Origin: Alphaproteobacteria bacterium
Lineage (GTDB): Bacteria > Pseudomonadota > Alphaproteobacteria > UBA8366
Assembly: GCA_965228695.1 (NCBI GenBank)
Contig: CBDDIB010000002.1
Coordinates: 1,369,089 to 1,433,088, forward strand
DNA length: 64,000 nt
Direction: 5' to 3'
Shown here: positions 1 through 64,000 of the stretch, in pieces
Position numbering within the stretch: position 1 is the first letter of the stretch
Layout of the letters: each line of letters opens with the position of its first letter
The notes under the pieces: generated by a model
Seen by the model: only the letters and a program-made list of their open reading frames with translations
Told to the model about the DNA's origin: nothing
The model's database searches: none
Translations under genes and position numbers: made by a program

Positions 1-233
1 CACTGTTCAATCCTAAAACACTTGGTCATGCATGTATGCTGGATGCCAGCTTTAGGCCCGCTTTGGCGAACTGGTGCGCCTGCTTGGAACGCGAATTTTC
101 TTCCAAATTGAGTTCCGCCCAACTGTCCAAATATATCGCCGACTACCCTTCATTCGATCGTGAAATTTACGCTGGTGCCAAGCGCAAAAACTGGGATTTC
201 GTGCATACATCTAATCGATGTCGGAAAAAATAG
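1..233 (+). CDS. C-terminal fragment of an unidentified protein, open from the window edge
   Basis: The frame is open from position 3 (LFNPKTLGHAC-MLDASF...NRCRKK, stop TAG 231-233), with the first ATG at 36. G+C is well below background (29/60 in 1-60, 27/60 in 121-180). No family recognised. Confidence 0.25.
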   Translation, partial: LFNPKTLGHACMLDASFRPALANWCACLEREFSSKLSSAQLSKYIADYPSFDREIYAGAKRKNWDFVHTSNRCRKK

Positions 234-728
234 AAGCTCCGGAAGTCAGGCTGTACAGATAGGGTATTCGCCTGACAGTCGCCGCTCTTGAATGGGATTA
301 GTTTAGGTGACTGCTGTCAATTTTGTCTCCTTTTTGATTTTGGGTTTTGGCAGGCATCGACCGAAAACGTCAGCGGGCATCCCGGCGACGGGAATGGAGG
401 TTCGCTCAAGATCACAGGCCGGCGCAGCGCGGTCGCGGTATCGAGTTCAAGGATCGTGGATCGCCGGTCCTTAACCGCCTTCGTCGGTTGTAACTTTGGG
501 CAAGCGCCAAAGCCGTTTGGCATCTCGGTACGCGATTTTTTTCCGCGACGTCCCTTGGCGGTTCCGCCACCGCGTGCTGCGAGAGCTTTATTTGGTCGAT
601 GCATATGTCCGGCGAAAGTTTGGTGGGCGTATTGTCGAAACCCACTATGAACCGGCCCGATCCTCTCGGTTAGGCGACTTAGCCGGGATACCCTATACTT
701 TCATAGAGCCTGAAATCTGATTTCTTCC

Positions 729-754
729 CGGGCCGCCGCGGTGCCGGCGGCCCG
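729..754. other. Perfect 10-bp GC hairpin just upstream of the D-aminoacylase RBS
   Basis: cgggccgccg (729-738) pairs with cggcggcccg (745-754) around a 6-nt loop. It lies 8 nt before AGGAGA (763-768) and 22 nt before ATG 776. No U-tract on either side. Confidence 0.4.
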
Positions 755-775
755 ACACAGCTAGGAGAAAGCAAA

Positions 776-2488
776 ATGTACGATCTCGTGATCCGGAATG
801 GCACGGTAGTCGACGGCACAGGGCTACCGAAATATCGAGCTGACGTTGGCGTAACCGGCGACCGGATCGCGGCAATCGGACGGATTGCCGAAAAAGGGAA
901 AGAGGAGATCGATGCCACGGGGCAGGTGGTGACGCCCGGCTTCATCGACGGGCACACGCACATGGACGCGCAAGTGTTCTGGGACCCGCTCGGCAGCTGC
1001 TCCTGTTGGCACGGCGTCACCAGCGTGATCATGGGAAACTGCGGCTTTACGCTGGCGCCGGGGTCCAATTCGCAGCGTGACATGATCATCAGCAACATCG
1101 CGCGCGCCGAGGACATTTCGACCGATGTCATGGAGGCGTCGATCGACTGGGAGTGGACCTCGTTCCGGGACTACATGAACGTCGTCGATAAACTCCCGAA
1201 GACGATCAACTACGCCGCAAATATTGGCCACTCCGCCATGCGCACGCATGTCATGGGGGAACGCGCCTTCGAGGAACACGCCACGGAGGATGACGTGGGG
1301 GCGATGGAGAAGGAACTGCTCGACGCGATGGACGCGGGGGCCATCGGCTTCACCAGTTCGCGCTCGACGGGCCACAAGCTGCCGGAGCCGGACAACCGGC
1401 CGGTGGCATCCAATCACGCCTCTTGGGAGGAACTGAGTCACCTGGTCAATGTCATGGGGACAACGGGCTGCGGCGTATTCGAATATGCCCGGGAACGGGA
1501 AGCCCGGTCGCCGGACCCGGAGGTGCGCAAGAAATATAACGACCGGCTGCGCGACCTCGCGGTGGAGAGCGGCGTCCCCATCACCTTCGGGTTGCCGGCC
1601 GGAAATGTCGGTACGAAAGACGCCTTGGAGCTTCTGGATTCGACGGCCGAGGCCGGCGGGCGCATGTTCGCGCAGACTCATACCCGCGGCATTTCCCACG
1701 TCCTGTCGTTCAGGGGGCGCTTGGCGTTTGACGATATTCCGGAATGGGCGCGCGTCCGTGCCCTGCCGATCGAGGAACAGCGCAAGGTTTTCAGTGATCC
1801 GGCGCAGCGGAAACTCCTCGTCGAAGTGACCAGAAACGACAACTATCGGACCGGCGGCGGTGAACCGCGGAAGCCCGACTACGACAATCTGTATGTCGTG
1901 TACAGTGCCGTGATGCCCAATCCCACGGTCGCGCAACTCGCGGCCGAGCGAAATGCCGATCCTGTGGAGGTCATGATGGACCTCGCCCTGGAGAGTGATT
2001 TCAACCAGCTCTTCATGCAATTCGACGTGGCAACCGTTCCGAAGTCCGATGAGGAGGCTTTGAGAACGTTACGGCATCCGCGCACGGTCATGACGTTTTC
2101 CGATTCCGGCGCGCATGTAAGCCTGATTATGGATTCTTCCATTCACACGCATTTGTTGGCCTATTGGGTGCGCGAGCGGCAGGCGTTCACGCTGGAAGAA
2201 GGCGTCAGGATGATCACGTTGACGCCGGCAATGGCGTGGGGCTTCGTCGATCGCGGTATCTTGCGTCAGGGCGGCATCGCGGACATCAACATATTCGACC
2301 CTGCGACCATTGCGCCGGAGATTCCCACCATCGAGCACGACCTGCCCACCGGCGCGCGCCGGCTAAAGCAGAAGTCGAGCGGCATTAAGGCGACGGTGAT
2401 CGCCGGCAAGGTGGCATTCAGGGACGGCGAGCACACCGGCGCACTGGGTGGCGAACTGCTGCGGGCGAGTGCCGCCGGAGTCCGCTGA
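776..2488 (+). CDS. N-acyl-D-amino-acid deacylase (D-aminoacylase) family amidohydrolase
   Basis: 570-aa ORF preceded by AGGAGA. The N-terminus MYDLVIRNGTVVDGTG...DVGVTGDRIAAIG...TPGFIDGHTHMD is the typical metal-binding HxH start of D-aminoacylase/amidohydrolases. Ends at TGA 2486-2488. Confidence 0.85.
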   Translation: MYDLVIRNGTVVDGTGLPKYRADVGVTGDRIAAIGRIAEKGKEEIDATGQVVTPGFIDGHTHMDAQVFWDPLGSCSCWHGVTSVIMGNCGFTLAPGSNSQRDMIISNIARAEDISTDVMEASIDWEWTSFRDYMNVVDKLPKTINYAANIGHSAMRTHVMGERAFEEHATEDDVGAMEKELLDAMDAGAIGFTSSRSTGHKLPEPDNRPVASNHASWEELSHLVNVMGTTGCGVFEYAREREARSPDPEVRKKYNDRLRDLAVESGVPITFGLPAGNVGTKDALELLDSTAEAGGRMFAQTHTRGISHVLSFRGRLAFDDIPEWARVRALPIEEQRKVFSDPAQRKLLVEVTRNDNYRTGGGEPRKPDYDNLYVVYSAVMPNPTVAQLAAERNADPVEVMMDLALESDFNQLFMQFDVATVPKSDEEALRTLRHPRTVMTFSDSGAHVSLIMDSSIHTHLLAYWVRERQAFTLEEGVRMITLTPAMAWGFVDRGILRQGGIADINIFDPATIAPEIPTIEHDLPTGARRLKQKSSGIKATVIAGKVAFRDGEHTGALGGELLRASAAGVR

Positions 2489-2574
2489 CGATCCGGCCGG
2501 AGGGGCTGATCCAACCGTCTTGATGCGCCAGCCGCATGTTGACAGCCTGCCCCACAGCATCGGACGTTAGGGCC

Positions 2575-3276
2575 ATGAATTTGGAAAACCGTCAAATTGT
2601 CGTCACGGGCGGAACCGGCGGGCTTGGGCGCGCTGTCGTTGGCCGCCTGCTCGACGCGGGCGCAGCTCTCCATCTGCCGGTGGAGCCGGGCGTGGAACTC
2701 GATACCTTTCCGCACGCGGAAAACGCCAAGGTTTCGGCCACGGCGGGTGTCGATCTGACGGATCCCGCGGCGGTCGAGGACTTCTACGCGGCCCTGCCGG
2801 CGCTTTGGGCATCGGTCCATCTCGCCGGGGGCTTCGCCATGGCGCCGCTCGCCGAAACCGATTCCGATGGGTTCCAACATATGATGGACCTCAACTTGCG
2901 CACCTGCTTTCTCTGCTGCCGCGCGGCCGTCGCGAAAATCGCGGCGGGCGGCGCCGGGGGGCGCATCGTCAACGTGGCGGCGCGGCCCGGTCTCGAACCG
3001 CGCAGCGGCGCCGGGATGGCGGCCTACGCCGCGAGCAAGGCTGGCGTGGCCGCGCTCACCGAAGCACTGGGCGAGGAACTGGCCGAACAGGGCATCTGGG
3101 TCAACGCCGTGGCACCCTCGATCATCGACACCCCGGCCAACCGCGACGCCATGCCCGACGCGGACCACGAGACATGGCCGAAACCCGAAGAAATCGCCGA
3201 GACCATCGCTTTCCTCGCCTCGCCCGACAACCGGGTCACGCGCGGAAGCGTCATTCCGGTCTACGGCCGGTTTTAG
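2575..3276 (+). CDS. Short-chain dehydrogenase/reductase (SDR)
   Basis: Starts at internal ATG 2575 (MNLENRQIVVTGGTGGLGRAV, a TGxxxGxG Rossmann motif). Catalytic YxxxK is present (AAYAASKAG). 233 aa. Confidence 0.85.
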   Translation: MNLENRQIVVTGGTGGLGRAVVGRLLDAGAALHLPVEPGVELDTFPHAENAKVSATAGVDLTDPAAVEDFYAALPALWASVHLAGGFAMAPLAETDSDGFQHMMDLNLRTCFLCCRAAVAKIAAGGAGGRIVNVAARPGLEPRSGAGMAAYAASKAGVAALTEALGEELAEQGIWVNAVAPSIIDTPANRDAMPDADHETWPKPEEIAETIAFLASPDNRVTRGSVIPVYGRF

Positions 3277-3292
3277 CCGCTCTTGGACAGCG

Positions 3293-4393
3293 TTAGGTTT
3301 GCCCGACAGGGCCGGGGAAGACCGGCGGCATGTCCTCGTCGGGCGGGGTCAAATCCGCACGTATTCGTGGCAGGCATTCCGGATGCTGCCGCTGTAAGAA
3401 GGTAATTAGACCCTCGCGGAGATCGCAGCGCAGGTCCCAAGCGTCAGGTGAATTACGCGCACTGACGAGGGCCCGCAGTTCGACCGTACGATCGGTTGTG
3501 TTCGTGACCTGCAATCCACAGACTTTCCCGTCCCATTTCGGATGATCTTTCGCAAGTCGTTCGAGTTCCTCACGCATCTTGCCGACCGGGACGGTGTAGT
3601 CCGCATGCAGGTAGATGGTTCCCAGGATGTCGGCCGTCTTTCGCGTCCAGTTTTGGAATGGCTTTTCGATAAAATTGTTTAAAGGGACGATTAGACGCCG
3701 CTGATCCCAGATTCGGACCACCACGTAGGTCATCGTGATTTCTTCTATCCAACCCCATTCTCCTTCGACGATAACCACGTCATCGACACGAATGGGCTGG
3801 CTCAAGGCAATCTGCACGCCGGCAATCAGATTCGCGATCGTGGGGCGGGCGGCGAGACCGATAACAATGCCGGCAACGCCTGCGGAAGCGAACAGGCTAA
3901 GCCCGAGGTGACGAATCTCGGGAAAAGTCATGAGGATCAGTGCAATGGTCACGATGACGATAACTGCCGCCGCGATCCGGTTGAAAACCATTACACGCGT
4001 GCGGACCTCGCGCTCCGCCAAGTTATCCGCGTGATCAATCCGAAAACGGGCAATAACAATCTCCCCGAGAGCGCGCAATAGACCGAGAACACCCCAACCC
4101 GCGGCGGAAATAAGCACGATGATCATGATCTGTTGAATTACCGGCAATACGACATCCGGCAGCGTCACGAACTGCAGTGTCAATAAAACCGCCGCCGCCG
4201 GAAGGAAAAGCCCGGCCGGCCGGTGAAGATTGGTGATTACCGCATCGTCAACAGGCGTCGAGGTGCGCCGCGACAGCCGCGTGGCCAATGCCCTAATCAC
4301 GCGATGTATCACGTAGCCGGCCAAAGCGGCACTGCATAAGATCAGTGTGCCGACCAACCACGGACGGACGCCGTCAAAATCTTCGAATGTCAT
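3293..4393 (-). CDS. Mechanosensitive ion channel (MscS family)
   Basis: 366 aa with several N-terminal hydrophobic helices, followed by the MscS beta-domain signature NLIAGVQIALSQPIRVDDVVIVEGEWGWIEEITMTYVVVRIWDQRRLIVPLNNF. Confidence 0.85.
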   Translation of the reverse strand: MTFEDFDGVRPWLVGTLILCSAALAGYVIHRVIRALATRLSRRTSTPVDDAVITNLHRPAGLFLPAAAVLLTLQFVTLPDVVLPVIQQIMIIVLISAAGWGVLGLLRALGEIVIARFRIDHADNLAEREVRTRVMVFNRIAAAVIVIVTIALILMTFPEIRHLGLSLFASAGVAGIVIGLAARPTIANLIAGVQIALSQPIRVDDVVIVEGEWGWIEEITMTYVVVRIWDQRRLIVPLNNFIEKPFQNWTRKTADILGTIYLHADYTVPVGKMREELERLAKDHPKWDGKVCGLQVTNTTDRTVELRALVSARNSPDAWDLRCDLREGLITFLQRQHPECLPRIRADLTPPDEDMPPVFPGPVGQT

Positions 4394-4432
4394 TCCGATC
4401 TCTTGCGGTTCTGGTTTTCGGGCCGATCAAAT

Positions 4433-5824
4433 TCAAAACGCCGTTTTCCTCTCTGGCAAGCTTTCGAGCGCGCCAATAAAGCTCCTGTGCCATTTATTCG
4501 CGTCTTCCTGCCGAATTCTATTCATGAGTGCCTGCTGGCGCCGTTGGCGTTCTTCAAGCGACATGGTCAATGCCTTTTGTAAAGCCGCGGCCATCTCGTC
4601 GATGTTGTATGGGTTGACGATCAACGCTTCCTCCAGCGCCTCTGCGGCGCCGGCGAATTTCGACAGCACCAACACACCGGGGTCGGCTTCATCCTGAGCC
4701 GCGATATATTCCTTGGCCACCAAGTTCATTCCGTCTCGCAAGGGACTTACAAAACCGACCTGGCTGCCCCTCAATAGCGCTGCCAAGATTCGGCGCGGAA
4801 TCGCGCGATGGATGTAGCGTACGGGAGTCCAATCGAAATCCGCGAACTGGCCGTTAATCGAACCCGAAATTGTTTCCAACTCCGTGCGAATATCCGAATA
4901 CGCTTCTACATCTTCTCGGGTCGGTGGCGCAATTTGCATTAGCGTGACGGATTTCTCATTTTCCGGATACAGTTCGAGGAGTCGGCGAAAGGCCTGCAGC
5001 CGGCCGGGCAACCCCTTGGAATAATCCAAACGGTCAACGCCGATGATTTGGCGGCGCTCGAGTGTGCGTCGGCGCAGCGTCGCGATTTGCTCGTCGGCTT
5101 CTTGCGTGTGCGCCATGGCGGAGAAGGCCGCCACATCGATCCCAATAGGAAAACAGCCCGCGACCACATCTTCTCCGAAGGCTCTTACGGGATCGCCCGG
5201 CTCAGTTGGACCTTCGCTAAATTTTTCGGCAGCGCGGCTGAAGTTGGCGCGATCGGTTTCAGTTTGAAATCCAACTAGGTCGTAGGCGAACAAAGAACGG
5301 ATCAGCCATTCGCTTTCCGGCGCGGCCACAAGGATGTCCGGCGGCGGGAAAGGAATGTGAAGGAAGAATCCAATCCGCTGACGACACCCGCGTTTGCGCA
5401 GTTCCGCCGCCAAGGGAACCAAATGATAGTCATGAATCCAGATTACGTCTTCGGGTTCAAGATGCGGCAATAAGGCGTCGGCGAATTTTGAATTTACGCG
5501 TTTGTATCCCCTCAAGAACGCGGGCTGAAAATCGACCAGATCGAGGCGATAGTGCAATACCGGCCACAGGACACTGTTAGAAAACCCGGCGTAATATTCA
5601 CGGTAATCTTTTCTTGTCATCGGTAGCGTAATGATCGTCGCCTGATCGATCTCTTGGATCCGCGGCGGCACGCGGGTTCCTTGCCCCACGGTCTTTCCAT
5701 CCCAGCCAAACCAAACGCCACCCCGCGCCTTGAGCGCGTCACCCAGCCCAACGGCAAGACCACCCGCCTGCGCCGGATCCTTGAGATCGGCAACCCGATT
5801 GGAAACGACGACCAGCCTCGTCAT
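4433..5824 (-). CDS. otsA: Alpha,alpha-trehalose-phosphate synthase
   Basis: Start moved to ATG 5824 (MTRLVVVSNRVA...GGLAVGL...VWFGWDG), with GGGAG 8 nt upstream. GT20 family motifs run throughout (IWIHDYHL, GFFLHIPFP, VSPLRDGMNLVAKEY). Confidence 0.9.
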   Translation of the reverse strand: MTRLVVVSNRVADLKDPAQAGGLAVGLGDALKARGGVWFGWDGKTVGQGTRVPPRIQEIDQATIITLPMTRKDYREYYAGFSNSVLWPVLHYRLDLVDFQPAFLRGYKRVNSKFADALLPHLEPEDVIWIHDYHLVPLAAELRKRGCRQRIGFFLHIPFPPPDILVAAPESEWLIRSLFAYDLVGFQTETDRANFSRAAEKFSEGPTEPGDPVRAFGEDVVAGCFPIGIDVAAFSAMAHTQEADEQIATLRRRTLERRQIIGVDRLDYSKGLPGRLQAFRRLLELYPENEKSVTLMQIAPPTREDVEAYSDIRTELETISGSINGQFADFDWTPVRYIHRAIPRRILAALLRGSQVGFVSPLRDGMNLVAKEYIAAQDEADPGVLVLSKFAGAAEALEEALIVNPYNIDEMAAALQKALTMSLEERQRRQQALMNRIRQEDANKWHRSFIGALESLPERKTAF

Positions 5825-6233
5825 TCGCGGAACTCCCAAATTTAACCAGCTTCCAAGACCGGCCGCATAATCCAGCGCATTGCAGTGCGCATCACGCAAG
5901 AACCAAATTCATATCACCGTCGAACGACATAACGCGTGGGGGCAAGGGGCCGACGCCAAGCCCGCCGTGATACACGAAGACTCGCGGTCTTGTTGGTAGG
6001 CTTGTTCGAATACGGATATTGGCCGACATATGGGTGTCTCGAAGCGATGACCGCTATTCCGCTGAAGATGGACGTTAGGCCGGGGGTCAAAACGGTCACT
6101 ACTACGAATGCCGCACAGGGTGACAGTCCCGGTGGCTTGCGTTGAACTGGATATTGCCTTTGGTCTGTTCCGTGCAAAGGTCGCGAAGCCCCGCGCCCGA
6201 TTGGCATACGATCGCGCAACCATCGCCGCCACC

Positions 6234-7400
6234 CTAGGCCAGCACCCCCAATTCCGGCTCGGCCCGGCCCGCGGCTACCCGGTTGCAATGAAACCGCTCC
6301 AGATCGATCGTCTCGAACCGGCGGTCCAGGATCAGCTCCGACAGCGCCCGTCCGGCCGCCGGCGCGTGTTGCAGGCCGTGGCCGCTGAAACCGGTGGCCA
6401 TCAGCAGGTTCTCCGGCGCGCCGGGCCAGGATCCGATCAGCATGTTGCCGTCGAAACGGTTGTAGGCGTAATGGCAGGGCCACGCGTTCATGACCTTCAG
6501 CGTCTCCAGCGCCGGGGCCAGCCGCGCGAGTTTCGGCCAGAGCTGGGCCTCGAAGATGTCGTGGTCGACGGTCCAGTCGAACCTGCCGGCGCGGCTGAAG
6601 TCTGTGTTGCCGCAGATGAAGCCCTTGCCCTCGGGCCGGATGCTGACCGGCTGGCCGTCGCGGGTCAGCGGGGTGACGCCGAGCGATTCGGCCGGTTCGA
6701 AATAGAATGTCGTTCGCTGCAGCGGTACCACCGGGATTTCGAAGCCGGCGATCCGGCAGATTTCATTTGCCCACGCCCCGGTGTTGTTGACCAGGGTCTG
6801 GCAGGGCATGCGACGGCCGTCGGCGAGTTCCACGGCGCGCACCAATCCCTCGGAGATTTCGATGCCGGTCACTTCGCCCTCGATATAGTCGGCACCCAGC
6901 GCGCGCGCCTTGCGCCGCAGTCCGGTCAACGCGCCATGCGGGTCGAGCCAGCCGTCGTTCGGTGAAAAGACGGCGCAGGTGACGGTGTCGGTGCGGAAGC
7001 ACGGGTGCAGTTCTCCCACGCCGGGCCCGTCGAGCAGCCGCACGTCGCAGCCCATGGAAAGCTGATATTCGTGATTGGCCCGCATATCGGCGGCCTGCTC
7101 ATCCGTGTTCGACAGGAACAGATAGCCATGGCGGTAGAAGTCGAGATGGGCCGGTTCGCCGTCAACCGCCATCAGTTCGGCGAAATTGCCGTAGACCTCA
7201 TGGCCGTAGCGCGACATCCGGATGTTCTCTTCCTGGCTGAACAGGATCCGCACCCCGGCGTTGGAGCGGGCCGAGGCGGCGTGTTCGTAGGTCGGATCCC
7301 GCTCGATCACCGCGACCCGCAGCGCCGGGTCCCGGGTCAACAGGTGATATGCGGTGCTGCTGCCATGCAACCCGCCGCCGATGATGATGATGTCATACAT
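6234..7400 (-). CDS. FAD-dependent oxidoreductase (DAO / amino-acid oxidase-like family)
   Basis: Start at ATG 7400 (MYDIIIIGGGLHGSSTAYHL, a GxGxxG dinucleotide fold), with GGAG upstream. C-terminal FSGHGLQHAPAAGRALSELI is typical of DAO-family enzymes. Confidence 0.8.
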   Translation of the reverse strand: MYDIIIIGGGLHGSSTAYHLLTRDPALRVAVIERDPTYEHAASARSNAGVRILFSQEENIRMSRYGHEVYGNFAELMAVDGEPAHLDFYRHGYLFLSNTDEQAADMRANHEYQLSMGCDVRLLDGPGVGELHPCFRTDTVTCAVFSPNDGWLDPHGALTGLRRKARALGADYIEGEVTGIEISEGLVRAVELADGRRMPCQTLVNNTGAWANEICRIAGFEIPVVPLQRTTFYFEPAESLGVTPLTRDGQPVSIRPEGKGFICGNTDFSRAGRFDWTVDHDIFEAQLWPKLARLAPALETLKVMNAWPCHYAYNRFDGNMLIGSWPGAPENLLMATGFSGHGLQHAPAAGRALSELILDRRFETIDLERFHCNRVAAGRAEPELGVLA

Positions 7401-7654
7401 GGAACAACTCCGAGTCAGCGTCCAGCGGCAAATTGGTGCGCGGGGACGCCAGGCGCCTTGAGACACGGGCGTGCGTTGGCTTGCGGGATTATCGGCTCGA
7501 TATCCGGCCCTGTCGAGATGACGTTGCGGCGGGTGGGCGAACGCCTCCGGCCCATCAAAGGCTTGCCGGTGCTAGTTGTAAAATTTCCAGGCTACCTCTC
7601 ATGGCCAATTGGAGTGTCGCACGCTCATTTGCATAATCTGCCGGGGAGGATGCG

Positions 7655-10309
7655 ATGAAGCCGACCGCTGGAGTTCTTGCAAAACCCTATCAGACAATCC
7701 ACGAGCACATCCGGTACTGGGCCCATTACGACCCGGACTCTCCGGTATTCGTGGGGGAGGGCATGCCGCCGCTTTCCTATCGCGGCCTGGTAGAGACCAT
7801 CGATACGGTCGGTGTCACACTCAACGAGAGTGGCTTTGGGCGCGGTGACAGAATCGCCGTCGTGCACCAGGATGGGCGCCGCATGGCGGCGGCCCTCGTC
7901 GCGATCGAGAGTAACGCGACCGTCGTCCCCATGAACCCCGACGGCATTCTCGGTGAATTCGCCCTTCAACTGCACGATATGCGGGTCGATGCGGTCGCGA
8001 TCGCTGCGGACATGGACACGCCGGCCCGCGCCGCCGCGGCGGAGCTCGGGCTGCCGCGGTTCGACATTCGGTCGGACGGCCATGGTGCGATCCACCTCGC
8101 GCCGCCCACCGAAGGCCGCGAGACTCCCTGCGAGAAACCGGGTCCGGCGGAACCCGACGACGTCGCGGTGCTGCTCGCCACATCCGGCACGACCTCGCAC
8201 AGCAAGATCGTGCCGCTCCGCCAGCGCGTCTTGGCGATTCGGTGCGCCCGCTCGTCGCGGCTCCTCGGACTCTCGCCCGACGACCGCTGCCTGAACCTGT
8301 TGCGGCTTTTTCACAGCGCGGGTCTCGCAACCTCGTTGACCGGCGCGCTCGTTTCGGGGGGCAGCATCGCCTTTCTGACGGATACGAGTGTTACCGGCAT
8401 TTTCGACACGCTGGAGAGCGAACAGGCCACATGGGTGGGCGGCGCCTACGCGCATTACCACGCCATCCATCCGCATCTGGCGGCGCATCGCGAGACCATC
8501 GAGCGGGTCGCGGCGAGGCTCCGTTTCATGCGCGCGGGCACGGGTGCCCTTATTCCGGAAATCGCTGCGGACTTGGAACAGGTATTCGGCGTGCCGGTCT
8601 TGGCCTCCTTTGCGTCGACGGAAGCCGGCATCATCGCCGGCGACACGCCCGACAACACCCGCCCGGACCGGGCCAGCGTCGGACTCCCCTTTCCGGATGA
8701 AATCGCCATCGTCGATGACGAAGGCGAGGCGGTGCCGCGCGGCGAGAGTGGCGAGATCGTCGTCAAGGGTGTCGAGATATTCGACGGATACGAGAATGAC
8801 GATGCCGCCAACCGGCTCGCCTTCGACGGCGATTGGTTCCGAACCGGCGACATGGGCTATCTCGACGAAGACGGCTACCTGTTCCTTGCCGGCCGGATCA
8901 AGGAGTTGATCAACCGCGGCGGCGAAAAAGTGTCGCCGGGTGAAATCGACAATGTTCTGCTCGAGCATCCCGGCATCGCCGCCGCCGCCGCCTTCCCCGT
9001 CCCGCACCCGACGCTCGGCGAGGACGTTGCCGTCGCCGTCGTCCCGGCGGAAGGCGCTTCGATCGGCGAAGCCGCCGTGATGACCTATCTGCGCGACCGG
9101 TTGAGCGAGCGGAAGCTGCCCCGGCAATTGATCTTCACCGATGCAATCCCGAAGGGCCCTACCGGCAAGTTCCAGCGCCACAAGCTTGCGGATATATTCT
9201 GCGCCCCCGACGGCGCGGACGACAGCGCGGACGACGGATCGGGCGACGACCGGCCCGCGACGCCCTTGGAGGCGCAGCTCCAGGGACTGTGGGCCGCCTC
9301 TCTCGGTCACGACCATGTCGGCTTGCACGACGACTATTTCCAACTCGGCGGCGATTCGCTGCAGGCGGTCGAACTGTTCCTCGACATCGAGAAGACGCTC
9401 GGCCGGCCGTTGCCGCGCTCCATCCTGTTCGAGGCCGCGACGGTCGCCGAGATGGCCCAACGGATCGGCTCGACCGCCACCGCGCATTGCGTTGTGCCGA
9501 TCCAGCCGAACGGATCCCGCCCACCCCTGTTCTGCGTCCACGACGTCAACGGCCATGTCCTGAACTTTCGCGCATTGGCCGGCCGTTTGGGGCAGGGGCA
9601 GCCGGTCTACGGTGTCCAATCCGTGGGTTTGGACGGCAGCGAAGCGCCGCTCACCCGGATCGAGGACATGGCCACCCGTTATGTCGCCGAAATCCGCGCC
9701 GTGCAGCCGATCGGTCCCTACTATCTCTGCGGCTACTCGATGGGCGGCTGGATCGCCTATGAGTTGGCCCAACAGCTCATGGCCGCGAGACAGCGTGTCG
9801 CCTTCCTTGGATTGTTCGACACGCCGTCCCGGCAAGGACCGCGCCGCGCAACACTTCGGCAATGGTTCGGCCATCACGTCTCGGCGATGGCGGCAATGAA
9901 GGCATCGGACATCACGCCGTATCTGGGTCAGCGGGCGCGGAACCTCGCGGAGTTGAGCCGAACCGCCGTACGCTCCCGGTTGTTCGATGCCGCGCACGCC
10001 GTCGGCGCGGCGCCGGGCGCGGGCTCTCCGGCCCGCATCGCCGACGCCAACGGCCATGCGATACGGCACTACGAAATGCGTCCCTATGCGGGCGACGCCG
10101 TGCTGTTCAAGGCGACGCCGTATGCGTGGACGCACCGCAAGGCGCACGACGGGTGGCGCGACCTGATCCGTGGGCATTTTGAGACATTGCCGATCCCCGG
10201 CACCCACGGCGATCTCCTGGAGGAGCCGCATGTGCGGAAGCTGGCGGCCACGCTCTCAACTTGCCTCGCCGCGCGGCAATCCGACCGAAAACGCGCCAGC
10301 GCGGCTTAA
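7655..10309 (+). CDS. NRPS-like tridomain enzyme: adenylation (acyl-AMP ligase) - carrier protein - thioesterase (A-T-TE)
   Basis: 884 aa, with GGGGAGGA before the ATG.
- AMP-binding cores: LLATSGTTSHSKIV, FRTGDMGYLDEDGYLFLAGRIKELINRGGEKVSPGEID, PKGPTGKFQRHKL.
- Carrier motif: YFQLGGDSLQAVEL (Ser codon 9355-9357).
- Alpha/beta-hydrolase TE: PLFCVHDVNGHVLNF...YYLCGYSMGGWIAYE (GxSxG).
- No condensation domain. Confidence 0.85.
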   Translation: MKPTAGVLAKPYQTIHEHIRYWAHYDPDSPVFVGEGMPPLSYRGLVETIDTVGVTLNESGFGRGDRIAVVHQDGRRMAAALVAIESNATVVPMNPDGILGEFALQLHDMRVDAVAIAADMDTPARAAAAELGLPRFDIRSDGHGAIHLAPPTEGRETPCEKPGPAEPDDVAVLLATSGTTSHSKIVPLRQRVLAIRCARSSRLLGLSPDDRCLNLLRLFHSAGLATSLTGALVSGGSIAFLTDTSVTGIFDTLESEQATWVGGAYAHYHAIHPHLAAHRETIERVAARLRFMRAGTGALIPEIAADLEQVFGVPVLASFASTEAGIIAGDTPDNTRPDRASVGLPFPDEIAIVDDEGEAVPRGESGEIVVKGVEIFDGYENDDAANRLAFDGDWFRTGDMGYLDEDGYLFLAGRIKELINRGGEKVSPGEIDNVLLEHPGIAAAAAFPVPHPTLGEDVAVAVVPAEGASIGEAAVMTYLRDRLSERKLPRQLIFTDAIPKGPTGKFQRHKLADIFCAPDGADDSADDGSGDDRPATPLEAQLQGLWAASLGHDHVGLHDDYFQLGGDSLQAVELFLDIEKTLGRPLPRSILFEAATVAEMAQRIGSTATAHCVVPIQPNGSRPPLFCVHDVNGHVLNFRALAGRLGQGQPVYGVQSVGLDGSEAPLTRIEDMATRYVAEIRAVQPIGPYYLCGYSMGGWIAYELAQQLMAARQRVAFLGLFDTPSRQGPRRATLRQWFGHHVSAMAAMKASDITPYLGQRARNLAELSRTAVRSRLFDAAHAVGAAPGAGSPARIADANGHAIRHYEMRPYAGDAVLFKATPYAWTHRKAHDGWRDLIRGHFETLPIPGTHGDLLEEPHVRKLAATLSTCLAARQSDRKRASAA

Positions 10310-10461
10310 CGGTCCATGGGCAGGCCGAAGAGTATTCTTGCCCTCGGACTGTATCCCTGCCGGGCAAAGTCGCTTGACCAATCCGGTTCCTTCCCTACAT
10401 CTTCGGAAAGGCGAATTTAAACGCCATCCGCGCCGTTCGGCGCAGCAACGGTAGCGGGCTT

Positions 10462-10641
10462 ATGTTTGGCATCTGGATCGTTATTCTCTTCGGCATCATT
10501 CCGGCCGCCGCCGGCGTCGGGTTGAGCTACGCGTTTTCCAAGGAAGAAACGCCGTCTCCCAAACGGCTGATTATCGGCGGCGCGATCGGCGCGGTGGTCG
10601 GACTCGCGCTCGGCATCGTGCTGGTTCAATTCACGCCCTGA
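10462..10641 (+). CDS. Small (59 aa) two-helix membrane protein, below the ORF-track length cutoff
   Basis: My hand translation gives MFGIWIVILFGIIPAAAGVGLSYAFSKEETPSPKRLIIGGAIGAVVGLALGIVLVQFTP*. It has two hydrophobic segments and G/C-rich third codon positions. The competing antisense ORF 10417..10665 is Arg/Asp/Gly-rich junk. The RBS is weak. Confidence 0.35.
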   Translation: MFGIWIVILFGIIPAAAGVGLSYAFSKEETPSPKRLIIGGAIGAVVGLALGIVLVQFTP

Positions 10642-10755
10642 CGGCCGCCCGGGCGCTGTACCCACCGTTTCGCCACGCCCTGATTTGTGCCGCCGTTCGC
10701 CGCGATGCTACCAATGCATCAACGGCTTTTTCATGCCCAACAGGAGAGCGAACGC

Positions 10756-11817
10756 ATGTCCACGGTGGAAATCCTCGCCATTCAGCCGGTGTCCGACGCC
10801 GAGCGCAGCCGTATTGAAGCGGTCGACAGCTCGATCCATCTGACTGATGCGGGCGGTTGGTTCGACGGCGAAATCCGCGAGGGCTGGCCCGAGTTCACGA
10901 CGCGGCGCTACCTCGCGCCCGACGCCAACGGCCAGGGCACGCGGGAAGAGCGCGACGCCCTGTTGGCCAACGCGGAGATCATCCTCGGCGGGTTTCCCTA
11001 TCCGCTGGAGTTGCGCGGCCGTGCGCCGAACCTGAAATGGTTCCACCAGCGCCCCGCCGGGGCGAGCAATTTGCTGCGCGGCGACCTTTGGGGCAGCGAT
11101 GTCACGGTTACCACGTCGCGCGGATTCGGCAACACGCTGCCGATCGCGGAATACGTGCTCGCCAGCATCCTTCACTTCGCCAAGGGGCTGCATCGCGTCG
11201 AGGTCGACCGGTCCTCCGGACTGCTAGACCACCGGCCCTACAAGGCGCTGTTGATCGAAGGGAAGACGGTTTGCGTGATCGGGGCGGGCGGTATCGGCTG
11301 CGACGTGGCCAAGGTGTGTTCGGGCGTCGGGATGCGGGTGGTCGGGACCCGGCGGCGGCCGCTGGCCGACGGCGAAGCGCTGCCGGACGGTTTCACCTCG
11401 TTGCACCCGCCGGAGGATCTGCATCGCCTGCTGGGCGAAAGCGACTTTGTCGCGGTGTGCTGCCAGTGGACGCCCGAGACCACGGACCTGATCGGCACGG
11501 AGGCCTTCGCGGCGATGAAGCCCGGCGCGATCCTGGTGAATGTGGCGCGCGGCGAGATCGTCAATGAGGACGCCCTTGTTACCGCCTTGGCCGAGGATCG
11601 CATTCGCGGCGCCGCGCTCGACGTCTATGTGGGCGAGTTCGATGCGGCGCCGGATGAACGGTTGTGGTCCGATCCGCGCGTGATGATCACGCCGCACACG
11701 TCCGGCGGGTCCGACGAAAGCCGCCATCGCGCGATCGACGTCTTCTGCGACAACCTGGACGCTTACCTTAAAGGCAAGCCGTTGATGAACGTCATCGATT
11801 GGGATTTGGGATACTGA
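10756..11817 (+). CDS. D-isomer-specific 2-hydroxyacid dehydrogenase family protein
   Basis: Start at ATG 10756 (AGGAGA 10743-10748). NAD-binding GKTVCVIGAGGIGCDVAK. Family motifs VNVARGEIVNEDAL and ITPHTSG (catalytic His). Confidence 0.85.
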   Translation: MSTVEILAIQPVSDAERSRIEAVDSSIHLTDAGGWFDGEIREGWPEFTTRRYLAPDANGQGTREERDALLANAEIILGGFPYPLELRGRAPNLKWFHQRPAGASNLLRGDLWGSDVTVTTSRGFGNTLPIAEYVLASILHFAKGLHRVEVDRSSGLLDHRPYKALLIEGKTVCVIGAGGIGCDVAKVCSGVGMRVVGTRRRPLADGEALPDGFTSLHPPEDLHRLLGESDFVAVCCQWTPETTDLIGTEAFAAMKPGAILVNVARGEIVNEDALVTALAEDRIRGAALDVYVGEFDAAPDERLWSDPRVMITPHTSGGSDESRHRAIDVFCDNLDAYLKGKPLMNVIDWDLGY

Positions 11818-11910
11818 TGCAGCCGGCGTACGTAGTGCATTACTAATTGCCGGCGAAATGCGCGATGATAAAGACACGTCACAACGAATAACGATAGGGA
11901 GAGAGTCGCC

Positions 11911-12828
11911 ATGGATGGGGGTTTCGTTCGGGATAAGGTCATTCTGGTCACCGGTGCCGGCCGCGGGATCGGAGCGGAAATCGCCAAGCTGGCCGCGTCC
12001 GAAGGGGCGAAGGTCGTCGTCAACGATCTCGGCAGCACGGTCGACGGCGACGGCGCCGATGCGACGCCGGCGCAGCAGGTCGTCGAAGAGATTACGTCCA
12101 ACGGCGGCGAGGCCGTGGTGAACGGCGGCAGCATCGCCGATTGGGACGACGCGCAGGCCATGGTGGCGCAGGCGGTCGACACCTTCGGCCGGATCGACGG
12201 CGTCATCAATGTCGCGGGGATTCTTCGGGACCGTATTTTTCACAAGATGTCGGCCGAGGAGTGGAGTGCCGTGATCGGCGTCCATCTCACTGGGTATTTC
12301 AACGTCGCTCGTGCCGCCGCCGAGCATTTCCGGAAACAGTCGTCCGGCGCGATGGTGCATTTCACGTCGAATTCCGGATTGATCGGAAATATCGGGCAGG
12401 CCAACTACGCGGCGGCGAAGATGGGTACCGTGGGCCTGTCGAAATCGATCGCGCTGGACATGGCGCGCTACCGGGTGCGGTCGAACATCGTATCGCCGTC
12501 CGCCTTCACGCGGATGATCGAGACGATCCCGACCAACGATCCGAACAAGGCGTCGCATGTGGAACGGCAGAAACGCATGCTGCCGGAAAAGATCGCGCCG
12601 CTTTGCGTCTATCTGATGTCCGATGTGGCGGAGGAAATCTCCGGACAGATCTTCTACGTCCGCGCCAACGAGATCATGCTGATGAGCCAGATGCGGCCGA
12701 TGCGCTCGGTCCATCGCGACGGCGGCTGGAGCTGCCAGACCTTGCACGAGCACGGCATTCCGGCGCTCAAGGCGAGCTTCTACGAACTGGAGCGGTCGCG
12801 TGACGTCTTTACCTGGGATCCGGTCTAG
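11911..12828 (+). CDS. SDR family oxidoreductase (3-hydroxyacyl-CoA dehydrogenase-like)
   Basis: GGGAGAG RBS. VILVTGAGRGIGAEIAKLAASEGAKVVVNDLG, NVAGILRD, and YAAAKMG (YxxxK). 305 aa. Confidence 0.85.
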   Translation: MDGGFVRDKVILVTGAGRGIGAEIAKLAASEGAKVVVNDLGSTVDGDGADATPAQQVVEEITSNGGEAVVNGGSIADWDDAQAMVAQAVDTFGRIDGVINVAGILRDRIFHKMSAEEWSAVIGVHLTGYFNVARAAAEHFRKQSSGAMVHFTSNSGLIGNIGQANYAAAKMGTVGLSKSIALDMARYRVRSNIVSPSAFTRMIETIPTNDPNKASHVERQKRMLPEKIAPLCVYLMSDVAEEISGQIFYVRANEIMLMSQMRPMRSVHRDGGWSCQTLHEHGIPALKASFYELERSRDVFTWDPV

Positions 12829-12857
12829 CGGCGGCGCCGGCGGACAGAAGGGTTCAC

Positions 12858-13709
12858 ATGGCGATAGAAGTACGGAAACTCGGCGAGCCGCTCCTGGCCG
12901 AGCTGGTAGGCTTGGACGTAACGAATCCCGCCGATCCGGACGTCTGGGCCGAGGTCGAACAAGCCTTTCTCGATCACAACGTTTTGGTGTTCCGCGGCCG
13001 GATGATGACGGCGGCGGAGATGGTGCAATTCGCCGGGCAGTTCGGGCCGCTCGAACCGCATATCACCAAGAAGTACAACCACCCGGATTTCGAAGAGCTG
13101 ATCGTGATGAGCAATGTGGACGCCGCGGGCAAGATCGATGCGCTCGGCGCGAAACGCGGTACGCGCTGGCACACGGACATGTGCTATCGCGAGGTGCCGT
13201 CGAAAGGCACCATGCTGCACACACTGGAAATCCCAGACGAGGGCGGCGATACCCTGTTCGCGAATATGTATCGGGCGCTGGAGGAAATGCCGGCCGCGCT
13301 CAAGGCTCGGATCGAGGGACGGCATGCCACCTTTCGGTACGGCGGGCGCAAAGCTGTCGGGCGGGCGCGGTTGGAGACGGAAGACCGGGAAGCCGAGTTG
13401 GTCGCGCATCCGATCATGCGGCCGCATCCGGAAACCGGCCGGCTGTCGGTATACGTCAATCCCGCGCATACGGTCGGGATCGTCGGCATGGACGACGATG
13501 CGGCGCAGGATCTCTTGCAGGATATCTACGCCTGGTGCAGCCGCCCCGACTTTCAGGCACGGCACCAATGGCGGTTGGGCGATACGGTCATCTGGGACAA
13601 CCGGTGCACGTGGCATAAGGGCACCGGGGAGAACCCCTTGCGTCAGGCGCGGCGGTTTCTGCGCGCCACCATTGCCGACGGCACCGCGACCGTGTCGGAC
13701 GTAGCCTAG
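12858..13709 (+). CDS. TauD/TfdA family Fe(II)/2-oxoglutarate dioxygenase
   Basis: 283 aa. WHTDMCYREVPSKGTMLHTLEIPDEGGDTLFANMY carries the HxD facial triad. C-terminal WDNRCTWHKG...R is typical of the family. Confidence 0.85.
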   Translation: MAIEVRKLGEPLLAELVGLDVTNPADPDVWAEVEQAFLDHNVLVFRGRMMTAAEMVQFAGQFGPLEPHITKKYNHPDFEELIVMSNVDAAGKIDALGAKRGTRWHTDMCYREVPSKGTMLHTLEIPDEGGDTLFANMYRALEEMPAALKARIEGRHATFRYGGRKAVGRARLETEDREAELVAHPIMRPHPETGRLSVYVNPAHTVGIVGMDDDAAQDLLQDIYAWCSRPDFQARHQWRLGDTVIWDNRCTWHKGTGENPLRQARRFLRATIADGTATVSDVA

Positions 13710-13730
13710 CAAATATTCCGTCGAATTTGG

Positions 13731-13958
13731 TTATTCGGCCGCGAGCGGATCGTTCGGTGCGGCGCCGTCCCAGTCGAAACCGGGAAGCTCGAAGGCACCG
13801 CGCTTTCCGGTAAATAGGCCGGGACCCTTGCCGAGGGCGCCTTCGCCGTCGTCGGTATCGACATCCTTGTCGCCCTGAACCGTGACGCACGCGCCGAGCG
13901 CCGCGCTGAGTGCTGCCGCGACCAGGATTTTCCGAACGCCTGAGACTGTCATCTGCAT
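13731..13958 (-). CDS. Small putative lipoprotein
   Basis: 75 aa. Signal peptide with lipobox (ILVAAALSAALGAC), followed by an acidic/Gly-rich mature part. Confidence 0.5.
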   Translation of the reverse strand: MQMTVSGVRKILVAAALSAALGACVTVQGDKDVDTDDGEGALGKGPGLFTGKRGAFELPGFDWDGAAPNDPLAAE

Positions 13959-14259
13959 GTGTAGGACTTAGGAACCGTGGCGCGTTCTTTAAAGGGCTTT
14001 TGTTGGGACTTATCGTGATCCATGTGACGTTTCGTCGACAGGTGCGCGCCTCGCGCAAATTCGAGGCCGCGTAGGGGAGAAACGCGGCCTCGAAGGGGAG
14101 AACCAGGTTGGTCAAAACCTGATAGATAAAATTTTAGCTAAATATCGAAAAAATGCAGTGATACCGGTCACAGACCCAAAAACGTCAGAAATCCGCTAAT
14201 CCCGGATCGGTGTCCGGTCGGTGTTGAGGTATCGACAGAAGGGCTGGCTGAAATAGGAA

Positions 14260-14301
14260 ACGGGGCCGCGCGTGGGAGGGGCAAAGGGTGCGCGGCCCCG
14301 T
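14260..14301 (-). terminator. Candidate intrinsic terminator downstream of the Sel1-repeat lipoprotein operon
   Basis: A 12-bp stem: acggggccgcgc (14260-14271) pairs with gcgcggccccgt (14290-14301). The 18-nt loop is unusually large. On the minus strand it is followed by TTCCTATTTCAG. It lies 105 nt past the stop at 14407. Confidence 0.4.
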
Positions 14302-14406
14302 CGAAACTGAGGGGGAGTATAAATGGATACGGGATCGCCGCAGTGACTGGCGTCACTCGGAACCGTTTATTCGGGCGGCCCGGTCGGCGCCTGGCTGGGT
14401 GTCTGG

Positions 14407-14889
14407 TCAGCCGCCAAAATGTTGGCAGCCGCCGGGCTTCCACGTCTTCGCGCTTTCCCGGGCTTGGGTGAGGTCGTCCGGCGTCATGCGCTCGACGAGG
14501 TCGCTTCGGAGGGCGTCGGCGGCCGCAAGCCCGTTTGCCAGGGCCTGCGAATACCAAAGATAGGCCCGCACTGAATCTCGGTCGACCGGCGCCTGGCCGT
14601 ATCGGTATCGGGTCGCCATCGTACTCTGCGCCACCGGATGCCCCTTAACGGCGGCGCGGCACAGCCAGGTCCAGGCCCGTTCGGTATCTGTCTCACTGAG
14701 ATAAAGCGCAAATAAGGCGGTGCCGTCGCGGAGGCCTGGGTCGAAGGGATCGGCGGCTTCCGGTCGGTCGTCGTCCGGACCGGCAGATGCCGGTGTTTTT
14801 TCCGATGCCGCCGGAACGCAGCCCGCCGTCAACGACGCTGCGGCGAGCGGCAGAAGGAACCTCGTCGCTTTGATCAATGGGCGGATCAA
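14407..14889 (-). CDS. Sel1-repeat (TPR-like) lipoprotein
   Basis: C-terminal Sel1-like repeats (WLCRAAVKGHPVAQSTMATRYRYGQAPVDRDSVRAYLWYSQALANG). I place the start at TTG 14889-14887, which gives the lipoprotein signal (M)IRPLIKATRFLLPLAAASLTAGC. That TTG overlaps the upstream gene's TGA as TTGA. Confidence 0.65.
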   Translation of the reverse strand: MIRPLIKATRFLLPLAAASLTAGCVPAASEKTPASAGPDDDRPEAADPFDPGLRDGTALFALYLSETDTERAWTWLCRAAVKGHPVAQSTMATRYRYGQAPVDRDSVRAYLWYSQALANGLAAADALRSDLVERMTPDDLTQARESAKTWKPGGCQHFGG

Positions 14890-15191
14890 GAAAATCGCTG
14901 TAGCAACCGTCCGAGATCGGCGGCTGAGGCAATCGTTTCGCAATCGCAGTCGAAACACTGGTATCCGTTCGTGTGTTTCTCGATTCCAAACTCGATGACA
15001 CCATCGTTGTCCAGCACGACGAAGACGTCGTTGCCGGTTTGGCTGGAAAATCGCCGCATGCCGGATGCCCGGCCGTTTTTGATCAATGAATCGCCGAGTT
15101 CGGTAATGCTTCGAACGTCGTCGTCGCTAAACAGCGTCTTCCCTCCGCCGGGCACGTCGCTACCGTGCATCGGGATAACTCGAGCCGGCAT
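14886..15191 (-). CDS. Hypothetical 101-aa protein, translationally coupled to the Sel1 lipoprotein
   Basis: Strong SD (GAGGGGAGAGAAG) directly upstream of ATG 15191. Protein-like composition with a C-terminal CFDCDC motif. No family recognised. Confidence 0.55.
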   Translation of the reverse strand: MPARVIPMHGSDVPGGGKTLFSDDDVRSITELGDSLIKNGRASGMRRFSSQTGNDVFVVLDNDGVIEFGIEKHTNGYQCFDCDCETIASAADLGRLLQRFS

Positions 15192-15337
15192 CTTCTCTCC
15201 CCTCTTCTCTTTTTGAGTGCGCCTGCCGGAGGCGCACCCCGAAGATAGATCATCAGTAATACGTCAAAATTGGCGAGGGAAGGGGGAAAATCTTCCCGAT
15301 CGCCGATTCGGAAGCAAATTTCCGCGGTGGAGCGGGG

Positions 15338-15368
15338 ACAAAAGAAGGGGCGGCCGATGGGCCGCCCC
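15338..15368 (-). terminator. Intrinsic terminator (minus strand)
   Basis: A 9-bp GC stem: ggggcggcc (15347-15355) pairs with ggccgcccc (15360-15368) around a GATG loop. On the minus strand it is followed by TTCTTTTGT (15346-15338). Confidence 0.5.
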
Positions 15369-15403
15369 AGTTGATGAGCTAAAAAAGGTTTCCGGGAGGA
15401 ATT

Positions 15404-15430
15404 GCGATGACACCGTCATCGCCCTTTTTG
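15404..15430 (+). terminator. Intrinsic terminator (plus strand) with no upstream plus-strand CDS
   Basis: An 8-bp stem: gcgatgac (15404-15411) pairs with gtcatcgc (15415-15422). It is followed by CCTTTTTG (15423-15430). Confidence 0.5.
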
Positions 15431-15645
15431 CAGTTGCGAATCTGCACCGCGATATTTCACCGCGGCACAAACCGTTTCAAGCAAAAAAAGTGCTTATTTT
15501 TTAAGCTTTTAATGCGTATTCGCAAGGCAAAGAAACCATACGATCAGGGGCGAAGAGCGACGAAAGATGAAGCCTATGCCCAAATCTTGGGCGCCGCCGC
15601 AGCGCCCGCGGTCGGCGCGGTTTGGCGGAAATTTGCATTTTCCTG

Positions 15646-16245
15646 CTAGCACGGCACTGTGGAGTTGGACACTTCCATGCTTTCGGCATCGCTGCGACCG
15701 AGCCATTCGTCGCGCAGCATGCCGAAGAAGTAGACGTCCGCATGGTCCTGGTCCGACGTGATGGCGTGCCCGCGCAAAATTCCTTCGCAGGTGAATCCCA
15801 GCGCTTTGTAATTGAACAGGGCGGGCAGGTTGCGCGCGTGCACCGTCCCGTACACCCGGTAGAGGCCCAGCGTATCGAAGAGATAATCGAGCAAACGCGT
15901 CCGCGTCTCGAACACGGCATTCGTGCCCCAATGACGGCGGTCGCCGATCATGACTTCGGTGCTTGCACGGCCGAGTTCAGGTTCCGTATGCACCTGATAG
16001 AAACCGAGCAGCCGCTCGTCCGACTTATCGAAGATGCCGAGCAGGAAATTCGTGACGTTGTCGAACTGCCGCATGAAACGCAGGAAATCGTTCACCGAGG
16101 GGCGCTCCGGTAATTCGACATAACGCAGCAATTCGTCGTCGTGAAGCCAGCGGATCAAGCGTCCGGTGACATCGGCCGGGTCAAGCGGGCGCAGAAGGAA
16201 CCGGTCTGTTTCCAGTTGAATGGGTTGCTGTGCGGGCGGGCTCAT
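15646..16245 (-). CDS. GNAT family N-acetyltransferase (RimJ/RimL-like)
   Basis: 199 aa. Family-typical N-terminus RFLLRPLDPADV, and a core LGLYRVYGTVHARNLPALFNYKALGFTCEGILR. Confidence 0.85.
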   Translation of the reverse strand: MSPPAQQPIQLETDRFLLRPLDPADVTGRLIRWLHDDELLRYVELPERPSVNDFLRFMRQFDNVTNFLLGIFDKSDERLLGFYQVHTEPELGRASTEVMIGDRRHWGTNAVFETRTRLLDYLFDTLGLYRVYGTVHARNLPALFNYKALGFTCEGILRGHAITSDQDHADVYFFGMLRDEWLGRSDAESMEVSNSTVPC

Positions 16246-16426
16246 CTCGTGACCTTGCGCTCAATGAACGTCAACGGTGGGGCTGTCTAGCAGCATAGCA
16301 TGCAGCGGCGCAGATCATGTGCGCCCTTGCGGCGAAACGCGCGATATCACGGTGTTGTGTTCGTGATATATGGTAGTCCCATCGCGCGAATATGGCGCTG
16401 CGCGCGGTCGACCGTGACATCGGAGC

Positions 16427-16711
16427 GTGATACAGGAGGATGACTTGATTGCACGAAAAGAAGAATTCGCCGACATACGCATCAACTTGGACGGCGGCAC
16501 CTACGAGGGATGCACCTTCCGGAACTGCACGTTGTTGTATAGCGGTATGCTGCCGGTAATCCTGAATAAGTGTTTTTTCGAGAATTGCGTTTGGGATTTC
16601 ATCGGCCCGGCCGGCAACGCACTGGCCTTCATGCGCGATCTTTATATTGCCGGCGGCGACCAGCGCGAGCAGGTCGAGGATGTGCTCGACAAGATCAAGG
16701 TCACCACCTAG
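16427..16711 (+). CDS. Hypothetical Cys-rich small protein (up to 94 aa)
   Basis: Protein-like sequence with an internal repeat (GCTFRNCTLLY / KCFFENCVWDF). AGGAGG at 16434-16439 favours an in-frame TTG start at 16445 over GTG 16427. Local G+C is about 52% (31-32/60 in two lines). No family recognised. Confidence 0.5.
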   Translation: MIQEDDLIARKEEFADIRINLDGGTYEGCTFRNCTLLYSGMLPVILNKCFFENCVWDFIGPAGNALAFMRDLYIAGGDQREQVEDVLDKIKVTT

Positions 16712-16830
16712 CGAGGTCGAGACTGATCGAGCCGCGGCAGCGGCCGGACCGGTTTCATGGTATGTTGTGAATAACGGATAAAGTATTGCATCGCCGTCAC
16801 GGGCGATGCGTCGAGAGAGGAGACCAAAGC

Positions 16831-18561
16831 ATGAATTCATTGGAAGTTTTCGATCCATCGGGCGCGACGGAGATCACGCGGTTGCACGCGACCCGGCTCG
16901 GCTCGCTGGAAGGCAAGACGGTCGCCATGCTGTCCGACGATATGTGGCAGGCGCATCGCATGATGCCGTTGCTGCGGGAAATGCTGGAAGAGCGTTTCGA
17001 CGACATCACGATCATCCCGGAAACCGAATTTCCGATGGGGAACACCGCGATCGATCGCGACGAGACCGCCGACATGTTCGTCGAACGCGGGGTCGACGCG
17101 GTCATTGTCGGAAACGCCTCCTGAGGCGCCTGCGCAACAGCATGCGGCCGTGCTGCCGCTAGAATCGAAAGCAGGGGCATCCCCACAGTACTACTCACCC
17201 GCGAGGATTTCGTCGGCGTTGTCCGCAACGCGCTCGCCGGTCTCGGATTCGATCAGGACGCGCCGATGGTGACCTTCCCGATCGACCCCTTTCTGGTCGG
17301 CAGTGATCTGACGCCGATCCGGGAGAATTTCGACGGATTTCTCGACGGACTGATGAAATGGGAAGCGCGCGCCAAGGAAACCGGTGTGCAGGACCCGCCG
17401 CGCATGCAGATCGAGGCGAACGGCTTCGAGGCGGCGCTCGATAAGATGAACCGCCAATTCCTCATGAACACATGGGGGGACGGTCTTCCCTTGACCGCGC
17501 CGACCGACGACCGCATCGACTGGATGCTCAAGGGAACCGATCTGCCGCGGGATCATGTGATCGGCAAGGTCATGCCGCGGGGCGGCATCGCGACCGTCGA
17601 GACCATTGCGGTATCGCTCGCCATGGCGGGCGGGCGGCCCGAATACCTGCCGGTCATGCTCGCGGCGGTCGAGGCGATCCTCGATCCCGGCATGGAGCAT
17701 GACAAGTTCCAGGCGACCTCGGGCAGTACTTTTCCGGTCGTCATCGTCAACGGCCCGATCGCCCAGCAAATACGCCTGAACTCGGGATTCGGGCTGCTCG
17801 GTCCGGACCCGCAGCATCCGGCCGGCGCCAGCATTGGCCGTGCATTGCGGTTGATATTGCAAAATGTGGGCGGTGCATTGCCGGGTGTCGGCACCATGGC
17901 GATGTTCGGCGGCATGCGGTACACGAACGCCGTATTCGCCGAGGATGAGGATGGCTTGCCCGAGGGTTGGTCGCCGGTCTGCACGGACCATCTCGGCCTG
18001 CCCGCGGGCAGCAATGCGGTCACTGTCTATGTGGCGACCGGCGCGTCGAACATCATGCGCCGTGGCGTCGGCAAGGAAGAACCGGACGAGGAAGCCGAGC
18101 AAAGCCTGCACCGTGTCGGTCAGTATTTGCGCAGTCCCAGCCCGCATTACACGCATGGCTGGGCGAAGGGATCGCCCGGTGCGTTGCTGATGTCGCGCGT
18201 CGTTGCGAAGCAGTTGTCCGGTCTCGGCTGGGATAAGGCCAAGATCAAGCAGTTCCTGTGGGGACGGTCCAGCACGCCGGCGGCGGAAATTCGCGAGAAC
18301 GGCATGAAGCAGTGGATCGAGGCCGCCGCCGATCCTGAAACGGTGGCGTCGTCCGAGCGGGACCCCTGGCCGATTTCCCGCACGCCGGAACAGATCATCC
18401 TCTGCGTTGCGGGCGGGCATCATCCGACGCATAATTTCTGGATGCAGGGAAACGCGCCCAAGGTCGCCGGCGGGGGAATCAAGCTGCCCGGCGGTTTTGA
18501 CGCGCTGCTTGCCGAAGCGGATGAGGATCTCGGATCGGGCGGCGAGTACTGCATGATCTAG
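16831..18561 (+). CDS. Candidate selenoprotein: UGSC-like N-terminal domain (S-U-G-A-C, UGA at 17122-17124) fused in frame to an uncharacterised ~400-aa domain
   Basis: - Track ORFs 16786..17124 and 17266..18561 share one frame.
- Codons 17125-17265 contain no stop and read GACATACGRAAARIESRGIPTVLLTREDFVGVVRNALAGLGFDQDAP.
- SD GAGGAG (16816-16821) precedes ATG 16831.
- Read-through gives 576 codons.
- If the UGA terminates instead, this is two genes (16831..17124 and 17266..18561). Confidence 0.6.
17129..17175 (+). promoter_or_regulatory. Candidate SECIS-like stem-loop downstream of UGA 17122
   Basis: Outer pairing: cctgc (17129-17133) with gcagg (17171-17175). Inner hairpin: cagca (17138-17142) with tgctg (17151-17155) and loop ugcggccg, starting 14 nt after the UGA. 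An alternative inner stem is gcggc (17144-17148) with gccgc (17155-17159). Paired by eye, not thermodynamically folded. Confidence 0.3.
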
Positions 18562-18591
18562 GCCCGGCCATCGGCGCCGAATTGCCAAAGG

Positions 18592-18626
18592 AAAAGCCGG
18601 CGGAAAAAGGTTCCGCCGGCTTTTTT
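18592..18626. terminator. Bidirectional intrinsic terminator between the convergent selenoprotein candidate and MCP genes
   Basis: A 12-bp stem: aaaagccggcgg (18592-18603) pairs with ccgccggctttt (18613-18624). The T-run continues to 18626, and the A-run on the 5' side serves the opposite strand. Confidence 0.7.
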
Positions 18627-18649
18627 GATGTTTGGCATTCGATGACGAA

Positions 18650-20722
18650 TTACGCCGCGCGCATTTGCGTCAGGAACCCGTCGACCTGGGTCTGCAGGGT
18701 GTCGGCCTGCTCGGAGAGATCGTTCGCGGAGGACAGCACCTGCTGCGCCGCGGTGCCGGTCTCCGACGCTGCTTGGGTAACGGTGGAAATCGTACCGCTG
18801 ACGGTTTGCGTGCCGATTGCCGCCTGCTGCGTGTTCTCGGCGATCTCCTGCGTCGCGCTCCCTTGCTCGGAAATGGCCGTCGCAATGGTATCGGTGATGG
18901 TGTTGATCTCGCCGATGGTGCTGCCGATCCCCTCGATCGCCGACACCGCGTCCGAAGTTACCGCCTGCATCTCGGAGATCTGGGAGCTGATATCCTCCGT
19001 CGCCTTTGCCGTTTGCGTCGCCAGGTTCTTCACTTCGGACGCGACGACGGCAAAGCCTTTGCCGGCTTCACCGGCGCGGGCTGCTTCGATAGTAGCGTTC
19101 AGGGCCAGCAAGTTGGTCTGTTCCGCGATGTCGCTGATCAACTCGACGATCTCGCCGATCTTCTGCGCGGCGGACGCCAGGCTTTGCACCGTCTCGTTCG
19201 TGCGCTGCGCATCTTTGTTCGCCTTACCGGCGATTTCAGCCGATTGAGTGACCTGCCGATTGATCTCATTGACCGACGCCGATAGTTCCTCTGCGGCGGA
19301 TGCAACCGTCTGGACATTCGTGGACGCCTCCTCGGATGCCGCCGCCACCGTCGTCGTCTGCTGACTGGCATCGTCGGCCGTTTTAGACATCGATTGCGCC
19401 GTCGACGTCAATTGAGCCGAGGAAGAGGAAACGGTCTTGACAATCGCGCTCACGCGGCTTTCGAAATCGTCGGCCATCGCGTTCATCGCGGCTTTCTTTT
19501 CCGCCGCGACGCGCTCTTCTTGCGCGGCCTTCTCCGATTCCATCTTCTGCACTTCGATAGCGTTTTGCTTGAAGACCGCGATCGATTGAGCCATGCCGCC
19601 GATCTCGTCGCCGCGGTTCAGCCCCGGAATTTCGACCTCGAGATTGCCCTTCGCCAGGTGATCCATGACATCGACGCTATCGTTGATCGGGCCCGTGATG
19701 CCCCAGATGATGACGAGCGAGCCGATGACTGTAATCGAAAGCAGTGCGATGGTCGTGGTCAGGATGAGGAAAAACTGGCTCGACGACGCATCTTCGAGAT
19801 TTTTCAACCGTGTCGTGAAGTCCGACGCGAGGCGATCCTCCACTGATTTCATGAGGTTGATCTTCTCGGTGATCTTTTGAAACCAGATGCCCGCGTCGAC
19901 ATCGCCGGTACTTCCCGACGTAACGCTTTCGATGGCGATCTTCCGCATGCGATTGACGTCATCCACGGCCGCACCGCGGACGGTACTCTGATAGAAAGCC
20001 ACCTGATCGGGTGTCGCGTTCGATTTGAAGGCGTTGAAAAACACGTCCTGCATTGCGATGAGCTGAATGAATTTCTGGTGGACGGCCGGGGCGAAACGTT
20101 GCGCGCCGAAGCCCGCCGCACCCATGGCGCGCTCGATGCCGATCCGTTCCTTTGCCTCCAAGAACGCGGTGTACCCGACGACGGCATTCGCCACCTCGCC
20201 GGTTGTCGCATGTTTGCTCATGTTGTCGACGATTTTCAGCAGCTTCCCGATGGTTGGCGTGTAGTACTGCGCCATTTGCGCGACCGTGGCGGTTTGACCG
20301 GATACGCTGCTGCGCACCGGCGCGAGTTGCGTCAGCGCCGATGTCGCTTTTTGAATGATGGCGACGATGTCGCTGCCATAAGCTTCGGCATCGAATGATT
20401 TGAGCGCCGCCTTGAACTGCGTGTGACGGCTGTCCGTCTGCGCCTGCTGCTTCGGTAGTTCCGCCCGAAACTTGACGCCTTTGCTGGCGATGAACCCGGC
20501 CGACATGCCGCGTTCCTTCTGTAATTCGTGGACGAGAGCGCTAATCTTCGGCGCTACCACGCCAAGTTCGAGCAGCGCGTGCGTCTCTTTCTGTTCCTGC
20601 CATGTGCTGTAGGTCAGCATCGTGGAGAACAACAGAGCGCCGAGAAAGGGCAGCGCTAATAGTAAGTTGATTCGGCTAGAAATCTTCCAGCCGGATAGGA
20701 TGGATTTGGACCAGGCTTTCAT
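18650..20722 (-). CDS. Methyl-accepting chemotaxis protein with periplasmic NIT (nitrate/nitrite-sensing type) domain and HAMP
   Basis: Start at ATG 20722 (MKAWSKS..., GAGGGGA upstream). NIT signature [23 protein letters not shown] between two TM helices. MCP signalling hairpin [40 protein letters not shown]. Confidence 0.9.
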
Positions 20723-20879
20723 CGATTTGTCCCCTCGAAAACTTTCAAAATCAAACGTCGTCTGTCGCGTAAATTGCGCCGCGAAGAGTTCCGTTCCTAA
20801 AAATTGACCGCGCCGGCGACCGGCGATGCCTTCGGTCAATCGATTGTCTTGCTATAGCGGCATCCGACTGCCGCGTACC

Positions 20880-21050
20880 CAAGATTGAATTGAATTTATC
20901 TAGAAAGAATTAAAACTGATGAAAAATTGCGCATAATGCCCAAAAAATAGGCGTGCAACGTGATTTTATTCACAACTAATTATAGAATAACATCTAAAAT
21001 ATTTGTGTTATGAGGGTGTTTTGGGTTGTATAGACTGGCGGATTTATTTT
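20880..21050. promoter_or_regulatory. Strongly AT-rich island in the 5' region of the MCP gene
   Basis: G+C is 16/60 in each of 20881-20940 and 20941-21000, against about 39/60 in typical coding lines. It lies between the zinc-peptidase stop (21052) and the MCP start (20722). Confidence 0.4.
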
Positions 21051-21051
21051 G

Positions 21052-21747
21052 TCAGCGGATCAATGCGCGCAGCCAGGTCGTCACGTTCAACAAGCTGCTA
21101 AGGGCCGCCGCAACATAGGTGAAGGCGCATGCCTTTAAAATCCGGTTTGCCTCGGGCATGTCTTCCCGGGGCAGATAGCCGCCTCCTTCGAGGATCGGCA
21201 GAGCCTTGTTGAAGCTGGCGTCCCACTCCACCGGCAGGGTGGAAAGATGCACGACGGTTTTGATCGCGGTCGACAGAAATCCGGCGAGGAAGACCAGCAA
21301 GGCGAGGGCCGGAATCCCGGTCATCAGACCGGCGAGCGGACTCAACACCATGGCGCCGATCCCAATCCGGTCGGTCACGGCGGTCAATCGCACCAGGCTG
21401 TTTCGCCGCCGGAGCTTCGGGTCGTTGTCCCGGTCCTGAATTGCGTGTCCAACTTCATGCGCTGCGGTGACCACCGCGGTCAGGCTCCGGCCATGCATGT
21501 TCGCCGGGCCGAGCCGAACGGCCTTGTCGTTCGGGTCGTAATGGTCTTTTCCCTCTTCCGTCTCCTCGACGCGAACTTGCGACAGGTTCAGTTGATCCAG
21601 CAAATGCGCCGCCAATTCACCGCCGGTGCCCGGAAAATCGGTGCGCTCCTGGCCGTTCCGGCGCAAAACACGCTTGGTCCAAATTGCCGGACCGAAGATA
21701 AGCGCCAGAACACCGCAAATCAGAAGGACAGCGAGGATGATTGGCAT
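21052..21747 (-). CDS. Membrane zinc metallopeptidase (YugP-like putative neutral zinc metallopeptidase)
   Basis: 231 aa. N-terminal TM helix, the zinc motif AAHEVGHAIQD (HExxH), and C-terminal TM helices. Confidence 0.8.
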   Translation of the reverse strand: MPIILAVLLICGVLALIFGPAIWTKRVLRRNGQERTDFPGTGGELAAHLLDQLNLSQVRVEETEEGKDHYDPNDKAVRLGPANMHGRSLTAVVTAAHEVGHAIQDRDNDPKLRRRNSLVRLTAVTDRIGIGAMVLSPLAGLMTGIPALALLVFLAGFLSTAIKTVVHLSTLPVEWDASFNKALPILEGGGYLPREDMPEANRILKACAFTYVAAALSSLLNVTTWLRALIR

Positions 21748-21848
21748 GGTTTCACCAGTCTTCGGGTGGCGGTTTTGAGTCCCGAACCGTACAAACTATG
21801 TGGGGCCGTCCCGCCGAATTTCTACGCAGCCTTGTCGGTTCCGACTGC

Positions 21849-23090
21849 CTAGGCCGTGCTCTCCGTCGCCGGCGCCACTGGCTCGCGGCGATGCGAGCCC
21901 GCCGAGGCCAAAGCGCGGCGGGCGGCGATGAAGAATAGGGCGAGGACACAGGCAGGGCCGATCTGAACGTTGATCGATTCGGCGATGCCGGTGCTGACCA
22001 GCGGCATGACCCACGCGATAACCAGCACCGGACGTTCGCCGGCCATCCAGCCGCGCAGATAGCCATCCATCGCGATCAGGGCGATCGGGATCGCCATCAA
22101 TGCAAAGTCGTAATCGAAGAGATATGGCGTTGCCGCCAACGTTCCCGCCACCAAGGTCGCGGCGCGCAACGGCAGCGGCGGACGCCGCCACCAGACGAGA
22201 GCCACGGTCGCCGCGATACAGGCGGCAAGGACGATTTGCGCCGCGTATGCGACGATGAGATCGGCCCCGGCCAGACGAAGCGCGGCGAACATACTCGGGA
22301 TTTTGGCCCACCGCACCAACCCGTCCTCGAAGACGGAGCGCGCCAACGGCGCGTTGTCCCAAAAGGCGATCCAGGTTTCGACGCCGAAAGCCGCGACGCT
22401 GAGGGCGGCGAACGCGATGGCCGTTCCGGCGGCCCAGAAGAAACTCGTCCAATACCGGCCGCACAACAGGGCGAGCGGCAGCAGCAGGCCGAAATGCGGT
22501 TTGTAGCTGAGCAGGCCGATGAGGATTCCGGCCACGATCGGCCGGCGATCCAGGACGAGCATCGCCCCGCCGAACAACGCCGCGGTCAGGAAGCCGTTCT
22601 GGCCATGGAAGAAGTTCATGAACGTTCCGGGAAAGGCGCTCAGCAATAACAGCGTCTGCGGTTGCGGCGCCATCTTGCGAATGACCCAGGCATAGCCGGC
22701 GAAGGTGCCGCAGGTCCAGATCAGGTAGGACCAGATATACGGGATCAGCGACAGCGGCAGCACCATAGCCAGGAAGGTCGGCGGATAGTGCCACAGGTAC
22801 ACTTTATCGCTGCCCGGGACCGCGACCTTTTCCGCCGCGAACATCTTCGTCGCGTCGAATACGTCGACGGCGTTCCCCTGCAAGGCGAGCCAAGAGGCGC
22901 CCCAGAAGGTGATGAAATCGTAGCCGATCGGTTTTTGGCGCGGATCGATCAGGTCGGTCACCTGGCTCATCCACGCGATCGCGGCGACGATGTAGACGGT
23001 CAGAAAGATAAGGGGGTAGGCTGAGAGCCGCTGCGCGGTGAAAACTCGGCTCGCCATCGATCCGGAATCCGGTGTGAATTGCAGGGACAT
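21849..23090 (-). CDS. Polytopic membrane glycosyltransferase (GT87 / DUF2029-like)
   Basis: 413 aa with at least 9 hydrophobic helices. The N-terminal loop motif IGYDFITFWGASWLAL is typical of DUF2029/GT-C-type mannosyltransferases. Family assignment is from memory. Confidence 0.65.
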   Translation of the reverse strand: MSLQFTPDSGSMASRVFTAQRLSAYPLIFLTVYIVAAIAWMSQVTDLIDPRQKPIGYDFITFWGASWLALQGNAVDVFDATKMFAAEKVAVPGSDKVYLWHYPPTFLAMVLPLSLIPYIWSYLIWTCGTFAGYAWVIRKMAPQPQTLLLLSAFPGTFMNFFHGQNGFLTAALFGGAMLVLDRRPIVAGILIGLLSYKPHFGLLLPLALLCGRYWTSFFWAAGTAIAFAALSVAAFGVETWIAFWDNAPLARSVFEDGLVRWAKIPSMFAALRLAGADLIVAYAAQIVLAACIAATVALVWWRRPPLPLRAATLVAGTLAATPYLFDYDFALMAIPIALIAMDGYLRGWMAGERPVLVIAWVMPLVSTGIAESINVQIGPACVLALFFIAARRALASAGSHRREPVAPATESTA

Positions 23091-23306
23091 GGGTATCTTT
23101 AATAGGCCGGCCGAATCGTTCGGCTTTCCCGGAGACGGTACGGCGGAATGCTTTGGAAATGGTTAATTGTTGCTGTGGAACAAAGGGTTCCGCAACATGG
23201 GCGAGGAGCAAATTCCTGTAGCGGGCGGTTTTGTCCCTGGAATGCGGCGTAAGCGGGGCGCGTCCGGCGGTGGTTACTGCCGCCGCCGGGTTTTGCGCTC
23301 AAACGC

Positions 23307-25403
23307 CTATACGTCCGAAAAGGCCTTGCCGGATTTCGCGAGATCGGCGATCAGGTTAGACGGTTTCCAATGGCCGCCGTATTTCTCGTGCCACTCGCAG
23401 AGCGTCTCGTAAACTTTGGGTACGCCGAGCGTGTTGTCGGCCCAGAACATCAAGCCGCCGCGATACCGCGGAAACCCGAAACCGTTAAGCCACATCACAT
23501 CGACGTCGCTGGACCGGTAGGCGATGCCTTCCTCGAGGATCTTGGCCGCTTCGTTGACCGAGGACAGCAGCAGGCGGTTCAGCACTTCCTCGTCGCTGAT
23601 CTCTCGGCGCTCCACGCCCATCTGCCGCGACACGGCCTCGATGATGTCCTTCACCTTCGGGTCGGGATAGGGCGTGCGGTCGCCTTCCTTGTAGAGAAAG
23701 TATCCGGCGCCGGTCTTCTGACCCAGGCGGCCGTCCTCGACCAGTGCGTCGGAGATTGGGTCCGGTTTGTAATTCTCCGGGTCTTCCTTGGCGCGCCGTT
23801 GCCGGGTCGCGTAGCTGATGTCGAGGCCGGCGAGATCGCCGACCGCGAACGGCCCCATGGGATAGCCAAACTCATACATCACCTTGTCGACCTGCTCCGG
23901 CAGCGCGCCCTCTTCCAGCAAGGCCATCATCTCGATCTTGAAGGGGATGCGGGTGCGGTTGGCGAGGAAGCCGTCGCAGTTACCGCAAACGCCAACCACC
24001 TTGTTGAGCGCGCGGCCCAGCTTGATCGAACTCGCGATGGTTTCGGCGGATGTCTTCTCGCCGCGCACGACTTCAAGCAATTTCATGACATTCGCCGGGC
24101 TGAAGAAATGCGTGCCGATCACGTCGCCGGGACGCTTGGTCATCGCCGCCATGGCGTCGATGTCGAGGGTCGAGGTGTTGCTGGCAAGGATCGCACCGTC
24201 CTTCATCGTCTCGTCGAGCTTGGCGAAGATCTCCTTCTTGATGTCGAGATTCTCGAACACCGCTTCGATGACGATATCGGCGTCGCCGATCTTGTCGTAT
24301 TCGAGGACCGGCTCGATCAGCGCCATCCGCTCGGGTACCGCCGCCGCGTCGAGGCTGCCGCGCTTCACGCTGACCTCGTAGTTCGACTTGATCTTGGCGA
24401 TGCCCTTGTCGAGCGCTTCCTGGTCCTTCTCCAGCAGCTTCACCGGAATGCCGACATTGGCGAAGCACATGGCGATACCGCCGCCCATCGTCCCCGCGCC
24501 GATTACCGCGGCGCTTTCGATCTTCGTGACCGGCGTGTCGCGCGGCACGTCGGGAATCTTGGTCGCCTCGCGCTCGGCGAAGAAAGCGTATTTCAGCGCC
24601 TTGGTCTCGTCGCCCTCGCGGATTTCGTCGAACAGTTCGCGCTCGCGCGCCAAACCTTCGCGCAACGGCATCGAACAGGCCGCCTCGACGCATTTGATGC
24701 AGTGATACGGGGCCACTTGGTTACGCGCCTTGCGGGCGATCTTCTTGCGCATCGCCTCGAAAATGCCGGGATCGTCTTTCGCCTCCTGTAGTTTCTCGTC
24801 GCGTTCGCCGACCCGGGGCAGGGGGCGAATGTCGGCGATCTTTTCCGCATAGGCGATCGCCGCATTCAGCAGGTCCCCTTCCGGCGCCAACTCGTCGATG
24901 ATACCGAGATCCTTAGCCTCCGGCGCTGGGACATGCCGGCCGGTGACGATCAGGTCGAGCGCCTTCTTCGGGCCGACCAGCCGGGGCAGCCGCTGGGTCC
25001 CGCCGCCGCCCGGCAGGATACCAATCAGGACTTCGGGCAGGCCGACCTTGGCGCTCGGCACCGCAATGCGGTAATGGGCGCACATCGCGGATTCGAGTCC
25101 GCCGCCGAGGGCGAAACCATGGATCGCCGCGACGACGGGTTTGTCCATCATCTCCATCTCGTCGCGCCATTTCATGGCGATCGGGCTTTTCTTCGCACCC
25201 ACATGCTTGATGTCGGCGCCGGCGATGAAACTGCGGCCGCCGCCGATCAGGACCATTGCCGTGACGTCGTCGTCCTTCATGCCCTGCTGCAGCGATTCGT
25301 AGATCCCTTCCGGGACGCCCGGACTCAATGCGTTGACCGGCGGATTGTTGATCGTGATGACGCCAATGGCGCCATGCTTTTCATAGTCTACGAGGTCAGA
25401 CAT
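23307..25403 (-). CDS. Bifunctional enoyl-CoA hydratase / 3-hydroxyacyl-CoA dehydrogenase (FadB/FadJ type)
   Basis: 698 aa. N-terminal crotonase fold ([25 protein letters not shown]). Central NAD-binding [18 protein letters not shown]-terminal domains. Confidence 0.9.
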
Positions 25404-25533
25404 GGGTGCTTCCTTTTGAATAGAGACGTCGGGCGCACGGTCGGCCGGGACGGGCCGGTGCGTTGCGGCGCTTATCCGCGCCGTTCGCCGATTTTATACA
25501 TCACAATCGAAACCGTGTCGCCGGTGGGCGGGG

Positions 25534-26160
25534 TTAATCGGCGCGCACATCGGCGAGAAACGGCACCTTCTCCCGGTAAGCGTCGCGGAAGGTATCGATC
25601 TCCGTTTGATGTTCTTGGGTCCGGCCGACGTCGTCCAGACCGTTTAGCAGGCATCGTTTCGGTACGGCCGCGATCTCGAACGAATAGGCGGTGCCGTCCG
25701 GACCGGTCACGGTCTGGGCTTCCAGGTCGATGCCGATGCGTGCGCCCTGTTCCGCATGGATCTGCCGGCGCAGCTTCACGCAAATGTCGTTGTCGAGGAC
25801 GACGGGCAGCAAACCGTTCTTGAGACAGTTGTTACGGTGAATGTCGCCGAAGCTCGACGCGATGACCGCTTTGATGCCGAAGGCCGCCAGCGCGTAGACG
25901 GCGGATTCGCGGGAGGACCCGCCGCCCCAATTGCGGTCGGCGACGATGATCTCGGCTTCCCGGTAGGGCGGCCGGTTGAGGATGAAATCCGGCTTCTCGC
26001 TGCCGTCCGGGTTGAAGCGATGATCGTGGAACAGGATTTTCGGATAGTCGGGATCGCCGATCGGCACCTTGTTGAACCGGGTCGGGCAGAGCTGGTTGGT
26101 GTCGATATTCGCCAGGTCGAAGGGGACCGCGATGCCGTTCAGTTTCTTGATGGGTTTCAT
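25534..26160 (-). CDS. leuD: 3-isopropylmalate dehydratase-type small subunit (LeuD family)
   Basis: 208 aa. LeuD swivel-domain motifs (IVADRNWGGGSSRESAVYAL, SFGDIHRNNCLKNGLLPV). ATGA overlap with the large subunit at 26157-26160. Confidence 0.8.
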   Translation of the reverse strand: MKPIKKLNGIAVPFDLANIDTNQLCPTRFNKVPIGDPDYPKILFHDHRFNPDGSEKPDFILNRPPYREAEIIVADRNWGGGSSRESAVYALAAFGIKAVIASSFGDIHRNNCLKNGLLPVVLDNDICVKLRRQIHAEQGARIGIDLEAQTVTGPDGTAYSFEIAAVPKRCLLNGLDDVGRTQEHQTEIDTFRDAYREKVPFLADVRAD

Positions 26161-27575
26161 GATCGGCCTTCCTGCGTCAGGGTGCGGACGTCGGTCAGCT
26201 TACCGGTGATCGCGGCGGCGGCCGCCATCGCCGGGCTGACCAGGTGCGTGCGCGACCCCAATCCCTGGCGGCCCTTGAAGTTGCGGTTCGAGGTCGAGGC
26301 ACAGCGTTGTCCCGGCTGCAGCAGGTCGCCGTTGATCGCGGTGCAGAGCGAGCACCCCGCGCCCCGCCATTCGAACCCGGCGTCGGTGAAGATGCGGTCG
26401 AGCCCCTCGGCTTCGGCCTCGCGCTTGATCGTGGTCGAGCCCGGGACGATCCAGGTCGGTATCTTGGCCTTGCCCAGCTTCGCGACTTCGGCGGCGGCGC
26501 GCAGGTCCTCTATCCGGCCGTTGGTGCAGGACCCGATGAAGACGTGATCGACCGGAATATCCGTGATCGCGGTGCCCGGCTTCAACCCCATGTAGTCGAG
26601 CGCGGCCGATATCTCGGATTTGTCCGCCTCGGTCCCGGCGTCTTCCGGCGAGGGTATCTCCCCGGTGATCGGCAGCGCTTGCTCGGGATTGGTGCCCCAG
26701 GTGACCATGGGCGCGATGGTGTCGGCGTCGAGTGAAACGTTGGTGTCGAAGGCAGCGTCATCGTCGCTCGGCAGCGTTCGCCAATGGTCGACCGCGGTAT
26801 CCCATGCCTCGCCTTTCGGGGCGTAGGGCCTGCCCTCCAGATAGGCGTAGGTCTTGTCGTCGGGCGCCATCATGCCGGCGCGGCCGCCGGCCTCGATCGA
26901 CATGTTGCAGACCGTCATCCGTTGTTCCATCGTCATGCCCTCGACGGCGCTGCCGGCATATTCGACGACATGCCCGGCGGCGCCGCCGTGGCCGATTTTG
27001 GCGATGATCGCCAGGATGACGTCCTTTGCGCTGACGCCGAAGGGCAGGTCGCCGTCGATCTCGATGCGCATCGATTTCGGTTTCCGTTGCCACAGCGTCT
27101 GCGTGACCATGATGTGATAGATCTCGGATGCGCCCGCGCCGAAGGACAGGTTGCCGAACGCGCCATGCGTCGCGGTGTGAGAATCCGCGCCGACCAACAG
27201 CACGCCCGGCAGGGTGATGGCCTGTTCCGGCCCGGCGACATGCAGAATGCCCTGATCGTCGTCGTCGATGTTGAAATGCCGGATGCCGTGCTTCTTGCAG
27301 TTGGCGGCCAGCAGCTCGATCATGTTGCGAATTTTCGGGTCCGCGATCGCGTCGAGTCCCAACTCGCGGTTGGCGGTCGGCACATAGTGGTCCGAAAAGG
27401 CGAAGACCTTGTCCGGCTCGGCGACACCGCGGCCCTCCTTGTCGAGCCGATCAAAGGTATGGCGCGACCCCTCATGGATCAGGCAGCGCGCCACGTAGAG
27501 CAGCGTCTCGTCCTCTTCGACGGTAATGGCGTGCTGCCGCCAGATCTTGTCGAACATCGTTTGCGGGGCCGGCAC
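26157..27575 (-). CDS. leuC: 3-isopropylmalate dehydratase-type large subunit (LeuC family)
   Basis: 472 aa and colinear with LeuC (GADSHTATHGAFG, IGSCTNGRIEDLRAAA, CSLCTAINGD, ASTSNRNFKGRQG). The N-terminal substrate-loop region reads CLIHEGSRHTF rather than the HLVHEVTSPQAF I recall for E. coli LeuC, so this may be a paralogue. Confidence 0.8.
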   Translation of the reverse strand: MPAPQTMFDKIWRQHAITVEEDETLLYVARCLIHEGSRHTFDRLDKEGRGVAEPDKVFAFSDHYVPTANRELGLDAIADPKIRNMIELLAANCKKHGIRHFNIDDDDQGILHVAGPEQAITLPGVLLVGADSHTATHGAFGNLSFGAGASEIYHIMVTQTLWQRKPKSMRIEIDGDLPFGVSAKDVILAIIAKIGHGGAAGHVVEYAGSAVEGMTMEQRMTVCNMSIEAGGRAGMMAPDDKTYAYLEGRPYAPKGEAWDTAVDHWRTLPSDDDAAFDTNVSLDADTIAPMVTWGTNPEQALPITGEIPSPEDAGTEADKSEISAALDYMGLKPGTAITDIPVDHVFIGSCTNGRIEDLRAAAEVAKLGKAKIPTWIVPGSTTIKREAEAEGLDRIFTDAGFEWRGAGCSLCTAINGDLLQPGQRCASTSNRNFKGRQGLGSRTHLVSPAMAAAAAITGKLTDVRTLTQEGRS

Positions 27576-27748
27576 GGCGTTCTCCGTTATGCTTTTCTTA
27601 GGGGAAATCCTCTTAATTTCCCGTCGGCTGCATTATCGCCGACCGGCCCCGCGCGCGCAAAACACGAGACCGCTTGTACGGCCCGCGCCGATGGCTATAG
27701 TGCCGCCGCTATATCCCCTTTTTTCAACCGCCCGAAGGCATTGCCTCA

Positions 27749-29572
27749 ATGGATCTGCGCAACATCGCCATCATTGCCCATGTGGATCATGGCAAGACGA
27801 CGCTGGTCGACGGACTGCTGCGCCAAAGCGGCACGTTCCGCGACAATCAGCAGGTCGCCGAGCGGGCGATGGATTCCAACGACCTGGAGCGGGAGCGCGG
27901 GATCACCATCCTGGCGAAATGCACTTCGATCCAGTGGCAAGATACGCGCATCAACATCGTCGATACGCCCGGTCACGCGGATTTCGGCGGCGAGGTCGAG
28001 CGCATTCTCAGCATGGTCGACGGCGTGGTAGTGCTCGTCGATGCGGCCGAAGGGCCGATGCCGCAGACCAAGTTCGTGCTGGGGAAGGCGCTCAAGATCG
28101 GCTTGCGGCCCATCGTGATGATCAACAAGGTGGACAAACCCGATCAGCGCGCCCACGACGTCCATAACGAAGTCTTCGATCTTTTCGCCGCGCTGGATGC
28201 GACGGATGAACAGCTCGACTTTCCCACGGTCTTCGGGTCGGGCAAGGACGGCTGGGCCGCCGACGCGCCGGAAGGCCCGGCGAAAGATCTGGAGCCGCTG
28301 TTCGATCTGATCGTGCGCCATGTCCCGGCGCCGGCGGTCGATCCGGAGGGGGCATTCCGCATGCTCGCCACGACGGTCGAATCCGACCCCTATCTTGGCC
28401 GGCTCCTGACCGGGCGGATCTATGCCGGCAGCGTGCGGCCGAACGCGACGATCAAGGCGCTGACGCGCGACGGCGATCCGCGCGAGGAAGCGCGGATCAC
28501 CAAACTGCTCGCCTTCAGGGGCTTGGAGCGGGTGCCGGTCGAGGAAGCGCACGCCGGGGATATCGTCGCGATTGCCGGCCTGTCCGACTCCACGGTTTCG
28601 GATACATTGTGCGATCCGTCGGTCGACACGCCGATTGAGGCACAGCCGATCGATCCGCCGACGCTTGCCATGTCCTTCGGCGTCAATGATTCCCCGCTGG
28701 CCGGGCAGGACGGCGACAAGCTGACGTCGCGCGTGATCCGCGCCCGGCTGTTGCGCGAAGTCGAAGGGAATGTCGCGATCACGGTGCGGGAGACGGACGA
28801 CGCGGACGCCTACGAGGTTGCGGGACGGGGAGAGCTGCAGCTCGCCGTCCTCATCGAGCAGATGCGCCGCGAAGGATTCGAACTGTCGATCGGGCGTCCT
28901 CGGGTGCTGTATCAGACCGATCCGGATACCGGCGGCCGACTCGAGCCGATCGAGGAAGTGGTCGTCGATGTGGACGAGGAATTTTCCGGCGCGGTGGTCG
29001 AAAAGTTGAGCGAGCGCAAGGCCGAGCTGACCGACATGCGGCCGGCCGGCAGCGGAAAGCAACGCCTGACCCTGCTCGCGCCGTCGCGGGGATTGATCGG
29101 GTATCACGGCGAGTTCCTCACCGATACGCGGGGCACCGGCGTGATGAACCGGGTGTTCCATGGTTATGCGCCCTACAAGGGGCCGATCGCGATGCGCCGC
29201 ACCGGCGTGCTGGTCTCGCTGGGGCAGGGCAAGGCGGTCGCCTATGCGCTCTGGAACCTGGAAGACCGCGGGCCGATGTTCGTGGACGCCGGCGCGATGG
29301 TCTACGGCGGTATGATCGTCGGCGAGAACAGCCGGGGATCCGATCTCAACGTCAATCCGCTCAAGGCCAAGCAGCTCACCAACATCCGCGCGTCCGGCAA
29401 GGACGAGGCGGTGACGCTGACGCCGCCCATTCGCATGAGTCTCGAAAAAGCGATCGCCTATATTTCGGATGACGAACTGGTGGAGGTCACGCCGCAGCAC
29501 ATCCGGTTGCGGAAACGTTTCCTCGATCCGCATGAGCGGAAGCGGGAATCAAAACGATCGGAAGTCGCCTAG
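27749..29572 (+). CDS. typA: Translational GTPase TypA/BipA
   Basis: 607 aa. [39 protein letters not shown]. Full-length colinearity with BipA, including the C-terminal domain. Confidence 0.95.
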
Positions 29573-29588
29573 CTGCCCATGCGGGCTG

Positions 29589-29945
29589 TCAGTCGGCCGC
29601 CTTATCCGCGCAGGCGACGCATAGCGCCACCGCGGGATCCAATTCGAGCCTTTTGAGCGCGATTTTGTCGCCGCAGGTCAGGCAGTAGCCGAACTCGTCC
29701 GTGTCCAGCCGTTCCAGTGCCGCATCGATTCGTTGCAATTCGACCTTTCGGCGGCGTTCGGTTTCCTGGGCCATTGCCTGCCCCTGCAGAGCATCCACGC
29801 GCGACAGCCGTCCGAGACGCGCCTGGTCGAGTTCCACCGTATCGCGCGAGTCCTTGTTGGCGCTCGCCCGCTCCAGCAACTGGTCCCGGCGTTCGTTCAG
29901 GCTTGATCGCATTTTTTTCGCATCTATGTCGTCACGATCGGTCAT
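29589..29945 (-). CDS. DksA/TraR family C4-type zinc-finger protein
   Basis: 118 aa. Coiled-coil N-terminus, then CLTCGDKIALKRLELDPAVALCVAC (CxxC-N17-CxxC). Confidence 0.8.
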   Translation of the reverse strand: MTDRDDIDAKKMRSSLNERRDQLLERASANKDSRDTVELDQARLGRLSRVDALQGQAMAQETERRRKVELQRIDAALERLDTDEFGYCLTCGDKIALKRLELDPAVALCVACADKAAD

Positions 29946-30095
29946 AGCCTATCAAGTATAGCGCGAGTCTGGCGGAACACCGCGCCTCATTTTCAACTGT
30001 TTTGACGAAAACGTGTAAGGATGCGATTTGTCCGCCGGACCGGATTTCCTATTTACCTTGGGATAGTAGGACAAGGCATATAGACAGAGGGTCTC

Positions 30096-30956
30096 ATGAC
30101 GGTCTTAACGCAACCTCGGTTCGCTTTTCGCGCGGCAGCCGTACTCGTCCTGGTCGCCGGGCTCAGCGGTTTCTCGCTGGAATCCCTGTTTGCACCGAAG
30201 TCCGAGTTATGGCCGCGTTGGCAGGCGCACGATGCGGCCTCCACCCTGACGGTCGATCACGGCGCATGGGGCATGCTTCTGAAAGCCTATGTGAAGCCGG
30301 ATTCAAGCGGGCTGAACCGCTTCGACTATCAGCACGTTTCCTCGGCCGACCGCCAGGCTTTGCGTGGTTACATCGAGGGTCTGGGCAAGGTTGCCGTCAG
30401 CAAGCTCAACCGTTCTGAGCAGAACGCCTACTGGATCAATCTGTATAACGCGTTGACCATCGACGTGGTCCTGAAACATATGCCGGTGAAAAGTATCCGC
30501 GACATCGATATCTCGCCGGGGCTTTTCGCCAGTGGACCGTGGGACAAGAAATTGATCGCCGTCGAAGGGGTTGAGGTCAGTCTCAATGACATCGAGCACC
30601 GTATCCTGCGGCCGATTTGGCAGGATCCGCGCGTGCATTACGGCGTGAACTGCGCATCGGTCGGATGCCCGAACCTTCTCAGCACGGCCTATACCGGGGC
30701 CGCAATGGACAAAATGCTCGACGATGCCGCGCGGACGTATGTGAACTCGCCGCGCGGCGCCAGGATCGATGAGAACGGCCTGACCGTTTCCAGCATCTAT
30801 GTGTGGTTCAAGGACGATTTCGGCGGAACCGACCAGGGCGTGATCGATCATTTGAAGCGTTACGCCAAGCCGGATCTGCGCGCCGCGCTGGATGGCCGGT
30901 CGACCATCGACGCGCACGCCTATGACTGGGCGCTCAATTCCGGTTTGGGAAGCTAG
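30096..30956 (+). CDS. DUF547 domain-containing exported protein
   Basis: 286 aa with a signal peptide. DUF547 core YWINLYNALTIDVVL...SLNDIEHRILRPIWQDPRVHYGVNCASVGCPNL. Confidence 0.8.
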   Translation: MTVLTQPRFAFRAAAVLVLVAGLSGFSLESLFAPKSELWPRWQAHDAASTLTVDHGAWGMLLKAYVKPDSSGLNRFDYQHVSSADRQALRGYIEGLGKVAVSKLNRSEQNAYWINLYNALTIDVVLKHMPVKSIRDIDISPGLFASGPWDKKLIAVEGVEVSLNDIEHRILRPIWQDPRVHYGVNCASVGCPNLLSTAYTGAAMDKMLDDAARTYVNSPRGARIDENGLTVSSIYVWFKDDFGGTDQGVIDHLKRYAKPDLRAALDGRSTIDAHAYDWALNSGLGS

Positions 30957-31693
30957 GACCCTCGGGCCAGCCGGTTTTCGGCAACGTTGCCTGTATGGCG
31001 CCCGCGGCGCCGGCGTTGCGAATCGTACAGCCGGGCCAGGCGGTCCGGCGAAACGCCGAGATAGAACAGCAGATGAATCTTCACCCAGCCCCAAACGATC
31101 GCGGCCGGATGGCGGCCGGTGAAACGCCGTGACGAGGTGACCAGCGGTGGATTGGCGATACAGCAGGTCCGGCCCGCTTTTTCCATCCGGCGATTGAAGT
31201 CGTAATCCTCCATCAGGGCGATTGGCCGAATGCCGCCGAGCGCTTGGTAGGTTGTGCGCCGGACGAATACCGCCGAATCGCCGTAATAGACGCCATGTTC
31301 GCGGATCCAGCGGTAGAAACCGTCGAGCCAGCGGCTGAATCCGTCCCGGCCATCGAACAGCAGGCGAAAATTGCCCCCGATCGCCGCCGGGTTGTCGGAC
31401 AGAACGCGCTCGATCTGCCGCAAGCCGCCACTGGGATAGGTGGTATCGGCATGCAGGAACCACAGGACGTCGCCCGCCGCCGCCGCCGCCCCGGCGTGAA
31501 GTTGCTGGCCACGCCCGCGGGCGCACATGAGGACACGGGCGCCAGCAGTCTTGGCGACGGCGCGGGTATCGTCGCGGCTCCCGCCATCCACGACGATGAT
31601 CTCGATGTCCGCCGACTCGTCCCGCAGGCGCGTCAGCAGACCGGGAAGCCGATGCGCCTCGTTCAGCGCCGGGATGATTACCGAGATGGTCAT
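30953..31693 (-). CDS. Family-2 glycosyltransferase (resembles the TIGR04283-type GT, from memory)
   Basis: 246 aa. MTISVIIPALNEA...IEIIVVDGGSRDDT (GT-A DxD region), WFLHADT, and a C-terminus FNRRMEKAGRTCCIANPPLVTSSRRF. Confidence 0.75.
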   Translation of the reverse strand: MTISVIIPALNEAHRLPGLLTRLRDESADIEIIVVDGGSRDDTRAVAKTAGARVLMCARGRGQQLHAGAAAAAGDVLWFLHADTTYPSGGLRQIERVLSDNPAAIGGNFRLLFDGRDGFSRWLDGFYRWIREHGVYYGDSAVFVRRTTYQALGGIRPIALMEDYDFNRRMEKAGRTCCIANPPLVTSSRRFTGRHPAAIVWGWVKIHLLFYLGVSPDRLARLYDSQRRRRGRHTGNVAENRLARGS

Positions 31694-31732
31694 GGCGTGC
31701 TGCCTATCATATTCGCTGCCCTTGCCGCCGGG

Positions 31733-32524
31733 TCAGCAGCGGTCGAATTGCGCCGTTTCTTGGGGCTGTATCAACCCGATGTCAATCAGCGCCTCCCGTT
31801 GCCGACGCCAGCGGGTTTCGGCCCATCGACGTCCGACCGTCCGAAAGACGATCCCCGGCATGTCCGCCTGGATCGGCCCGGCGCAGTCGAACCAGAGCCG
31901 CCGCACCCATTGGTAGATCGCGGTCCGCTCCTCCAGCGCCAGCGCTTGGAGTTGTCGGCGCAGGAAGATCTTTCCGAAAGCGACATGCCGGCCCTCGTCC
32001 CGGGCGATCAACGCGTTCATCTGCTTGAACAACGGGCAGGGGAACCAATCACCGTAAAGCTGCTGCAATCGCAGGCCTTCGCCTTCCAGCACGATGTGAA
32101 AGGCGACGATGGCGCCGTGATACGAACCGCGCCATCCCAAGGCGCCCTCATAAGCCATGGCGACGCCGTCGCAGATCTCTTCGATGCCGCCGGCCCGCGC
32201 CAGATATCGTTCGTAGTAACCGGCATGCCGTTGTTCGTCGGCAACCTGCGTCTTCACGAAACGGATGGCGTTTTCGTCGTCGAGTTCGCGGAGAAGCCGT
32301 TCGCACATGGTGATCGTCGCAAGCTCGCCGTAATAGAGCTGGCTGATGGCGGTCCGCACATATTGCATCCGCAGCCACGCCGGTTTCTTGACGCCGGTAT
32401 CCCAATCGATGCCGTCGTCGGTGATCGCCGCGGCGCCCAATCCCTTGTCGGTCAGCCGATCAAGTTGCGCGGCATGGATAGCGGCGCCATGATCCATGGC
32501 GGTTAAGGCGGCGTTATTCCGCAT
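31733..32524 (-). CDS. Ferritin-like di-iron carboxylate protein (putative oxygenase)
   Basis: 263 aa. Two E...(D/E)ExRH half-sites: YYGELATITMCE...VADEQRHAGYY and IVLEGEGL...IARDEGRHVAFG. The start is uncertain; an alternative ATG lies at 32497. Confidence 0.6.
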   Translation of the reverse strand: MRNNAALTAMDHGAAIHAAQLDRLTDKGLGAAAITDDGIDWDTGVKKPAWLRMQYVRTAISQLYYGELATITMCERLLRELDDENAIRFVKTQVADEQRHAGYYERYLARAGGIEEICDGVAMAYEGALGWRGSYHGAIVAFHIVLEGEGLRLQQLYGDWFPCPLFKQMNALIARDEGRHVAFGKIFLRRQLQALALEERTAIYQWVRRLWFDCAGPIQADMPGIVFRTVGRRWAETRWRRQREALIDIGLIQPQETAQFDRC

Positions 32525-33203
32525 GAATGCTGAGGTCCGCGACCTTGGCCATGCTCATCCCGCGCTTGTCGTCCGTATCCGCTGAGATGGCGATGACGCG
32601 GGCCTTCGGCGGCGGATATCCGAACGCGCGTTCGAAATCCGCATCGATATCCACGGATTCCGGAAACCAATGTCCGGTCGGGCTGTCCCCGGGCCTGAGG
32701 ATAATGATTCGCCCGTTCGCGTTGAGGTAGGGGTTTTCAATCAGGTCGCCCCGCTTGCGGATACCGCCCCATACATAGGTCAGCACCTTGCCGCGCAGCG
32801 GCGATGTCCGGGTCCATCTACCGACCTGATCCAGCAGGGACCAGCGGCCGGAGGCGCTGTCCTGGGTATCGAAACAGATGTGGATCGCCAGCGGCCGGTC
32901 ATCCATGCCCTTCATGGATTGATCGGTTGCCGGCGGCGTCATGTCCACCCGCCAGCGCCAACTCAGCCGGGTCACGGTGTTCTGCGCCACCGTCAGCTCG
33001 CGGTAGAGGAAACCGACGCTTTCCGTTGCGGATACCTTGATCGCGCCGTTCGGTGCGGCCCGGAATGCCGTCGCGGGCTTGCCGGGGACTTTCAAGGTTT
33101 TCCAGCCGGGAGGGGCGTCTAGGCCGGAATTCGGTCTGGTTTCTGCGGCGGCGCTACCGACGATGAGCAGCGCTGCTGCGGCGGCGATCGGTGGTATCTT
33201 CAT
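32514..33203 (-). CDS. DUF3047 domain-containing periplasmic protein
   Basis: Start at ATG 33203 gives the signal peptide MKIPPIAAAAALLIVGSAAAE. Beta-rich body (RLSWRWRVD, LTYVWGG). The DUF3047 assignment is from memory. Confidence 0.6.
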   Translation of the reverse strand: MKIPPIAAAAALLIVGSAAAETRPNSGLDAPPGWKTLKVPGKPATAFRAAPNGAIKVSATESVGFLYRELTVAQNTVTRLSWRWRVDMTPPATDQSMKGMDDRPLAIHICFDTQDSASGRWSLLDQVGRWTRTSPLRGKVLTYVWGGIRKRGDLIENPYLNANGRIIILRPGDSPTGHWFPESVDIDADFERAFGYPPPKARVIAISADTDDKRGMSMAKVADLSIHAE

Positions 33204-33312
33204 ACGCGGGACTATCGGCAAACCGCGAGCCGATTTGAAATAACAACTTCTCACACACGTGAGACCGCCCCGCGATCACGGGCTGCGGGCCGCCGAAGAA
33301 CGAGTATACCGG

Positions 33313-34452
33313 TCAGCCGCGCTGCCAGACCGCGCCTTTTTCCAGTAGCGACGCGACATCCGCCTGTGGCATCCCCCAATCTTCCAGGGCCGCTGCGGTA
33401 TCGGCGCCCGGTTGCGGCGGCGGACATTGGACTTCGAGCTCGGTCCTGCTGAAGCGGGGCGCCGGTGCCGGTTGGACCACGCCGTCGATCTCTATGAACG
33501 TATCCCGTGCCTTCATATGCGGATGATCCGGCGCCTCGCCCATCGATAGAACGGGAGCGAAACAAACATCGGTGCCTTCCAGGATATCGCACCATTCGTC
33601 CCGGGTCTTTTGCTTGAACAGCGCCCGCAGCATGTCTTTCATCTCCGGCCATTTGTCCCGGTCGAGCTGTTCCGGGAGGGACTCCTTTTCCAGGCCGAGG
33701 CGTTGCAGGAGCTCCGCATAGAATTGCGGTTCGATCGACGCGACGCTGATGAATTCGCCGTCCTTCGTCTCATAGGCGCCATAGTAATGCGAGCCGCCGT
33801 CGAGCTGGTTGGCCTCGCGCTCGTCCTTCCAAACGCCGATGGATCGCAGCCCGTAGGCCGCCGTGATAAGCGACGCGGCCCCGTCGACCATCGCGACGTC
33901 CAGAACCTGGCCCTTGCCCGATTTCGAAGCCTCCAGGATCGCGCTGACCATGCCAAGCGCGAGATACAGCGCGCCGCCGCCGAAATCGCCGACGATATTC
34001 AGCGGCGGGGACGGCGGTCCTTCCTTCGGTCCGATGGCGTGCAACGCGCCGGTGAGGGCGATGTAGTTGATGTCGTGGCCCGCGGCCTGGGCGAGGGGGC
34101 CCTCTTGGCCCCAGCCGGTCATCCGGCCGTAGGCCAGTTTAGGATTTCGGGCGAGGCAGACATCCGGTCCGACCCCGAGACGCTCCATGACGCCGGGGCG
34201 GAATCCCTCGATTAGGCCGTCGGCTTGATCCACCAGCTTGAGCGCCGTCTCGATTCCGTCCGGATGTTTCAGGTCGATCGAGACAGACCGGCGGCTGCGA
34301 TTCAGGACGTTTGACCGGAACATCGGCTGATCCGGGTCGACCCGATCGATGCGCAGGATATCCGCGCCTAAATCCGCCAGCAGCATCGCGCACATCGGCC
34401 CCGGGCCGATTCCCGCAAACTCGACAATCTTCACACCAGCTAAGGGTCCCAT
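33313..34452 (-). CDS. Family III CoA-transferase (CaiB/BaiF; alpha-methylacyl-CoA racemase-like)
   Basis: 379 aa. [37 protein letters not shown] and GHDINYIALTGAL, typical of AMACR/family III enzymes. Confidence 0.85.
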   Translation of the reverse strand: MGPLAGVKIVEFAGIGPGPMCAMLLADLGADILRIDRVDPDQPMFRSNVLNRSRRSVSIDLKHPDGIETALKLVDQADGLIEGFRPGVMERLGVGPDVCLARNPKLAYGRMTGWGQEGPLAQAAGHDINYIALTGALHAIGPKEGPPSPPLNIVGDFGGGALYLALGMVSAILEASKSGKGQVLDVAMVDGAASLITAAYGLRSIGVWKDEREANQLDGGSHYYGAYETKDGEFISVASIEPQFYAELLQRLGLEKESLPEQLDRDKWPEMKDMLRALFKQKTRDEWCDILEGTDVCFAPVLSMGEAPDHPHMKARDTFIEIDGVVQPAPAPRFSRTELEVQCPPPQPGADTAAALEDWGMPQADVASLLEKGAVWQRG

Positions 34453-34598
34453 CGGTTTTCCTTTCGATTGACGGCCTTCCCGGCAGCAAGCCTCAGCGAC
34501 GCCCGACCTGTCAAATCATCGGAGGATCGTTCCCGGCGCAACTTGCTGTCCCATCGCCTGCTGGGTAATTCTAAGAACATGGCGCGGAAGACCTCTTC

Positions 34599-36185
34599 AT
34601 GAGCAAGCTGACGGACGCCAAGGACGCAGCATCCTTGGTGGCGGACGGCATGACCCTGGCGGTCGATGGCTTTGTCGGATCGGCGACGCCCGAGGAGCTG
34701 CTTTGCGCGTTGGAGTCCCGGTTCCGGGAGCACGGCAGTCCGAAGGACCTGACGGTGATTGCATCCACCGGACAAGGGGATGCGCAGGGGCGCGGTCTCG
34801 ACCGGCTGGCGCATCCGGGATTGATCGGCCGCCTCATCACGTCCTACTTGAACCTGAACCGGATCCTGCAGAAACGGCTGATCGACGAGGAGTTGGAAGG
34901 ATACCTCCTGCCGCTTGGCGTCATCGTACAGCTCTACCGGGAGATCGCGGCGGGCCGGCCCGGGCTGATAACGCATATCGGCTTGAATACTTTCGTCGAT
35001 CCCCGCCAGGAGGGCGGCCGCGTGAACGCCCGTACCGTCGAAGATCTGGTGGAGGTGCTGACGCTGGCCGGGCAGGAATGGCTTTTCTATCCGAGCATGA
35101 AGCTGGATGTCGGTTTCCTGCGCGGCACCACGGCGGATGCGGACGGTAACATCACGATGGAGCGCGAGATCGCGACCTTCCAAGGCCCGTCCTTCGCGCA
35201 GGCGGTTCGCAATTCGGGCGGTACCGTCATCGCTCAGGTGGAACGCGTCGTCGAGCGCGGCGCGCTCAAGCCCCGCGACGTCGTCATTCCCGGCCATCTG
35301 GTCGATCACGTGGTTCTGGGGACGGCGGAAAACCATCGGCAGACTTTTGCATCGGTCTACAATCCCTTGTTCAGCGGCGAGGAACGCGCCGAGATCGGCG
35401 AGATCGCGCCGGTTCCGTTGGATACGCGGAAATTGATCGGCCGGCGGGCGGCGATGGAACTGCAGCGTGGCGATGTTGTGAATTTGGGCGTCGGCATTGC
35501 CGGCTATGTCGCGACCGTGGCGCGCGAGGAGGAATGCGGCGATGCGTTCACATTGACCGTCGAATCCGGCGCGACCGGCGGCTATCCGGCCTACAATCTC
35601 GATTTCGGCGCGTCGATCAACGCCGGGTCCGTGATCGATCATACCTATCAGTTCGACTTCTATGACGGCGGCGGGCTCGACATCACGATCGTCGGACTGG
35701 CGCAAATGGACGCCGCCGGCAATGTGAATGTTTCGAAGCTGGCGCACCGGATTCCGGGCGTCGGCGGCTTCTTCAATGTCACGCAAGGAGCGGAGCGGGT
35801 CGTTTTCTGCGGTCTGTTTACCGCTGGCGAGCAGGACATCGCGGTGACGCCCGATGGCCTGCGCATCGATCGCGACGGTCCGGTGGTGAAATTCGTCGAA
35901 CAGGTCGAGCAAGTGACGTTCAATGCCCGACAGGCCTTGGCCAAGGGCCAGCGCGTGACCGCGATGACCGAACGGGGCGTGTTCGAGATCACGGATGACG
36001 GTCCGGTCTTGACCGAGATAGCGCCGGGCGTCGACCTGGAACGCGACATCGCCGCCCGCATGGGGTTTCGCCCGGCCGTCAGTCCGACGCTTTCGCTCAT
36101 GCCCGCCGAGATATTTCGCCCCGGCCGTTTCGACCTTGCCCGATATTTAAACCGCCGACCCGTTAGCAGGGAGATCAATCCATAA
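34599..36185 (+). CDS. Acyl-CoA:acetate/3-ketoacid CoA-transferase (family I, fused alpha-beta; propionate CoA-transferase-like)
   Basis: 528 aa. N-terminus AASLVADGMTLAVDGFVGSATPEELL. Motifs include GGFFNV and SGATGGYPA. Confidence 0.8.
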   Translation: MSKLTDAKDAASLVADGMTLAVDGFVGSATPEELLCALESRFREHGSPKDLTVIASTGQGDAQGRGLDRLAHPGLIGRLITSYLNLNRILQKRLIDEELEGYLLPLGVIVQLYREIAAGRPGLITHIGLNTFVDPRQEGGRVNARTVEDLVEVLTLAGQEWLFYPSMKLDVGFLRGTTADADGNITMEREIATFQGPSFAQAVRNSGGTVIAQVERVVERGALKPRDVVIPGHLVDHVVLGTAENHRQTFASVYNPLFSGEERAEIGEIAPVPLDTRKLIGRRAAMELQRGDVVNLGVGIAGYVATVAREEECGDAFTLTVESGATGGYPAYNLDFGASINAGSVIDHTYQFDFYDGGGLDITIVGLAQMDAAGNVNVSKLAHRIPGVGGFFNVTQGAERVVFCGLFTAGEQDIAVTPDGLRIDRDGPVVKFVEQVEQVTFNARQALAKGQRVTAMTERGVFEITDDGPVLTEIAPGVDLERDIAARMGFRPAVSPTLSLMPAEIFRPGRFDLARYLNRRPVSREINP

Positions 36186-37324
36186 TGTCCGACGACACCA
36201 AGCAATTCCCGAAAATCACAGAGCAGGGCATGGACGCGCTGCGCCAGCGGATCGGGGTCAAGATCGAAAACACGCTCGAACCGTGGTGCCACGAGGCGAC
36301 GCGGGACAATATCCGCCACTATGCGCACGGGATCGGCGACGACAACCCGCTGTGGTGCGATCCCGATTATGCGGCCGGCACGCCGCATGGCGGGATCATC
36401 GCTCCGCCGTCTTTCCTGTTTGCGTGCAGCCGGATCATTTCCGGATATGTCGGCGGGTTACCGGGCGTGCACGCGATGTGGGCGGGGGCCGATTTCACGT
36501 GGCACGGCGTCATCCGCCGGAATGACGAAATTCATACGGAAGCGTCGCTCAAGGACCTGATCGAGCACGACACACGGTTTTCCGGCCGGGCGGTCCAGCA
36601 GATCTACCATGTGCGGTTTTTCAACGGCGGCGGCGAACTCTTGGCGGAGGCCGATAGCTGGTGTTTCCGGACGGATCGCGATGCGGCGCGGGAAGAAGGT
36701 ACGAAATACACTGAGCTCAAGGAAAAGCCCGATGTTGCGTATAGCGACGCCGATCTGGCGGAATTCTTCAAGCATTACGAGGAGGAAAACGTCCGCGGGG
36801 CCGCGCCGCGCTACTACGAGGACGTCTCTGTCGGTGACGAAGTGCCGCGCATCGTCAAGGGGCCGATGACGGTCACCGGATTTATCGCCTATGCGCAGGG
36901 TTGGGGCGGTCTGTACATCCGCGCCAATAAACTCGCCTGGAAACAAGTAAAGGCGCACCGGGGATTGGGCATCAAGAATAAGTACGGCATTCCCGATTGT
37001 CCGGAACGGGTGCATTGGGAAGACGAGTTCGCGACGCGCGTCGGTGCGCCCGCCGCCTATGACTACGGGCCGGAGCGTTGTTCCTGGATGACGCATCATT
37101 TGACCAACTGGATGGGCGACACAGGATTTCTAAGGTCTTGTTATACCGAGATTCGCCGGCATAACCCGGTGGGGGACATGTTGTTCATCGACGGGACGGT
37201 GAAACGCAAATTCGTCGAGGACGGATCGGGGTATATCGAAATCGAACAACAAGCGGTGCAACAGGATGGCGAACTTTCGGCGCGGGGACATGGCGTCGTG
37301 CGGCTACCGATGCGCGAAAAATGA
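36185..37324 (+). CDS. Double hot-dog MaoC/FAS1-like (R)-specific enoyl-CoA hydratase/dehydratase
   Basis: 379 aa. The start overlaps the upstream stop by 1 nt (TAATG). Two hot-dog halves: N-terminal YAHGIGDDNPLW and a C-terminal MaoC-like region. Confidence 0.7.
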   Translation: MSDDTKQFPKITEQGMDALRQRIGVKIENTLEPWCHEATRDNIRHYAHGIGDDNPLWCDPDYAAGTPHGGIIAPPSFLFACSRIISGYVGGLPGVHAMWAGADFTWHGVIRRNDEIHTEASLKDLIEHDTRFSGRAVQQIYHVRFFNGGGELLAEADSWCFRTDRDAAREEGTKYTELKEKPDVAYSDADLAEFFKHYEEENVRGAAPRYYEDVSVGDEVPRIVKGPMTVTGFIAYAQGWGGLYIRANKLAWKQVKAHRGLGIKNKYGIPDCPERVHWEDEFATRVGAPAAYDYGPERCSWMTHHLTNWMGDTGFLRSCYTEIRRHNPVGDMLFIDGTVKRKFVEDGSGYIEIEQQAVQQDGELSARGHGVVRLPMREK

Positions 37325-37460
37325 GCAGGTTTAGCGTGTTGCACCTGCATCACCCTCGGCAACATTGCTGCGGCTGTGTAAACCATAAGTGTTGACCATA
37401 GAGGTGCGGAGGAGGTTTATTCCTGAGAGGGCACGCCGATAGTTTGAAGAAAGGTTCACG

Positions 37461-38507
37461 ATGTTTTTTCGCAGAACAATTATGTCGCTCATTTGCATGG
37501 GCGCGTTGGTCTTTGGATCGACGCTGGCCGCGGCGAACGACAAGGGGCTGTATATCGGCGGTGCCGGCGGCCTGAACTTCCTCACGGAAGATTCCGATCT
37601 CAATTCCGCCGAAGCGGAATACGACGATTGGGATTGGGCCGTTTCCGGCGCCCTTGGGTATGCACTCGGTAACGGTTTGCGGTTAGAGACCGAAGTCGGG
37701 TACCGCCCGAACGATATCGATAACATCACCGGCGTCGCGGGCGGCTCGGGCGATGTCGATGTCCTGAACTGGATGTTCAACGCCTTATACGATTTCAAGC
37801 AACTCAACCTGCCGGTCACCCCGTATATCGGTGGCGGTATCGGTATCGCGCATGTGGATTTCGATGGCGTGACCCCGGTCGCGGGCAGCACCATTAACGA
37901 TTCGGACATCGGTTTTGCCTTCCAGGGCATTGCCGGATTGTCCTTGGCCTTGACGGAAAATCTGGCCGCGACGCTCGATTATCGCCACCTGCGCGTGCCG
38001 CATGTCAGCTTTAGCACCAATGGCGGTACCAGTGTCGACAGCGATTACGCGACCAACCAGGTCATGATCGGCCTGCGCTACACGTTCGGTGCGCCGCCGA
38101 AACCGGCCCCCGCGCCGGCGCCGGTCAAACAACCGGAACCAGCGCCGAAACCGGCCCCCGCACCCAAGGTGCAGCTGCAGCCGAAGGAATTCATCGTCTT
38201 CTTCGACTTCGATCAGTCGACGCTGACGCCGGAAGCGCAGAAGATCGTAAACGATGCTGCCGCGGAAGCGCGCAAGGGGTATGTGCGGATCAAGCTCGCC
38301 GGCCATGCCGACCGGGCGGGTTCCTCGCAGTACAATATCGGCCTGTCGCAACGGCGTGCGAATGCGGTGGAAGCCGAACTGCGCCGTCTCGGCCTGTCGT
38401 CGACGGATATCGCGACCGAAGCCAAGGGTGAGGCCGAGCCTCTCGTCCCGACGGCGGACGGCGTTCCGGAGCCGCAGAACCGGCGCGTCGAAATCATGAT
38501 GCAGTAG
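37461..38507 (+). CDS. OmpA-family outer-membrane protein (beta-barrel + Pro-rich linker + OmpA C-terminal domain)
   Basis: 348 aa. Signal peptide. Barrel ending in IGLRYTF. Linker PPKPAPAPAPVKQPEPAPKPAPAPK. OmpA domain FFDFDQSTL...GHADRAGSSQYNIGLSQRRANAV...NRRVEI. Confidence 0.9.
   Translation: MFFRRTIMSLICMGALVFGSTLAAANDKGLYIGGAGGLNFLTEDSDLNSAEAEYDDWDWAVSGALGYALGNGLRLETEVGYRPNDIDNITGVAGGSGDVDVLNWMFNALYDFKQLNLPVTPYIGGGIGIAHVDFDGVTPVAGSTINDSDIGFAFQGIAGLSLALTENLAATLDYRHLRVPHVSFSTNGGTSVDSDYATNQVMIGLRYTFGAPPKPAPAPAPVKQPEPAPKPAPAPKVQLQPKEFIVFFDFDQSTLTPEAQKIVNDAAAEARKGYVRIKLAGHADRAGSSQYNIGLSQRRANAVEAELRRLGLSSTDIATEAKGEAEPLVPTADGVPEPQNRRVEIMMQ
38097..38161 (+). repeat. 17-nt direct repeat inside the OmpA Pro/Ala linker
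   Basis: ccgaaaccggcccccgc occurs at 38097-38113 and again at 38145-38161, each encoding PKPAPAP. Confidence 0.6.
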
Positions 38508-38530
38508 GCTTCGACAGCGACTTTAACGGC

Positions 38531-38568
38531 AACCGGCCGGACCCTAGGGTCCGGCCGGTTTGTCTTTG
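38531..38568. terminator. Bidirectional intrinsic terminator between ompA-like and the convergent hypothetical gene
   Basis: A 13-bp stem: aaccggccggacc (38531-38543) pairs with ggtccggccggtt (38548-38560). It is followed by TGTCTTTGG. Confidence 0.75.
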
Positions 38569-38618
38569 GGCCGATGCGAAACGTGACCGTTGCATCAACG
38601 CCTGCGCCGCAACAATGC

Positions 38619-39188
38619 CTATTTCTTGGGTTGTAACGTGGTCGTCTGCAAGGGACTGCACGCCGCGCTGGCGAGCTGCGTGGACCCGTTATTATGCAGC
38701 GCCAGTTGTGCGAGGTTGACCCGGCTTTGCGCGGTCTTCTGGAACAGCGTGGTTGCATCGGCGCAGAACTGATCGCGATCCGCATTGCTGCGCGCCGAGG
38801 CTTCGTTGGCGAGCCGCGTGACGAAGCGGTTCAAGCGACGGGGACCCGATTTGCCGTAGCGGCGTTTGAATTCCCGGCGGATCGCCGTGCCGTATTTTTT
38901 AAGGCTTGCCCGATGATTGATGACGAAGGCGTTGTAATCCGCCCGCGCGCCGCAGGACAGCGCCGCCACCATCAACTTCGTCTGCAGCCGGCGTACCTCG
39001 ATCGACACGGCGCCGGCCGACGCCCGATCTTTGCCATATGCCGAACACTGATTCGCCAAACCCGTTGACACCGGCGTCACGACGGCACCCATCAACGCGA
39101 GGCCGAATACGCGCGCGCTCACGCGGCGGCCCGCTTTCGCGGCCGCCGGACTGAATCGGCGTTTCCGTTGCATCTTCATGAGCTTCAT
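38619..39188 (-). CDS. Hypothetical exported protein
   Basis: Start at ATG 39188 (AAGGA upstream): MKLMKMQRKRR...VFGLALMGAVVTPVSTGLA is a signal peptide. The body is basic and helical with four Cys. No family recognised. Confidence 0.55.
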   Translation of the reverse strand: MKLMKMQRKRRFSPAAAKAGRRVSARVFGLALMGAVVTPVSTGLANQCSAYGKDRASAGAVSIEVRRLQTKLMVAALSCGARADYNAFVINHRASLKKYGTAIRREFKRRYGKSGPRRLNRFVTRLANEASARSNADRDQFCADATTLFQKTAQSRVNLAQLALHNNGSTQLASAACSPLQTTTLQPKK

Positions 39189-39367
39189 GGACTGTCCTTT
39201 GTTCCGATGGTCTCTGTCAAGAGCACGAGAGATCAATTCGGTTATGTGCTCACCCGATGCCACGGTCGCACCCGCGCCGTTAACATAAAATAAAGCTATA
39301 TGGTTAACTGCCGCCCAATTGCGGCAACAATAAGGACACGGCTCCTAACCTCCGCGCCGACGGCCGA

Positions 39368-40957
<1,590 letters not shown>

Positions 40958-41118
40958 CGTGTTGATCGGTCCGTCGACTCTATTGGCTGCGTCGAACGCG
41001 CCATCAGGGCCATATCGGCCCGGCGCATGCGATGTTCAATATGAAGATGATGCCTTGATCAATCCTTTACGTGCGAAACCCGGCATAATTCTTCAACCGC
41101 CGGGCCCGCATCGAAGGA

Positions 41119-42099
41119 TCAATCGCCCGACATCGCCAGCATTTTATCGACGACCGCCTCGGTCACATTGCCGCCGGTGAGCGCGGCGACGGTCTTGCGC
41201 GATGTGTCGACCTTGCCGCTGAGAAACGCCGCGGCGGCGACCACACCGGCCGGCTCACCCATCAGCTTGCCGCGGTACAGAATCGTCCGGAAGGCGTCGG
41301 CGATATCCTGCTCGCTGATCAGAACGATTTCGTCCATGTATTCCTGCAGGTGGCTGAAGGGATACTCGCCCGGCCGCCGCGCCGAGAGGCCGTCCGCCAT
41401 GCTGTCCCAATAGTCGATCGCCGTGGCTTTGCCTTGTTGCATCGAGACATAGGCCGCGTTGGCCTTTTCCGGTTGGACGCCGATCACCTTCGTGTCCGGC
41501 TTGCCGAGTTTCACCGCCGTGGCGATCCCGGCCGCGACGCCGCCGCTGCTGACGGGCACCAGTACGGTTTCCACGTCCGGGCAATCCTCGATGATTTCCA
41601 GACCGATACTGGCATGGCCGGCGACGATTGGCGGGTATTCCCAGTTGTCGATGGCGGTCATACCGCGTTCTTCGGCAAGCCGGTCGACTGTCGGTTGGCG
41701 TTCCAAGGCATCGGTGCCGCAGAACACGACCTCGGCACCGTAACCTTTGGTATTGTCGACCTTGAACGGGCTTGTAGTGTCCAGCATGACCACGACGACC
41801 GGCACGTCCATGCTGGCCCCGGCATAGGCGTAGGCTTGGGCGAAATTGCCGGAGGATGTGACCACCAACCCGCGCTTGCGTTGCTCTTCGGTCAGCGACC
41901 GCAGCACGGTATAGGCCGCGCGGACCTTGTAGGCCCCGGTGACTTGCAGGTTCTCGCATTTCAAGAACAGCTTCTCGCGGCCGACTTCGGCGGAGTCGCG
42001 CGCGAGCGGCAGAATCGGCGTGTGTCGGATGAAGTCGGGCAGCGCGTCGCGCGCTTCCTTGATGTCGTCGAGCGTGGTCAGGCGGGGCATCGGTCTCAT
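41119..42099 (-). CDS. PLP-dependent threonine/serine dehydratase family protein
   Basis: Start near ATG 42099. PLP-lysine motif LFLKCENLQVTGAYKVRAA, with SSGNFAQAYAY and VSSGGVAAG. About 326 aa. Confidence 0.85.
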   Translation of the reverse strand: MRPMPRLTTLDDIKEARDALPDFIRHTPILPLARDSAEVGREKLFLKCENLQVTGAYKVRAAYTVLRSLTEEQRKRGLVVTSSGNFAQAYAYAGASMDVPVVVVMLDTTSPFKVDNTKGYGAEVVFCGTDALERQPTVDRLAEERGMTAIDNWEYPPIVAGHASIGLEIIEDCPDVETVLVPVSSGGVAAGIATAVKLGKPDTKVIGVQPEKANAAYVSMQQGKATAIDYWDSMADGLSARRPGEYPFSHLQEYMDEIVLISEQDIADAFRTILYRGKLMGEPAGVVAAAAFLSGKVDTSRKTVAALTGGNVTEAVVDKMLAMSGD

Positions 42100-42223
42100 G
42101 GCGTTGCTGCGGGGTAGACGGGCACTATGAGCGAGGGAGATATGCGGCGCAAGCGGCGGCGTGCGGAAGCCCGTCTGCTGCGATATAAACAAAGCGGAGC
42201 ACAAGACTGGTGGGGAGCACCCG

Positions 42224-43468
42224 ATGAAGTTGACGGACTACGAGGAAAGCATCCGCGCAGGCAATCTAGGCGAGCCGCGCCGGCTGGCGCTGGAGCATCA
42301 AATCAAGGTCGGGCAGTTCTTCGACGCCGAGGATCTGGTGGCGATCAGCCAGGTTCACCTGATGGCGGATACGGAATCGCTGGGTGCGGCCGGCGTCGAG
42401 TTCCTGGAAAAGGTCGCAAGCTATCCCAAGGACGAACGGCGTACGGTGGTGCCGACGGTAACCGATCCGCGCGGTACCGATTTCAACGCCTACAAGCGGC
42501 TGAAGCAGCAGGAAGACTGGATCGACCTGGAGCGCCGTGCGGTCGATGCCTTTCAGTCGCTCGACGTGATGATGACCGATACCTGCATCAACTATCAGGT
42601 GATCATCCCGCCGGTGCAGGGCGAGCATGTGGCTTTCGGCGATACCGGGTCGAGCATCTACACCAACAGCGTGCTCGGCGCGCGGACCAATTTCGAGGGC
42701 GGGCCCTCGGCGCTGGCCGCCGCGCTGACCGGGCGGACGCCGCGCTACGGCTTCCATCTCGACGAACGCCGCCGCGGCACCGCGCTTTACGTGCTGGAGA
42801 CCCGGCCGCAGGATTGGGCGGACTGGGGCGCGGTCGGCGGCATCATCGGCCGGAATATGGGGTCCTATTGGGAAGTGCCGGTGATCGACGGCGTCGACGG
42901 GACGCCGACCTCGGACGAGATGAAACATCTGGGCGCGGCGATGGCGAGTTTCGGGTCGACGCCGTTGTTCCACATGATCGGCGTGACGCCGGAAGCGCCG
43001 TCGCTGGAAACGGTTTTCGATACCGCGCCGCCGGACCCGGTCCGCATCACCCGCGCCGACATCGACGCCTTTTATGATTCCTACGGCGTGTCGGACGACC
43101 GGCTCGACGTGGTGGTGTTCGCCGCGCCGCAATTGTCGCTGTTCGAGTTGCAGCGGCTTGGACATTTGCTCGACGGGCGGACGGTGAACGACGCAACCAC
43201 CCTGATTGCGGCGACCGCCCCGGAAATCAAGAAGGCCGCCGACCGCATGGGGATCACCGCGCAGATCGAAGGCGCCGGCGGTATCCTGCTCGAAGGGGTC
43301 TGCTTCTACCAGATGTACGCCCGCGAGGTCGGTGAGGCGAACGGCTGGAAGCGGCTGATGAGCAACTCGGCGAAAATCGTGAATATCCTCGGCGGTTACG
43401 GCTACGAGCCGGTCCTGTCCACCATGGAGCGGTGCGTCGATTCCGCCGTCGCCGGGAGGATCGTCTGA
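42224..43468 (+). CDS. Aconitase X catalytic (large) subunit, DUF521
   Basis: Start at ATG 42224 (GGGGAG upstream). About 414 aa of DUF521-type sequence (AGNLGEPRRLALEHQIKVGQFF...CINYQ...FGDTGSS...). Family call is from memory. Confidence 0.75.
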   Translation: MKLTDYEESIRAGNLGEPRRLALEHQIKVGQFFDAEDLVAISQVHLMADTESLGAAGVEFLEKVASYPKDERRTVVPTVTDPRGTDFNAYKRLKQQEDWIDLERRAVDAFQSLDVMMTDTCINYQVIIPPVQGEHVAFGDTGSSIYTNSVLGARTNFEGGPSALAAALTGRTPRYGFHLDERRRGTALYVLETRPQDWADWGAVGGIIGRNMGSYWEVPVIDGVDGTPTSDEMKHLGAAMASFGSTPLFHMIGVTPEAPSLETVFDTAPPDPVRITRADIDAFYDSYGVSDDRLDVVVFAAPQLSLFELQRLGHLLDGRTVNDATTLIAATAPEIKKAADRMGITAQIEGAGGILLEGVCFYQMYAREVGEANGWKRLMSNSAKIVNILGGYGYEPVLSTMERCVDSAVAGRIV

Positions 43469-43878
43469 TGGCCGACCGGATCATCCAAGGTCATGTCGGC
43501 ATCGGCGATACGGTGACCGGAACGGCGCTGGTCGCCGACGATAATTTCAGCGCCCGCTACGACCTCAACCGGATCGACGGCACCTTCTCGCGCGAGGCGC
43601 ACAAGCTGTACGGCGAGAGCTATCTCGGCAAGGTGCTGATCCTCAACATCGCGAAGGGCGGCGTGGCGACGGCCTGGATGCTGTACGAAATGGCGTCCCG
43701 CGACCGGGCGCCGCTGGCGCTGGTGCTGAACTACGCCAACCCGATCATGGCGCAAGGGGCCGCGCATGCGGACTTCCCGCTGCTCGACCGGTTCGATTGC
43801 GATATCACGGCCGCGGTGAAAACCGGCGACCGGGTCACGGTAAACCCGGCGGCCGGGCGGCTCATCGTCCACGAATGA
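43468..43878 (+). CDS. Aconitase X swivel (small) subunit, DUF126
   Basis: ATG 43468 overlaps the upstream TGA by 1 nt. 136 aa. GTALVADDNFSARYDL...GKVLILNIAKGGVATAWMLYEM is typical of DUF126. Confidence 0.75.
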   Translation: MADRIIQGHVGIGDTVTGTALVADDNFSARYDLNRIDGTFSREAHKLYGESYLGKVLILNIAKGGVATAWMLYEMASRDRAPLALVLNYANPIMAQGAAHADFPLLDRFDCDITAAVKTGDRVTVNPAAGRLIVHE

Positions 43879-43899
43879 CGCGCACCCGCCCGTTCTGCG

Positions 43900-44769
43900 C
43901 TAGCCTTCGGCCTGGAAGGTCTGCAGGATCTGCTCGACCGCGGCGTCGACCTTGAGCTGTAGCATCTTTTCGCCGATCTCGGCGCTGGCCCGCGTCGGGT
44001 CGCCGATGACGCCGCTGGCCGCCATGCCGGCCTCGCTGCTCGACCGGCGGCGGTCCAGGCGGATGCCGGCGGCATGCACCGCCAGCAGTTCCGATGTATC
44101 GCGGATGCCGGCGTGGCTGCCGATGGCGGATTCGCTCTCGCCGCTGGTCAGCAGCCAGTCCACCTGGCCGTTGGCGCTGTAGTAATTCGCGACATGCAGC
44201 ACAGCGACGCCGGAACCGATCCATTCCTCGTTCAGCTTCTTCGCGACCGCCGCCTGTATTGCCTGGTTGCCGCCGCTGTCGCCGATGAAACAGATCGTTC
44301 GGAAGCCGTGCGCCTTCAGGCTGCGGGCCGTCGATTCGAGAACCGCGGCGAACACGTCTTCGGAAACGCTGATCGTTCCCGGATACGCCATGTGACCCGT
44401 CGGCGGTGAAATCGCGCCTTGAGGCACATAGGACAGGACCGGCGCCACCAGCGCGTTGCCCAGCTGCTGCGCGATCTTACCGGCGGTATGCCGGACCACA
44501 TAGTTATGCTTGCCGAGCACCATATGTGGGCCGTTCTGTTCGGTCCCGCCGGTTGGCACGATGGCGGTGGCGTGACCGGCGCGCACGAGCGCGCGCACTT
44601 CGGTCCAGGTCAGGTCTTCCAGGTGAACCGGCAGGTTCTCGGTTGCGATCGGAGTGACATCCCGGTATTCGCCGGTGTCCGTGCCGTTCAGCAATTGATT
44701 CGGCAGGTAGGTCAGGCCGGCAACGCCCGCGACGGCGAGGACGGCGGCTACGATGAGTACGCGCTTCAT
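43900..44769 (-). CDS. Creatininase-family amidohydrolase with N-terminal membrane anchor/signal
   Basis: 289 aa. Hydrophobic N-terminus MKRVLIVAAVLAVAGVAGL. Family motifs IVPTGGTEQNGPHMVLGKH, FIGDSGGN, GSHAG. Confidence 0.8.
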   Translation of the reverse strand: MKRVLIVAAVLAVAGVAGLTYLPNQLLNGTDTGEYRDVTPIATENLPVHLEDLTWTEVRALVRAGHATAIVPTGGTEQNGPHMVLGKHNYVVRHTAGKIAQQLGNALVAPVLSYVPQGAISPPTGHMAYPGTISVSEDVFAAVLESTARSLKAHGFRTICFIGDSGGNQAIQAAVAKKLNEEWIGSGVAVLHVANYYSANGQVDWLLTSGESESAIGSHAGIRDTSELLAVHAAGIRLDRRRSSSEAGMAASGVIGDPTRASAEIGEKMLQLKVDAAVEQILQTFQAEG

Positions 44770-45761
44770 GTCTGGCTCCGTTTAGGGGAAAGGTATTTCG
44801 CGAAGACGACCCGGAACGGGCGCGCATAGAGCTGCCACACGCTGTCGAAGGCTTGGTGTTCGTCTCCGTCGAGTCCGAAATTCAGAGTCTCGCGGCTCTT
44901 CGGCACATACAGGGTCCCGGCGAGGGCATCCCAAAAAGCGAAGATGAAGCCGAGATTCTTGTCGAAATGTTTCTCGGCGCTGCTGTGATGGATTTGATGC
45001 TGCGCGGGGCTTATCAGGAAATGGCTGACCGCCTGCGGGTAGCTGACCCAGACATGCGAATGCCGCAAATTGTATCCGGTGAGATAAAACAGAAAGAGAA
45101 AGAGGTTTAGATTGAACACCAGCACGGTCGTCGGCGATGCCGCGTAGATCGTCCGGAAGATGCCGTCGACGACGCCCAGGAACAGCGCCGAGAGGATACC
45201 CGTCAGGATGTCGTCCACCGGGTGCATGCGATAGACCGTAATCGGTGTAAGGACTTCCGCCGAGTGGTGCACCTTATGGAATTCCCACAGCGCGGGGACC
45301 TTATGCTGCAGGTAGTGCGAAAGGAAGACGGCGCCGTCCATCGCGATGATCATCACGATCGTGTAGCCGAGATGGTCGCCGGCGCCGGGGATGAGGTGCG
45401 CGCCTTCCGCGCCGGCGAGCGGCGCCAGCGCGCGCTTGGTCAGGCCGGCGACCGCCGGGGCGCCCAGCAAGATCGGGCTGACGATCAGGGCCAAGCCGAA
45501 GGCGTTGATGACGAAATACTTGTAATCGACGATGGCGGAGCGGTGCAGGAACACGTCGCGCGGCAGCAGGAACCCCATGAATCCGCGCCATCCGGTCGCT
45601 GCTGTTCCAGTTCGCCCATTCAGCGTTCGGCCATAGAGATAGGCGCCCGCGGCGATGATCCCGGCGGACAGCAGATACAACCAAAAAATCCGCTGATCCG
45701 ACAGGATGGGATAGAAAAACGGCGAAATCGCCTTCGCGAAGATGCTGAGCGCGGTATCCAT
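44766..45761 (-). CDS. Fatty acid hydroxylase / sterol desaturase superfamily membrane protein
   Basis: 331 aa, polytopic. Histidine boxes HYLQH, HKVHHS and HQIHHS. ATGA overlap with the creatininase-family gene at 44766-44769. Confidence 0.8.
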   Translation of the reverse strand: MDTALSIFAKAISPFFYPILSDQRIFWLYLLSAGIIAAGAYLYGRTLNGRTGTAATGWRGFMGFLLPRDVFLHRSAIVDYKYFVINAFGLALIVSPILLGAPAVAGLTKRALAPLAGAEGAHLIPGAGDHLGYTIVMIIAMDGAVFLSHYLQHKVPALWEFHKVHHSAEVLTPITVYRMHPVDDILTGILSALFLGVVDGIFRTIYAASPTTVLVFNLNLFLFLFYLTGYNLRHSHVWVSYPQAVSHFLISPAQHQIHHSSAEKHFDKNLGFIFAFWDALAGTLYVPKSRETLNFGLDGDEHQAFDSVWQLYARPFRVVFAKYLSPKRSQT

Positions 45762-45864
45762 ACGGAAGCCCCCGGTGTGGGCACTTTTTAAGACTTTGGA
45801 CTTAAGAACTTGTTAACTTATGGGGGCGGAATCGGGATCCGCCGCGGTCGGGGGGAGCGGGACA

Positions 45865-46653
45865 ATGCAGCGGTATAGGATGGCGCTTGTAACCGGGGCG
45901 ACGAGCGGGATCGGCACGGCCTTTGCCGAGGCGTTGCCGCGGGAGACCGGTTTGCTGCTGACCGGGCGGGACCGCGCGGCATTGGATGCCCTGGCCGAGA
46001 AACTTGCCGCCGAGGGGCGCACGGTCGAAACTCATGCCGCCGATCTCGCGGCCGAGGCCGACCGGGCCGAATTGATCGACTGGGCCGAGGCGCTTGGTGT
46101 CGATTTGTTGATCAACAATGCCGGGCTCGGCGTGTTCGGGCCCGTGACCGGGAATGCCCTCGACCGCGAGATGGAGATGATCGCGGTCAACGTCACCGCC
46201 GTCGTTCATCTGACCCGTGCGCTGTTGCCCGGCATGACCGCACGGGCGCGCACGAACGGTGGACGCGCGGGGCTGATCATCGTATCCAGTGTCGTCGCAT
46301 TCACGCCGGTGCCCATGCTTGCCACCTACGCCGCCACCAAGACATTCGAGCTGAGCTTCGGAGAAGCGCTTGCCGATGAAGTGAAGGACGCGCCGGTCGA
46401 TGTGCTGGTGCTGTGTCCGGGCGCCACGCGGACGAAATTCTTCGACCGCGCCGGGATGGCCAGGACGCCGGGCTACGCGGAGATGCCGGAACCGGTCGCC
46501 CGCAAGGCATTGCGCGCCTTGGGCCGACAGCGGGTTCTGGTGAGCCAGCCGCCGGCACGGACGGCGCTGCTGTTGGCGACGGCGCGGCGGCGGCTGATGG
46601 TTGCCGGGGCGGGCCGGGTGATGCGGCGGATCGCGGGGCGCGAGGGGGAATGA
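45865..46653 (+). CDS. SDR family oxidoreductase
   Basis: Start at ATG 45865 or 45880 (MALVTGATSGIGTAFAEAL). NNAG motif. YAATKTF (YxxxK). Confidence 0.85.
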   Translation: MQRYRMALVTGATSGIGTAFAEALPRETGLLLTGRDRAALDALAEKLAAEGRTVETHAADLAAEADRAELIDWAEALGVDLLINNAGLGVFGPVTGNALDREMEMIAVNVTAVVHLTRALLPGMTARARTNGGRAGLIIVSSVVAFTPVPMLATYAATKTFELSFGEALADEVKDAPVDVLVLCPGATRTKFFDRAGMARTPGYAEMPEPVARKALRALGRQRVLVSQPPARTALLLATARRRLMVAGAGRVMRRIAGREGE

Positions 46654-48335
46654 GTACCGTGAAAACCGACGGCGCCGCGATGTATTTCGTGGCGCGCGAT
46701 CTCGACTCCGAGCGCGTGATCGGCCTCGATATGGCGGTCGAGCGCCTGATCGATGCCTATCTCCGCTATGCCCGGCAGGAGCGCCTGTTCTGTTACGCCA
46801 AGGACAAGGACGCCTTCGACCAATTCAAGCGGCGTGCGGTCGCGCAGGGGCGGGCGTCGGACGACTGCGCCTTTATCGCGCTCACCGAACCCGAACGCCT
46901 GATCGAGGCGGGCTGCCTGATGCAGCCGGATCCGAACATCGCACCCTACGCCTGGACGCGCCGGGCGCAAGACCAGCGTGCCTACAGCCTGTGCGGGATC
47001 AGCCATACCATGTCCTCCGCCGCGGTGATGGACGCGGTCGCCAATTGCGTGCACTACCCGACACAGGAATGGGACGCGATCATTTGTCCGTCGCGGGCGA
47101 TCGCCGGGGCGATCCAAGCGCTTTGGGACGAATGGCGCGCCTATCTGGCCGACCGGGTCGGCGGGCGTATCGCCTGTCCGGTACAGTTGCCGATCGTCCC
47201 GTTGGGCATCGACACGGAGCAATTCGCCAAGAACCGCGATGTCGGCCGCGGGGTCGGCCTGCGCCGGGAACTAGTGTTGACCGACGATGCCTTCGTGATG
47301 CTGTTCCACGGCCGGATCAGTTTCTATTCCAAGGCGCATCCGCTGCCCTTTCTGCAGGCGGCCGAGCGGTTGGCCGAACGGGTGTCGGCCCCGGTCAGCA
47401 TGGTCTTCTATGGATATTTCGATACCGAACGGTTCGAGGCGGAATTCAACGCCCTGGCGGCCGAAATCTGTACGAAAGCCGAGGTTCGTGTCGTCGCCAA
47501 CAGTGATCCCCGCTTCCCCGATGGGGTGTGGCCTGCCGCCGACGTCTTCCTGTCCCTGGCCGACAACATCCAGGAAAGCTTCGGGTTGGCGCCGATCGAG
47601 GCGATGGCGAGCGGATTGCCGGTCGTCGCGACCGACTGGGACGGGTACCGCGACACGGTAACGAACGGCGTCGAAGGGTTTCTGGTGCCGACCCTGACAC
47701 CGCCGCCGGGGGCGGGCGGCGCCAACGCAACGCGCTATCTTGCCGGCGAGGACGGCTACGGCGGTTTTATCGCGGGCGGCAGCCAGACCACGGCGGTGGA
47801 TGTCGAAGCGGTCACGGACGCCTTGCACGAACTGGCGGTCAATACGGACCTGCGTCACCGCATGGCGGAAGCGGGGGTACAGCGGGCCGAGACGATATAT
47901 GACTGGCGTCATGTCATCCCGGCCTATGAAACCGTGTGGGAAGAACTCGCCGGCCGGCGCGCCAAAGGCGCGGAGTCGGCGGCCCGGTCGCCGCATCGCG
48001 CCGCCCATCCGCTGCGGCCCGACCCGTATAGGATGTTCGCGGGTTTTCCGACGGAACATCTTTCCCTGCAGGATCGGATAGAGATCGCCGCGAAAACCGT
48101 CGAGACGATCAACCAGTTGATCCGGCATCGGATGAATATGTTCACGCCGGACATCCTGTTGAGTGCGGACGACATTGCGGTACTGGTCAATGCCGTGGGG
48201 CGCCGTCCCGGCACGGCGTTGGAGGCGTTGGTTCCCGATCTCGCGGACGACGATCCGGCGTGCCTGCTTCGGACCGTGGCCTGGATGGTGAAGCTGGGAT
48301 ACCTGCGGCGTCTTGCGCCGGCCCCGGAACGGTAG
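46650..48335 (+). CDS. GT4-type (GT-B fold) glycosyltransferase with extended N- and C-terminal regions
   Basis: ATG 46650 overlaps the SDR stop (ATGA). 561 aa. GT1/GT4 C-terminal core FLSLADNIQESFGLAPIEAMASGLPVVATDWDGYRDTVTNGVEGFLV (the E-x7-E region). Confidence 0.8.
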   Translation: MSTVKTDGAAMYFVARDLDSERVIGLDMAVERLIDAYLRYARQERLFCYAKDKDAFDQFKRRAVAQGRASDDCAFIALTEPERLIEAGCLMQPDPNIAPYAWTRRAQDQRAYSLCGISHTMSSAAVMDAVANCVHYPTQEWDAIICPSRAIAGAIQALWDEWRAYLADRVGGRIACPVQLPIVPLGIDTEQFAKNRDVGRGVGLRRELVLTDDAFVMLFHGRISFYSKAHPLPFLQAAERLAERVSAPVSMVFYGYFDTERFEAEFNALAAEICTKAEVRVVANSDPRFPDGVWPAADVFLSLADNIQESFGLAPIEAMASGLPVVATDWDGYRDTVTNGVEGFLVPTLTPPPGAGGANATRYLAGEDGYGGFIAGGSQTTAVDVEAVTDALHELAVNTDLRHRMAEAGVQRAETIYDWRHVIPAYETVWEELAGRRAKGAESAARSPHRAAHPLRPDPYRMFAGFPTEHLSLQDRIEIAAKTVETINQLIRHRMNMFTPDILLSADDIAVLVNAVGRRPGTALEALVPDLADDDPACLLRTVAWMVKLGYLRRLAPAPER

Positions 48336-48341
48336 GCGGCG

Positions 48342-48827
48342 CTACGCGCCCGCCACGGCGTCGAGCGGCAGCGCCGTGCCATATTTTACCTGTTTCAGCG
48401 AGAAGCTCGACTTGATGCTGGTGACGCCGGCTACCTTGGTCAGGTGATCCATGAGGAATCGCTCATACGCCGCGAGATCGGCGACGACGACCCGCAACAG
48501 ATAGTCCGCGTCGCCGGTCATCAGATGACATTCCAGAACTTCCGGCCAGCCGAGGACCGCCGTCTCGAATATCTCCAGTGCCGATTCCGCCTGCCGTTCC
48601 AATGAGACCTGGATGAACACGCTGACCGGCAGGCCGGCGGCGCTGGGATCGACCAGCGTCACATAACGCGCGATGACGCCGGTCTGTTCGAGATCGCGGA
48701 CCCGCCGCCAGCAGGGCGACGGCGACACGCCGACCTCGGCCGCGAGATCGACGTTGGAGATGCGGGCGTTCTCCTGCAGCCGCGTCAGGATGCGGCGGTC
48801 TATCTCATCTAAGGCAGTTCTGGGCAC
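48342..48827 (-). CDS. Lrp/AsnC family transcriptional regulator
   Basis: LDEIDRRILTRLQENARISNVDLAAEVGVSPSPCWRRVRDLE (HTH) plus a C-terminal RAM domain. The start is ambiguous; I chose GTG 48827, and TTG 48839 or the track start 48881 are possible. Confidence 0.85.
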   Translation of the reverse strand: MPRTALDEIDRRILTRLQENARISNVDLAAEVGVSPSPCWRRVRDLEQTGVIARYVTLVDPSAAGLPVSVFIQVSLERQAESALEIFETAVLGWPEVLECHLMTGDADYLLRVVVADLAAYERFLMDHLTKVAGVTSIKSSFSLKQVKYGTALPLDAVAGA

Positions 48828-48960
48828 ATTCTGTTCCAAATAAATCCTAAATTGGCACAATATTGCCAATACAAACGTCATTAACGCAATCTTTGCAAGG
48901 ATCGTCTTAGCTTCCGGCCATATAATGAGGGCAGGTTCTCATTCGATACAGGAGTCGGTA

Positions 48961-51342
48961 ATGGCCGCCCCGCTGCGTCTGGTCAAAGGCCAGGACGATG
49001 CCCGTCAGCCTCGGGAAAAGCTGCGTATCCTTTCGGAAATCGAGCGGAAGGTGTTGTGGCTGTCTTCCTGGACGATCCATAACGCGAACCATGTGCGGCC
49101 CGCCCGCGATGGCTTGAAGGTCGGCGGTCACCAATCCTCGTGTGCATCGGCGGCGACATTGCTGACGGCGCTCTACATGGATGTGCTGCGGCCGCACGAC
49201 CGGGTTGCCGTGAAGCCGCACGCCAGCCCGGTCTATCACGCATTGATGTATCTGCTCGGTAAGCAGACTCAGGAAAACCTCGACCTGTTCCGGGGGCTGG
49301 GCGGGGCGCAGTCCTATCCGTCGCGGACCAAGGATACCGACGACGTCGATTTCTCCACCGGCTCGGTCGGTCTCGGCGTGGGCGTCACGCTCTTTGCCTC
49401 GCTGGTGCAGGACTATGCCCGGATGCATGCGCTGAACGCCGCCAATTCCGAAGCCGGACGCATGGTCGCGCTGATGGGCGATGCCGAACTGGACGAGGGT
49501 AATATCTTCGAGGCACTGCTCGAAGGCTGGAAACACGACGTTCGAAACCTTTGGTGGGTCATCGATTACAACCGTCAGAGCCTGGACGGCGTGGTCAACG
49601 ATCAGTTGTTCCAGAAGATCCAATCTTTCTTCGACACGGTCGGCTGGAATGTGGTGACGCTGAAATACGGCAAGCGGCTCGAAGCGGCGCGGGACGGGCC
49701 GGCGGGCGAGGCGCTGCTGCAGTGGATCGACGAATGCCCGAACGATCTGTATTCCGCGCTCACCTTCAAGGGCGGCGAGGCCTTTCGCGAGCATCTGAAG
49801 ACCGAATTGCAGGGCACCTCCGGACTGGGCGAGTTGCTCGACAGCCACGACGACCTGTCGCTGCACCGTCTGGTGACCAATCTGGCCGGGCACGACATGG
49901 AATCGGTGCTGGAGGCCTTCCACGGGGCGGCCGACGACGACCGGCCGCAATGTTTCGTGGCCTACACGATCAAGGGGTTCGGTCTGCCGCTTGCCGGGCA
50001 CAAGGACAACCATGCCGGTTTGATGAACCCGGATCAGATGGCGGCCTTCAAGGCGTCGATGCGAATCCCCGACGGCAAGGAATGGGACCCGTTCGCGGGG
50101 CTGGAGGCGGCCGAGGAGGAGTTGACCGAATACCTGCAAGAGGTGCCGTTCGCCGCGGAGGCGACCCGCCGGCACAGCGCGCCGCAGATCGCCGTGCCGG
50201 AGAGCTTTCCGGTGCCGTCCGGGACCAGTTTGGCGACGCAGCAGGCGTTCGGTCAGATCATGAACGAACTCGCGCAAGGCGACAGCACGCTGGCGCGCCA
50301 TATCGTCACCACGTCGCCCGATGTGACCGTGTCGACCAATCTCGGCGGTTGGGTGAACCAGCGCGGCCTGTTCAGCCGCCAGGAGCGGCCCGATGTCTTC
50401 CGCGAGGAGAAGGTCGCGTCGGTGCAGAAATGGGTCCGGTCGCGCGACGGCCAGCATATCGAACTCGGCATCGCCGAGAACAACCTGTTCCTGGCGCTGG
50501 CCGCGTTGGGCTTGTCGCATTCCCTGTTCGGCGCCCGGCTGCTGCCGGTGGGCACGCTCTATGACCCTTTCATCAACCGGGGTCTCGATTCGATGCTCTA
50601 CGCCTGTTATCAGGACGCCCGATTCATGGCCGTGGCGACACCGTCCGGCGTGACGTTGGCGCCGGAGGGCGGGGCGCATCAGTCGATCAACACGCCGCTG
50701 ATCGGGATGTCGATCGACCGGCTCGCCTATTTCGAACCGGCCTATGTCGACGAGTTGGCGGCGATCATGGCCTGGGGCATGCGCTATATGCAGGAAGATG
50801 ACGGCGGGTCGGTCTATCTACGCCTGTCCACCCGGGCGCTCGAACAGCCCGAGCGAACCCTGAGCGACGCGGACCGGCAGGCGATCTGCGCCGGCGCCTA
50901 TTGGGCGGTGCCGCCCGCGCCCGGCTGCGACCTTGCCATCGCCTATACCGGCGCGGTCGCCCCGGAGGCGCTTGCGGCACACGCGGCTTTGCGGGACGAC
51001 GTGCCGGGGGCGGGATTGCTCGCAGTCACGTCGCCGGACCTGCTGCATGCGGATTGGCTCGCCGCCGGAAGGAAGCGTGCTGCCGGCGATCGCACGGCGC
51101 AATCGCATGTGGAGACACTGCTCGGCCAATTGGGCGCCGGCGCGGCGTTGGTGACGGTGCTGGATGGTCATCCCGCGACCTTGTCCTGGTTGGGTTCGGT
51201 CGGTGATTACCGGGTATCGGCGCTTGGCGTCGAGAAGTTCGGCCAGTCGAGCGACATTCCCGACGCCTTCCGGTTTCACGGCATCGACACCGACGCGATT
51301 TTGGATGCGGCGGCAGCCGCCTGTTTGGCGCGGCTGCGATAG
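48961..51342 (+). CDS. Homodimeric-type 2-oxoacid (pyruvate) dehydrogenase E1 component-like, ThDP-dependent
   Basis: Start at ATG 48961 (AGGAG upstream). About 793 aa. AceE-like N-terminus (WTIHNANHVRP...KVGGHQSSCASAATL), ThDP motif GDAELDEGN, and transketolase-like C-terminal domains. Confidence 0.8.
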   Translation: MAAPLRLVKGQDDARQPREKLRILSEIERKVLWLSSWTIHNANHVRPARDGLKVGGHQSSCASAATLLTALYMDVLRPHDRVAVKPHASPVYHALMYLLGKQTQENLDLFRGLGGAQSYPSRTKDTDDVDFSTGSVGLGVGVTLFASLVQDYARMHALNAANSEAGRMVALMGDAELDEGNIFEALLEGWKHDVRNLWWVIDYNRQSLDGVVNDQLFQKIQSFFDTVGWNVVTLKYGKRLEAARDGPAGEALLQWIDECPNDLYSALTFKGGEAFREHLKTELQGTSGLGELLDSHDDLSLHRLVTNLAGHDMESVLEAFHGAADDDRPQCFVAYTIKGFGLPLAGHKDNHAGLMNPDQMAAFKASMRIPDGKEWDPFAGLEAAEEELTEYLQEVPFAAEATRRHSAPQIAVPESFPVPSGTSLATQQAFGQIMNELAQGDSTLARHIVTTSPDVTVSTNLGGWVNQRGLFSRQERPDVFREEKVASVQKWVRSRDGQHIELGIAENNLFLALAALGLSHSLFGARLLPVGTLYDPFINRGLDSMLYACYQDARFMAVATPSGVTLAPEGGAHQSINTPLIGMSIDRLAYFEPAYVDELAAIMAWGMRYMQEDDGGSVYLRLSTRALEQPERTLSDADRQAICAGAYWAVPPAPGCDLAIAYTGAVAPEALAAHAALRDDVPGAGLLAVTSPDLLHADWLAAGRKRAAGDRTAQSHVETLLGQLGAGAALVTVLDGHPATLSWLGSVGDYRVSALGVEKFGQSSDIPDAFRFHGIDTDAILDAAAAACLARLR

Positions 51343-51440
51343 ATGGGGCGAGCCGGACTCGGCGAAGCTTGCACTTCCTGGCCATCACCGTAGGATGACC
51401 ACGGGTCGCGGCGGACGCGATCGCAGGGTCGAGGCATCCG

Positions 51441-51983
51441 GTGCGTTCCAGTTTTTACGGCATTCTTATTTTTGCGGCGCTGACCGTCGGGATCGGCGCT
51501 TGCGCGCCGGTCGCCGATAAGGGTGCTGCCGGCAATGCAGCGGATGGCACGGACGGAACGGCGGCAACGGCCGCCACCGTTCCGTCGGAACCCTTGCCGG
51601 TTTTGGACGGCGGCCTCGGGCAGTATTCGATGGGCGGCCTGTTGGGCGGTCCGAACGGCGATGCAGGGACGGTTACCGGCATCTCGATCAAGGGCGCGTT
51701 GTTGCAGGGGCCGTTCGTCACATTCCTGGAACGGGGCGACATCGACCGCGCCTACAAGTCCGCCAGCTATACATTGGAGACTCAGCCGTCCGGTCAGACC
51801 CGGATTTGGCGCAATCCGCAAAACGGCCATTGGGGCACGATGACGCCGGCCCGCACCTATCTGAACGCGGAGGGACGGTATTGCCGTGAGTACCGGCAAA
51901 CGGTCACGATCGGCGGGCAGGAGCACCAGGCCGGCGGCAAGGCCTGCCGGAGCGATGACGGCGTTTGGCAGGTCGTCAGCTAA
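51441..51983 (+). CDS. Surface-antigen-like lipoprotein (17-kDa antigen / RT0821-like C-terminal domain)
   Basis: 180 aa. Lipobox LTVGIGAC. C-terminal motif WRNPQNGHWGTMTP...GRYCREYRQTVTIGGQ...GKACRSDDGVWQVV. Confidence 0.7.
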   Translation: MRSSFYGILIFAALTVGIGACAPVADKGAAGNAADGTDGTAATAATVPSEPLPVLDGGLGQYSMGGLLGGPNGDAGTVTGISIKGALLQGPFVTFLERGDIDRAYKSASYTLETQPSGQTRIWRNPQNGHWGTMTPARTYLNAEGRYCREYRQTVTIGGQEHQAGGKACRSDDGVWQVVS

Positions 51984-51995
51984 CGGCGGCTGTTC

Positions 51996-52508
51996 CTAGG
52001 AATCCGGATCCGGTTTCAAAACACGATGCAGGTCGAGCACCGGCGTGGCCACGTCGGTCTGGCACAACATGTCATGCACTTGGCCGCGATGGTGAGTCTG
52101 GTGGTTGAAAAAGTGGCTCACCAGCATGTCGACCGGATCGTCGAAGAGTCGCCCTTCGTTATTCTCGTATTGGATGGTCCCGGCAAGAAAGGTATCGGTA
52201 ATATTCGCCGCGAAATCTTCGATCCGAGAGTCCTCGTCGGACCGTGCGGTGCGCAGGGCCTCGAAGTCCTCGTAAAGAATCGCGTCGAGACCGGTCGACG
52301 GAGCCTCGCGTCCGTCGAACCGGGCGAGCCAGATGCGGTCGCCAACCATGATGTGGTTGAGCGTGCCGTGAATGCTCTTGAAGAAGGCGGACCGGGTCTG
52401 TTTGCGGGCCATGTCGCTCAGTTCGGCGCAGGACGCGTAGAGCCGCTCATTGGCGAGCCGATTGTAGCGCGCCAACTGCCGGATCGTATCGACGAAGCGG
52501 GCGGCCAT
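51996..52508 (-). CDS. DinB family protein
   Basis: 170 aa. YNRLANERLY, HGTLNHIMVGDRIWL, and HFFNHQTHHRGQVHDML (the DinB His triad). Confidence 0.8.
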   Translation of the reverse strand: MAARFVDTIRQLARYNRLANERLYASCAELSDMARKQTRSAFFKSIHGTLNHIMVGDRIWLARFDGREAPSTGLDAILYEDFEALRTARSDEDSRIEDFAANITDTFLAGTIQYENNEGRLFDDPVDMLVSHFFNHQTHHRGQVHDMLCQTDVATPVLDLHRVLKPDPDS

Positions 52509-52524
52509 GGCGGGGATGCTGCGA

Positions 52525-53895
52525 TCAGTTGCCGGCGACGGTCATGCCGTCGATGCGGACCGTCGGCGCGTTCACGCCATAGCGGAATTCCAGGTCGTCC
52601 GCCGCCTGCATGTTGAGGAACATGTTTTTGAGGTTGCTCGCCACGGTCATCTCGCTCACCGGATAGGCGATTGCGCCGTCCTCGATCCAGAACCCGGCCG
52701 CGCCCCGGCTGTAGTCGCCGGTCACATTATTGATCCCGAAGCCCATCAGCTCGTTGACGTAGAATCCTTCCTTGATGTCGCCGATCAAGGCGTCGCGGCT
52801 TTGTTCGCCGGGCGTCAAATAAAGATTGGTGGTCGACGGGGAGGGCGGGCCGCTGGTGCCGCGCGATGCCCGGCCGGTGGTTTCCAATTCGAGCTGCCGC
52901 GCCGCGCTGAGATCGAGCACCCAGCTCTTGAGCACGCCGTCATCGACGAAGGCGATGGAGTCGTTGGCGATGCCTTCCGCGTCGAAAGGCTTCGAGGCGA
53001 GGCCGCGCTTGCGGTGCGGGTCGTCGATGATCGATAGCCCCTTCGGCAGGATCTGTTCGCCCATGCTGTCTTTCAGGAAGCTGGTGCCCCGGCCGATCGC
53101 GGCGCCGTTGATCGCGCCCGCGAGATGCCGCAACAAGCCGTTCGACACGCGCGGGTCGTAGACCACGGGCACTTTCTTGGTCCCGACCTTGCGGGGATTG
53201 AGCCGCCGTACCGCGCGCTCGCCGGCCAGCCGGCCCACCTCGGCCGGGTCGTCCAGGTCGGCGGTGTAGACCGCGCTGGTGAATTCGTAGTCGCGCTCCA
53301 TCCCGGTGCCTTCGCCCGCCAGCATGGCGGCGCCAATACTCTGCCGCGAAACGGCATAACTGCCGGAGAAACCGTTGGACGCGACGAGTGCCACGCCCGA
53401 CCGGCCCCAGCTCGCTTCCGCGCCCTCGGAATTGGTGACGCCGTCCACGGCGCGGGCCGCATCCTCGCACTGACGCGCCCGTTCGATCAGCGTTTCGGGT
53501 GTCGGCTCTTCCGCGTCGCAGATTTCGAGATCGGCGACCGGGCCCGTGAAAATCTGACCCGGATCGGCGAGGCCGCAATACGCGTCTTCCGGGACCGTGC
53601 GCGCCATCGCGACGGCGCGGTCGACCAACTCCTTCAACGCCGCCGGTGATGCATCGGAGGAGGAGACGATGGCCTGTTGCTTGCCGATCAGCACGCGCAG
53701 CCCGAGGTCGGTGCTTTCCGACCGTTCCAGTTTCTCGATCTCGCCAAGGCGCTGGGAATGCGACAGTGAAATGCCCGACACGGCGATGGCGTCGGCGCTA
53801 TCGGCACCGGCGGCTTGGGCCTTGCCGATAAGGTCGGACAACAGGTCGAGCGCGTCGTGTTCGTTGGTGAGTGTCGACGATGAATCGCTGGGCAT
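52525..53895 (-). CDS. pmbA: TldD/PmbA family metalloprotease component (PmbA/TldE-like; no HExxxH seen)
   Basis: 456 aa. C-terminal family signature GFGINNVTGDYSRGAAGFWIEDGAIAYPVSEMTVASNLKNMF. Confidence 0.85.
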   Translation of the reverse strand: MPSDSSSTLTNEHDALDLLSDLIGKAQAAGADSADAIAVSGISLSHSQRLGEIEKLERSESTDLGLRVLIGKQQAIVSSSDASPAALKELVDRAVAMARTVPEDAYCGLADPGQIFTGPVADLEICDAEEPTPETLIERARQCEDAARAVDGVTNSEGAEASWGRSGVALVASNGFSGSYAVSRQSIGAAMLAGEGTGMERDYEFTSAVYTADLDDPAEVGRLAGERAVRRLNPRKVGTKKVPVVYDPRVSNGLLRHLAGAINGAAIGRGTSFLKDSMGEQILPKGLSIIDDPHRKRGLASKPFDAEGIANDSIAFVDDGVLKSWVLDLSAARQLELETTGRASRGTSGPPSPSTTNLYLTPGEQSRDALIGDIKEGFYVNELMGFGINNVTGDYSRGAAGFWIEDGAIAYPVSEMTVASNLKNMFLNMQAADDLEFRYGVNAPTVRIDGMTVAGN

Positions 53896-53946
53896 AGGGC
53901 AGATCTTTCCGTCTCTCAGAAGGGCAGGTGTCCGGCGAACGGACAG

Positions 53947-54204
53947 TCACTGAAAATGGGTCAGGATCGAGACGATTACAACCGCGATCAGCAGTGCCAG
54001 CGTCAACAGGAATAGTTTCCGGGCGCGGTAGAATTCCTCGGGCGTGACCATCGGCGTTTCGCCAGTCTGCTCGGCCAGGATGCGCGCGCGTTCCTCGCGC
54101 CGTTCGCGCAGACGGCGCATGATGTAGCGCGACAGCAGGAACAGGATGCCGACCGCTATGGCGATCACCCAAGCGTATTCGCGGATCAGGTCGTTCGACG
54201 TCAT
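53947..54204 (-). CDS. Small two-TM membrane protein
   Basis: 85 aa. Two hydrophobic helices flank a charged RRLRERREERARILAEQ segment. Confidence 0.5.
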   Translation of the reverse strand: MTSNDLIREYAWVIAIAVGILFLLSRYIMRRLRERREERARILAEQTGETPMVTPEEFYRARKLFLLTLALLIAVVIVSILTHFQ

Positions 54205-54244
54205 GCGCCGCAGTATAGGCGAGCCGCCGCGGGAGGTGAATCGC

Positions 54245-54664
54245 TTAAGGCCGCCCGCCGATCCAGAACAGGTAGAGCGCGTAGAGACCTGCCAGCGCCA
54301 GCATCAGCCATGTCACCGTCTGTCCGACGATCCGCCCGAAGGACGGCCCGGTCGTGCTGTACAAGCCCTGTGCATGCAAGACCCGGGCGACGAAGAGGCC
54401 CGCGCCCAGCACATGCACCGCGGCTACCGGCGCCCCCAGCATCTCGACGATGAGCAGGAGCACCAGACTCAATGCCACGTATTCGGCATTGTTCGCGTGC
54501 ACCCGAATCGTCTGCAGCAGCGCTGCATTATTACCGTCGCCGATGTCTATGCGTTCCTTCGCGCGATGCAGGCTGACGCGCATTGCGAGTAAAACGGCGA
54601 GCAGGCCGTTCAGGCCCGCATAAAGCGCGGTGATGACCGGCAATGTGATTTGCACGGATTGCAT
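54245..54664 (-). CDS. MAPEG family membrane protein
   Basis: 139 aa with four predicted helices. RVHANNAEYVALSLVLLLIVE is typical of MAPEG. Confidence 0.8.
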   Translation of the reverse strand: MQSVQITLPVITALYAGLNGLLAVLLAMRVSLHRAKERIDIGDGNNAALLQTIRVHANNAEYVALSLVLLLIVEMLGAPVAAVHVLGAGLFVARVLHAQGLYSTTGPSFGRIVGQTVTWLMLALAGLYALYLFWIGGRP

Positions 54665-54858
54665 TGAAATTCCCCCGATTGAACCGACAGTCCCGGAGCA
54701 AGTCTACGCCGCCGCCGTGCGGTCGGTCTTCACCCTTGCGTGAGGGACGCGGTGAACGGCGGAATCCAGAGCGCCGCACCGACATCAATCCGTCTTTGGC
54801 GTTTGAGGTGGATTTCATCGGCATGATACCGTTGAGGTCAACCGAAAGGAGGGGATCG

Positions 54859-55299
54859 ATGACGGAAGTGCCAAAATCAACCGGGCCCGCACCGGGGTTT
54901 GCCGCGTCGCCCGGCTATCGTGTCGACATGGAGCCGTGTCCGAAGCGCATTCGCGTGAAGGTCGGCGATGAGGTTATCGCGGATTCCACCGGCGCGTTGC
55001 TCATGCTCGAGACCAATCACAAGGATCTCTATTACTTTCCGCGCGCCGATATTCGCATGGACTTGATGGCGCGCAGCGACAGTACGTCCTTCTGACCCTA
55101 CAAGGGCCATGCGGCCTACTACTCCGTGCGGGTAGGTGATCGAATCGAAGAAGACATCGCGTGGTCGTACGAGACCCCGTATGACGAAGGCGAATCCTAC
55201 GCCGGCTATATCGCGTTCTACTGGGATAGGGTAGACAAATGGCTCGCGGACGAGGACGAAATCGCCGAGCAACCGTATAGCGCCGGCGAGAGGAAATGA
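54859..55299 (+). CDS. DUF427 protein with in-frame UGA (55093-55095) at the conserved Cys position: candidate selenoprotein, or a TGC>TGA pseudogene
   Basis: AGGAGGGG RBS precedes ATG 54859. The sequence reads ...YYFPRADIRMDLMARSDSTSF-[TGA]-PYKGHAAYYSVRVGDRIEEDIAWSYETPYDEGESYAGYIAFYWDRVDKWLADEDE... to TGA 55297-55299. That is 146 codons in one frame, and the downstream half has no start codon of its own. Confidence 0.55.
55119..55135 (+). promoter_or_regulatory. Candidate SECIS-like hairpin downstream of UGA 55093
   Basis: ctactc (55119-55124) pairs with gggtag (55130-55135), including one G-U pair, around loop cgugc. An alternative register pairs cctac (55115-55119) with gtagg (55132-55136). 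It starts about 20-24 nt after the UGA. Paired by eye only. Confidence 0.25.
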
Positions 55300-55312
55300 T
55301 GACTCGAGCCGT

Positions 55313-56338
55313 TTGCGGGGAAAGCGAGAGGAACCCGTGACAAAGATATTCCGGCGGCAGATCGGCGATGCGACCGCGTGGAAAAGCACCGAGATGAAAG
55401 CGCGCGACGATTGGCTCCACGTCCTGACGGAAGCCGAGGTCGGGGATCTCGACCGAGCCCTGCGCGCGGTGCAGCAGAGCGGTTTGGAAATGGCCGCGGT
55501 CACGAAAAATGATTTCCCCTTGCCGGTGTTGGAGCCCTATCTCGCCGATTTGGAGAAGACCGTGCGCACCGGCCGCGGGTTTGCACTGCTGCGCGGCATT
55601 CCGGTCGACCGATATACCGCGGAAGAGGTCTTCCTCATTAAATGGGGCATCGGCACGCATCTGGGCGAGAAGGTATCCCAGAACGCCTACGGCGACCTGC
55701 TCGGTCATGTCTACGATCATGGGCGCGATCCGAAATCCACGCGAACCCGGGGCTACCAGACCCGTGGCGAGCTGCGGTTTCATGTCGATCGCGCCGACAT
55801 GACATCGCTTCTCTGTCTGCGCACGGGCCGGAAAGGCGGATTGAGCCGCATCGTCAGTTCCATGTCCGTTCACAACGAGATACTTGCCCGGCACCCCGAA
55901 TATCTGCCGCCGCTCTATGAAGGGGTGCCCTATATCCATATCGAGGAAGCGGGCGAGATGCGAAGCTGGAAGGAGCCGGTCTTCAGCGTCACCGACGATG
56001 TTCTGAGCTGTTCCATCCGCCGCAACACGGTGCAAAAGGCGATCGAGCGGTCGGGTATAGAGATGACGCCGCTGGAGACGGCAGCCCTCGAATTTTTCGA
56101 TTCGGTGGCGGAAGATCCCGAATTCGTCCTCGAGATGGAACTCGAGCCCGGCGACATTCAGTTCGTCAACAACTACACCATCCTGCACGGCCGGACGGCC
56201 TTCGTCGACGATGCGGCGCGGGAAATGAAGCGCCATCTCGTGCGCCTCTGGCTGCGGTTCTTCTCCCCCCGTCCGACCGCCGCGTTTATCCGCGAACAGT
56301 ACAACGGAATCGAGAAGATGCTGGAGCGCGAGACTTAG
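55313..56338 (+). CDS. TauD/TfdA family Fe(II)/2-oxoglutarate dioxygenase
   Basis: 341 aa, with start TTG 55313 or GTG 55337. ELRFHVDRADMTSLLCLR carries HxD. C-terminal NNYTILHGRTAF. It begins 14 nt after the DUF427 stop. Confidence 0.8.
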   Translation: MRGKREEPVTKIFRRQIGDATAWKSTEMKARDDWLHVLTEAEVGDLDRALRAVQQSGLEMAAVTKNDFPLPVLEPYLADLEKTVRTGRGFALLRGIPVDRYTAEEVFLIKWGIGTHLGEKVSQNAYGDLLGHVYDHGRDPKSTRTRGYQTRGELRFHVDRADMTSLLCLRTGRKGGLSRIVSSMSVHNEILARHPEYLPPLYEGVPYIHIEEAGEMRSWKEPVFSVTDDVLSCSIRRNTVQKAIERSGIEMTPLETAALEFFDSVAEDPEFVLEMELEPGDIQFVNNYTILHGRTAFVDDAAREMKRHLVRLWLRFFSPRPTAAFIREQYNGIEKMLERET

Positions 56339-56357
56339 CAGACGGGCTGTGCGGGCC

Positions 56358-56810
56358 TTAGTCCTGCGTGCCGTGCTCGCCCGGGATGATGATCTCGGCG
56401 CCAAGCTGGGTCACGATCGACCCGACATCGAAGAAAACCGTTTCACCCCAGATCTTGTCGTCCCGGAAGTGCCACGCGACCAACGAGCGGATGCGAACAC
56501 GCTTGTCCGTCGGCGGGATGCCGAAAAAGGACCCGCGATGGGTCCCGGTCCACTGGTTTTCGGTGACGATACAATCCTCGTCGGCCGAGAGGTATCGGTG
56601 GATTTTGACGTTGAAGTCGGGGAAGGCTTCCCAAAGCAGACGATATCGTTCCGCGACTTTTTCAGGACCCACGAAGCGCTCGGGGAACCCGGCGATATCG
56701 TTGAAGCAATCGTCCGTGAACCCGTCGAGCACGCGGTCCATATCGTGTGAACTTTCGGCTTCTAAATGGTCCTCGAGTACCGCGAGACGTTCGGGCGGAA
56801 TGTTTGCCAT
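56358..56810 (-). CDS. SnoaL-like / ester cyclase family protein
   Basis: 150 aa, NTF2-like. YRLLWEAFPDFNVKIHRYL...TGTHRGSFFGIPPTDKRVRIR is typical of ester cyclases. Confidence 0.75.
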   Translation of the reverse strand: MANIPPERLAVLEDHLEAESSHDMDRVLDGFTDDCFNDIAGFPERFVGPEKVAERYRLLWEAFPDFNVKIHRYLSADEDCIVTENQWTGTHRGSFFGIPPTDKRVRIRSLVAWHFRDDKIWGETVFFDVGSIVTQLGAEIIIPGEHGTQD

Positions 56811-57053
56811 GGTCGGCTCCTTACGGGGATGTTTCCGTCGGTTTCCGGTAGATCAACATATTCGGCATAGACGCTACCACGCCCGTGCATCCCTGTAGCG
56901 TTCCGCACCATGCCGTTCGCTGCCGCATTTCGTGATCGGCATTTTCTATCGAAAACTGGAGTTCAATTTATTGGAACCCGAGATCCTGCGGCACCATGTC
57001 AGGGTGGCGAGGGCGCACTTCCGCGTCCCGGGCAGAAAAAACGAGGCTGAAAG

Positions 57054-57821
57054 ATGAACCCTCAGGCGTTACTCGATCAATTCTTGGGCTCGCAGAGCAC
57101 GGCGGCTGCCGGGGAAACGCTCCGGTCGGCTTCCAGCAGCCTGTCCAACCCGAACGCGAAGGCCGCGTTGGGCGGCGTCGCGGCGGGCGGTCTTCTCGGT
57201 CTCTTGCTCGGCAACAAGAAAGCCCGCAAGAAAGTCGGCAAACTCGCGGGCGGTGTCGTCGGGTATGGCGGTGCGGCGGCCCTCGGCGCGCTCGCCCATC
57301 GCGCCTATCGGAATTGGCAGGAACAGAAATCCCAACCGGCGCAGGCGGCGTCCACCCAAACTCCCCACACCCCCTCGCCGCCTGCGCCGGCCCCTTCCGG
57401 AACGTTGCCGCCGGTGGAGCCGCGGTTCAATCCGGCGGTCAATGTCGGGAACGATGGCCGCCCGTTCGCGCTCACGCTTGTCCGCGCGATGATCGCGGCG
57501 GCGAATGCCGACGGGCATATCTGCGAGCAGGAGCGAAAGACCATCCTCTCGCATCTCTCCGCCTTGCAGCTCGACGCGGACGCCAAGAGTTTCGTGTTCG
57601 AGGCGCTGATGACGCCCTCGACGCTCGACGAGATCGGCGACCTTGCCAACGGCCCCGAACAGGCGACGGAGGTCTATCTGGTGTCGCGCATGGCGATCGA
57701 CCCGGACGATCCGGCGGAACAAGCCTATCTCGACAGTCTCGCCCGTCGGCTGGCATTGCCGCCCGCGCTTGTCGCGGAACTCGAAAGCCAGGTCAAGGCG
57801 CAGGTGTCGATCGCCGCGTGA
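57054..57821 (+). CDS. DUF533 (YebE-like, TerB-fold) inner-membrane protein
   Basis: 255 aa. N-terminal LLDQFLGS, Gly-rich TM segments, a Pro-rich spacer, and a C-terminal TerB-like domain LVRAMIAAANADGHICEQERKTI...EVYLVSRMAIDPD. Confidence 0.75.
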   Translation: MNPQALLDQFLGSQSTAAAGETLRSASSSLSNPNAKAALGGVAAGGLLGLLLGNKKARKKVGKLAGGVVGYGGAAALGALAHRAYRNWQEQKSQPAQAASTQTPHTPSPPAPAPSGTLPPVEPRFNPAVNVGNDGRPFALTLVRAMIAAANADGHICEQERKTILSHLSALQLDADAKSFVFEALMTPSTLDEIGDLANGPEQATEVYLVSRMAIDPDDPAEQAYLDSLARRLALPPALVAELESQVKAQVSIAA

Positions 57822-57867
57822 CCGCGGTGCCGCCTCTCCTACCAAGGTTGAGGCCCCGACGCATTTT

Positions 57868-59088
57868 CTAGGATTTGTCTTCGGCGCGGATGATGCCGGC
57901 CTCGATCAGCGTCTCGATTGCGTTTGCCGACAGCCCGCCCACGTCGCGCAGGACCGTGCGCGTATCCTGACCGACTCGATGCCCGGCATGCTTCGCCCGG
58001 CCGGGGGATTCGGATAGGTGCGGCACCGGCGCGGCCATGGTGATCGCGTCGAGATCGTCGTCCGGAACCGGAACCAGCATCTCGCGCGCTTTATAGTGCG
58101 GGTCTGCGAAGATGTCGGCCATGTTGAAGATGCGGGTCGCGGGGACCTGCGCCGCATCCAGCCGGTTTTCCAGGTCCGTCAGCGGCAGTTCCGCCGCCCA
58201 ATCCGCAACGAGACCGTCGATCTCGTCGGCATTTTCATTCCGGGCCGCCGCCGTCTTGAACTTGGCGTCGTCGGCGAGCGCCGGTTGGTTCATCACCGCG
58301 CACAGCCGGCGAAACACCGAGTCCGCGAAAGCGGCGATCAGGATGAATTGCCCGTCGCCTGTGGCGTAGAGATTGTTCGGCGTCGCTCCTGGCATCCGCG
58401 AGCCGACCCGCTCGACGACCTTCCCCAGCTTGTCGAAGTTCTGGGCATAGGGCTCCATGAAACTGAATGCGCATTCATACAACGCCGCGTCGATGCATTG
58501 TCCCTTGCCGGTCAGAATGCGGTGATGCAAGGCCGCGAGCACGCCGAACGCGCCGTAAAGACCGGTGATGTAGTCGGTGAGCGCGGTTGCCATGCGTCCC
58601 GGCGGACGGTCTGGATCGCCGTTGATGTAGCGCAGCCCGCTGACCGCTTCCCCGATCACGCCGTATCCCGGCCGCTGTGCATAGGGCCCGGTCTGGCCGA
58701 ACCCGCTGATCCGCAGCATCACGAGGCGCGGATTAATCGCATCGAGCGCCTTGTATCCCAGCCCCCATTTCTCCATCTGGCCGGGCCGGAAATTCTCGAT
58801 CAGCACGTCGCATTCGGCGGCGAGCCGCCGGATCAGGTCGCGCCCTTCATCCGTGCGCAGATCGATCGCGACGGTGGATTTGCTGCGGAAGAGGCTGGCC
58901 GCATAGAGCGATTTGCCCTCGACACTATCGCCGACGGCGCGCAGCGTGTCGCCTGCGACATCCTCGACCTTGATGACCTCGGCGCCGAAATCCGCCAGCA
59001 GCCGGCCGCAAAAGGGGGCCGCAATCGTCGACCCCAACTCCAAAACTCGAAAGGAAGAGAGCGCTTCAGGCACGATTGAGTGTTCCAT
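57868..59088 (-). CDS. Family III CoA-transferase (CaiB/BaiF)
   Basis: 406 aa. FRVLELGSTIAAPFCGRLLADFGAEVIKVE, and PGYGVIGEAVSGLRYINGDPDRPP. Confidence 0.85.
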   Translation of the reverse strand: MEHSIVPEALSSFRVLELGSTIAAPFCGRLLADFGAEVIKVEDVAGDTLRAVGDSVEGKSLYAASLFRSKSTVAIDLRTDEGRDLIRRLAAECDVLIENFRPGQMEKWGLGYKALDAINPRLVMLRISGFGQTGPYAQRPGYGVIGEAVSGLRYINGDPDRPPGRMATALTDYITGLYGAFGVLAALHHRILTGKGQCIDAALYECAFSFMEPYAQNFDKLGKVVERVGSRMPGATPNNLYATGDGQFILIAAFADSVFRRLCAVMNQPALADDAKFKTAAARNENADEIDGLVADWAAELPLTDLENRLDAAQVPATRIFNMADIFADPHYKAREMLVPVPDDDLDAITMAAPVPHLSESPGRAKHAGHRVGQDTRTVLRDVGGLSANAIETLIEAGIIRAEDKS

Positions 59089-59318
59089 TGTTCATGTCAG
59101 GGTCCGTCCGCCGATAATACTCGAATACCAAGGTCGGCCAACCGGCCGCGCGGTCGAGGCCTCTCAAAAGGAGTGAGTGACCTAACCAATCTGATTTCCA
59201 AGAGGATGATTTACTCTGGTAGCGGACCCGGACGAGTATCGAAACTGCCGCATTGGGCTGTATTGCCGCTTGAAATGGGGCGCGGCGATTGCGGCTCGGG
59301 CCGATTTAGGGACGAATC

Positions 59319-60659
59319 ATGGCTAATCCGGAGAAAGTTGGCCAGGGGCCAACGGCAAAAGACTCGCTTGGCGTCGGTGACCGGGATGCCGAGTATATGC
59401 CGCCGCTCAGGCATGCAATTCCGCTCGGACTGCAGCATGTGCTCGCGATGTTCGCGGGGAACATCACCGTTCCCATCATCATCGCCGGCGTAATTGGCGC
59501 GAGCCCCGATGAAAAGGTGTTCTTGATCCAGGCAGCCATGCTGGTTGCGGGAATCGCGACGCTTATCCAGACCGTCGGGATCGGCCGGGTCGGCGCGCGA
59601 CTGCCGATCGTACAGGGCACCAGTTTCGGGTTTCTGCCCGTTGCGATCCCGATTGCGAAAAGCTTTGGCCTCGCCGCCGTTTTGGGCGGCGCGTTGGTTG
59701 CCGGACTGATTCAAGTGGCGTTGGGCGCGATGCTGGGCAGGATCCGGCATTGGTTCCCGCCATTGGTGACAGGAATCGTCGTCTTGGCGATCGGTATCGC
59801 CCTGCTGCCCGTCGGGATTAAATATGCCGCCGGTGGCGTGAAGGCGACGGACTTCGGTGCCGCCCATCACCTGGGGATGGCAGTATTCGTCATCCTCTTG
59901 ACGCTGGTTTTGAAATTCTTCTGTAAAGGGCTCGTTTCCGCGGCGGCTGTTTTTATCGCCATCGTCGCCGGCTATGCGGTTGCATATCCGTTCGGGATGG
60001 TCAGCTTCGGGAATGTCGAGAGTGCGGCTTGGTTCGCGGTTCCTACGCCGCTGCAGTTCGGGCTGGAATTTCCGGCCGCAGCAATCATCGGCATGGGGGT
60101 CATGGCCTTCGTGACGACGATCGAAACGGTCGGTGACATTTCGGGGATCACCATGGGGGGCGCCGGCCGCGACGCGACAGACAAGGAGACGTCGGGCGGC
60201 ATCATGGCGGACGGCATCGGGACGTCGATCGCCGCCGTACTCAATGCCCTGCCGAACACATCCTATAGTCAGAATGTCGGGTTGGTTGCCTTGACCGGCG
60301 TCATGAGCCGGCATGTGGTTTCCATCGGCGCCGTCGTTCTGGTCTTGGCAGGGCTCGTTCCGAAACTCGGCGCGGTGGTCGCGTCCATTCCCAATGCTGT
60401 ACTGGGCGGGGCGGCGATCATCATGTTCGGTATGGTTGCCGCGGCCGGGTTGAAGCTCATCGCCTCAGCGGAGCTCAATCGCAGAAACCTGGTGATCATC
60501 GCCTTGTCGCTTGGGGTGGGCCTTGGCCTCCAGGCGGTCCCGGACGCCGTCATGATCCTACCGCAGCAGATCAAGCTCCTTCTGGTGTCGGGGATTATTC
60601 CCGCGGCGTTCTTGGCGGTCATCTTGAATGCGGTGCTGCCGGTAGAGGAATCGCCGTGA
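59319..60659 (+). CDS. Nucleobase:cation symporter-2 (NCS2) family permease (xanthine/uracil type)
   Basis: 446 aa, polytopic. LGLQHVLAMFAGNITVPIII, PIVQGTSFGFL, and ETVGDISGITMGG...NTSYSQNVGLVALTGV. Confidence 0.9.
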   Translation: MANPEKVGQGPTAKDSLGVGDRDAEYMPPLRHAIPLGLQHVLAMFAGNITVPIIIAGVIGASPDEKVFLIQAAMLVAGIATLIQTVGIGRVGARLPIVQGTSFGFLPVAIPIAKSFGLAAVLGGALVAGLIQVALGAMLGRIRHWFPPLVTGIVVLAIGIALLPVGIKYAAGGVKATDFGAAHHLGMAVFVILLTLVLKFFCKGLVSAAAVFIAIVAGYAVAYPFGMVSFGNVESAAWFAVPTPLQFGLEFPAAAIIGMGVMAFVTTIETVGDISGITMGGAGRDATDKETSGGIMADGIGTSIAAVLNALPNTSYSQNVGLVALTGVMSRHVVSIGAVVLVLAGLVPKLGAVVASIPNAVLGGAAIIMFGMVAAAGLKLIASAELNRRNLVIIALSLGVGLGLQAVPDAVMILPQQIKLLLVSGIIPAAFLAVILNAVLPVEESP

Positions 60660-60714
60660 CCTTGCGGGAGGCAAGGCAACGGCGAGGGCCTTTTTGTATA
60701 ATCGGAGGAATAGG

Positions 60715-61728
60715 ATGATCGGTCGCAACACAGCAGTTTTTGTCGGCGCGTTCATTTGCTTTGCTCAGGCCTTGGTTGTGCCGGCGCAGGTCCAGGCGGG
60801 CAAACTCAAAGTCGCCATGCTGATCCCGGGTCACATCGATGACGGCGGTTTCATGGAAGCGGGTTATAAGGGCCTGTTGATGATCCGTGACAGGCTGGGC
60901 GCGGACATCGCCTACATCGACAAGGTCAAGCCGAAGAAAGACCTGCTCTCCGCGTCGCTGCGAAAGCTTGCGGCCGGGGAACCGGACTTGATCATTGCGC
61001 ATGGTGGTCAAAATTCCAAAGCGATGGTGGCCGTGGCGCCCGAGTTCCCGAATGTGAAATTTGTCGTGGTTCAGGGCAATGTCCGGGGCAGCAATCTGTC
61101 CAGTTATGAAATCCTGCAGGAACAATCGGCCTGGCTGGCCGGTGCGGCCGCCGGATTGCTGACCAAGACCAACGTGGTCGGGCACATCTCCGGGATCAGG
61201 GTTCGTCCGGGCCTGAAGGGGCGCGGCGCCTTCTACAATGGCCTCATGCACACCAACCGGAATGCAAAATATCTGACGACATTTGCGGGCGACCAGGACG
61301 ATAACAAACTCTCGTACGGCGTTGCGTCCGCGCAGATCGATGCCGGCGCGGATATCATCTTCACGATGCTGAATGCCGGGCGTGTCGGCGCTATCAAAGC
61401 CATGCGGGAGAAGAAGGTCCATCAGATCGGAAATGTCCGGGACTGGTATCCGGTAGCGCCGGATGTCTTCGTCGCGTCGGCGATGGCGAATGTCAGCATG
61501 GCCGGTCTTCACGCCGCAAGCGACGTGCAGAGCGGGGCCTGGAAGCCGGGGGTTATCAAGAAGATCGGTCTCGAAAACGGCGATGCGGTGCGTCTCGCAC
61601 TGGCGCCGGATGTTCCGCAGGACATTCGTGTAAAACTCGAAAAACTGCGCGAAGCGCTTGCTAGTGGAAAGACCGAAGTATCGATCGAATACGACGGGCC
61701 GGAATTCAAGCCCCAGACGGGAAAGTAG
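60715..61728 (+). CDS. BMP-family (Med/PnrA-like) periplasmic substrate-binding protein
   Basis: Start at ATG 60715 (GGAGGA upstream). Signal peptide. KVAMLIPGHIDDGGFMEAGYKGL is typical of basic-membrane-protein-family SBPs. 337 aa. Confidence 0.8.
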   Translation: MIGRNTAVFVGAFICFAQALVVPAQVQAGKLKVAMLIPGHIDDGGFMEAGYKGLLMIRDRLGADIAYIDKVKPKKDLLSASLRKLAAGEPDLIIAHGGQNSKAMVAVAPEFPNVKFVVVQGNVRGSNLSSYEILQEQSAWLAGAAAGLLTKTNVVGHISGIRVRPGLKGRGAFYNGLMHTNRNAKYLTTFAGDQDDNKLSYGVASAQIDAGADIIFTMLNAGRVGAIKAMREKKVHQIGNVRDWYPVAPDVFVASAMANVSMAGLHAASDVQSGAWKPGVIKKIGLENGDAVRLALAPDVPQDIRVKLEKLREALASGKTEVSIEYDGPEFKPQTGK

Positions 61729-63255
61729 ATGGCGGTTCCCGACGTTATTCTGGCGATCGAAGTCGCCGTTTGCCTGTTGGTCACCTGGCCTCTGGTCCGG
61801 CAGCTCGCATTCCAGCCGTTTCGCTACAAGTTGCCCTGCAAGGCCGCGCAACGAATCGCGGCGTTGATTGGCTACTACGGGTTTATCGGGGCGGCCGCTG
61901 TTTTCGCGCCGGTCCTGCTCCATGTCGTGGCGGTGATCGCATTGGCCATTTTGATTTATGAAAGGTGGCGGGCGCGTTCCGGATACGGCAGGGACAGCGG
62001 TCTGCCGCCAGGGTCGCTCGGCCTCGTGCCTCGGAGTCATGAAACGGACCCCTATCACTTTGAGAAGCTGATCGCGAAGCACGGTCCGATATTCAAGTTC
62101 AGTGTCGAGTTCCACCCCTACATTTACATTGCCAGTCACAAGCGCGCGCTTAAGTTCCTCCGTGAACACGACGACGTGCTGATCGGTGCGGCGCAGCCGA
62201 TCAGCGCCGGCATCCCCAAAGGGTTCGTCCGCTATATGCCGGCCCGAACGCATACGAAATACCGGAGAATTCTCCTCACCGGCGTCTCGGCCGATGTCAT
62301 CGACGATGCGCGCCCGATGATTCACGCGGCCGTTCGAAGCAAACTCCTGCAGATCTGCGACGAAACGCGCGGATTATCCAACGGTGGAATTCTGATCGAC
62401 GATGCCCTTCGGGAACTGATTTTCCCAATCGTCTTGGAGGTCTTCTTCGGCGTCAGACCCAACACGCCCCAGTTCGCCCAGATCGACTCTTTCTTTGCGG
62501 ATATCGATACGCGACGAGAGACATGCGGCATCGAGGATAGAAGAAACCGCGCGATGAGCGGCATGAGCGATTGGATCCGGGCGCGGATCGATGAATTTGA
62601 AACGGATCCCGGCGCCGCGCCATCCTGTTTCCTGAAGAGTTTGGCGGAGCATCAGGATGCGGCAGCGCTCGATGCGACCGTTCGGGGCAACTGGGTCGCG
62701 ATGGTCGAATTCGCCACCGTCGATATCGTCGGTCTGATGCAGTGGCTGGTGAAGATGCTTATCGACTATCCGGAATGGGCCGAAAGGCTGCGCCGGGAGC
62801 AGGCTGAAAATGGCGACGTACTGGATTGGGGCGAGCATTCCCTGCCGGGGCGTATCGTCAAGGAGACGCTGCGGCTGGAACGCAGCGAGTTCCTGACTCG
62901 GAAGGCCACGCAAGATGTTTGGTTCGAGGGGTATCGTATTCCCAAGGACTGGTCCATCCGGATCGGCATCCGCGAGAACAACCGCGACCCGGAAACCTTC
63001 GACCGGCCGACCGAGTTCGATCCGGACCGGTTCGTGGGAAAGGAATACTCGCTCGAAGAATACGCGCCGTTCGGCCTGTTCCGACACAACTGCATCGGGG
63101 CGGTCTTTGCCTCCACGGTGGGGCGCATCTTCGTCGCCGAGCTTGGAACCGGCTTCGACATCGAACCGAACGGCGAGTGGACCACACAGTATGTCCCGCC
63201 GCATTGGCGGCCGCGCGCCGGCTTTCGGCTTGGTTTGAATGCGCGGGCGGCGTAA
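61729..63255 (+). CDS. Cytochrome P450 with two N-terminal transmembrane helices
   Basis: 508 aa. ATG 61729 abuts the BMP stop TAG 61726-61728. ExxR motif in VKETLRLER. Heme-thiolate loop FGLFRHNCIGAVFA. Hydrophobic N-terminus (VILAIEVAVCLLVTWPLV; IGYYGFIGAAAVFAPVLLHVVAVIALAILIY). Confidence 0.9.
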   Translation: MAVPDVILAIEVAVCLLVTWPLVRQLAFQPFRYKLPCKAAQRIAALIGYYGFIGAAAVFAPVLLHVVAVIALAILIYERWRARSGYGRDSGLPPGSLGLVPRSHETDPYHFEKLIAKHGPIFKFSVEFHPYIYIASHKRALKFLREHDDVLIGAAQPISAGIPKGFVRYMPARTHTKYRRILLTGVSADVIDDARPMIHAAVRSKLLQICDETRGLSNGGILIDDALRELIFPIVLEVFFGVRPNTPQFAQIDSFFADIDTRRETCGIEDRRNRAMSGMSDWIRARIDEFETDPGAAPSCFLKSLAEHQDAAALDATVRGNWVAMVEFATVDIVGLMQWLVKMLIDYPEWAERLRREQAENGDVLDWGEHSLPGRIVKETLRLERSEFLTRKATQDVWFEGYRIPKDWSIRIGIRENNRDPETFDRPTEFDPDRFVGKEYSLEEYAPFGLFRHNCIGAVFASTVGRIFVAELGTGFDIEPNGEWTTQYVPPHWRPRAGFRLGLNARAA

Positions 63256-63327
63256 CCACGGCACCGAAATCGGCCGGCACCCGGCTGCAAACGAGAGCGG
63301 CGGTTTCTACGGATCCAGGGAACCGGC

Positions 63328-64000
63328 TCAGTCGGAGAGGCCGAGCCAGTCGCGCCGATAACGCCGCCATTCGGCTGCGTCGGTGGTCCAGTTCGCGTAG
63401 ACCGCCACGCCGTGGGGATGCGGCGCGGAGTCGGATGCAAGGCCGTTGCGAATCCCCCTGAGTCCCGAGCGCATGTTTTCGGCGCCGGGCCGGAAGCTGA
63501 GGCGGTTTTCCTCGTAGGTCGGCACGCCCATGAAAACCGTTACCCGTTCGGGTGTCAGCGCGAGTATTTTACGCGTCTCCCATGCCACCAACGAGCCATA
63601 GAGCCAGTCGGTCGGAAGTCCCGTGTCGTACATCATGACGGCGATCTGGTCGACGCGGCCGCTGACCGCGCGATGGTAGGCTGCGGTCCAGAAACCCGCA
63701 TGCGTGCCTGCGGTCTGCGTAAGCCAGGCGAGACCCGGAAGCGGCTCGATCTCGTCGGTGGCCATCGAAAGCAGCGCGCCGCGATCGCGGGTGACGCGCC
63801 GGGTTTCGTCCAGCAGCGCGAGGAGATGGGGGTTTCCGCTGCTGGGCTCGATATTGTAGTGAATGCCGCCGAACCCGAGATCCAGGAAATGCCGTGCCGT
63901 CGTAACGACCGCTTGGCGAACGGCCGGTTCGGCCAGGTCGAGCGGCCCGCCGCCGCGTTTCTCGATCTGCCCGATCCAGGCTTGAACGCGGAGCGCCGGC
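63328..64000 (-). CDS. TIM-barrel glycoside-hydrolase-like protein (GH18-like motif), 5' end outside the window
   Basis: The minus-strand frame stays open from 63999 down to stop 63328, so the track shows only the part from an internal Met at 63765. My hand translation of 63766-63999 gives ...AVRQAVVTTARHFLDLGFGGIHYNIEPSSGNPHLLALLDETRR..., which resembles the GH18 DGxDxDxE strand. The family call is tentative. Confidence 0.45.
   Translation of the reverse strand, partial: PALRVQAWIGQIEKRGGGPLDLAEPAVRQAVVTTARHFLDLGFGGIHYNIEPSSGNPHLLALLDETRRVTRDRGALLSMATDEIEPLPGLAWLTQTAGTHAGFWTAAYHRAVSGRVDQIAVMMYDTGLPTDWLYGSLVAWETRKILALTPERVTVFMGVPTYEENRLSFRPGAENMRSGLRGIRNGLASDSAPHPHGVAVYANWTTDAAEWRRYRRDWLGLSD

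Follow-up and report, generated by a model that had tools for sequence, protein, structure and literature searches.

In synthetases of the TdiA/RalA type, an NRPS-type adenylation (A) domain activates aryl 2-oxo acids, an aminotransferase is encoded in the same cluster, and the thioesterase (TE) condenses two tethered units. Oxalyl-CoA synthetases (Arabidopsis AAE3, Lathyrus LsOCS and yeast Pcs60) are free-standing proteins of about 515 aa that release a CoA thioester. The thioesterase of Pks13 is acyl-transferring and not merely hydrolysing, and Acinetobacter AB3403 (PDB 4zxh) has the order C-A-T-TE, with a condensation (C) domain ahead of the A, carrier (T) and TE domains. Under genome-mining rules, any AMP-binding/carrier/thioesterase gene leads to an 'NRPS-like' cluster call. 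The A-T-TE gene described here (7655-10309, plus strand) lies in a window of 64,000 nucleotides, the whole stretch of DNA that was analysed, and resembles each of these systems in part. The preferred reading, to which a probability of about 0.6 is given, is that it encodes an autonomous single-gene NRPS-like enzyme and not the core of a cluster, its neighbours being an independent redox set.

The open reading frame (884 aa; A1 among the five paralogues that the genome carries) and all domains recorded in the first-pass annotation were confirmed by Pfam. The A domain, of acyl-CoA-synthetase type, spans 7718-9169 (AMP-binding, aa 22-379, E = 5e-49; AMP-binding_C, aa 430-505), the carrier (PP-binding) domain 9275-9466 (aa 541-604, E = 6e-14) and the type-I thioesterase domain 9521-10255 (aa 623-867, E = 2e-30), all on the plus strand. 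The phosphopantetheine site is Ser568 (codon 9356-9358) in LGGDSL at aa 564, invariant in 121/121 family members. The thioesterase triad is Ser695 (codon 9737-9739; in GYSMG at aa 693), Asp722 and His851; all 121 members have Ser695 and His851, and 120 have Asp722. Asp399, Gly413 and the catalytic Lys505 of the A domain are conserved across the same 121-member family, and the protein also carries the stretch beginning FRTGDMGY that was quoted at first pass. The 884-codon frame is intact and every catalytic residue is retained. The dN/dS of 0.17 (calculated against an 84%-identical orthologue in the relative L058) shows a functional gene under purifying selection. Matches in the ESM Atlas have the same architecture and generic names only, and nothing was found in the literature on fusions of an oxalyl-CoA-synthetase-like A domain with a carrier and a thioesterase, or on bacterial A-T-TE enzymes of this family. 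The absence of a condensation domain and of a partner NRPS or PKS, also noted at first pass, was upheld: a search of the gene and of the whole genome, which is 98% complete, found no condensation domain, and there is no PKS or second NRPS in the interval 776-21747.

With TdiA, the atromentin/polyporic acid synthetases and RalA the protein shares the A-T-TE order, the lack of a C domain, its form as one free-standing chain and a type-I thioesterase whose triad is Ser/Asp/His. The best Ralstonia matches to it are terminal modules of giant NRPSs (27-29% identity). The best PDB matches of the thioesterase are terminal TEs of NRPSs and PKSs, among them AB3403, with which the T-TE half of the protein aligns over aa 343-867 (E = 2e-42), and the Pks13 thioesterase, with which the TE aligns over its full length (E = 5e-18). 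Unlike AB3403 and Pks13, the protein has no upstream condensation or ketosynthase domain, and its A domain is of a different type.

In contrast to the TdiA/RalA synthetases, the A domain here falls in the acyl-CoA-synthetase branch (oxalyl-CoA synthetase, FadD7-like), as the first-pass annotation had suspected in calling it acyl-CoA-ligase/oxalate-ligase-like. The closest solved structures are oxalyl-CoA synthetases. The best two, 6qjz (E = 6.8e-79) and 5ie0 (E = 1.2e-75), are plant enzymes and align over aa 40-516, the third reaches E = 2e-56, and the top PDB score is 269 bits for these enzymes versus 158 bits for an NRPS. All top NCBIfam matches are CoA ligases (288-173 bits), whereas the best NRPS model reaches 168 bits with the T domain included. 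For aa 23-515 the best NCBIfam models are those of FadD7-family and malonyl-CoA-synthetase-type ligases, NF004511 (288 bits) and NF005702 (212 bits); the scores are far below the cut-offs of 650 and 558, and those ligases have no carrier and thioesterase. By these NCBIfam and PDB matches the A domain is of the acyl-CoA-synthetase type and not of the NRPS type of TdiA/RalA.

With the oxalyl-CoA synthetases the A domain shares an identical hinge loop (IKEL, as in LsOCS), an identical A8 region, His220 as the gating residue and Lys505 as the catalytic one; the substrate pocket differs. The oxalate-specific His is His326 of LsOCS and His319 of AtAAE3, and the oxalate contacts include Ser289 and His319 in AtAAE3 numbering (PMC8905533). 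At the two latter positions the A-T-TE protein has Thr296 and Ile326 (Ile326 codon 8630-8632, plus strand; located by PDB alignment and the published residue list), so that the pair specific to oxalyl-CoA synthetases is absent. Position 326 is hypervariable, with S, R, F, I, W, L, V and Y occurring across the family, and the eight residues most often found there in the 121 members do not include His. The pocket residues Ser221, Ala222, Gly295, Thr296, Ser321 and Ile326 are smaller and more hydrophobic than their counterparts in the oxalyl-CoA synthetases and suggest as substrate an aliphatic acid of small or medium size, possibly a 2-hydroxy or 2-oxo acid.

The neighbours named at first pass were all recovered as open reading frames. 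A DAO-family FAD oxidoreductase of 388 aa (6234-7400, minus strand; Pfam DAO, E = 8e-61; NCBIfam, PDB) is divergent from the A-T-TE gene. Its start is most likely the ATG at 7400, since GGAG lies ahead of it and a congener has a matching ORF of 388 aa with an ATG start, and the 254-bp divergent gap reported earlier therefore holds. Downstream, on the plus strand, there is a row of four genes encoding a 59-aa two-helix membrane peptide (10462-10641; no Pfam family), a D-isomer-specific 2-hydroxyacid dehydrogenase (2HADH; 10687-11817, start codon uncertain; Pfam 2-Hacid_dh_C, E = 2e-45; NCBIfam, PDB), a PRK07791-like SDR oxidoreductase (11911-12828; Pfam adh_short, E = 2e-42) and a TauD/TfdA-family 2-oxoglutarate dioxygenase (12858-13709; Pfam TauD, E = 4e-60), the last with phenoxypropionate and taurine dioxygenases as its best PDB matches. 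Since the A-T-TE gene is on the same strand, 152 bp upstream of the row, and no terminator is predicted between them, co-transcription by read-through may occur.

Relatives of the same genus (G001-G004) were compared together with L058 (= P0002), the sole carrier of an A1 orthologue whose context was read. An identical 10-kb stretch is also present in three DNA sequencing runs, which may come from the source sample. The A1 copy is absent from all four same-genus genomes searched. G002 and G004 retain the flavoenzyme together with the peptide/2HADH/SDR/TauD row (89-99% protein identity) without the A-T-TE gene, and neither genome has a copy above 57% identity elsewhere; in G001 and G003 the row alone is present. 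By DNA comparison, the segment that is present or absent as a single-gene unit is 7524-10361, in which the A-T-TE gene is flanked by 131 bp on its upstream side and 52 bp on its downstream side; in its place G002 has 978 bp and G004 about 1.75 kb. The exact ends defined against L058 and G004 place the end of the piece absent from G004 3 bp past the A-T-TE stop codon. The promoter-like site of the flavoenzyme at 7516-7488 (promoter scan) is retained. In L058 the divergent A-T-TE/flavoenzyme pair is kept, and two unrelated envelope-protein genes (1.66 kb) separate the A-T-TE gene from the row. The membrane peptide is 97% identical in G002, G004 and L058 (dN/dS 0.03-0.04), and the SDR is 95-99% identical in all five relatives.

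This comparison shows a gene that comes and goes singly while its neighbours persist, the latter being, on the preferred reading, an independent, conserved set of catabolic-type redox genes. The dS of the A-T-TE gene (0.49) is close to that of its flanks (0.35-0.46), and of the two relatives G002 and L058 it is G002 that stands nearer to G000, the genome described here, which indicates that A1 was probably inherited vertically and lost in G002; horizontal acquisition was rejected on the same match in dS. The oxidase/A-T-TE synteny, a check suggested at first pass, thus stood in L058 and failed in G002 and G004, where the oxidase occurs without the A-T-TE gene, and in the orthologue-bearing genome the wider neighbourhood is interrupted by the envelope genes.

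The other four A-T-TE paralogues are 39-56% identical to A1 and lie in heterogeneous contexts (a family III CoA-transferase and a 2HADH; TetR and CMD; LysR and KatG; TauD, a PEP-mutase-like gene and an amidohydrolase inside the lepB-rnc-era region). No regulatory motif shared by the regions upstream of the five was found. Genomes of a narrow lineage of uncultured alphaproteobacteria carry 3-5 copies of the family each; some relatives carry tandem arrays of two or three A-T-TE copies. One phosphopantetheinyl transferase (PPTase), of the AcpS type (G000 C2:4171907-4172188), was detected in the genome, and the N domain of an Sfp-type PPTase was not detected there. The genome holds 101 TauD genes, 27 DAO genes and 20 members of the 2HADH family. 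With so many TauD and DAO genes, their adjacency to the A-T-TE gene is at chance level (TauD adjacency to the paralogues, p = 0.14); for the same reason TauD was rejected as a tethered-substrate hydroxylase partner. The 2HADH is the sole recurrent neighbour: it adjoins A1 (852 bp) and A2 (99 bp), with a post hoc permutation p of about 0.004 for at least two of five paralogues within 1 kb, the thresholds having been picked after the data were seen and three families having been tested. Duplication of an A-T-TE gene and a 2HADH as a unit was discounted, as the 2HADHs beside A1 and A2 are not most closely related to one another.

The five scattered paralogues and the single-gene presence/absence between fixed neighbours argue against the small cluster proposed at first pass. 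In that model seven genes form a cryptic pathway: a 2-oxo acid comes from the DAO oxidase, the A-T-TE enzyme dimerises it in the manner of TdiA and RalA, and the product is tailored by the SDR and TauD enzymes. The A-T-TE order without a C domain, the divergent pairing retained in L058 and the downstream redox genes on the same strand are in its favour; the CoA-ligase-type A domain, the neighbours kept where the A-T-TE gene is absent, the envelope genes interposed in L058 and the chance-level adjacency of TauD and DAO are not. No aminotransferase was detected by Pfam in the interval 776-21747, there is no transporter or regulator in the neighbourhood, and the flavoenzyme is similar to sarcosine oxidase and to the beta subunit of proline dehydrogenase (NCBIfam, PDB) and not to an amino-acid oxidase that forms 2-oxo acids. 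With the differing paralogue contexts added, the synteny largely refutes the small cluster, and we regard it as very improbable. A looser association, in which the 2HADH makes, by reduction of a 2-oxo acid, a D-2-hydroxy acid that the A-T-TE enzyme activates and then transfers or releases as an ester, oligoester or lactone, the other neighbours being bystanders, is unlikely. The 2HADHs beside A1 and A2 speak for it, as do those near A-T-TE copies in two further lineages (within 2.2 kb in G018 and 5.3 kb in G017), and the recurrence hints at some functional link. Family III CoA-transferases, which include 2-hydroxyacyl-CoA transferases, also occur in the A2 lineage and in G017. Set against this, the A1-adjacent 2HADH is kept at 93-98% identity in four congeners without the A-T-TE gene, that of A2 is convergent and not co-transcribed, the A1 and A2 enzymes are not sister paralogues, no 2HADH lies within 30 kb of the other three A-T-TE copies, and the permutation was post hoc.

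There is very little likelihood that A1 is oxalate-specific, loading oxalate to give an oxalyl-S-carrier for oxalyl transfer or degradation. The closest solved relatives would fit such an enzyme, several family members are named oxalate--CoA ligase by JGI, and the flavoenzyme and 2HADH could conceivably touch glyoxylate metabolism. In the pocket, however, the oxalate-contacting His is Ile326, Met is replaced by Ser321 and Val-His by Ser-Ala, the sole conservative change being Ser to Thr296, and paralogue A3 (His222, Ser296, Met321, Arg326) is a far better dicarboxylate fit than A1. The chance that the gene is decaying and heading for loss, as in its congeners, is slight in the extreme: its absence from the four same-genus genomes searched, a dN/dS above that of every neighbour but the upstream SDR0 gene and the failure to find an Sfp-type PPTase are outweighed by the intact frame with its catalytic residues, a dN/dS far below 1 and the occurrence of A1 clade members, to 70% identity, in other metagenomes.

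Under the preferred reading of an autonomous enzyme, the A domain would adenylate a non-amino carboxylic acid other than oxalate. As it is fused to a carrier and a thioesterase, the thiol acceptor is presumably the enzyme's own phosphopantetheine and not CoA; the acyl group would pass to the phosphopantetheine on Ser568, and the Ser695/Asp722/His851 thioesterase would accept and then release it. Release by transfer to a nucleophile, cyclisation or self-condensation would be more probable than plain hydrolysis, which would amount to a futile ATP cycle. Counting against full autonomy are the recurrent 2HADH neighbour and a pair of Amidohydro_3 paralogues near copies A1 and A4 (p of about 0.01). 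A broader proposal, speculative and quite improbable as a whole, is that the five paralogues belong to a lineage-restricted family, free of C domains and not yet described, in which A domains of the oxalyl-CoA-synthetase type load diverse small acids (D-2-hydroxy acids made by the dehydrogenases next to them, perhaps) onto an AcpS-primed carrier in cis and the thioesterase forms a bond (ester, oligoester, lactone, or acyl transfer with an amine or a sugar as acceptor), while tandem arrays may act as a minimal assembly line.

The A-T-TE protein is an uncharacterised, lineage-restricted, autonomous NRPS-like enzyme, and its gene shows that an 'NRPS-like' call can correspond to a lone, dispensable gene amid unrelated catabolic genes. 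The case indicates no long-standing open question. It does bring forward an uncharacterised family that joins a CoA-ligase-type A domain to a PCP-TE in a lineage without other NRPS machinery or a detectable Sfp-type PPTase, and its substrate and release chemistry, once worked out, would add to the few A-T-TE reactions known so far.

The gene at 7655-10309 (plus strand) encodes a protein of 884 aa, here the A-T-TE or A1, in which Pfam recognised AMP-binding (aa 22-379), AMP-binding_C (aa 430-505), PP-binding (aa 541-604) and Thioesterase (aa 623-867) domains. All of the ORFs listed by the first-pass annotation were found in the window, and its motifs were located at aa 564 (LGGDSL) and aa 693 (GYSMG); in agreement with it, the gene has no condensation domain, and none was found anywhere in the 98%-complete source genome (G000; 5.47 Mb, two contigs). 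A DAO-family flavoprotein gene (the flavoenzyme) lies at 6234-7400 on the minus strand. Downstream of the A-T-TE, a plus-strand row comprises a 59-aa two-helix membrane peptide with no Pfam family (10462-10641), a 2-Hacid_dh_C protein (D-2-hydroxyacid dehydrogenase, 2HADH), an SDR and a TauD/TfdA-family dioxygenase (12858-13709). From the row to 21.7 kb of the window no biosynthetic-looking gene was found; this interval holds genes for a Sel1 repeat protein, a GNAT protein, two unknowns, a NIT-domain chemoreceptor and a zinc peptidase.

Conservation was examined in four same-genus genomes (G001-G004). Orthologues of the other four full-length A-T-TE genes of G000 (A2 to A5) are present in them and an A1 orthologue is not, the closest match being at most 57% identical to A1. 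At the orthologous locus, the flavoenzyme (94% identical in G002, 89% in G004) and the row (91-99% identity) are kept in G002 and G004. In G001 the row is kept and the flavoenzyme is absent at the locus; in G003 the peptide, 2HADH and SDR genes are kept, and the TauD gene was not found in the stretch fetched. DNA comparison delimited a gene-sized presence/absence segment (7524-10361) consisting of the A-T-TE gene with 131 bp of 5' and 52 bp of 3' flank. In its place G002 has 978 bp of unrelated sequence and G004 has ~1.75 kb. An A1 orthologue (84% identical) was found beside the flavoenzyme at L058, a locus of a metagenomic congener, where 1.66 kb separates it from the row. This stretch is the filler at the G004 locus and, in part, at the G002 locus; compared with L058, the piece missing from G004 is exactly the A-T-TE gene, together with the 131 bp that precede its start codon and the 3 bp that follow its stop codon. 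Because the neighbours are kept without the A-T-TE, and the flavoenzyme retains its own promoter-like site in the portion of the intergenic region that is conserved, the neighbours were considered independent of the A-T-TE, and the latter a single-gene unit. The seven-gene biosynthetic cluster proposed earlier is unsupported.

The 1.66-kb stretch carries, on the opposite strand, a gene for a 17-kDa-antigen/glycine-zipper outer-membrane protein (a lipoprotein) and, in our own reading, would also encode a secreted protein with a PEP-CTERM-like tail. This 212-aa protein is encoded in the filler between the flavoenzyme and peptide genes (L058:12754-14083; L051:10394-12150 in G004), and its C-terminus resembles a PEP-CTERM sorting signal, with VPLPAA followed by a hydrophobic segment and RRRR.

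Between G000 and L058, dS of the A-T-TE is 0.49, similar to its flanks (0.35-0.46), and dN/dS is 0.17; these values indicate vertical inheritance with the locus and a functional gene. G002 is nearer to G000 than L058 is (dS ~0.25-0.37, all genes except the 59-codon peptide), so that loss of the A-T-TE in G002 is the simplest account.

Sequence matches assign the adenylation domain to the acyl-CoA-synthetase group within the ANL superfamily. The top-scoring NCBIfam models are without exception CoA ligases (the FadD7 family, 288 bits, and long-chain and malonyl-CoA synthetases), and all score under the family cut-offs. Among solved structures, the nearest are two plant oxalyl-CoA synthetases (6qjz, E 7e-79; 5ie0, E 1e-75) and the yeast enzyme 8aff, and NRPS modules score ~110 bits below the oxalyl-CoA synthetases in PDB matches. 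A 13-residue hinge and A8 stretch is identical in the A-T-TE and the Lathyrus oxalyl-CoA synthetase. The suspicion of an acyl-CoA-ligase/oxalate-ligase-type domain, raised from the sequence at first reading, was borne out by these three lines of evidence. The oxalate pocket as published (PMC8905533) consists of Val-His, Cys-Ser, Ala-Met, His and Lys, and its Ser and His occur specifically in oxalyl-CoA synthetases. By alignment, the corresponding A-T-TE positions are Ser221-Ala222, Gly295-Thr296, Ala320-Ser321, Ile326 and Lys505; the specific Ser and His are missing, and an oxalate enzyme was rejected. Among 121 aligned full-length family members, residue 326 is hypervariable, with S, R, F, I, W, L, V and Y represented, and the five G000 paralogues have five different pockets. 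That of A3 (His222, Ser296, Met321, Arg326) looks far more dicarboxylate-like than that of A1.

In the same alignment no variation is seen at the ribose-binding Asp399, the carrier Ser568 or the thioesterase residues Ser695 and His851; the thioesterase Asp722 is found in 120/121 members and the catalytic Lys505 in 114, with Arg in the remaining seven. The thioesterase domain alone matches terminal NRPS/PKS thioesterases, including AB3403, and the Pks13 TE over its full length. The A-T-TE has a complete, conserved A, T and TE catalytic apparatus, is under purifying selection and is genomically autonomous. A puzzle is posed by its priming: G000 has five conserved PCP-type carrier domains, the only phosphopantetheinyl transferase detected is one small AcpS-type enzyme, and no Sfp-type PPTase N domain was detected in the genome.

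The A domain would adenylate a carboxylic acid other than an amino acid, one that exceeds oxalate in size or hydrophobicity; the acyl group would be thioesterified to the enzyme's own carrier arm rather than to CoA, and off-loaded by the thioesterase. Acceptor transfer, cyclisation or self-condensation is more plausible at this last step, because plain hydrolysis would waste ATP. The architecture is common to TdiA/RalA-type synthetases, from which the A-T-TE is set apart, on described features, by lacking their defining A-domain type; their clustered supply enzyme also has no counterpart at the locus. Oxalyl-CoA synthetases are the closest fold relatives of the A domain, but their specificity residues are absent and the A-T-TE adds a fused T-TE. 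The enzyme is best described as a variant of NRPS-like A-T-TE enzymes, in an uncharacterised family confined to a small uncultured alphaproteobacterial lineage. The family merits biochemical study; the locus holds no hidden pathway.

The distribution of the family is narrow: it was present in 9/24 genomes of the same taxonomic family and in 0/300 other alphaproteobacterial genomes, from ~250 genera, at E 1e-150 or better. The relatives of G000 are deposited as uncultured Alphaproteobacteria MAGs. A2-A5 are 39-56% identical to A1. In a tree, the A1 clade branches from a long stem as the sister group of the A2 clade. The immediate neighbours of A2-A5 have no theme in common: a family III CoA-transferase and a convergent 2-hydroxyacid dehydrogenase (A2), a TetR regulator and a CMD-family protein (A3), TauD, a PEP-mutase-family protein, cytochrome c and an amidohydrolase beside era, rnc and lepB (A4), and a LysR regulator and a catalase-peroxidase (A5). 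Copies in other genera adjoin a methyltransferase, an MR/MLE enzyme, a GNAT, a WecG transferase or another DAO protein; some relatives, such as G018, have two in tandem.

The flavoenzyme had been proposed to supply a 2-oxo acid. Its nearest NCBIfam and PDB matches are sarcosine oxidases, glycine oxidases and the beta subunit of Pyrococcus proline dehydrogenase, an entry deposited as sarcosine oxidase; glycine oxidases yield glyoxylate and the other types are not 2-oxo-acid producers, which argues against the proposal. In the PDB the TauD neighbour comes nearest to two catabolic types, the phenoxypropionate and taurine dioxygenases. G000 has 101 TauD, 27 DAO, 20 2-hydroxyacid dehydrogenase and 12 Amidohydro_3 genes. 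Five genes were placed randomly on the large contig to estimate how often the adjacency seen for the A-T-TE copies occurs by chance; for at least 2/5 genes, p was 0.14 for TauD within 3 kb, 0.004 for 2HADH within 1 kb and 0.011 for Amidohydro_3 within 6 kb; these values are only suggestive, because the thresholds were picked after the data were seen. A loose link of the A-T-TE to 2-hydroxy-acid metabolism is retained as an unlikely alternative. The 2HADH value speaks for it, as do 2HADH genes at distances of 2.2 and 5.3 kb from family members of two further genera; against it, the 2HADHs adjoining A1 and A2 are not sister paralogues, and the one beside A1 is kept in genomes without the A-T-TE.

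Several minor observations were made. The 59-aa peptide is a real gene (97% identity in three relatives, dN/dS 0.03-0.04). Window 3293-6219 (MscS-like channel, OtsA trehalose-6-phosphate synthase, 107-aa ORF) is a G000-specific segment of lower GC (0.565); G002 and L058 have a different 2.3-2.6 kb segment there, between conserved amidohydrolase/SDR genes and the flavoenzyme. Partial DNA matches to the NIT-HAMP-MCP chemoreceptor gene (18650-20839), at 70-75% identity, are numerous in all four congeners and reflect a large MCP signalling-domain family. TauD/TfdA-family genes above the Pfam cut-off (e.g. window 12858-13709 and ~55500-56250) occur about once per 54 kb, an extreme expansion for a 5.5-Mb bacterium. 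Metagenome run X9 contained the identical strain and also short contigs that differ from it by 8-10% in the flavoenzyme and 2HADH genes (window 6950-7240, 10785-11154); among the pieces listed, the A-T-TE region was spanned only by a contig identical to the G000 strain, weakly consistent with a co-occurring relative without the A-T-TE. Tandem pairs or triplets of paralogues occur in other genera (L085, G018 C11:94469-99947, adjoining a methyltransferase, an MR/MLE enzyme and a 2HADH; family members P0084, P0095 and P0099 on one 14.4-kb contig). The A4 block (L056, G000 C2:4162975-4171787; PGA_cap, TauD, PEP-mutase/isocitrate-lyase-family protein, cytochrome c, Amidohydro_3 protein, transglycosylase) lies between lepB-rnc-era and the only acpS detected in G000, looks like an insertion into a classical housekeeping gene row, and is kept in G002 and G004.

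Follow-up and report, generated by a model that had tools for sequence, protein, structure and literature searches.

A 576-codon gene with one in-frame UGA very probably encodes a selenoprotein in which a UGSC domain is fused to a domain of a large unnamed family

Introduction

In the public records, the forward-strand locus at 16831-18561 of the window (the whole 64-kb stretch of DNA analysed here) is entered as two separate hypothetical proteins of 97 and 431 amino acids. A first-pass annotation of the same DNA had instead read the locus as a single 576-codon frame with the TGA at 17122-17124 as its sole interruption, and had proposed that this codon specifies selenocysteine (Sec). Does this TGA end a gene or encode an amino acid, and what kind of protein would the whole frame specify?

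Results

Direct translation of 16831-18561 showed that the TGA at 17122-17124 is indeed the sole internal stop in the frame, with approximately 97 codons on its 5' side and approximately 478 codons on its 3' side. The open reading frames 16786-17124 and 17266-18561 lie in this common frame. The 47 codons between them (17125-17265, forward strand) contain no stop and encode GACATACGRAAARIESRGIPTVLLTREDFVGVVRNALAGLGFDQDAP, residue for residue as first read; these codons lie between the UGA and a mis-annotated ATG at 17266 and correspond to the second half of the UGSC domain described below. As seen from the frame translation and from full-length Cys homologues, the two "hypothetical" genes are one gene of 576 codons, which ends with the TAG at 18559-18561. 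The gene starts at ATG 16831, not at TTG 16786. A Shine-Dalgarno-like AGGAG is found at 16818-16822, 8 nt 5' of this ATG, and the aligned M..LEVFDPSG forms the N-terminus of all homologues. Downstream of the gene, an intrinsic terminator composed of a hairpin and a U-tract was found at 18596-18626 (-28.6 kcal/mol, z = -5.1; none of 200 shuffles folded as well), and it is common to the convergent chemoreceptor gene at 18650-20839 on the reverse strand. TGA is an ordinary stop elsewhere in the window, for example at 2486-2488 and 10639-10641. Because it ends 16 of the 46 other predicted window genes, the genetic code is not reassigned.

The codon homologous to the UGA was examined in related loci. 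TGA occupied this column in all 79 related genome loci and in 69 of 80 metagenome loci, and the other 10 scorable metagenome loci carried a Cys codon (TGC or TGT). Including the window locus, the totals are 149 TGA loci and 10 Cys loci (148 TGA loci without the window). The TGA-bearing genome loci span Alphaproteobacteria, Entotheonella, Burkholderiales, Syntrophales, Methylomirabilota, Rokubacteria, Dormiibacterota, and Lambdaproteobacteria. In addition, 18 full-length proteins found in databases (573-577 aa) have Cys at the Sec column and contain both halves in a single polypeptide. Across the 149 loci the stop at this column was always TGA, never TAA or TAG, and no other in-frame stop was present in any of 72 aligned full-length sequences. 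On these alignments, the recurrence of an in-frame TGA at one homologous column far exceeds chance. From the UGA onward the window protein reads U-G-A-C-A-T-A-C (U98, C101, and C105). U-G-A-C is the form in the clade of the window and U-G-S-C is that in the betaproteobacterial orthologues.

These data bear directly on the reading in the public records, according to which the UGA at 17122 ends a protein of 97 aa, and ATG 17266 independently initiates another of 431 aa. All public records list the two proteins apart, an ATG is present at 17266, and the window is without Sec machinery genes. However, the codons between the TGA and ATG 17266 carry the tightest protein-level constraint of the gene (entropy at codon positions 1, 2, and 3 of 0.48, 0.30, and 1.29, respectively), and no Shine-Dalgarno sequence precedes 17266. 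The starts chosen by gene callers also vary from genome to genome (LTREDF, MTREDF, VTREDF, MGVV, and MVTFP); the database entries of 431-457 aa are gene-caller truncations that begin at assorted ATG, GTG, and TTG codons 3' of the TGA. Furthermore, the alignment to the Pfam UGSC model PF24696 runs across the stop, the Cys-type homologues are single polypeptides, and the stop itself is fixed as TGA. The first-pass annotation had named homologues that end at the aligned position, followed by an independent downstream gene, as evidence that would tell against it; none was found. We consider two independently initiated proteins to be highly improbable. Since the UGA is conserved among orthologues, is replaced by Cys in some of them, and is flanked by coding sequence on both sides, the assignment of UGA 17122-17124 as the codon for Sec98 is strongly supported by the comparison of sequences.

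An RNA element that may direct this decoding was sought 3' of the UGA. An RNAalifold consensus revealed a candidate SECIS apical hairpin, GCGGC-CGUGCU-GCCGC, at 17144-17159 on the forward strand (nt +23 to +38 from the U of UGA). The hairpin has 5 bp and begins 19 nt 3' of the UGA. Of 123 distinct Sec-type sequences, 121 kept all five pairs, versus 1 of 10 Cys-type sequences, and 99.4-99.7% of cells were paired in the Sec forms versus 58% in the Cys forms. Third-position entropy at codons +8, +9, and +11 was 0.18, 0.49, and 0.22 bits, respectively, against a gene mean of 1.37. The codon use of the Sec-type sequences was similarly restricted: Cys +7 was TGC in 123 of 123, Gly +8 was GGC in 121 of 123, and Ala +11 was GCC in 109 of 123; codons +7, +8, and +11 varied freely in the Cys forms. 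The substitutions within the hairpin were G-U wobbles only, with no compensatory double changes. When 17110-17190 was folded as a single sequence, its stability was no better than that of shuffles (z = -0.16), and the support for a SECIS element is therefore comparative. Rfam searches of the whole window at gathering thresholds and of 17050-17300 at E values up to 10 detected neither a SECIS nor any other RNA family. The minimum free energy fold of the single sequence was an alternative 7-bp hairpin at nt +17 to +34 with the loop CGGC. It was rejected as the conserved element: 85.7% of its cells were paired, two of its pairs were broken in 41 of 65 and 19 of 65 sequences, and it was no better than shuffles. 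In two lineages (L038 and L039), the conserved 5-bp hairpin seems to be replaced by a shifted one of 7 bp.

The candidate resembles bacterial SECIS elements (the E. coli fdhF type and the bSECISearch model) in being a stem-loop shortly 3' of the UGA and within the coding sequence, with a GC-rich apical helix and a G-U-containing loop. The loop of a bacterial SECIS element starts 16-37 nt after the UGA, and that of the window hairpin, starting 24 nt after it, is within this range. The window hairpin differs in that its conserved part is limited to the 5-bp helix, with neither a bulged U nor a lower stem conserved. The UGA would be decoded as Sec by SelB and tRNA-Sec, with the small GC-rich hairpin at 17144-17159 as the candidate recruiter.

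Two further explanations of the UGA can be judged from these results. A pseudogene or an assembly error would mean that a Cys codon of the gene had been lost by nonsense mutation or was miscalled, and TGA is indeed one base from TGC or TGT. Nevertheless, the identical TGA recurs in 148 independent loci, which come from a wide range of assemblies and phyla. The frame is otherwise free of stops and frameshifts, and the downstream synonymous constraint is confined to TGA-bearing sequences; this explanation is effectively refuted already by the comparative data. The other explanation is that the UGA is recoded to a residue other than Sec, either to Cys by a tRNA-Sec-like tRNA and a SelB-type factor or to Trp or Cys by near-cognate read-through. 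Some uncultured bacteria are known to have SelB-dependent systems that decode UGA as Cys, and Cys is evidently acceptable at the site, as the 10 loci and 18 database proteins indicate. Moreover, no Sec machinery was found within the 64-kb window: selA, selB, and selD were absent from the Pfam matches of 40 other window genes, and neither the window nor 60 related loci contained a tRNA-Sec according to ARAGORN. On the other hand, TGC would suffice for a Cys product without any recoding apparatus, and the conserved SECIS-like element points to SelB-type delivery, of which the normal cargo is Sec. The protein also belongs to a recognised selenoprotein family, in which 255 Sec forms versus 21 Cys forms were counted in GOS (PMC2398784). 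We accordingly regard recoding to another amino acid as unlikely, and insertion of Sec is the preferred reading. A GC3-based scan of the 64-kb window for further genes with an in-frame UGA gave nothing convincing, and the thresholds used also missed the gene at 16831-18561.

The N-terminal domain, approximately residues 1-175 (16831-17355, forward strand), had been assigned at first reading to the UGSC family. This assignment held at the level of Pfam, where PF24696 matched residues 5-148 across the Sec position with 73.3 bits (cutoff 25); the homologues scored 51-76 bits. It did not hold for the NCBIfam model NF041046, "UGSC family (seleno)protein", against which the window protein scored 43.2 bits, below the equivalog cutoff of 125. 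Because of this score, PGAP would not give the protein that name, and on model scores the window protein is best described as a divergent relative rather than an NF041046 equivalog. As a structure model, we used the AF2 prediction for a natural Cys homologue (P0001) that is 72% identical to the window protein (pLDDT 87.9, pTM 0.89). A strand at residues 90-96 is followed by a helix at 99-113, with the Sec position at the helix start. The N-terminal 175 or so residues are thus predicted to form a flavodoxin-like alpha/beta domain, with a strand leading into U98-x-x-C101 at the start of a helix; this is the placement expected of the UGSC motif, in which Sec or Cys comes first in U-G-S-C after a beta-strand, here in the form U-G-A-C. 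Weak matches to GrdB, PrdB, GrdF, and GrdH and to PF09338 were also observed, centred on the Sec position. The models TIGR01917, TIGR04483, and NF040794/5 gave 11.9-15.8 bits over approximately 45 residues around Sec, against cutoffs of 300-800. From these matches we infer a distant relationship between the UGSC domain and the Sec-bearing part of the GrdB/PrdB reductase selenoproteins.

The remaining part of the protein is a catalytic-looking C-terminal domain of approximately 390 aa (17398-18558, forward strand). The first-pass annotation could not assign it to any family. It does have a family, and a very large one, as a profile search collected 4,412 cluster representatives (clusters at 50% identity); the family is unnamed, and no Pfam or NCBIfam model matches the domain. 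The window domain is 32% identical to a standalone member, P0220 (E = 1e-49). Its motifs are WGDGLPxxxPT, AGGRPEYLP, VNGP, GRALRL..QN.GGALPG, AEDE, and VAGGxHPTH, and the family as a whole is marked by DGLPxxPPT, AGxxPEY, and GRAxRL..N.GGxxPG. A near-invariant Cys574 lies in the disordered tail of the domain. The conserved residues also include a cluster of D217, R269, E271, R337, R340, E371-E373, and H531. A profile search of the PDB with this domain gave no sequence match. When a model of a standalone C-terminal domain was compared with the PDB by Foldseek, the best match was 7xky_A, a class I fumarate hydratase alpha (E = 7.8e-5, probability 0.97, TM of approximately 0.3), and 5hy4, a cyclic amide hydrolase of the Toblerone fold, matched with an E value of approximately 5e-3; the model of the fusion matched nothing below E = 1e-3. 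The superpositions on fumarate hydratase alpha and the Toblerone-fold hydrolases differ considerably (TM 0.2-0.3, rmsd >12 Å), and these model-based matches are insufficient for the assignment of a fold or function. The fumarate hydratase match had suggested an Fe-S hydro-lyase. This reading was not retained, since the family has no conserved Cys: unlike an Fe-S fumarate hydratase, the C-terminal domain is without a conserved Cys triad, and no Cys is among its invariant columns (family alignment A7).

The C-terminal domain also occurs next to UGSC in other arrangements. Six standalone C-domain genes were sampled. Four of them have a UGSC gene immediately upstream, which in three cases is split by a UGA, and the other two have no adjoining UGSC gene. 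Loci L010 and L162 provide more UGSC and C-domain gene pairs. In P0227, a canonical UGSC domain is fused to the C-domain (119.8 bits with NF041046). The domain is also fused to FeThRed_B, the catalytic domain of ferredoxin:thioredoxin reductase, in P0200 and P0424, a rare arrangement (2 of 120 matches). The neighbourhoods of the fusion gene in 80 loci contained no conserved operon partner, the best cluster being a Bug/TctC-like binding protein in 23 of 80. Solute-binding proteins of the NMT1/TauA, Bug, and SBP_bac_3 types encoded nearby suggest sulfonates, quaternary amines, and organic acids as candidate substrates. Because standalone C-domain genes are often directly downstream of standalone UGSC genes, UGSC looks like the redox module of the C-domain enzyme. 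A thioredoxin-reductase-like gene adjoins one UGSC/C-domain pair.

Discussion

Taken together, these findings suggest that the locus very probably encodes a 576-residue selenoprotein in which the UGA is decoded by SelB and tRNA-Sec and a UGSC module precedes a C-terminal enzyme-like domain.

UGSC has been recognised since 2005-2008 as an environmental selenoprotein family among the most abundant (PMC2398784, PMC1976440), and a 2026 review restated that it is without known function (PMC13188914). Zhang and Gladyshev (2008, PLoS Genet 4:e1000095; PMC2398784) described a "UGSC/Unknown_1 fusion" (their Fig. S1A). Because both UGSC selenoproteins and this fusion were reported in 2008, the window gene adds to a known kind. 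The fusion is therefore probably not new, and Unknown_1 is a candidate counterpart of the C-terminal domain. That paper differs from the present analysis in describing no adjacent-gene arrangement, no size of the partner family, and no SECIS.

The practical consequence concerns annotation. In every public record found, the gene and well over 100 relatives are split into "hypothetical proteins" of approximately 97 aa and approximately 431-457 aa. The NCBI model for UGSC would miss the fusion subfamily, and a dedicated model would correct many genomes.

The pattern of fusion and adjacency also names a likely working partner for UGSC and would make it, so far an "unknown redox protein", part of a two-module enzyme that can be tested. 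In the catalytic proposal, which is based on gene fusion, gene adjacency, and analogy, the C-terminal domain would bind a small substrate, probably an anion, and transform it. A nucleophile or two reducing equivalents would come from the Sec/Cys pair of UGSC. This pair would end as a selenenylsulfide, which would then be re-reduced by a cellular dithiol system, possibly via the conserved Cys574 of the flexible C-terminal tail. Overall, the protein would be a fused two-module seleno/thiol-dependent reductase, with a logic analogous to that of selenoprotein B of glycine and proline reductases. A wider proposal is that UGSC proteins in general act as a selenol/thiol module dedicated to a very large enzyme family and are not free-standing "Trx-like" redox proteins. 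We put this forward tentatively, with the balance somewhat against it. If it is true, a fused or two-component Sec-dependent reductase would be widespread in aerobic soil, freshwater, and marine bacteria.

Compared with the known UGSC family, the window protein shares a significant PF24696 match across the Sec codon, U-G-[AS]-C after a beta-strand followed by GIPTV, and the predominance of Sec forms over Cys forms. It differs in size: NF041046 spans 147 positions and the standalone proteins encountered are approximately 180 aa long, whereas the window protein has 576 residues and is fused to a domain of approximately 390 aa. Furthermore, a "Trx-like fold" was suggested for UGSC in 2008 (PMC2398784), whereas the AF2 model appears flavodoxin/Rossmann-like, with weak Foldseek matches.

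The other relevant systems are GrdB, GrdF, and GrdH of the glycine, sarcosine, and betaine reductases and PrdB of D-proline reductase. In these proteins, as in the window protein, Sec lies in a UxxC-type motif of a beta-strand/helix unit, and the Sec subunit pairs with a separate substrate-binding protein. In contrast to those systems, the partner domain of the window protein has no similarity to GrdE or PrdA, the PF09338 matches are confined to the UGSC part, and the protein has no pyruvoyl-type proprotein signature. The hosts also differ, being aerobic or soil and marine Proteobacteria and not Stickland fermenters. Should the wider proposal prove correct, UGSC with its partner would have a function analogous to that of the glycine/proline reductase B components, in bacteria other than anaerobic fermenters.

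Reading frame of the window gene

Translation of the window from 16831 to 18561 (+) gave 576 codons, with TGA 17122-17124 as the lone internal stop and TAG as the terminal one. As the first-pass annotation had noted, the ORFs 16786..17124 and 17266..18561 lie in one frame, and the 47-codon stretch between them reads identically. Of the 46 other genes predicted within the window, 16 end in TGA; therefore, a reassigned genetic code was rightly dismissed. A Shine-Dalgarno-like AGGAG was located at 16818-16822 (+) upstream of ATG 16831, and sequence inspection found no AGGAG-like signal upstream of ATG 17266. Public records list the products as separate, unnamed proteins (97 and 431 aa) encoded on a contig of 4.98 Mb. 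No tRNA was detected within the 64-kb window, and selA, selB, and selD were absent from the 40 window genes scanned.

The gene is followed by a strong, probably bidirectional terminator: a perfect GC-rich hairpin of 10 bp (18596-18626; -28.6 kcal/mol, z = -5.1) with an A-run and a T-run at its sides. It lies between the gene and a convergent NIT-sensor chemoreceptor gene (18650-20839, -) and was absent from the output of a consensus terminator scan. Elsewhere, a glycosyltransferase gene and an unassigned 263-aa ORF next to it (30953-32524, -) share a frame; a TGA at 31733 and some 39 nt separate them, and they look like ordinary neighbouring genes. The window also encodes a stand-alone NRPS-like protein with adenylation, carrier, and thioesterase domains (7655-10309), adjoining D-2-hydroxyacid dehydrogenase, SDR, and TauD-family dioxygenase genes (10687-13709). 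The gene for an aconitase X (AcnX) large subunit overlaps a small ORF (42161-43878), and together they adjoin PALP-family and creatininase-family genes; this group is unrelated to the selenoprotein gene.

Comparative evidence for UGA recoding

A search of 5.8 billion proteins yielded 2,526 relatives, the best 120 of which were inspected. Eighteen of these were single polypeptides of 573-577 aa spanning both halves, matched Pfam UGSC, and carried Cys at the UGA-aligned column (GNAA-C-GACSTACG), which bears out the proposed fusion; one of them, P0001, was 72% identical to the window protein. The remaining 102 (414-457 aa) began at assorted start codons just 3' of the UGA (LTREDF, MTREDF, VTREDF, MGVV, MVTFP), the signature of gene callers halting at a presumed Sec codon.

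At the DNA level, TGA occupied the homologous column in 79 of 79 loci from species-representative genomes, with about 97 codons on its 5' side and about 478 on its 3' side. The hosts were Alphaproteobacteria/Rhodospirillaceae, Entotheonella, Burkholderiales, Syntrophales, Methylomirabilota, Rokubacteria, Dormiibacterota, and Lambdaproteobacteria. When metagenomes were scanned with Cys-type proteins as seeds, 80 loci were returned (69 TGA, 8 TGC, 2 TGT, and 1 unscored at this column). The 72 aligned full-length genes contained no further in-frame stop. Between the UGA and ATG 17266, the codon-position entropies were 0.48/0.30/1.29 bits, positions 1 and 2 being tighter than elsewhere in the gene; therefore, this stretch is translated in this frame. 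Judged by sequence comparison, this evidence is decisive for recoding of the UGA, and we take it as proof at that level that both annotated ORFs belong to a single gene.

Tandem pairs of the fusion gene occur in three Rhodospirillaceae MAG loci (L034 and L035, both 6001-9518; L040, 6001-9480). Both copies contain the in-frame TGA, and the second-copy motif is GNAA-U-GRCATACG.

Candidate SECIS hairpin

Third-position entropy, which averaged 1.37 ± 0.29 bits over 149 conserved fourfold-degenerate codons, fell after the UGA to 0.18 at codon +8 (Gly), 0.49 at +9 (Arg), and 0.22 at +11 (Ala). Among 123 distinct Sec-type sequences, codon +7 was TGC in all 123, +8 was GGC in 121, and +11 was GCC in 109; in the Cys-type sequences (n = 10) these codons varied freely, Cys +7 being mostly replaced by Leu. 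The frozen bases build the RNAalifold consensus hairpin GCGGC-CGUGCU-GCCGC at 17144-17159 (+; nt +23 to +38). Pairing was kept in 99.4-99.7% of cells in Sec forms versus 58% in Cys forms, and all five pairs were intact in 121/123 versus 1/10. Substitutions were exclusively G-C to G-U. No compensatory pairs were observed among the compared sequences, the local fold around the UGA was not unusually stable, Rfam held no matching model, and a longer alternative hairpin was ruled out as the conserved element, as it was not conserved. Therefore, we regard the hairpin as a candidate SECIS that is well supported but unproven.

In two deep-branching Sec-type genes (L038 6304-6321 and L039 4959-4976) the consensus hairpin is imperfect; another hairpin, with 7 perfect base pairs (GCGACCG-CGUG-CGGUCGC), is placed 10 nt nearer the UGA, suggesting that SECIS variants are specific to lineages.

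Domains of the fusion protein and their probable partnership

Membership of the UGSC family, as first proposed, held at the level of Pfam PF24696 (residues 5-148; 73 bits versus a cutoff of 25) and not at that of NCBIfam NF041046, where the N-terminal domain scored 43 bits, below the 125-bit cutoff. GrdB, GrdF, GrdH, and PrdB gave faint matches centred on the Sec position. In an AlphaFold2 model of P0001 (pLDDT 87.9, pTM 0.89), the Sec/Cys position starts helix 99-113 directly after strand 90-96 of an alpha/beta domain, for which Foldseek returned weak matches to flavodoxin-like folds.

The C-domain (~390 residues) had no match in Pfam, NCBIfam, or PDB sequences. It had been considered unassignable to any family; however, when 1.84 billion cluster representatives were searched with a profile, 4,412 relatives were recovered (E ≤ 1e-3), 2,828 of them with E ≤ 1e-10. 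Many are standalone proteins of about 350 aa, such as P0220 (32% identical, E 1e-49), and two (P0168, 717 aa; P0258, 741 aa) are tandem C-domain pairs lacking the UGSC part. The P0220 model (pLDDT 87.0) matched PDB entries weakly, the best being class I fumarate hydratase alpha (E 7.8e-5, TM ~0.3), with Toblerone-fold hydrolases also present, and no Cys is conserved family-wide in the C-domain; hence, we claim no fold or cofactor. Its invariant residues are D217, R269, E271, R337, R340, R363, E371-E373, R411, and H531.

Standalone C-domain genes often neighbour UGSC genes. That of P0220 starts 2 nt 3' of a standalone Cys-type UGSC gene, and those of P0317, P0381, and P0342 follow a UGSC gene broken into two ORFs by UGA; an adjacent UGSC gene was absent for two of six sampled. 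The motif of the UGSC gene at locus L166 is ...LLAIAD-U-GSCTSW, and L162 holds one additional UGSC/C-domain gene pair. In Candidatus Entotheonella DD2 (L010, 1460-7578), four family genes share an 8-kb stretch: two C-domain paralogues (1460-2410 and 2983-4050), between which sits a standalone Sec-type UGSC gene (2407 to about 2980; GSGD-U-GACTSW), and, farther along, the fusion gene (from 6001). P0227 joins a canonical UGSC to a C-domain. P0200 and P0424, a rare type (2 of the best 120), carry a C-terminal ferredoxin:thioredoxin-reductase catalytic-chain domain (PF02943) after the C-domain; both weakly match the NCBIfam 'FtrB family double-selenoprotein'. A thioredoxin-reductase-like gene flanks one UGSC/C-domain pair.

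Proposed function and relation to known selenoproteins

We infer that the fusion may be a two-module seleno/thiol-dependent oxidoreductase, in which the C-domain would bind a small, probably anionic substrate and U98/C101 of the UGSC module would supply the nucleophile or reducing equivalents. Cys574, near-invariant and three residues from the C-terminus (...GEYCMI; 18547-18555), lies in a tail modelled as disordered in P0001 (pLDDT below 50) and may act as an electron relay. The neighbouring genes are variable (NMT1/TauA-like, Bug-like, or SBP_bac_3 binding proteins, family III CoA-transferases, SDRs, and TauD) and do not identify the substrate.

Compared at residues 105, about 257, and about 320 of the window protein, the Cys-type clade (alignment A6) has two extra invariant Cys (EAC-AVALAMAGG and GFG-C-LGPDP) and often Leu for C105; at the two extra Cys sites and at 105, in that order, Sec-type proteins have Ile/Thr, Leu, and Cys. 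The predicted active-site cysteine inventory thus co-varies with Sec/Cys status.

UGSC-containing proteins date back in the literature to 2005-2008. Their 255 Sec and 21 Cys sequences placed them among the most abundant selenoproteins of GOS, and a 'UGSC/Unknown_1 fusion' has been reported (PMC2398784); their function was still listed as unknown in a 2022 review and a 2026 review (PMC13188914). Therefore, the window gene is a new representative of an already known type and is mis-annotated; this study adds a subfamily-specific candidate SECIS, comparative proof that both ORFs form a single gene, and a link from UGSC to a very large unnamed partner family. Its Cys574 tail is reminiscent of mobile redox tails.

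What the first reader, a model, noticed from the sequence alone, without database searches (positions are those of the whole stretch)
54859..55299. DUF427 gene with UGA exactly at its conserved Cys: a second selenocysteine candidate (or a one-base pseudogene)
What the sequence shows:
- The track ORF stops at TGA 55093-55095 after ...LYYFPRADIRMDLMARSDSTSF.
- The same frame then stays open for 67 more codons: PYKGHAAYYSVRVGDRIEEDIAWSYETPYDEGESYAGYIAFYWDRVDKWLADEDE..., ending at TGA 55297-55299.
- The downstream part has no start codon or RBS of its own.
- A hairpin can be drawn 24 nt downstream (55119-55135).

What I recall (from memory): DUF427 (PF04248) proteins carry a C-P-Y-K-G-x-A-x-Y-[YW]-S motif in the middle of the single domain. 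The TGA replaces exactly that Cys. Sec/Cys pairing at a conserved Cys column is the classic signature used to discover selenoproteins.

A second such event in the same 64 kb as the 17122 UGA raises the prior that this organism decodes Sec. I am not aware of DUF427 being an established selenoprotein family, though my memory is not authoritative on this.

The alternative is a TGC>TGA nonsense mutation, which needs only a single transversion.
Basis: partly seen in the sequence, partly recalled or inferred. Interest (0 to 1): 0.8.

Follow-up and report, generated by a model that had tools for sequence, protein, structure and literature searches.

The report
DUF427 gene encoding selenocysteine
A small gene of unknown function appears to be cut in half by a stop codon, but it is almost certainly read through to insert selenocysteine. 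The same arrangement recurs in dozens of unrelated environmental bacteria, so DUF427 looks like an uncatalogued selenoprotein family, and the site marks its one conserved cysteine as the working residue.

Summary
Window 54859-55299 is one DUF427 (PF04248) gene interrupted by TGA at 55093-55095. The TGA sits on the family's near-invariant Cys (C-P-x-K-G-x-A-x-Y).

It is not a one-base pseudogene:
- The TGA is kept in every close relative found.
- A DNA pattern scan retrieved 49 metagenome contigs with TGA at that column. In 48 of them the domain continues intact.
- Those contigs fall into at least five very divergent clades, including two-domain proteins with Sec in domain 1 and Cys in domain 2.
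- Downstream of the TGA, dN/dS is 0.05-0.19, the same as upstream.

- It pairs in all 120 cells of 20 sequences.
- It shows C-G to U-A compensation.
- It overlaps a block of six codons whose synonymous sites are frozen.
- Weakness: it is energetically weak on its own.

The same window holds a UGSC-family selenoprotein gene (TGA 17122), so the organism very probably decodes Sec. The Sec machinery itself could not be checked.

DUF427 is absent from the 119-family catalogue of 2026 and from NCBIfam. Verdict: a real selenoprotein gene from a new selenoprotein family. Its biochemical function is still unknown.

The parts
54848..54852 (+). Shine-Dalgarno-like GGAGG, 6 nt before the ATG
   Evidence: read directly from the sequence
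54859..55299 (+). Complete DUF427 selenoprotein gene: 146 residues (78 + Sec + 67) plus the terminal TGA
   Evidence: Translation. Pfam PF04248 profile 1-93 spans the TGA. Orthologues L003, L001 and L022 have the same layout.
55093..55095 (+). In-frame UGA read as selenocysteine, on the Cys column of C-P-x-K-G-x-A-x-Y
   Evidence: Cys in 83 of 84 motif instances in database homologues. TGA conserved in all clade-A relatives and in 49 metagenome loci.
55104..55117 (+). First small hairpin after the UGA (GGGCC-AUGC-GGCCU). It may stack on, or act as a lower element of, the SECIS. Less certain.
   Evidence: MFE fold. It is -8.5 kcal/mol alone and -14.7 together with hairpin 2. 93% of cells paired, but the register is ambiguous. 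Its loop and spacing do not fit the bSECIS model.
55111..55128 (+). Block of six codons (GCG GCC/TCC TAC TAC TCC GTG) with no synonymous variation in 15 of 15 clade-A genes
   Evidence: Synonymous-site profile. The rest of the gene shows 0.3-0.6 synonymous difference, and dS reaches 0.5-1.4.
55119..55135 (+). Candidate bacterial SECIS hairpin: 6-bp stem (55119-55124 with 55130-55135) and loop CGUGC (55125-55129). GU is at loop positions 2-3, and 29 nt lie between the UGA and the loop.
   Evidence: 100% of 120 cells paired in 20 sequences. C-G to U-A change in 4 sequences, U.G in 2. RNAalifold predicts it independently. Model criteria are from PMC13188914. Energy is only -4.6 to -6.2 kcal/mol alone.
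55297..55299 (+). True stop codon of the gene (also TGA, not recoded)
   Evidence: Translation. No hairpin context. TGA ends 12 of 33 long ORFs in the window.
55337..56338 (+). TauD/TfdA-family dioxygenase gene, 38 nt downstream on the same strand. It is a likely operon partner in the closest relatives only.
   Evidence: Gene call and Pfam on L002. The same neighbour is seen in L022 by Pfam. L003 has a same-sized 333-aa ORF on the same strand in that position, which was not scanned.

Best explanation
Window 54859-55299 is a single functional gene for a 146-residue DUF427 protein.

Proposed mechanism (steps 1-3 inferred by analogy with the E. coli system; nothing here was measured):
1. The UGA at 55093-55095 is decoded as selenocysteine.
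2. A small stem-loop about 24 nt downstream (55119-55135, loop C-G-U-G-C) acts as the bacterial SECIS. The preceding hairpin at 55104-55117 may assist it.
3. SelB-GTP-Sec-tRNA(Sec) binds the SECIS and delivers Sec to the ribosome in competition with release factor 2.

Position of the Sec (shown on a model of a Cys homologue): it replaces the family's one near-invariant cysteine. That residue sits at the end of a beta-strand, just before the tight P-x-K-G turn of the zinc-less beta-tent fold.

Function (inferred): a Sec/Cys pair at a conserved column is the standard signature of a catalytic redox or nucleophilic residue. This residue is therefore most likely the active-site nucleophile or redox centre of an enzyme whose substrate is unknown.

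Scope: this is not peculiar to this genome. Sec forms of DUF427 occur in many divergent lineages, mostly marine, and appear to have switched with Cys forms several times.
For: 1. Pfam PF04248 spans the TGA.
2. The column is Cys in 83 of 84 motif instances and at least 90% conserved.
3. The TGA is kept in independent relatives. L003 is an Alphaproteobacteria MAG at 90% aa identity, L001 is at 82%, and L022, L016 and others follow.
4. A pattern requiring Y-[FL]-P-x17-TGA-P-[YFW]-K-G-x-A-x-Y found 49 metagenome loci.
   - All 49 are DUF427 genes.
   - 48 have the domain intact after the TGA.
   - They span at least five clades.
5. dN/dS downstream of the TGA is 0.05-0.19, against 0.04-0.31 upstream, in 14 pairwise comparisons with dS up to 1.4.
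6. Hairpin 55119-55135:
   - all 120 cells paired, with compensatory C-G to U-A changes;
   - found independently by RNAalifold;
   - loop, stem and spacing fit the published bSECIS model;
   - six consecutive codons with frozen synonymous sites overlap it.
7. In the two-domain clade:
   - the Sec domain always encodes A-R-Y-W-S as GCC AGG TAC TGG TCT, which forms a 7-8 bp hairpin with a GUA loop 20 nt from the UGA;
   - the Cys domain of the same proteins encodes the same residues as GCG CGC TAY TGG AGC, with no hairpin.
8. The same window holds a Pfam UGSC-family gene.
   - Its TGA is on the U/C of the UGSC motif.
   - Cys homologues read GNAACG[AG]C.
   - The TGA is retained in a relative genome.
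   - Its downstream hairpin loop also begins CGUGC.
9. TGA is otherwise an ordinary stop here.
10. Six of the 150 best cluster representatives end exactly one residue before the Cys column. This is the footprint of gene callers stopping at a Sec codon.
Against: - No selA, selB, selD or tRNA-Sec was found in the 64-kb window or in any fetched locus. The rest of the genome could not be searched.
- No Rfam hit.
- Hairpin 55119-55135 is weak: -4.6 kcal/mol alone and -6.2 in context. It reaches the model's -7.5 threshold only together with the neighbouring hairpin.
- Given the amino-acid sequence, a compliant hairpin at least this good arises in 7% of synonymous recodings for the window, and in 6-34% across its clade.
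- The total folding energy of the region is no better than shuffles or recodings.
- The covariation rests on one or two evolutionary events between two clades.
- Selenium incorporation has not been shown for any DUF427 protein.
Confidence: 0.88

Rival explanations
1. One-base pseudogene. A TGC-to-TGA nonsense mutation inactivated the gene, and the downstream frame is still open only because the event is recent.
For: A Cys codon needs a single transversion to become TGA. The sel genes were not seen. One of the 49 metagenome loci (L009, a 2.2x-coverage contig) carries a further TAA eight codons later.
Against: The TGA is shared by relatives whose synonymous divergence is 0.5-1.4. The downstream omega is 0.05-0.19. 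48 of 49 metagenome loci in several deep clades keep an intact downstream domain. Synonymous sites just after the TGA are frozen rather than relaxed.
Confidence: 0.02
2. UGA read-through or recoding without selenium. The codon would be read as Trp, Cys or Gly, either by near-cognate suppression or through a reassigned code. The hairpin would then act only as a read-through stimulator.
For: The Sec machinery is not demonstrated for this genome. The hairpin is weak by bSECIS energy criteria.
Against: TGA ends 12 of 33 long ORFs in the window, including this gene itself, so the code is standard. The recoded column is specifically the conserved Cys in every clade. The loop has the G-U that the bSECIS model expects. 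A gene of the established UGSC selenoprotein family, with TGA on its U/C position, lies in the same window.
Confidence: 0.06
3. Split gene. Two separate polypeptides are made (78 aa, and 57 aa from GTG 55126) and assemble into one domain, as the gene calls on the ENA contig L002 imply.
For: The gene call on the ENA contig L002 (identical over this gene) lists both ORFs. An in-frame GTG exists at 55126.
Against: There is no Shine-Dalgarno sequence before 55126. The ten codons between the TGA and the GTG encode the invariant P-x-K-G-x-A-x-Y core (K82 and G83 are invariant) and are under strong purifying selection. Other clades have no start codon at that place.
Confidence: 0.02
4. A sequencing or assembly error created the TGA.
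For: None specific.
Against: The codon is identical in an independent ENA assembly (L002), in a different MAG (L003), in a JGI contig (L001) and in 49 further contigs from many projects.
Confidence: 0.005

Closest known systems
Bacterial selenoprotein genes with an intragenic SECIS (E. coli fdhF type; consensus bSECIS model of Zhang and Gladyshev, summarised in PMC13188914)
   Same: - In-frame UGA on a Cys column.
- Stem-loop immediately downstream, inside the coding region.
- Small apical loop with G then U in its first positions.
- 16-37 nt between the UGA and the loop.
- Sec and Cys forms are interspersed in the family tree.
   Different: - The protein family (DUF427, beta-tent fold) is not among the 119 catalogued families.
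- The hairpin in this clade has 6 bp and about -5 kcal/mol, weaker than the model's -7.5 threshold.
- The loop lies 29 nt from the UGA. By my recollection it is about 19-20 nt in fdhF.
DUF427 / PF04248 (crystal structure 3DJM, Rhodobacter sphaeroides; beta-tent fold, PMC4287342)
   Same: - Full-length Pfam match.
- The same invariant residues (Y59, K82, G83, W102, Y104, A119, F120).
- A model of a 50%-identical homologue superposes on 3DJM at 1.2 A rmsd.
   Different: All described members have Cys at the column, and this one has UGA. No function is known for any member.
MsrB1 / selenoprotein R (eukaryotic methionine-R-sulfoxide reductase)
   Same: It has the same fold class (beta-tent / Mss4-like, per PMC4287342). 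It exists in Sec and Cys forms, with the Sec as the catalytic residue (the second point is from my own knowledge).
   Different: - No significant sequence similarity.
- MsrB binds zinc, and DUF427 lacks the zinc site (PMC4287342).
- Whether the Sec positions are structurally equivalent was not tested.
- Eukaryotic Sec insertion uses a SECIS in the 3' UTR.
UGSC family (seleno)proteins (PF24696 / NF041046)
   Same: It is the other TGA-containing gene of this window. The Sec/Cys pairing logic is the same, and the downstream hairpin loop is similar (CGUGCU against CGUGC).
   Different: The fold and motif are unrelated (U-G-x-C). It is already an established selenoprotein family.

Membership tests
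DUF427 (Pfam PF04248) | Match to the Pfam model above the gathering score, over the whole domain | tested here: met
   111.9 bits against a cut-off of 22.1, profile 1-93 of 93, with Cys substituted for the TGA. Each half alone scores 44 and 47 bits.
DUF427 (Pfam PF04248) | Conserved core motif C-P-x-K-G-x-A-x-Y and W-S-Y-E | tested here: met
   The window has U-P-Y-K-G-H-A-A-Y and A-W-S-Y-E. K82, G83, W102 and Y104 are invariant in a 53-sequence alignment.
DUF427 (Pfam PF04248) | Beta-tent fold as in 3DJM | tested here: met
pLDDT 92. Foldseek to 3DJM gives E 6e-11, rmsd 1.2 A. The next hits are yippee domains.
Bacterial selenoprotein gene (UGA recoded to Sec) | In-frame UGA aligned with a conserved Cys of homologues (Sec/Cys pair) | tested here: met
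Bacterial selenoprotein gene (UGA recoded to Sec) | UGA conserved in orthologues, and coding sequence under purifying selection downstream of it | tested here: met
   TGA in L001, L003, L022 and 49 metagenome loci. Downstream omega is 0.05-0.19.
Bacterial selenoprotein gene (UGA recoded to Sec) | bSECIS geometry: apical loop 3-9 nt, upper stem 4-16 bp, G in the first two loop positions followed by G or U, 16-37 nt from the UGA | tested here: met
   Loop CGUGC (5 nt), 6-bp stem, 29 nt spacing. 42 of 44 unique Sec-form sequences have a compliant hairpin, against 1 of 11 Cys-domain controls.
Bacterial selenoprotein gene (UGA recoded to Sec) | bSECIS stability: MFE of -7.5 kcal/mol or lower | tested here: inconclusive
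   The hairpin alone is -4.6, and -6.2 in context. With the adjacent hairpin it is -14.7. The clade-C hairpins reach -7.7 to -10.6.
Bacterial selenoprotein gene (UGA recoded to Sec) | Evolutionary support for the RNA structure (covariation, constrained synonymous sites) | tested here: met
   100% pairing, with one pair changed on both sides in 4 sequences. Six codons have zero synonymous variation. Caveat: few independent events.
Bacterial selenoprotein gene (UGA recoded to Sec) | Genome encodes selA, selB, selC (tRNA-Sec) and selD | not testable with these tools
   - None in the window or loci.
- Look-ups from the window ends found nothing on record.
- Indirect support comes from the UGSC selenoprotein gene in the same window.
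Bacterial selenoprotein gene (UGA recoded to Sec) | Selenium actually incorporated in the protein | not testable with these tools
   Needs 75Se labelling or mass spectrometry.
Any already catalogued prokaryotic selenoprotein family | Listed in the 119-family catalogue, or matched by an NCBIfam (seleno)protein model | tested here: not met
   - PF04248/DUF427 is absent from Table 1 of PMC13188914.
- No NCBIfam hit at E below 0.01.
- No DUF427 hit in the held supplements of the GOS and deep-Sep papers.
- None of the 9 papers in the library that mention DUF427 concerns selenoproteins.

The most novel reading that the evidence does not exclude
DUF427 is a widespread selenoprotein family that has not been recognised so far. 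The Sec/Cys residue at the P-x-K-G turn would be the catalytic redox nucleophile of a zinc-less beta-tent enzyme. That would make it a bacterial counterpart of the MsrB1 situation, and it would turn a domain of unknown function with a solved structure (3DJM) into a testable thiol/selenol oxidoreductase.
Probability: 0.4. Interest if true: 0.75.

Novelty: new member of a known kind. Interest (0 to 1): 0.65.

Why it matters
1. It adds a protein family and a fold class to the prokaryotic selenoproteome, which the latest catalogue puts at 119 families without this one.
2. It gives the first functional clue for DUF427. The family has more than a thousand 50%-identity clusters, occurs in bacteria and fungi, and has had a crystal structure but no known function since 2008. 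Sec/Cys pairing points to the single conserved cysteine as the catalytic residue.
3. It exposes a systematic annotation error. Gene callers split or truncate these genes, for example into 78-aa and 57-aa ORFs, and representatives that end exactly before the Sec column are present in public protein collections.
4. The two-domain proteins, with Sec in domain 1 and Cys in domain 2, are a natural internal control for studying how a SECIS is written into codon choice.

Tried and rejected
- Rfam scan of the window: no hit.
- tRNA scan of the window and 26 loci: no tRNA-Sec.
Only TypA (27749-29572) and PrfC (39368-40957) matched the SelB GTPase domain.
- Whole-region folding energy. It was compared with dinucleotide shuffles (z = +0.4) and with synonymous recodings (clade A mean z = +0.15). 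There was no signal, so total MFE is not a useful statistic here. The evidence for the RNA element comes from the specific hairpin, the covariation and the frozen synonymous sites.
- Hairpin 1 (55104-55117) as the SelB-binding element. [quoted passage not shown]
- Gene neighbourhood as a clue to function. The neighbours differ between clades (TauD, TerB plus Pyridox_oxase_2, ECH, Pirin, OpuAC, aminotransferase, EamA, PrpD), so no conserved partner emerged.
- Extending the window by looking up its terminal proteins: not on record.
- The literature gave no link between DUF427 and selenium.

Full report
**1. The observation**

The sequence is as described.
- ATG 54859 is preceded by GGAGG.
- The frame reads ...LMARSDSTSF, meets TGA at 55093-55095, and stays open for 67 more codons to TGA 55297-55299.
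- With Cys written for the TGA, Pfam PF04248 (DUF427) matches over its whole length (profile 1-93, 111.9 bits). The N-terminal part alone covers profile 1-47 and the C-terminal part covers 50-93. The stop therefore falls inside one domain.
The gene call on the ENA contig L002, which is identical over this gene, lists a 57-aa ORF from that position. It has no ribosome-binding site.

**2. The column**

- In 88 database homologues, the residue before P-[YFW]-K-G-x-A-x-Y is Cys in 83 of 84 motif instances. Most of the homologues without a strict motif match still have Cys there.
- In a 53-sequence alignment the Cys is at least 90% conserved. It lies next to the invariant K82 and G83.
- The only solved structure, 3DJM, has the Cys too.

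**3. Is the TGA an accident of this strain?** No.

- The closest full-length Cys homologue is only 50% identical. Everything closer carries TGA:
  - a JGI contig at 82% aa identity, whose annotated protein stops at ...NTSF (L001);
  - an Alphaproteobacteria MAG chromosome at 90% (L003).
- I then wrote a DNA pattern for Y-[FL]-P, 17 codons, TGA, P-[YFW]-K-G-x-A-x-Y.
  - By my count it carries about 43 bits.
  - It gave 0 matches in 100 shuffles of the window.
  - It hit only the three known loci.
- I spent the single metagenome scan on this pattern. It returned 49 contigs.
  - All 49 are DUF427 genes.
  - In 48 the domain continues in frame past the TGA to a normal end.
  - The exception, L009, is a 2.2x-coverage contig with an extra TAA on a Tyr codon.
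- The hits fall into very different groups:
  - window-like single-domain proteins (SFUPYKGHA);
  - an AT-rich marine group (SFUPFKGVAS);
  - a large group of roughly 255-residue two-domain proteins, with U in domain 1 (STUPWKGEARYW) and Cys in domain 2 (TMCPYKGPARYW);
  - further two-domain and short forms.
- On a rough NJ tree of 49 Sec and 103 Cys domains, the Sec forms make at least seven separate blocks.
- A phmmer search with the 78-residue fragment against 1.84 billion cluster representatives found 1249 relatives. Among the best 150, six representatives of 77-83 residues end exactly one residue before the Cys column. This is what gene callers produce at a Sec codon.

**4. Is the downstream part translated?** Yes.

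- Nei-Gojobori estimates were made between the window and 14 clade-A relatives. They give omega 0.05-0.19 downstream of the TGA and 0.04-0.31 upstream, with dS from 0.5 to beyond 1.
- This excludes a pseudogene.
- It also excludes a restart at GTG 55126, because the ten intervening codons hold the invariant core of the domain.

**5. The RNA element**

Negative results:
- Global folding energy is uninformative, with z = +0.4 against shuffles.
- It is no better than synonymous recodings in the window's clade.

It runs from nt 27 to 43 counted from the U of UGA, which is 55119-55135: CUACUC-CGUGC-GGGUAG.
- On 20 distinct sequences of the two related clades, all 120 cells pair.
- The closing pair changes from C-G to U-A in four sequences, and through U.G in two. 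Two other pairs change only between U-A and U.G.
- RNAalifold predicts the same helix on its own.
- A codon-by-codon profile shows that codons +6 to +11 (55111-55128) are identical in 15 of 15 clade-A genes. The rest of the gene has 30-60% synonymous differences between pairs.
- The next two codons vary only between CGG/CGA and GTA/GTG, which are the alternatives that keep the pairs.
- In the AT-rich clade the stems are fixed, while the loop third positions vary freely around an invariant G-U.

The clearest case is the two-domain clade.
- Codons +5 to +10 are GAG GCC AGG TAC TGG TCT in 15 of 16 sequences (the other has TCC for the last codon). They form a 7-8 bp hairpin with loop GUA, 20 nt from the UGA.
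- The Cys domain of the very same proteins encodes the same A-R-Y-W-S as GCG CGC TAY TGG AGC, which cannot fold that way.

A strict implementation of the published bSECIS model was then applied. The model asks for a loop of 3-9 nt, a stem of at least 4 bp, G in the first two loop positions followed by G or U, and spacing of 16-37 nt.
- It finds a compliant hairpin in 42 of 44 unique Sec forms, against 1 of 11 Cys-domain controls.

Weak point for this window:
- Its hairpin is only -4.6 kcal/mol alone, -6.2 in context, and -14.7 together with the preceding hairpin 55104-55117.
- 7% of synonymous recodings do as well.

I rate 'this hairpin is the SECIS' at about 0.65. 'The UGA is recoded' rates much higher.

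**6. Does the organism decode Sec?**

- TGA is a normal stop here, ending 12 of 33 long ORFs and this gene itself. A reassigned code is therefore excluded.
The gene at about 16828-18561 has TGA at 17122 inside GNAS-U-GAC.
  - Its N-terminal domain is Pfam UGSC (73 bits, cut-off 25).
  - Full-length homologues read GNAA-C-G[AG]C.
  - Most of its closest relatives in the database are annotated as 431-457-residue proteins that start just after that position.
  - A relative genome, GCA_028281325.1, keeps the TGA.
- UGSC is an established selenoprotein family.
- Its downstream hairpin, GCGGC-CGUGCU-GCCGC, has a loop that begins with the same CGUGC as the DUF427 hairpin.

Two selenoprotein genes in 64 kb make Sec decoding very likely.

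**7. What the protein is**

- An AlphaFold model of the Cys homologue P0009 (pLDDT 92) places the Cys at the end of strand 70-79, just before the P-F-K-G turn.
- Foldseek finds 3DJM, then yippee/Mis18 domains. This is the beta-tent fold, in which DUF427 is described as lacking the zinc site (PMC4287342).
- No characterised enzyme was found.
- Neighbours are not conserved between clades.
- Function therefore remains unknown. The Sec/Cys pair argues for a catalytic redox or nucleophilic role of this residue (inference from the general rule for selenoproteins).

**8. Novelty**

- The review of May 2026 lists 119 prokaryotic selenoprotein families. DUF427/PF04248 is not among them.
- The GOS study's new families do not include it.
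- NCBIfam has no model that hits it.
- The held supplements of the GOS and deep-Sep papers do not mention it.
- None of the nine papers in the library that mention DUF427 concerns selenium.
- The mechanism is the known one, and the family is new to it.

**Verdict:** a real feature, a new member of a known kind. Confidence is 0.88 that the UGA encodes Sec.

Noticed in passing
window 16828-18561 (+), TGA at 17122-17124; hairpin 17144-17159: - This is a second selenoprotein gene: a UGSC-family domain (Pfam PF24696, 73 bits) fused to a C-terminal domain of about 430 residues with no Pfam hit.
- Its motif is GNAS-U-GAC, and the Cys homologues have GNAACG[AG]C.
- Most close database relatives are annotated as truncated proteins that start after the TGA.
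- The NCBIfam UGSC model scores only 43 bits against a cut-off of 125, so the fusion form may be a distinct subfamily.
   Followed up: yes
window 55125-55129 and 17149-17154: The apical loops of the two candidate SECIS hairpins in this window share the sequence C-G-U-G-C. This would fit recognition by one SelB, but it could be chance.
   Followed up: partly
L019, L021, L023, L028, L030, L034, L037, L040, L044, L053 (two-domain DUF427 genes): These are tandem DUF427 proteins with Sec in domain 1 and Cys in domain 2. The same A-R-Y-W-S peptide is encoded with hairpin-forming rare codons (AGG, TCT) only in the Sec domain.
   Followed up: yes
L049: 3863 (TGA) to about 4903: Here a Sec-form DUF427 is fused in frame to a C-terminal domain of roughly 280 residues. 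By eye that domain resembles the isocitrate lyase / PEP mutase family, but this was not tested. An MmgE/PrpD gene follows.
   Followed up: partly
L009: 2097 (TGA) and 8 codons downstream: This is the only one of the 49 Sec-form loci with a further in-frame stop (TAA on a conserved Tyr codon). The contig has 2.2x coverage, so it may be a read error or a real pseudogene.
   Followed up: partly
L011, Cys domain 2, nt 18-43 after the TGC: This Cys-form domain has a very stable hairpin (11 bp, -18.5 kcal/mol, loop GGAA) in the place where Sec forms carry their SECIS. It is unexplained.
   Followed up: no
L002: 8364-8600 and 8631-8804; P0018; P0209, P0215, P0275, P0321, P0332, P0334: Public gene calls split or truncate the Sec-form DUF427 genes, for example into 78-aa and 57-aa ORFs. 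Cluster representatives that end exactly before the Sec column exist in the protein collections.
   Followed up: yes
L010, L031, L056 (AT-rich marine clade): In this clade the DUF427 gene sits between a TerB (tellurite-resistance) family gene and a pyridoxamine-phosphate-oxidase-like gene, all on the same strand. Pfam was run on the L031 neighbours only. L010 and L056 have same-sized, same-strand ORFs in the same positions. A chalcogen-related context is possible, but it was not pursued.
   Followed up: partly
window 54245-54664 (-): A MAPEG-family (glutathione-metabolism membrane protein) gene lies divergently upstream of the DUF427 gene. The same is seen in L001 and L002, but only in the closest relatives.
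   Followed up: no
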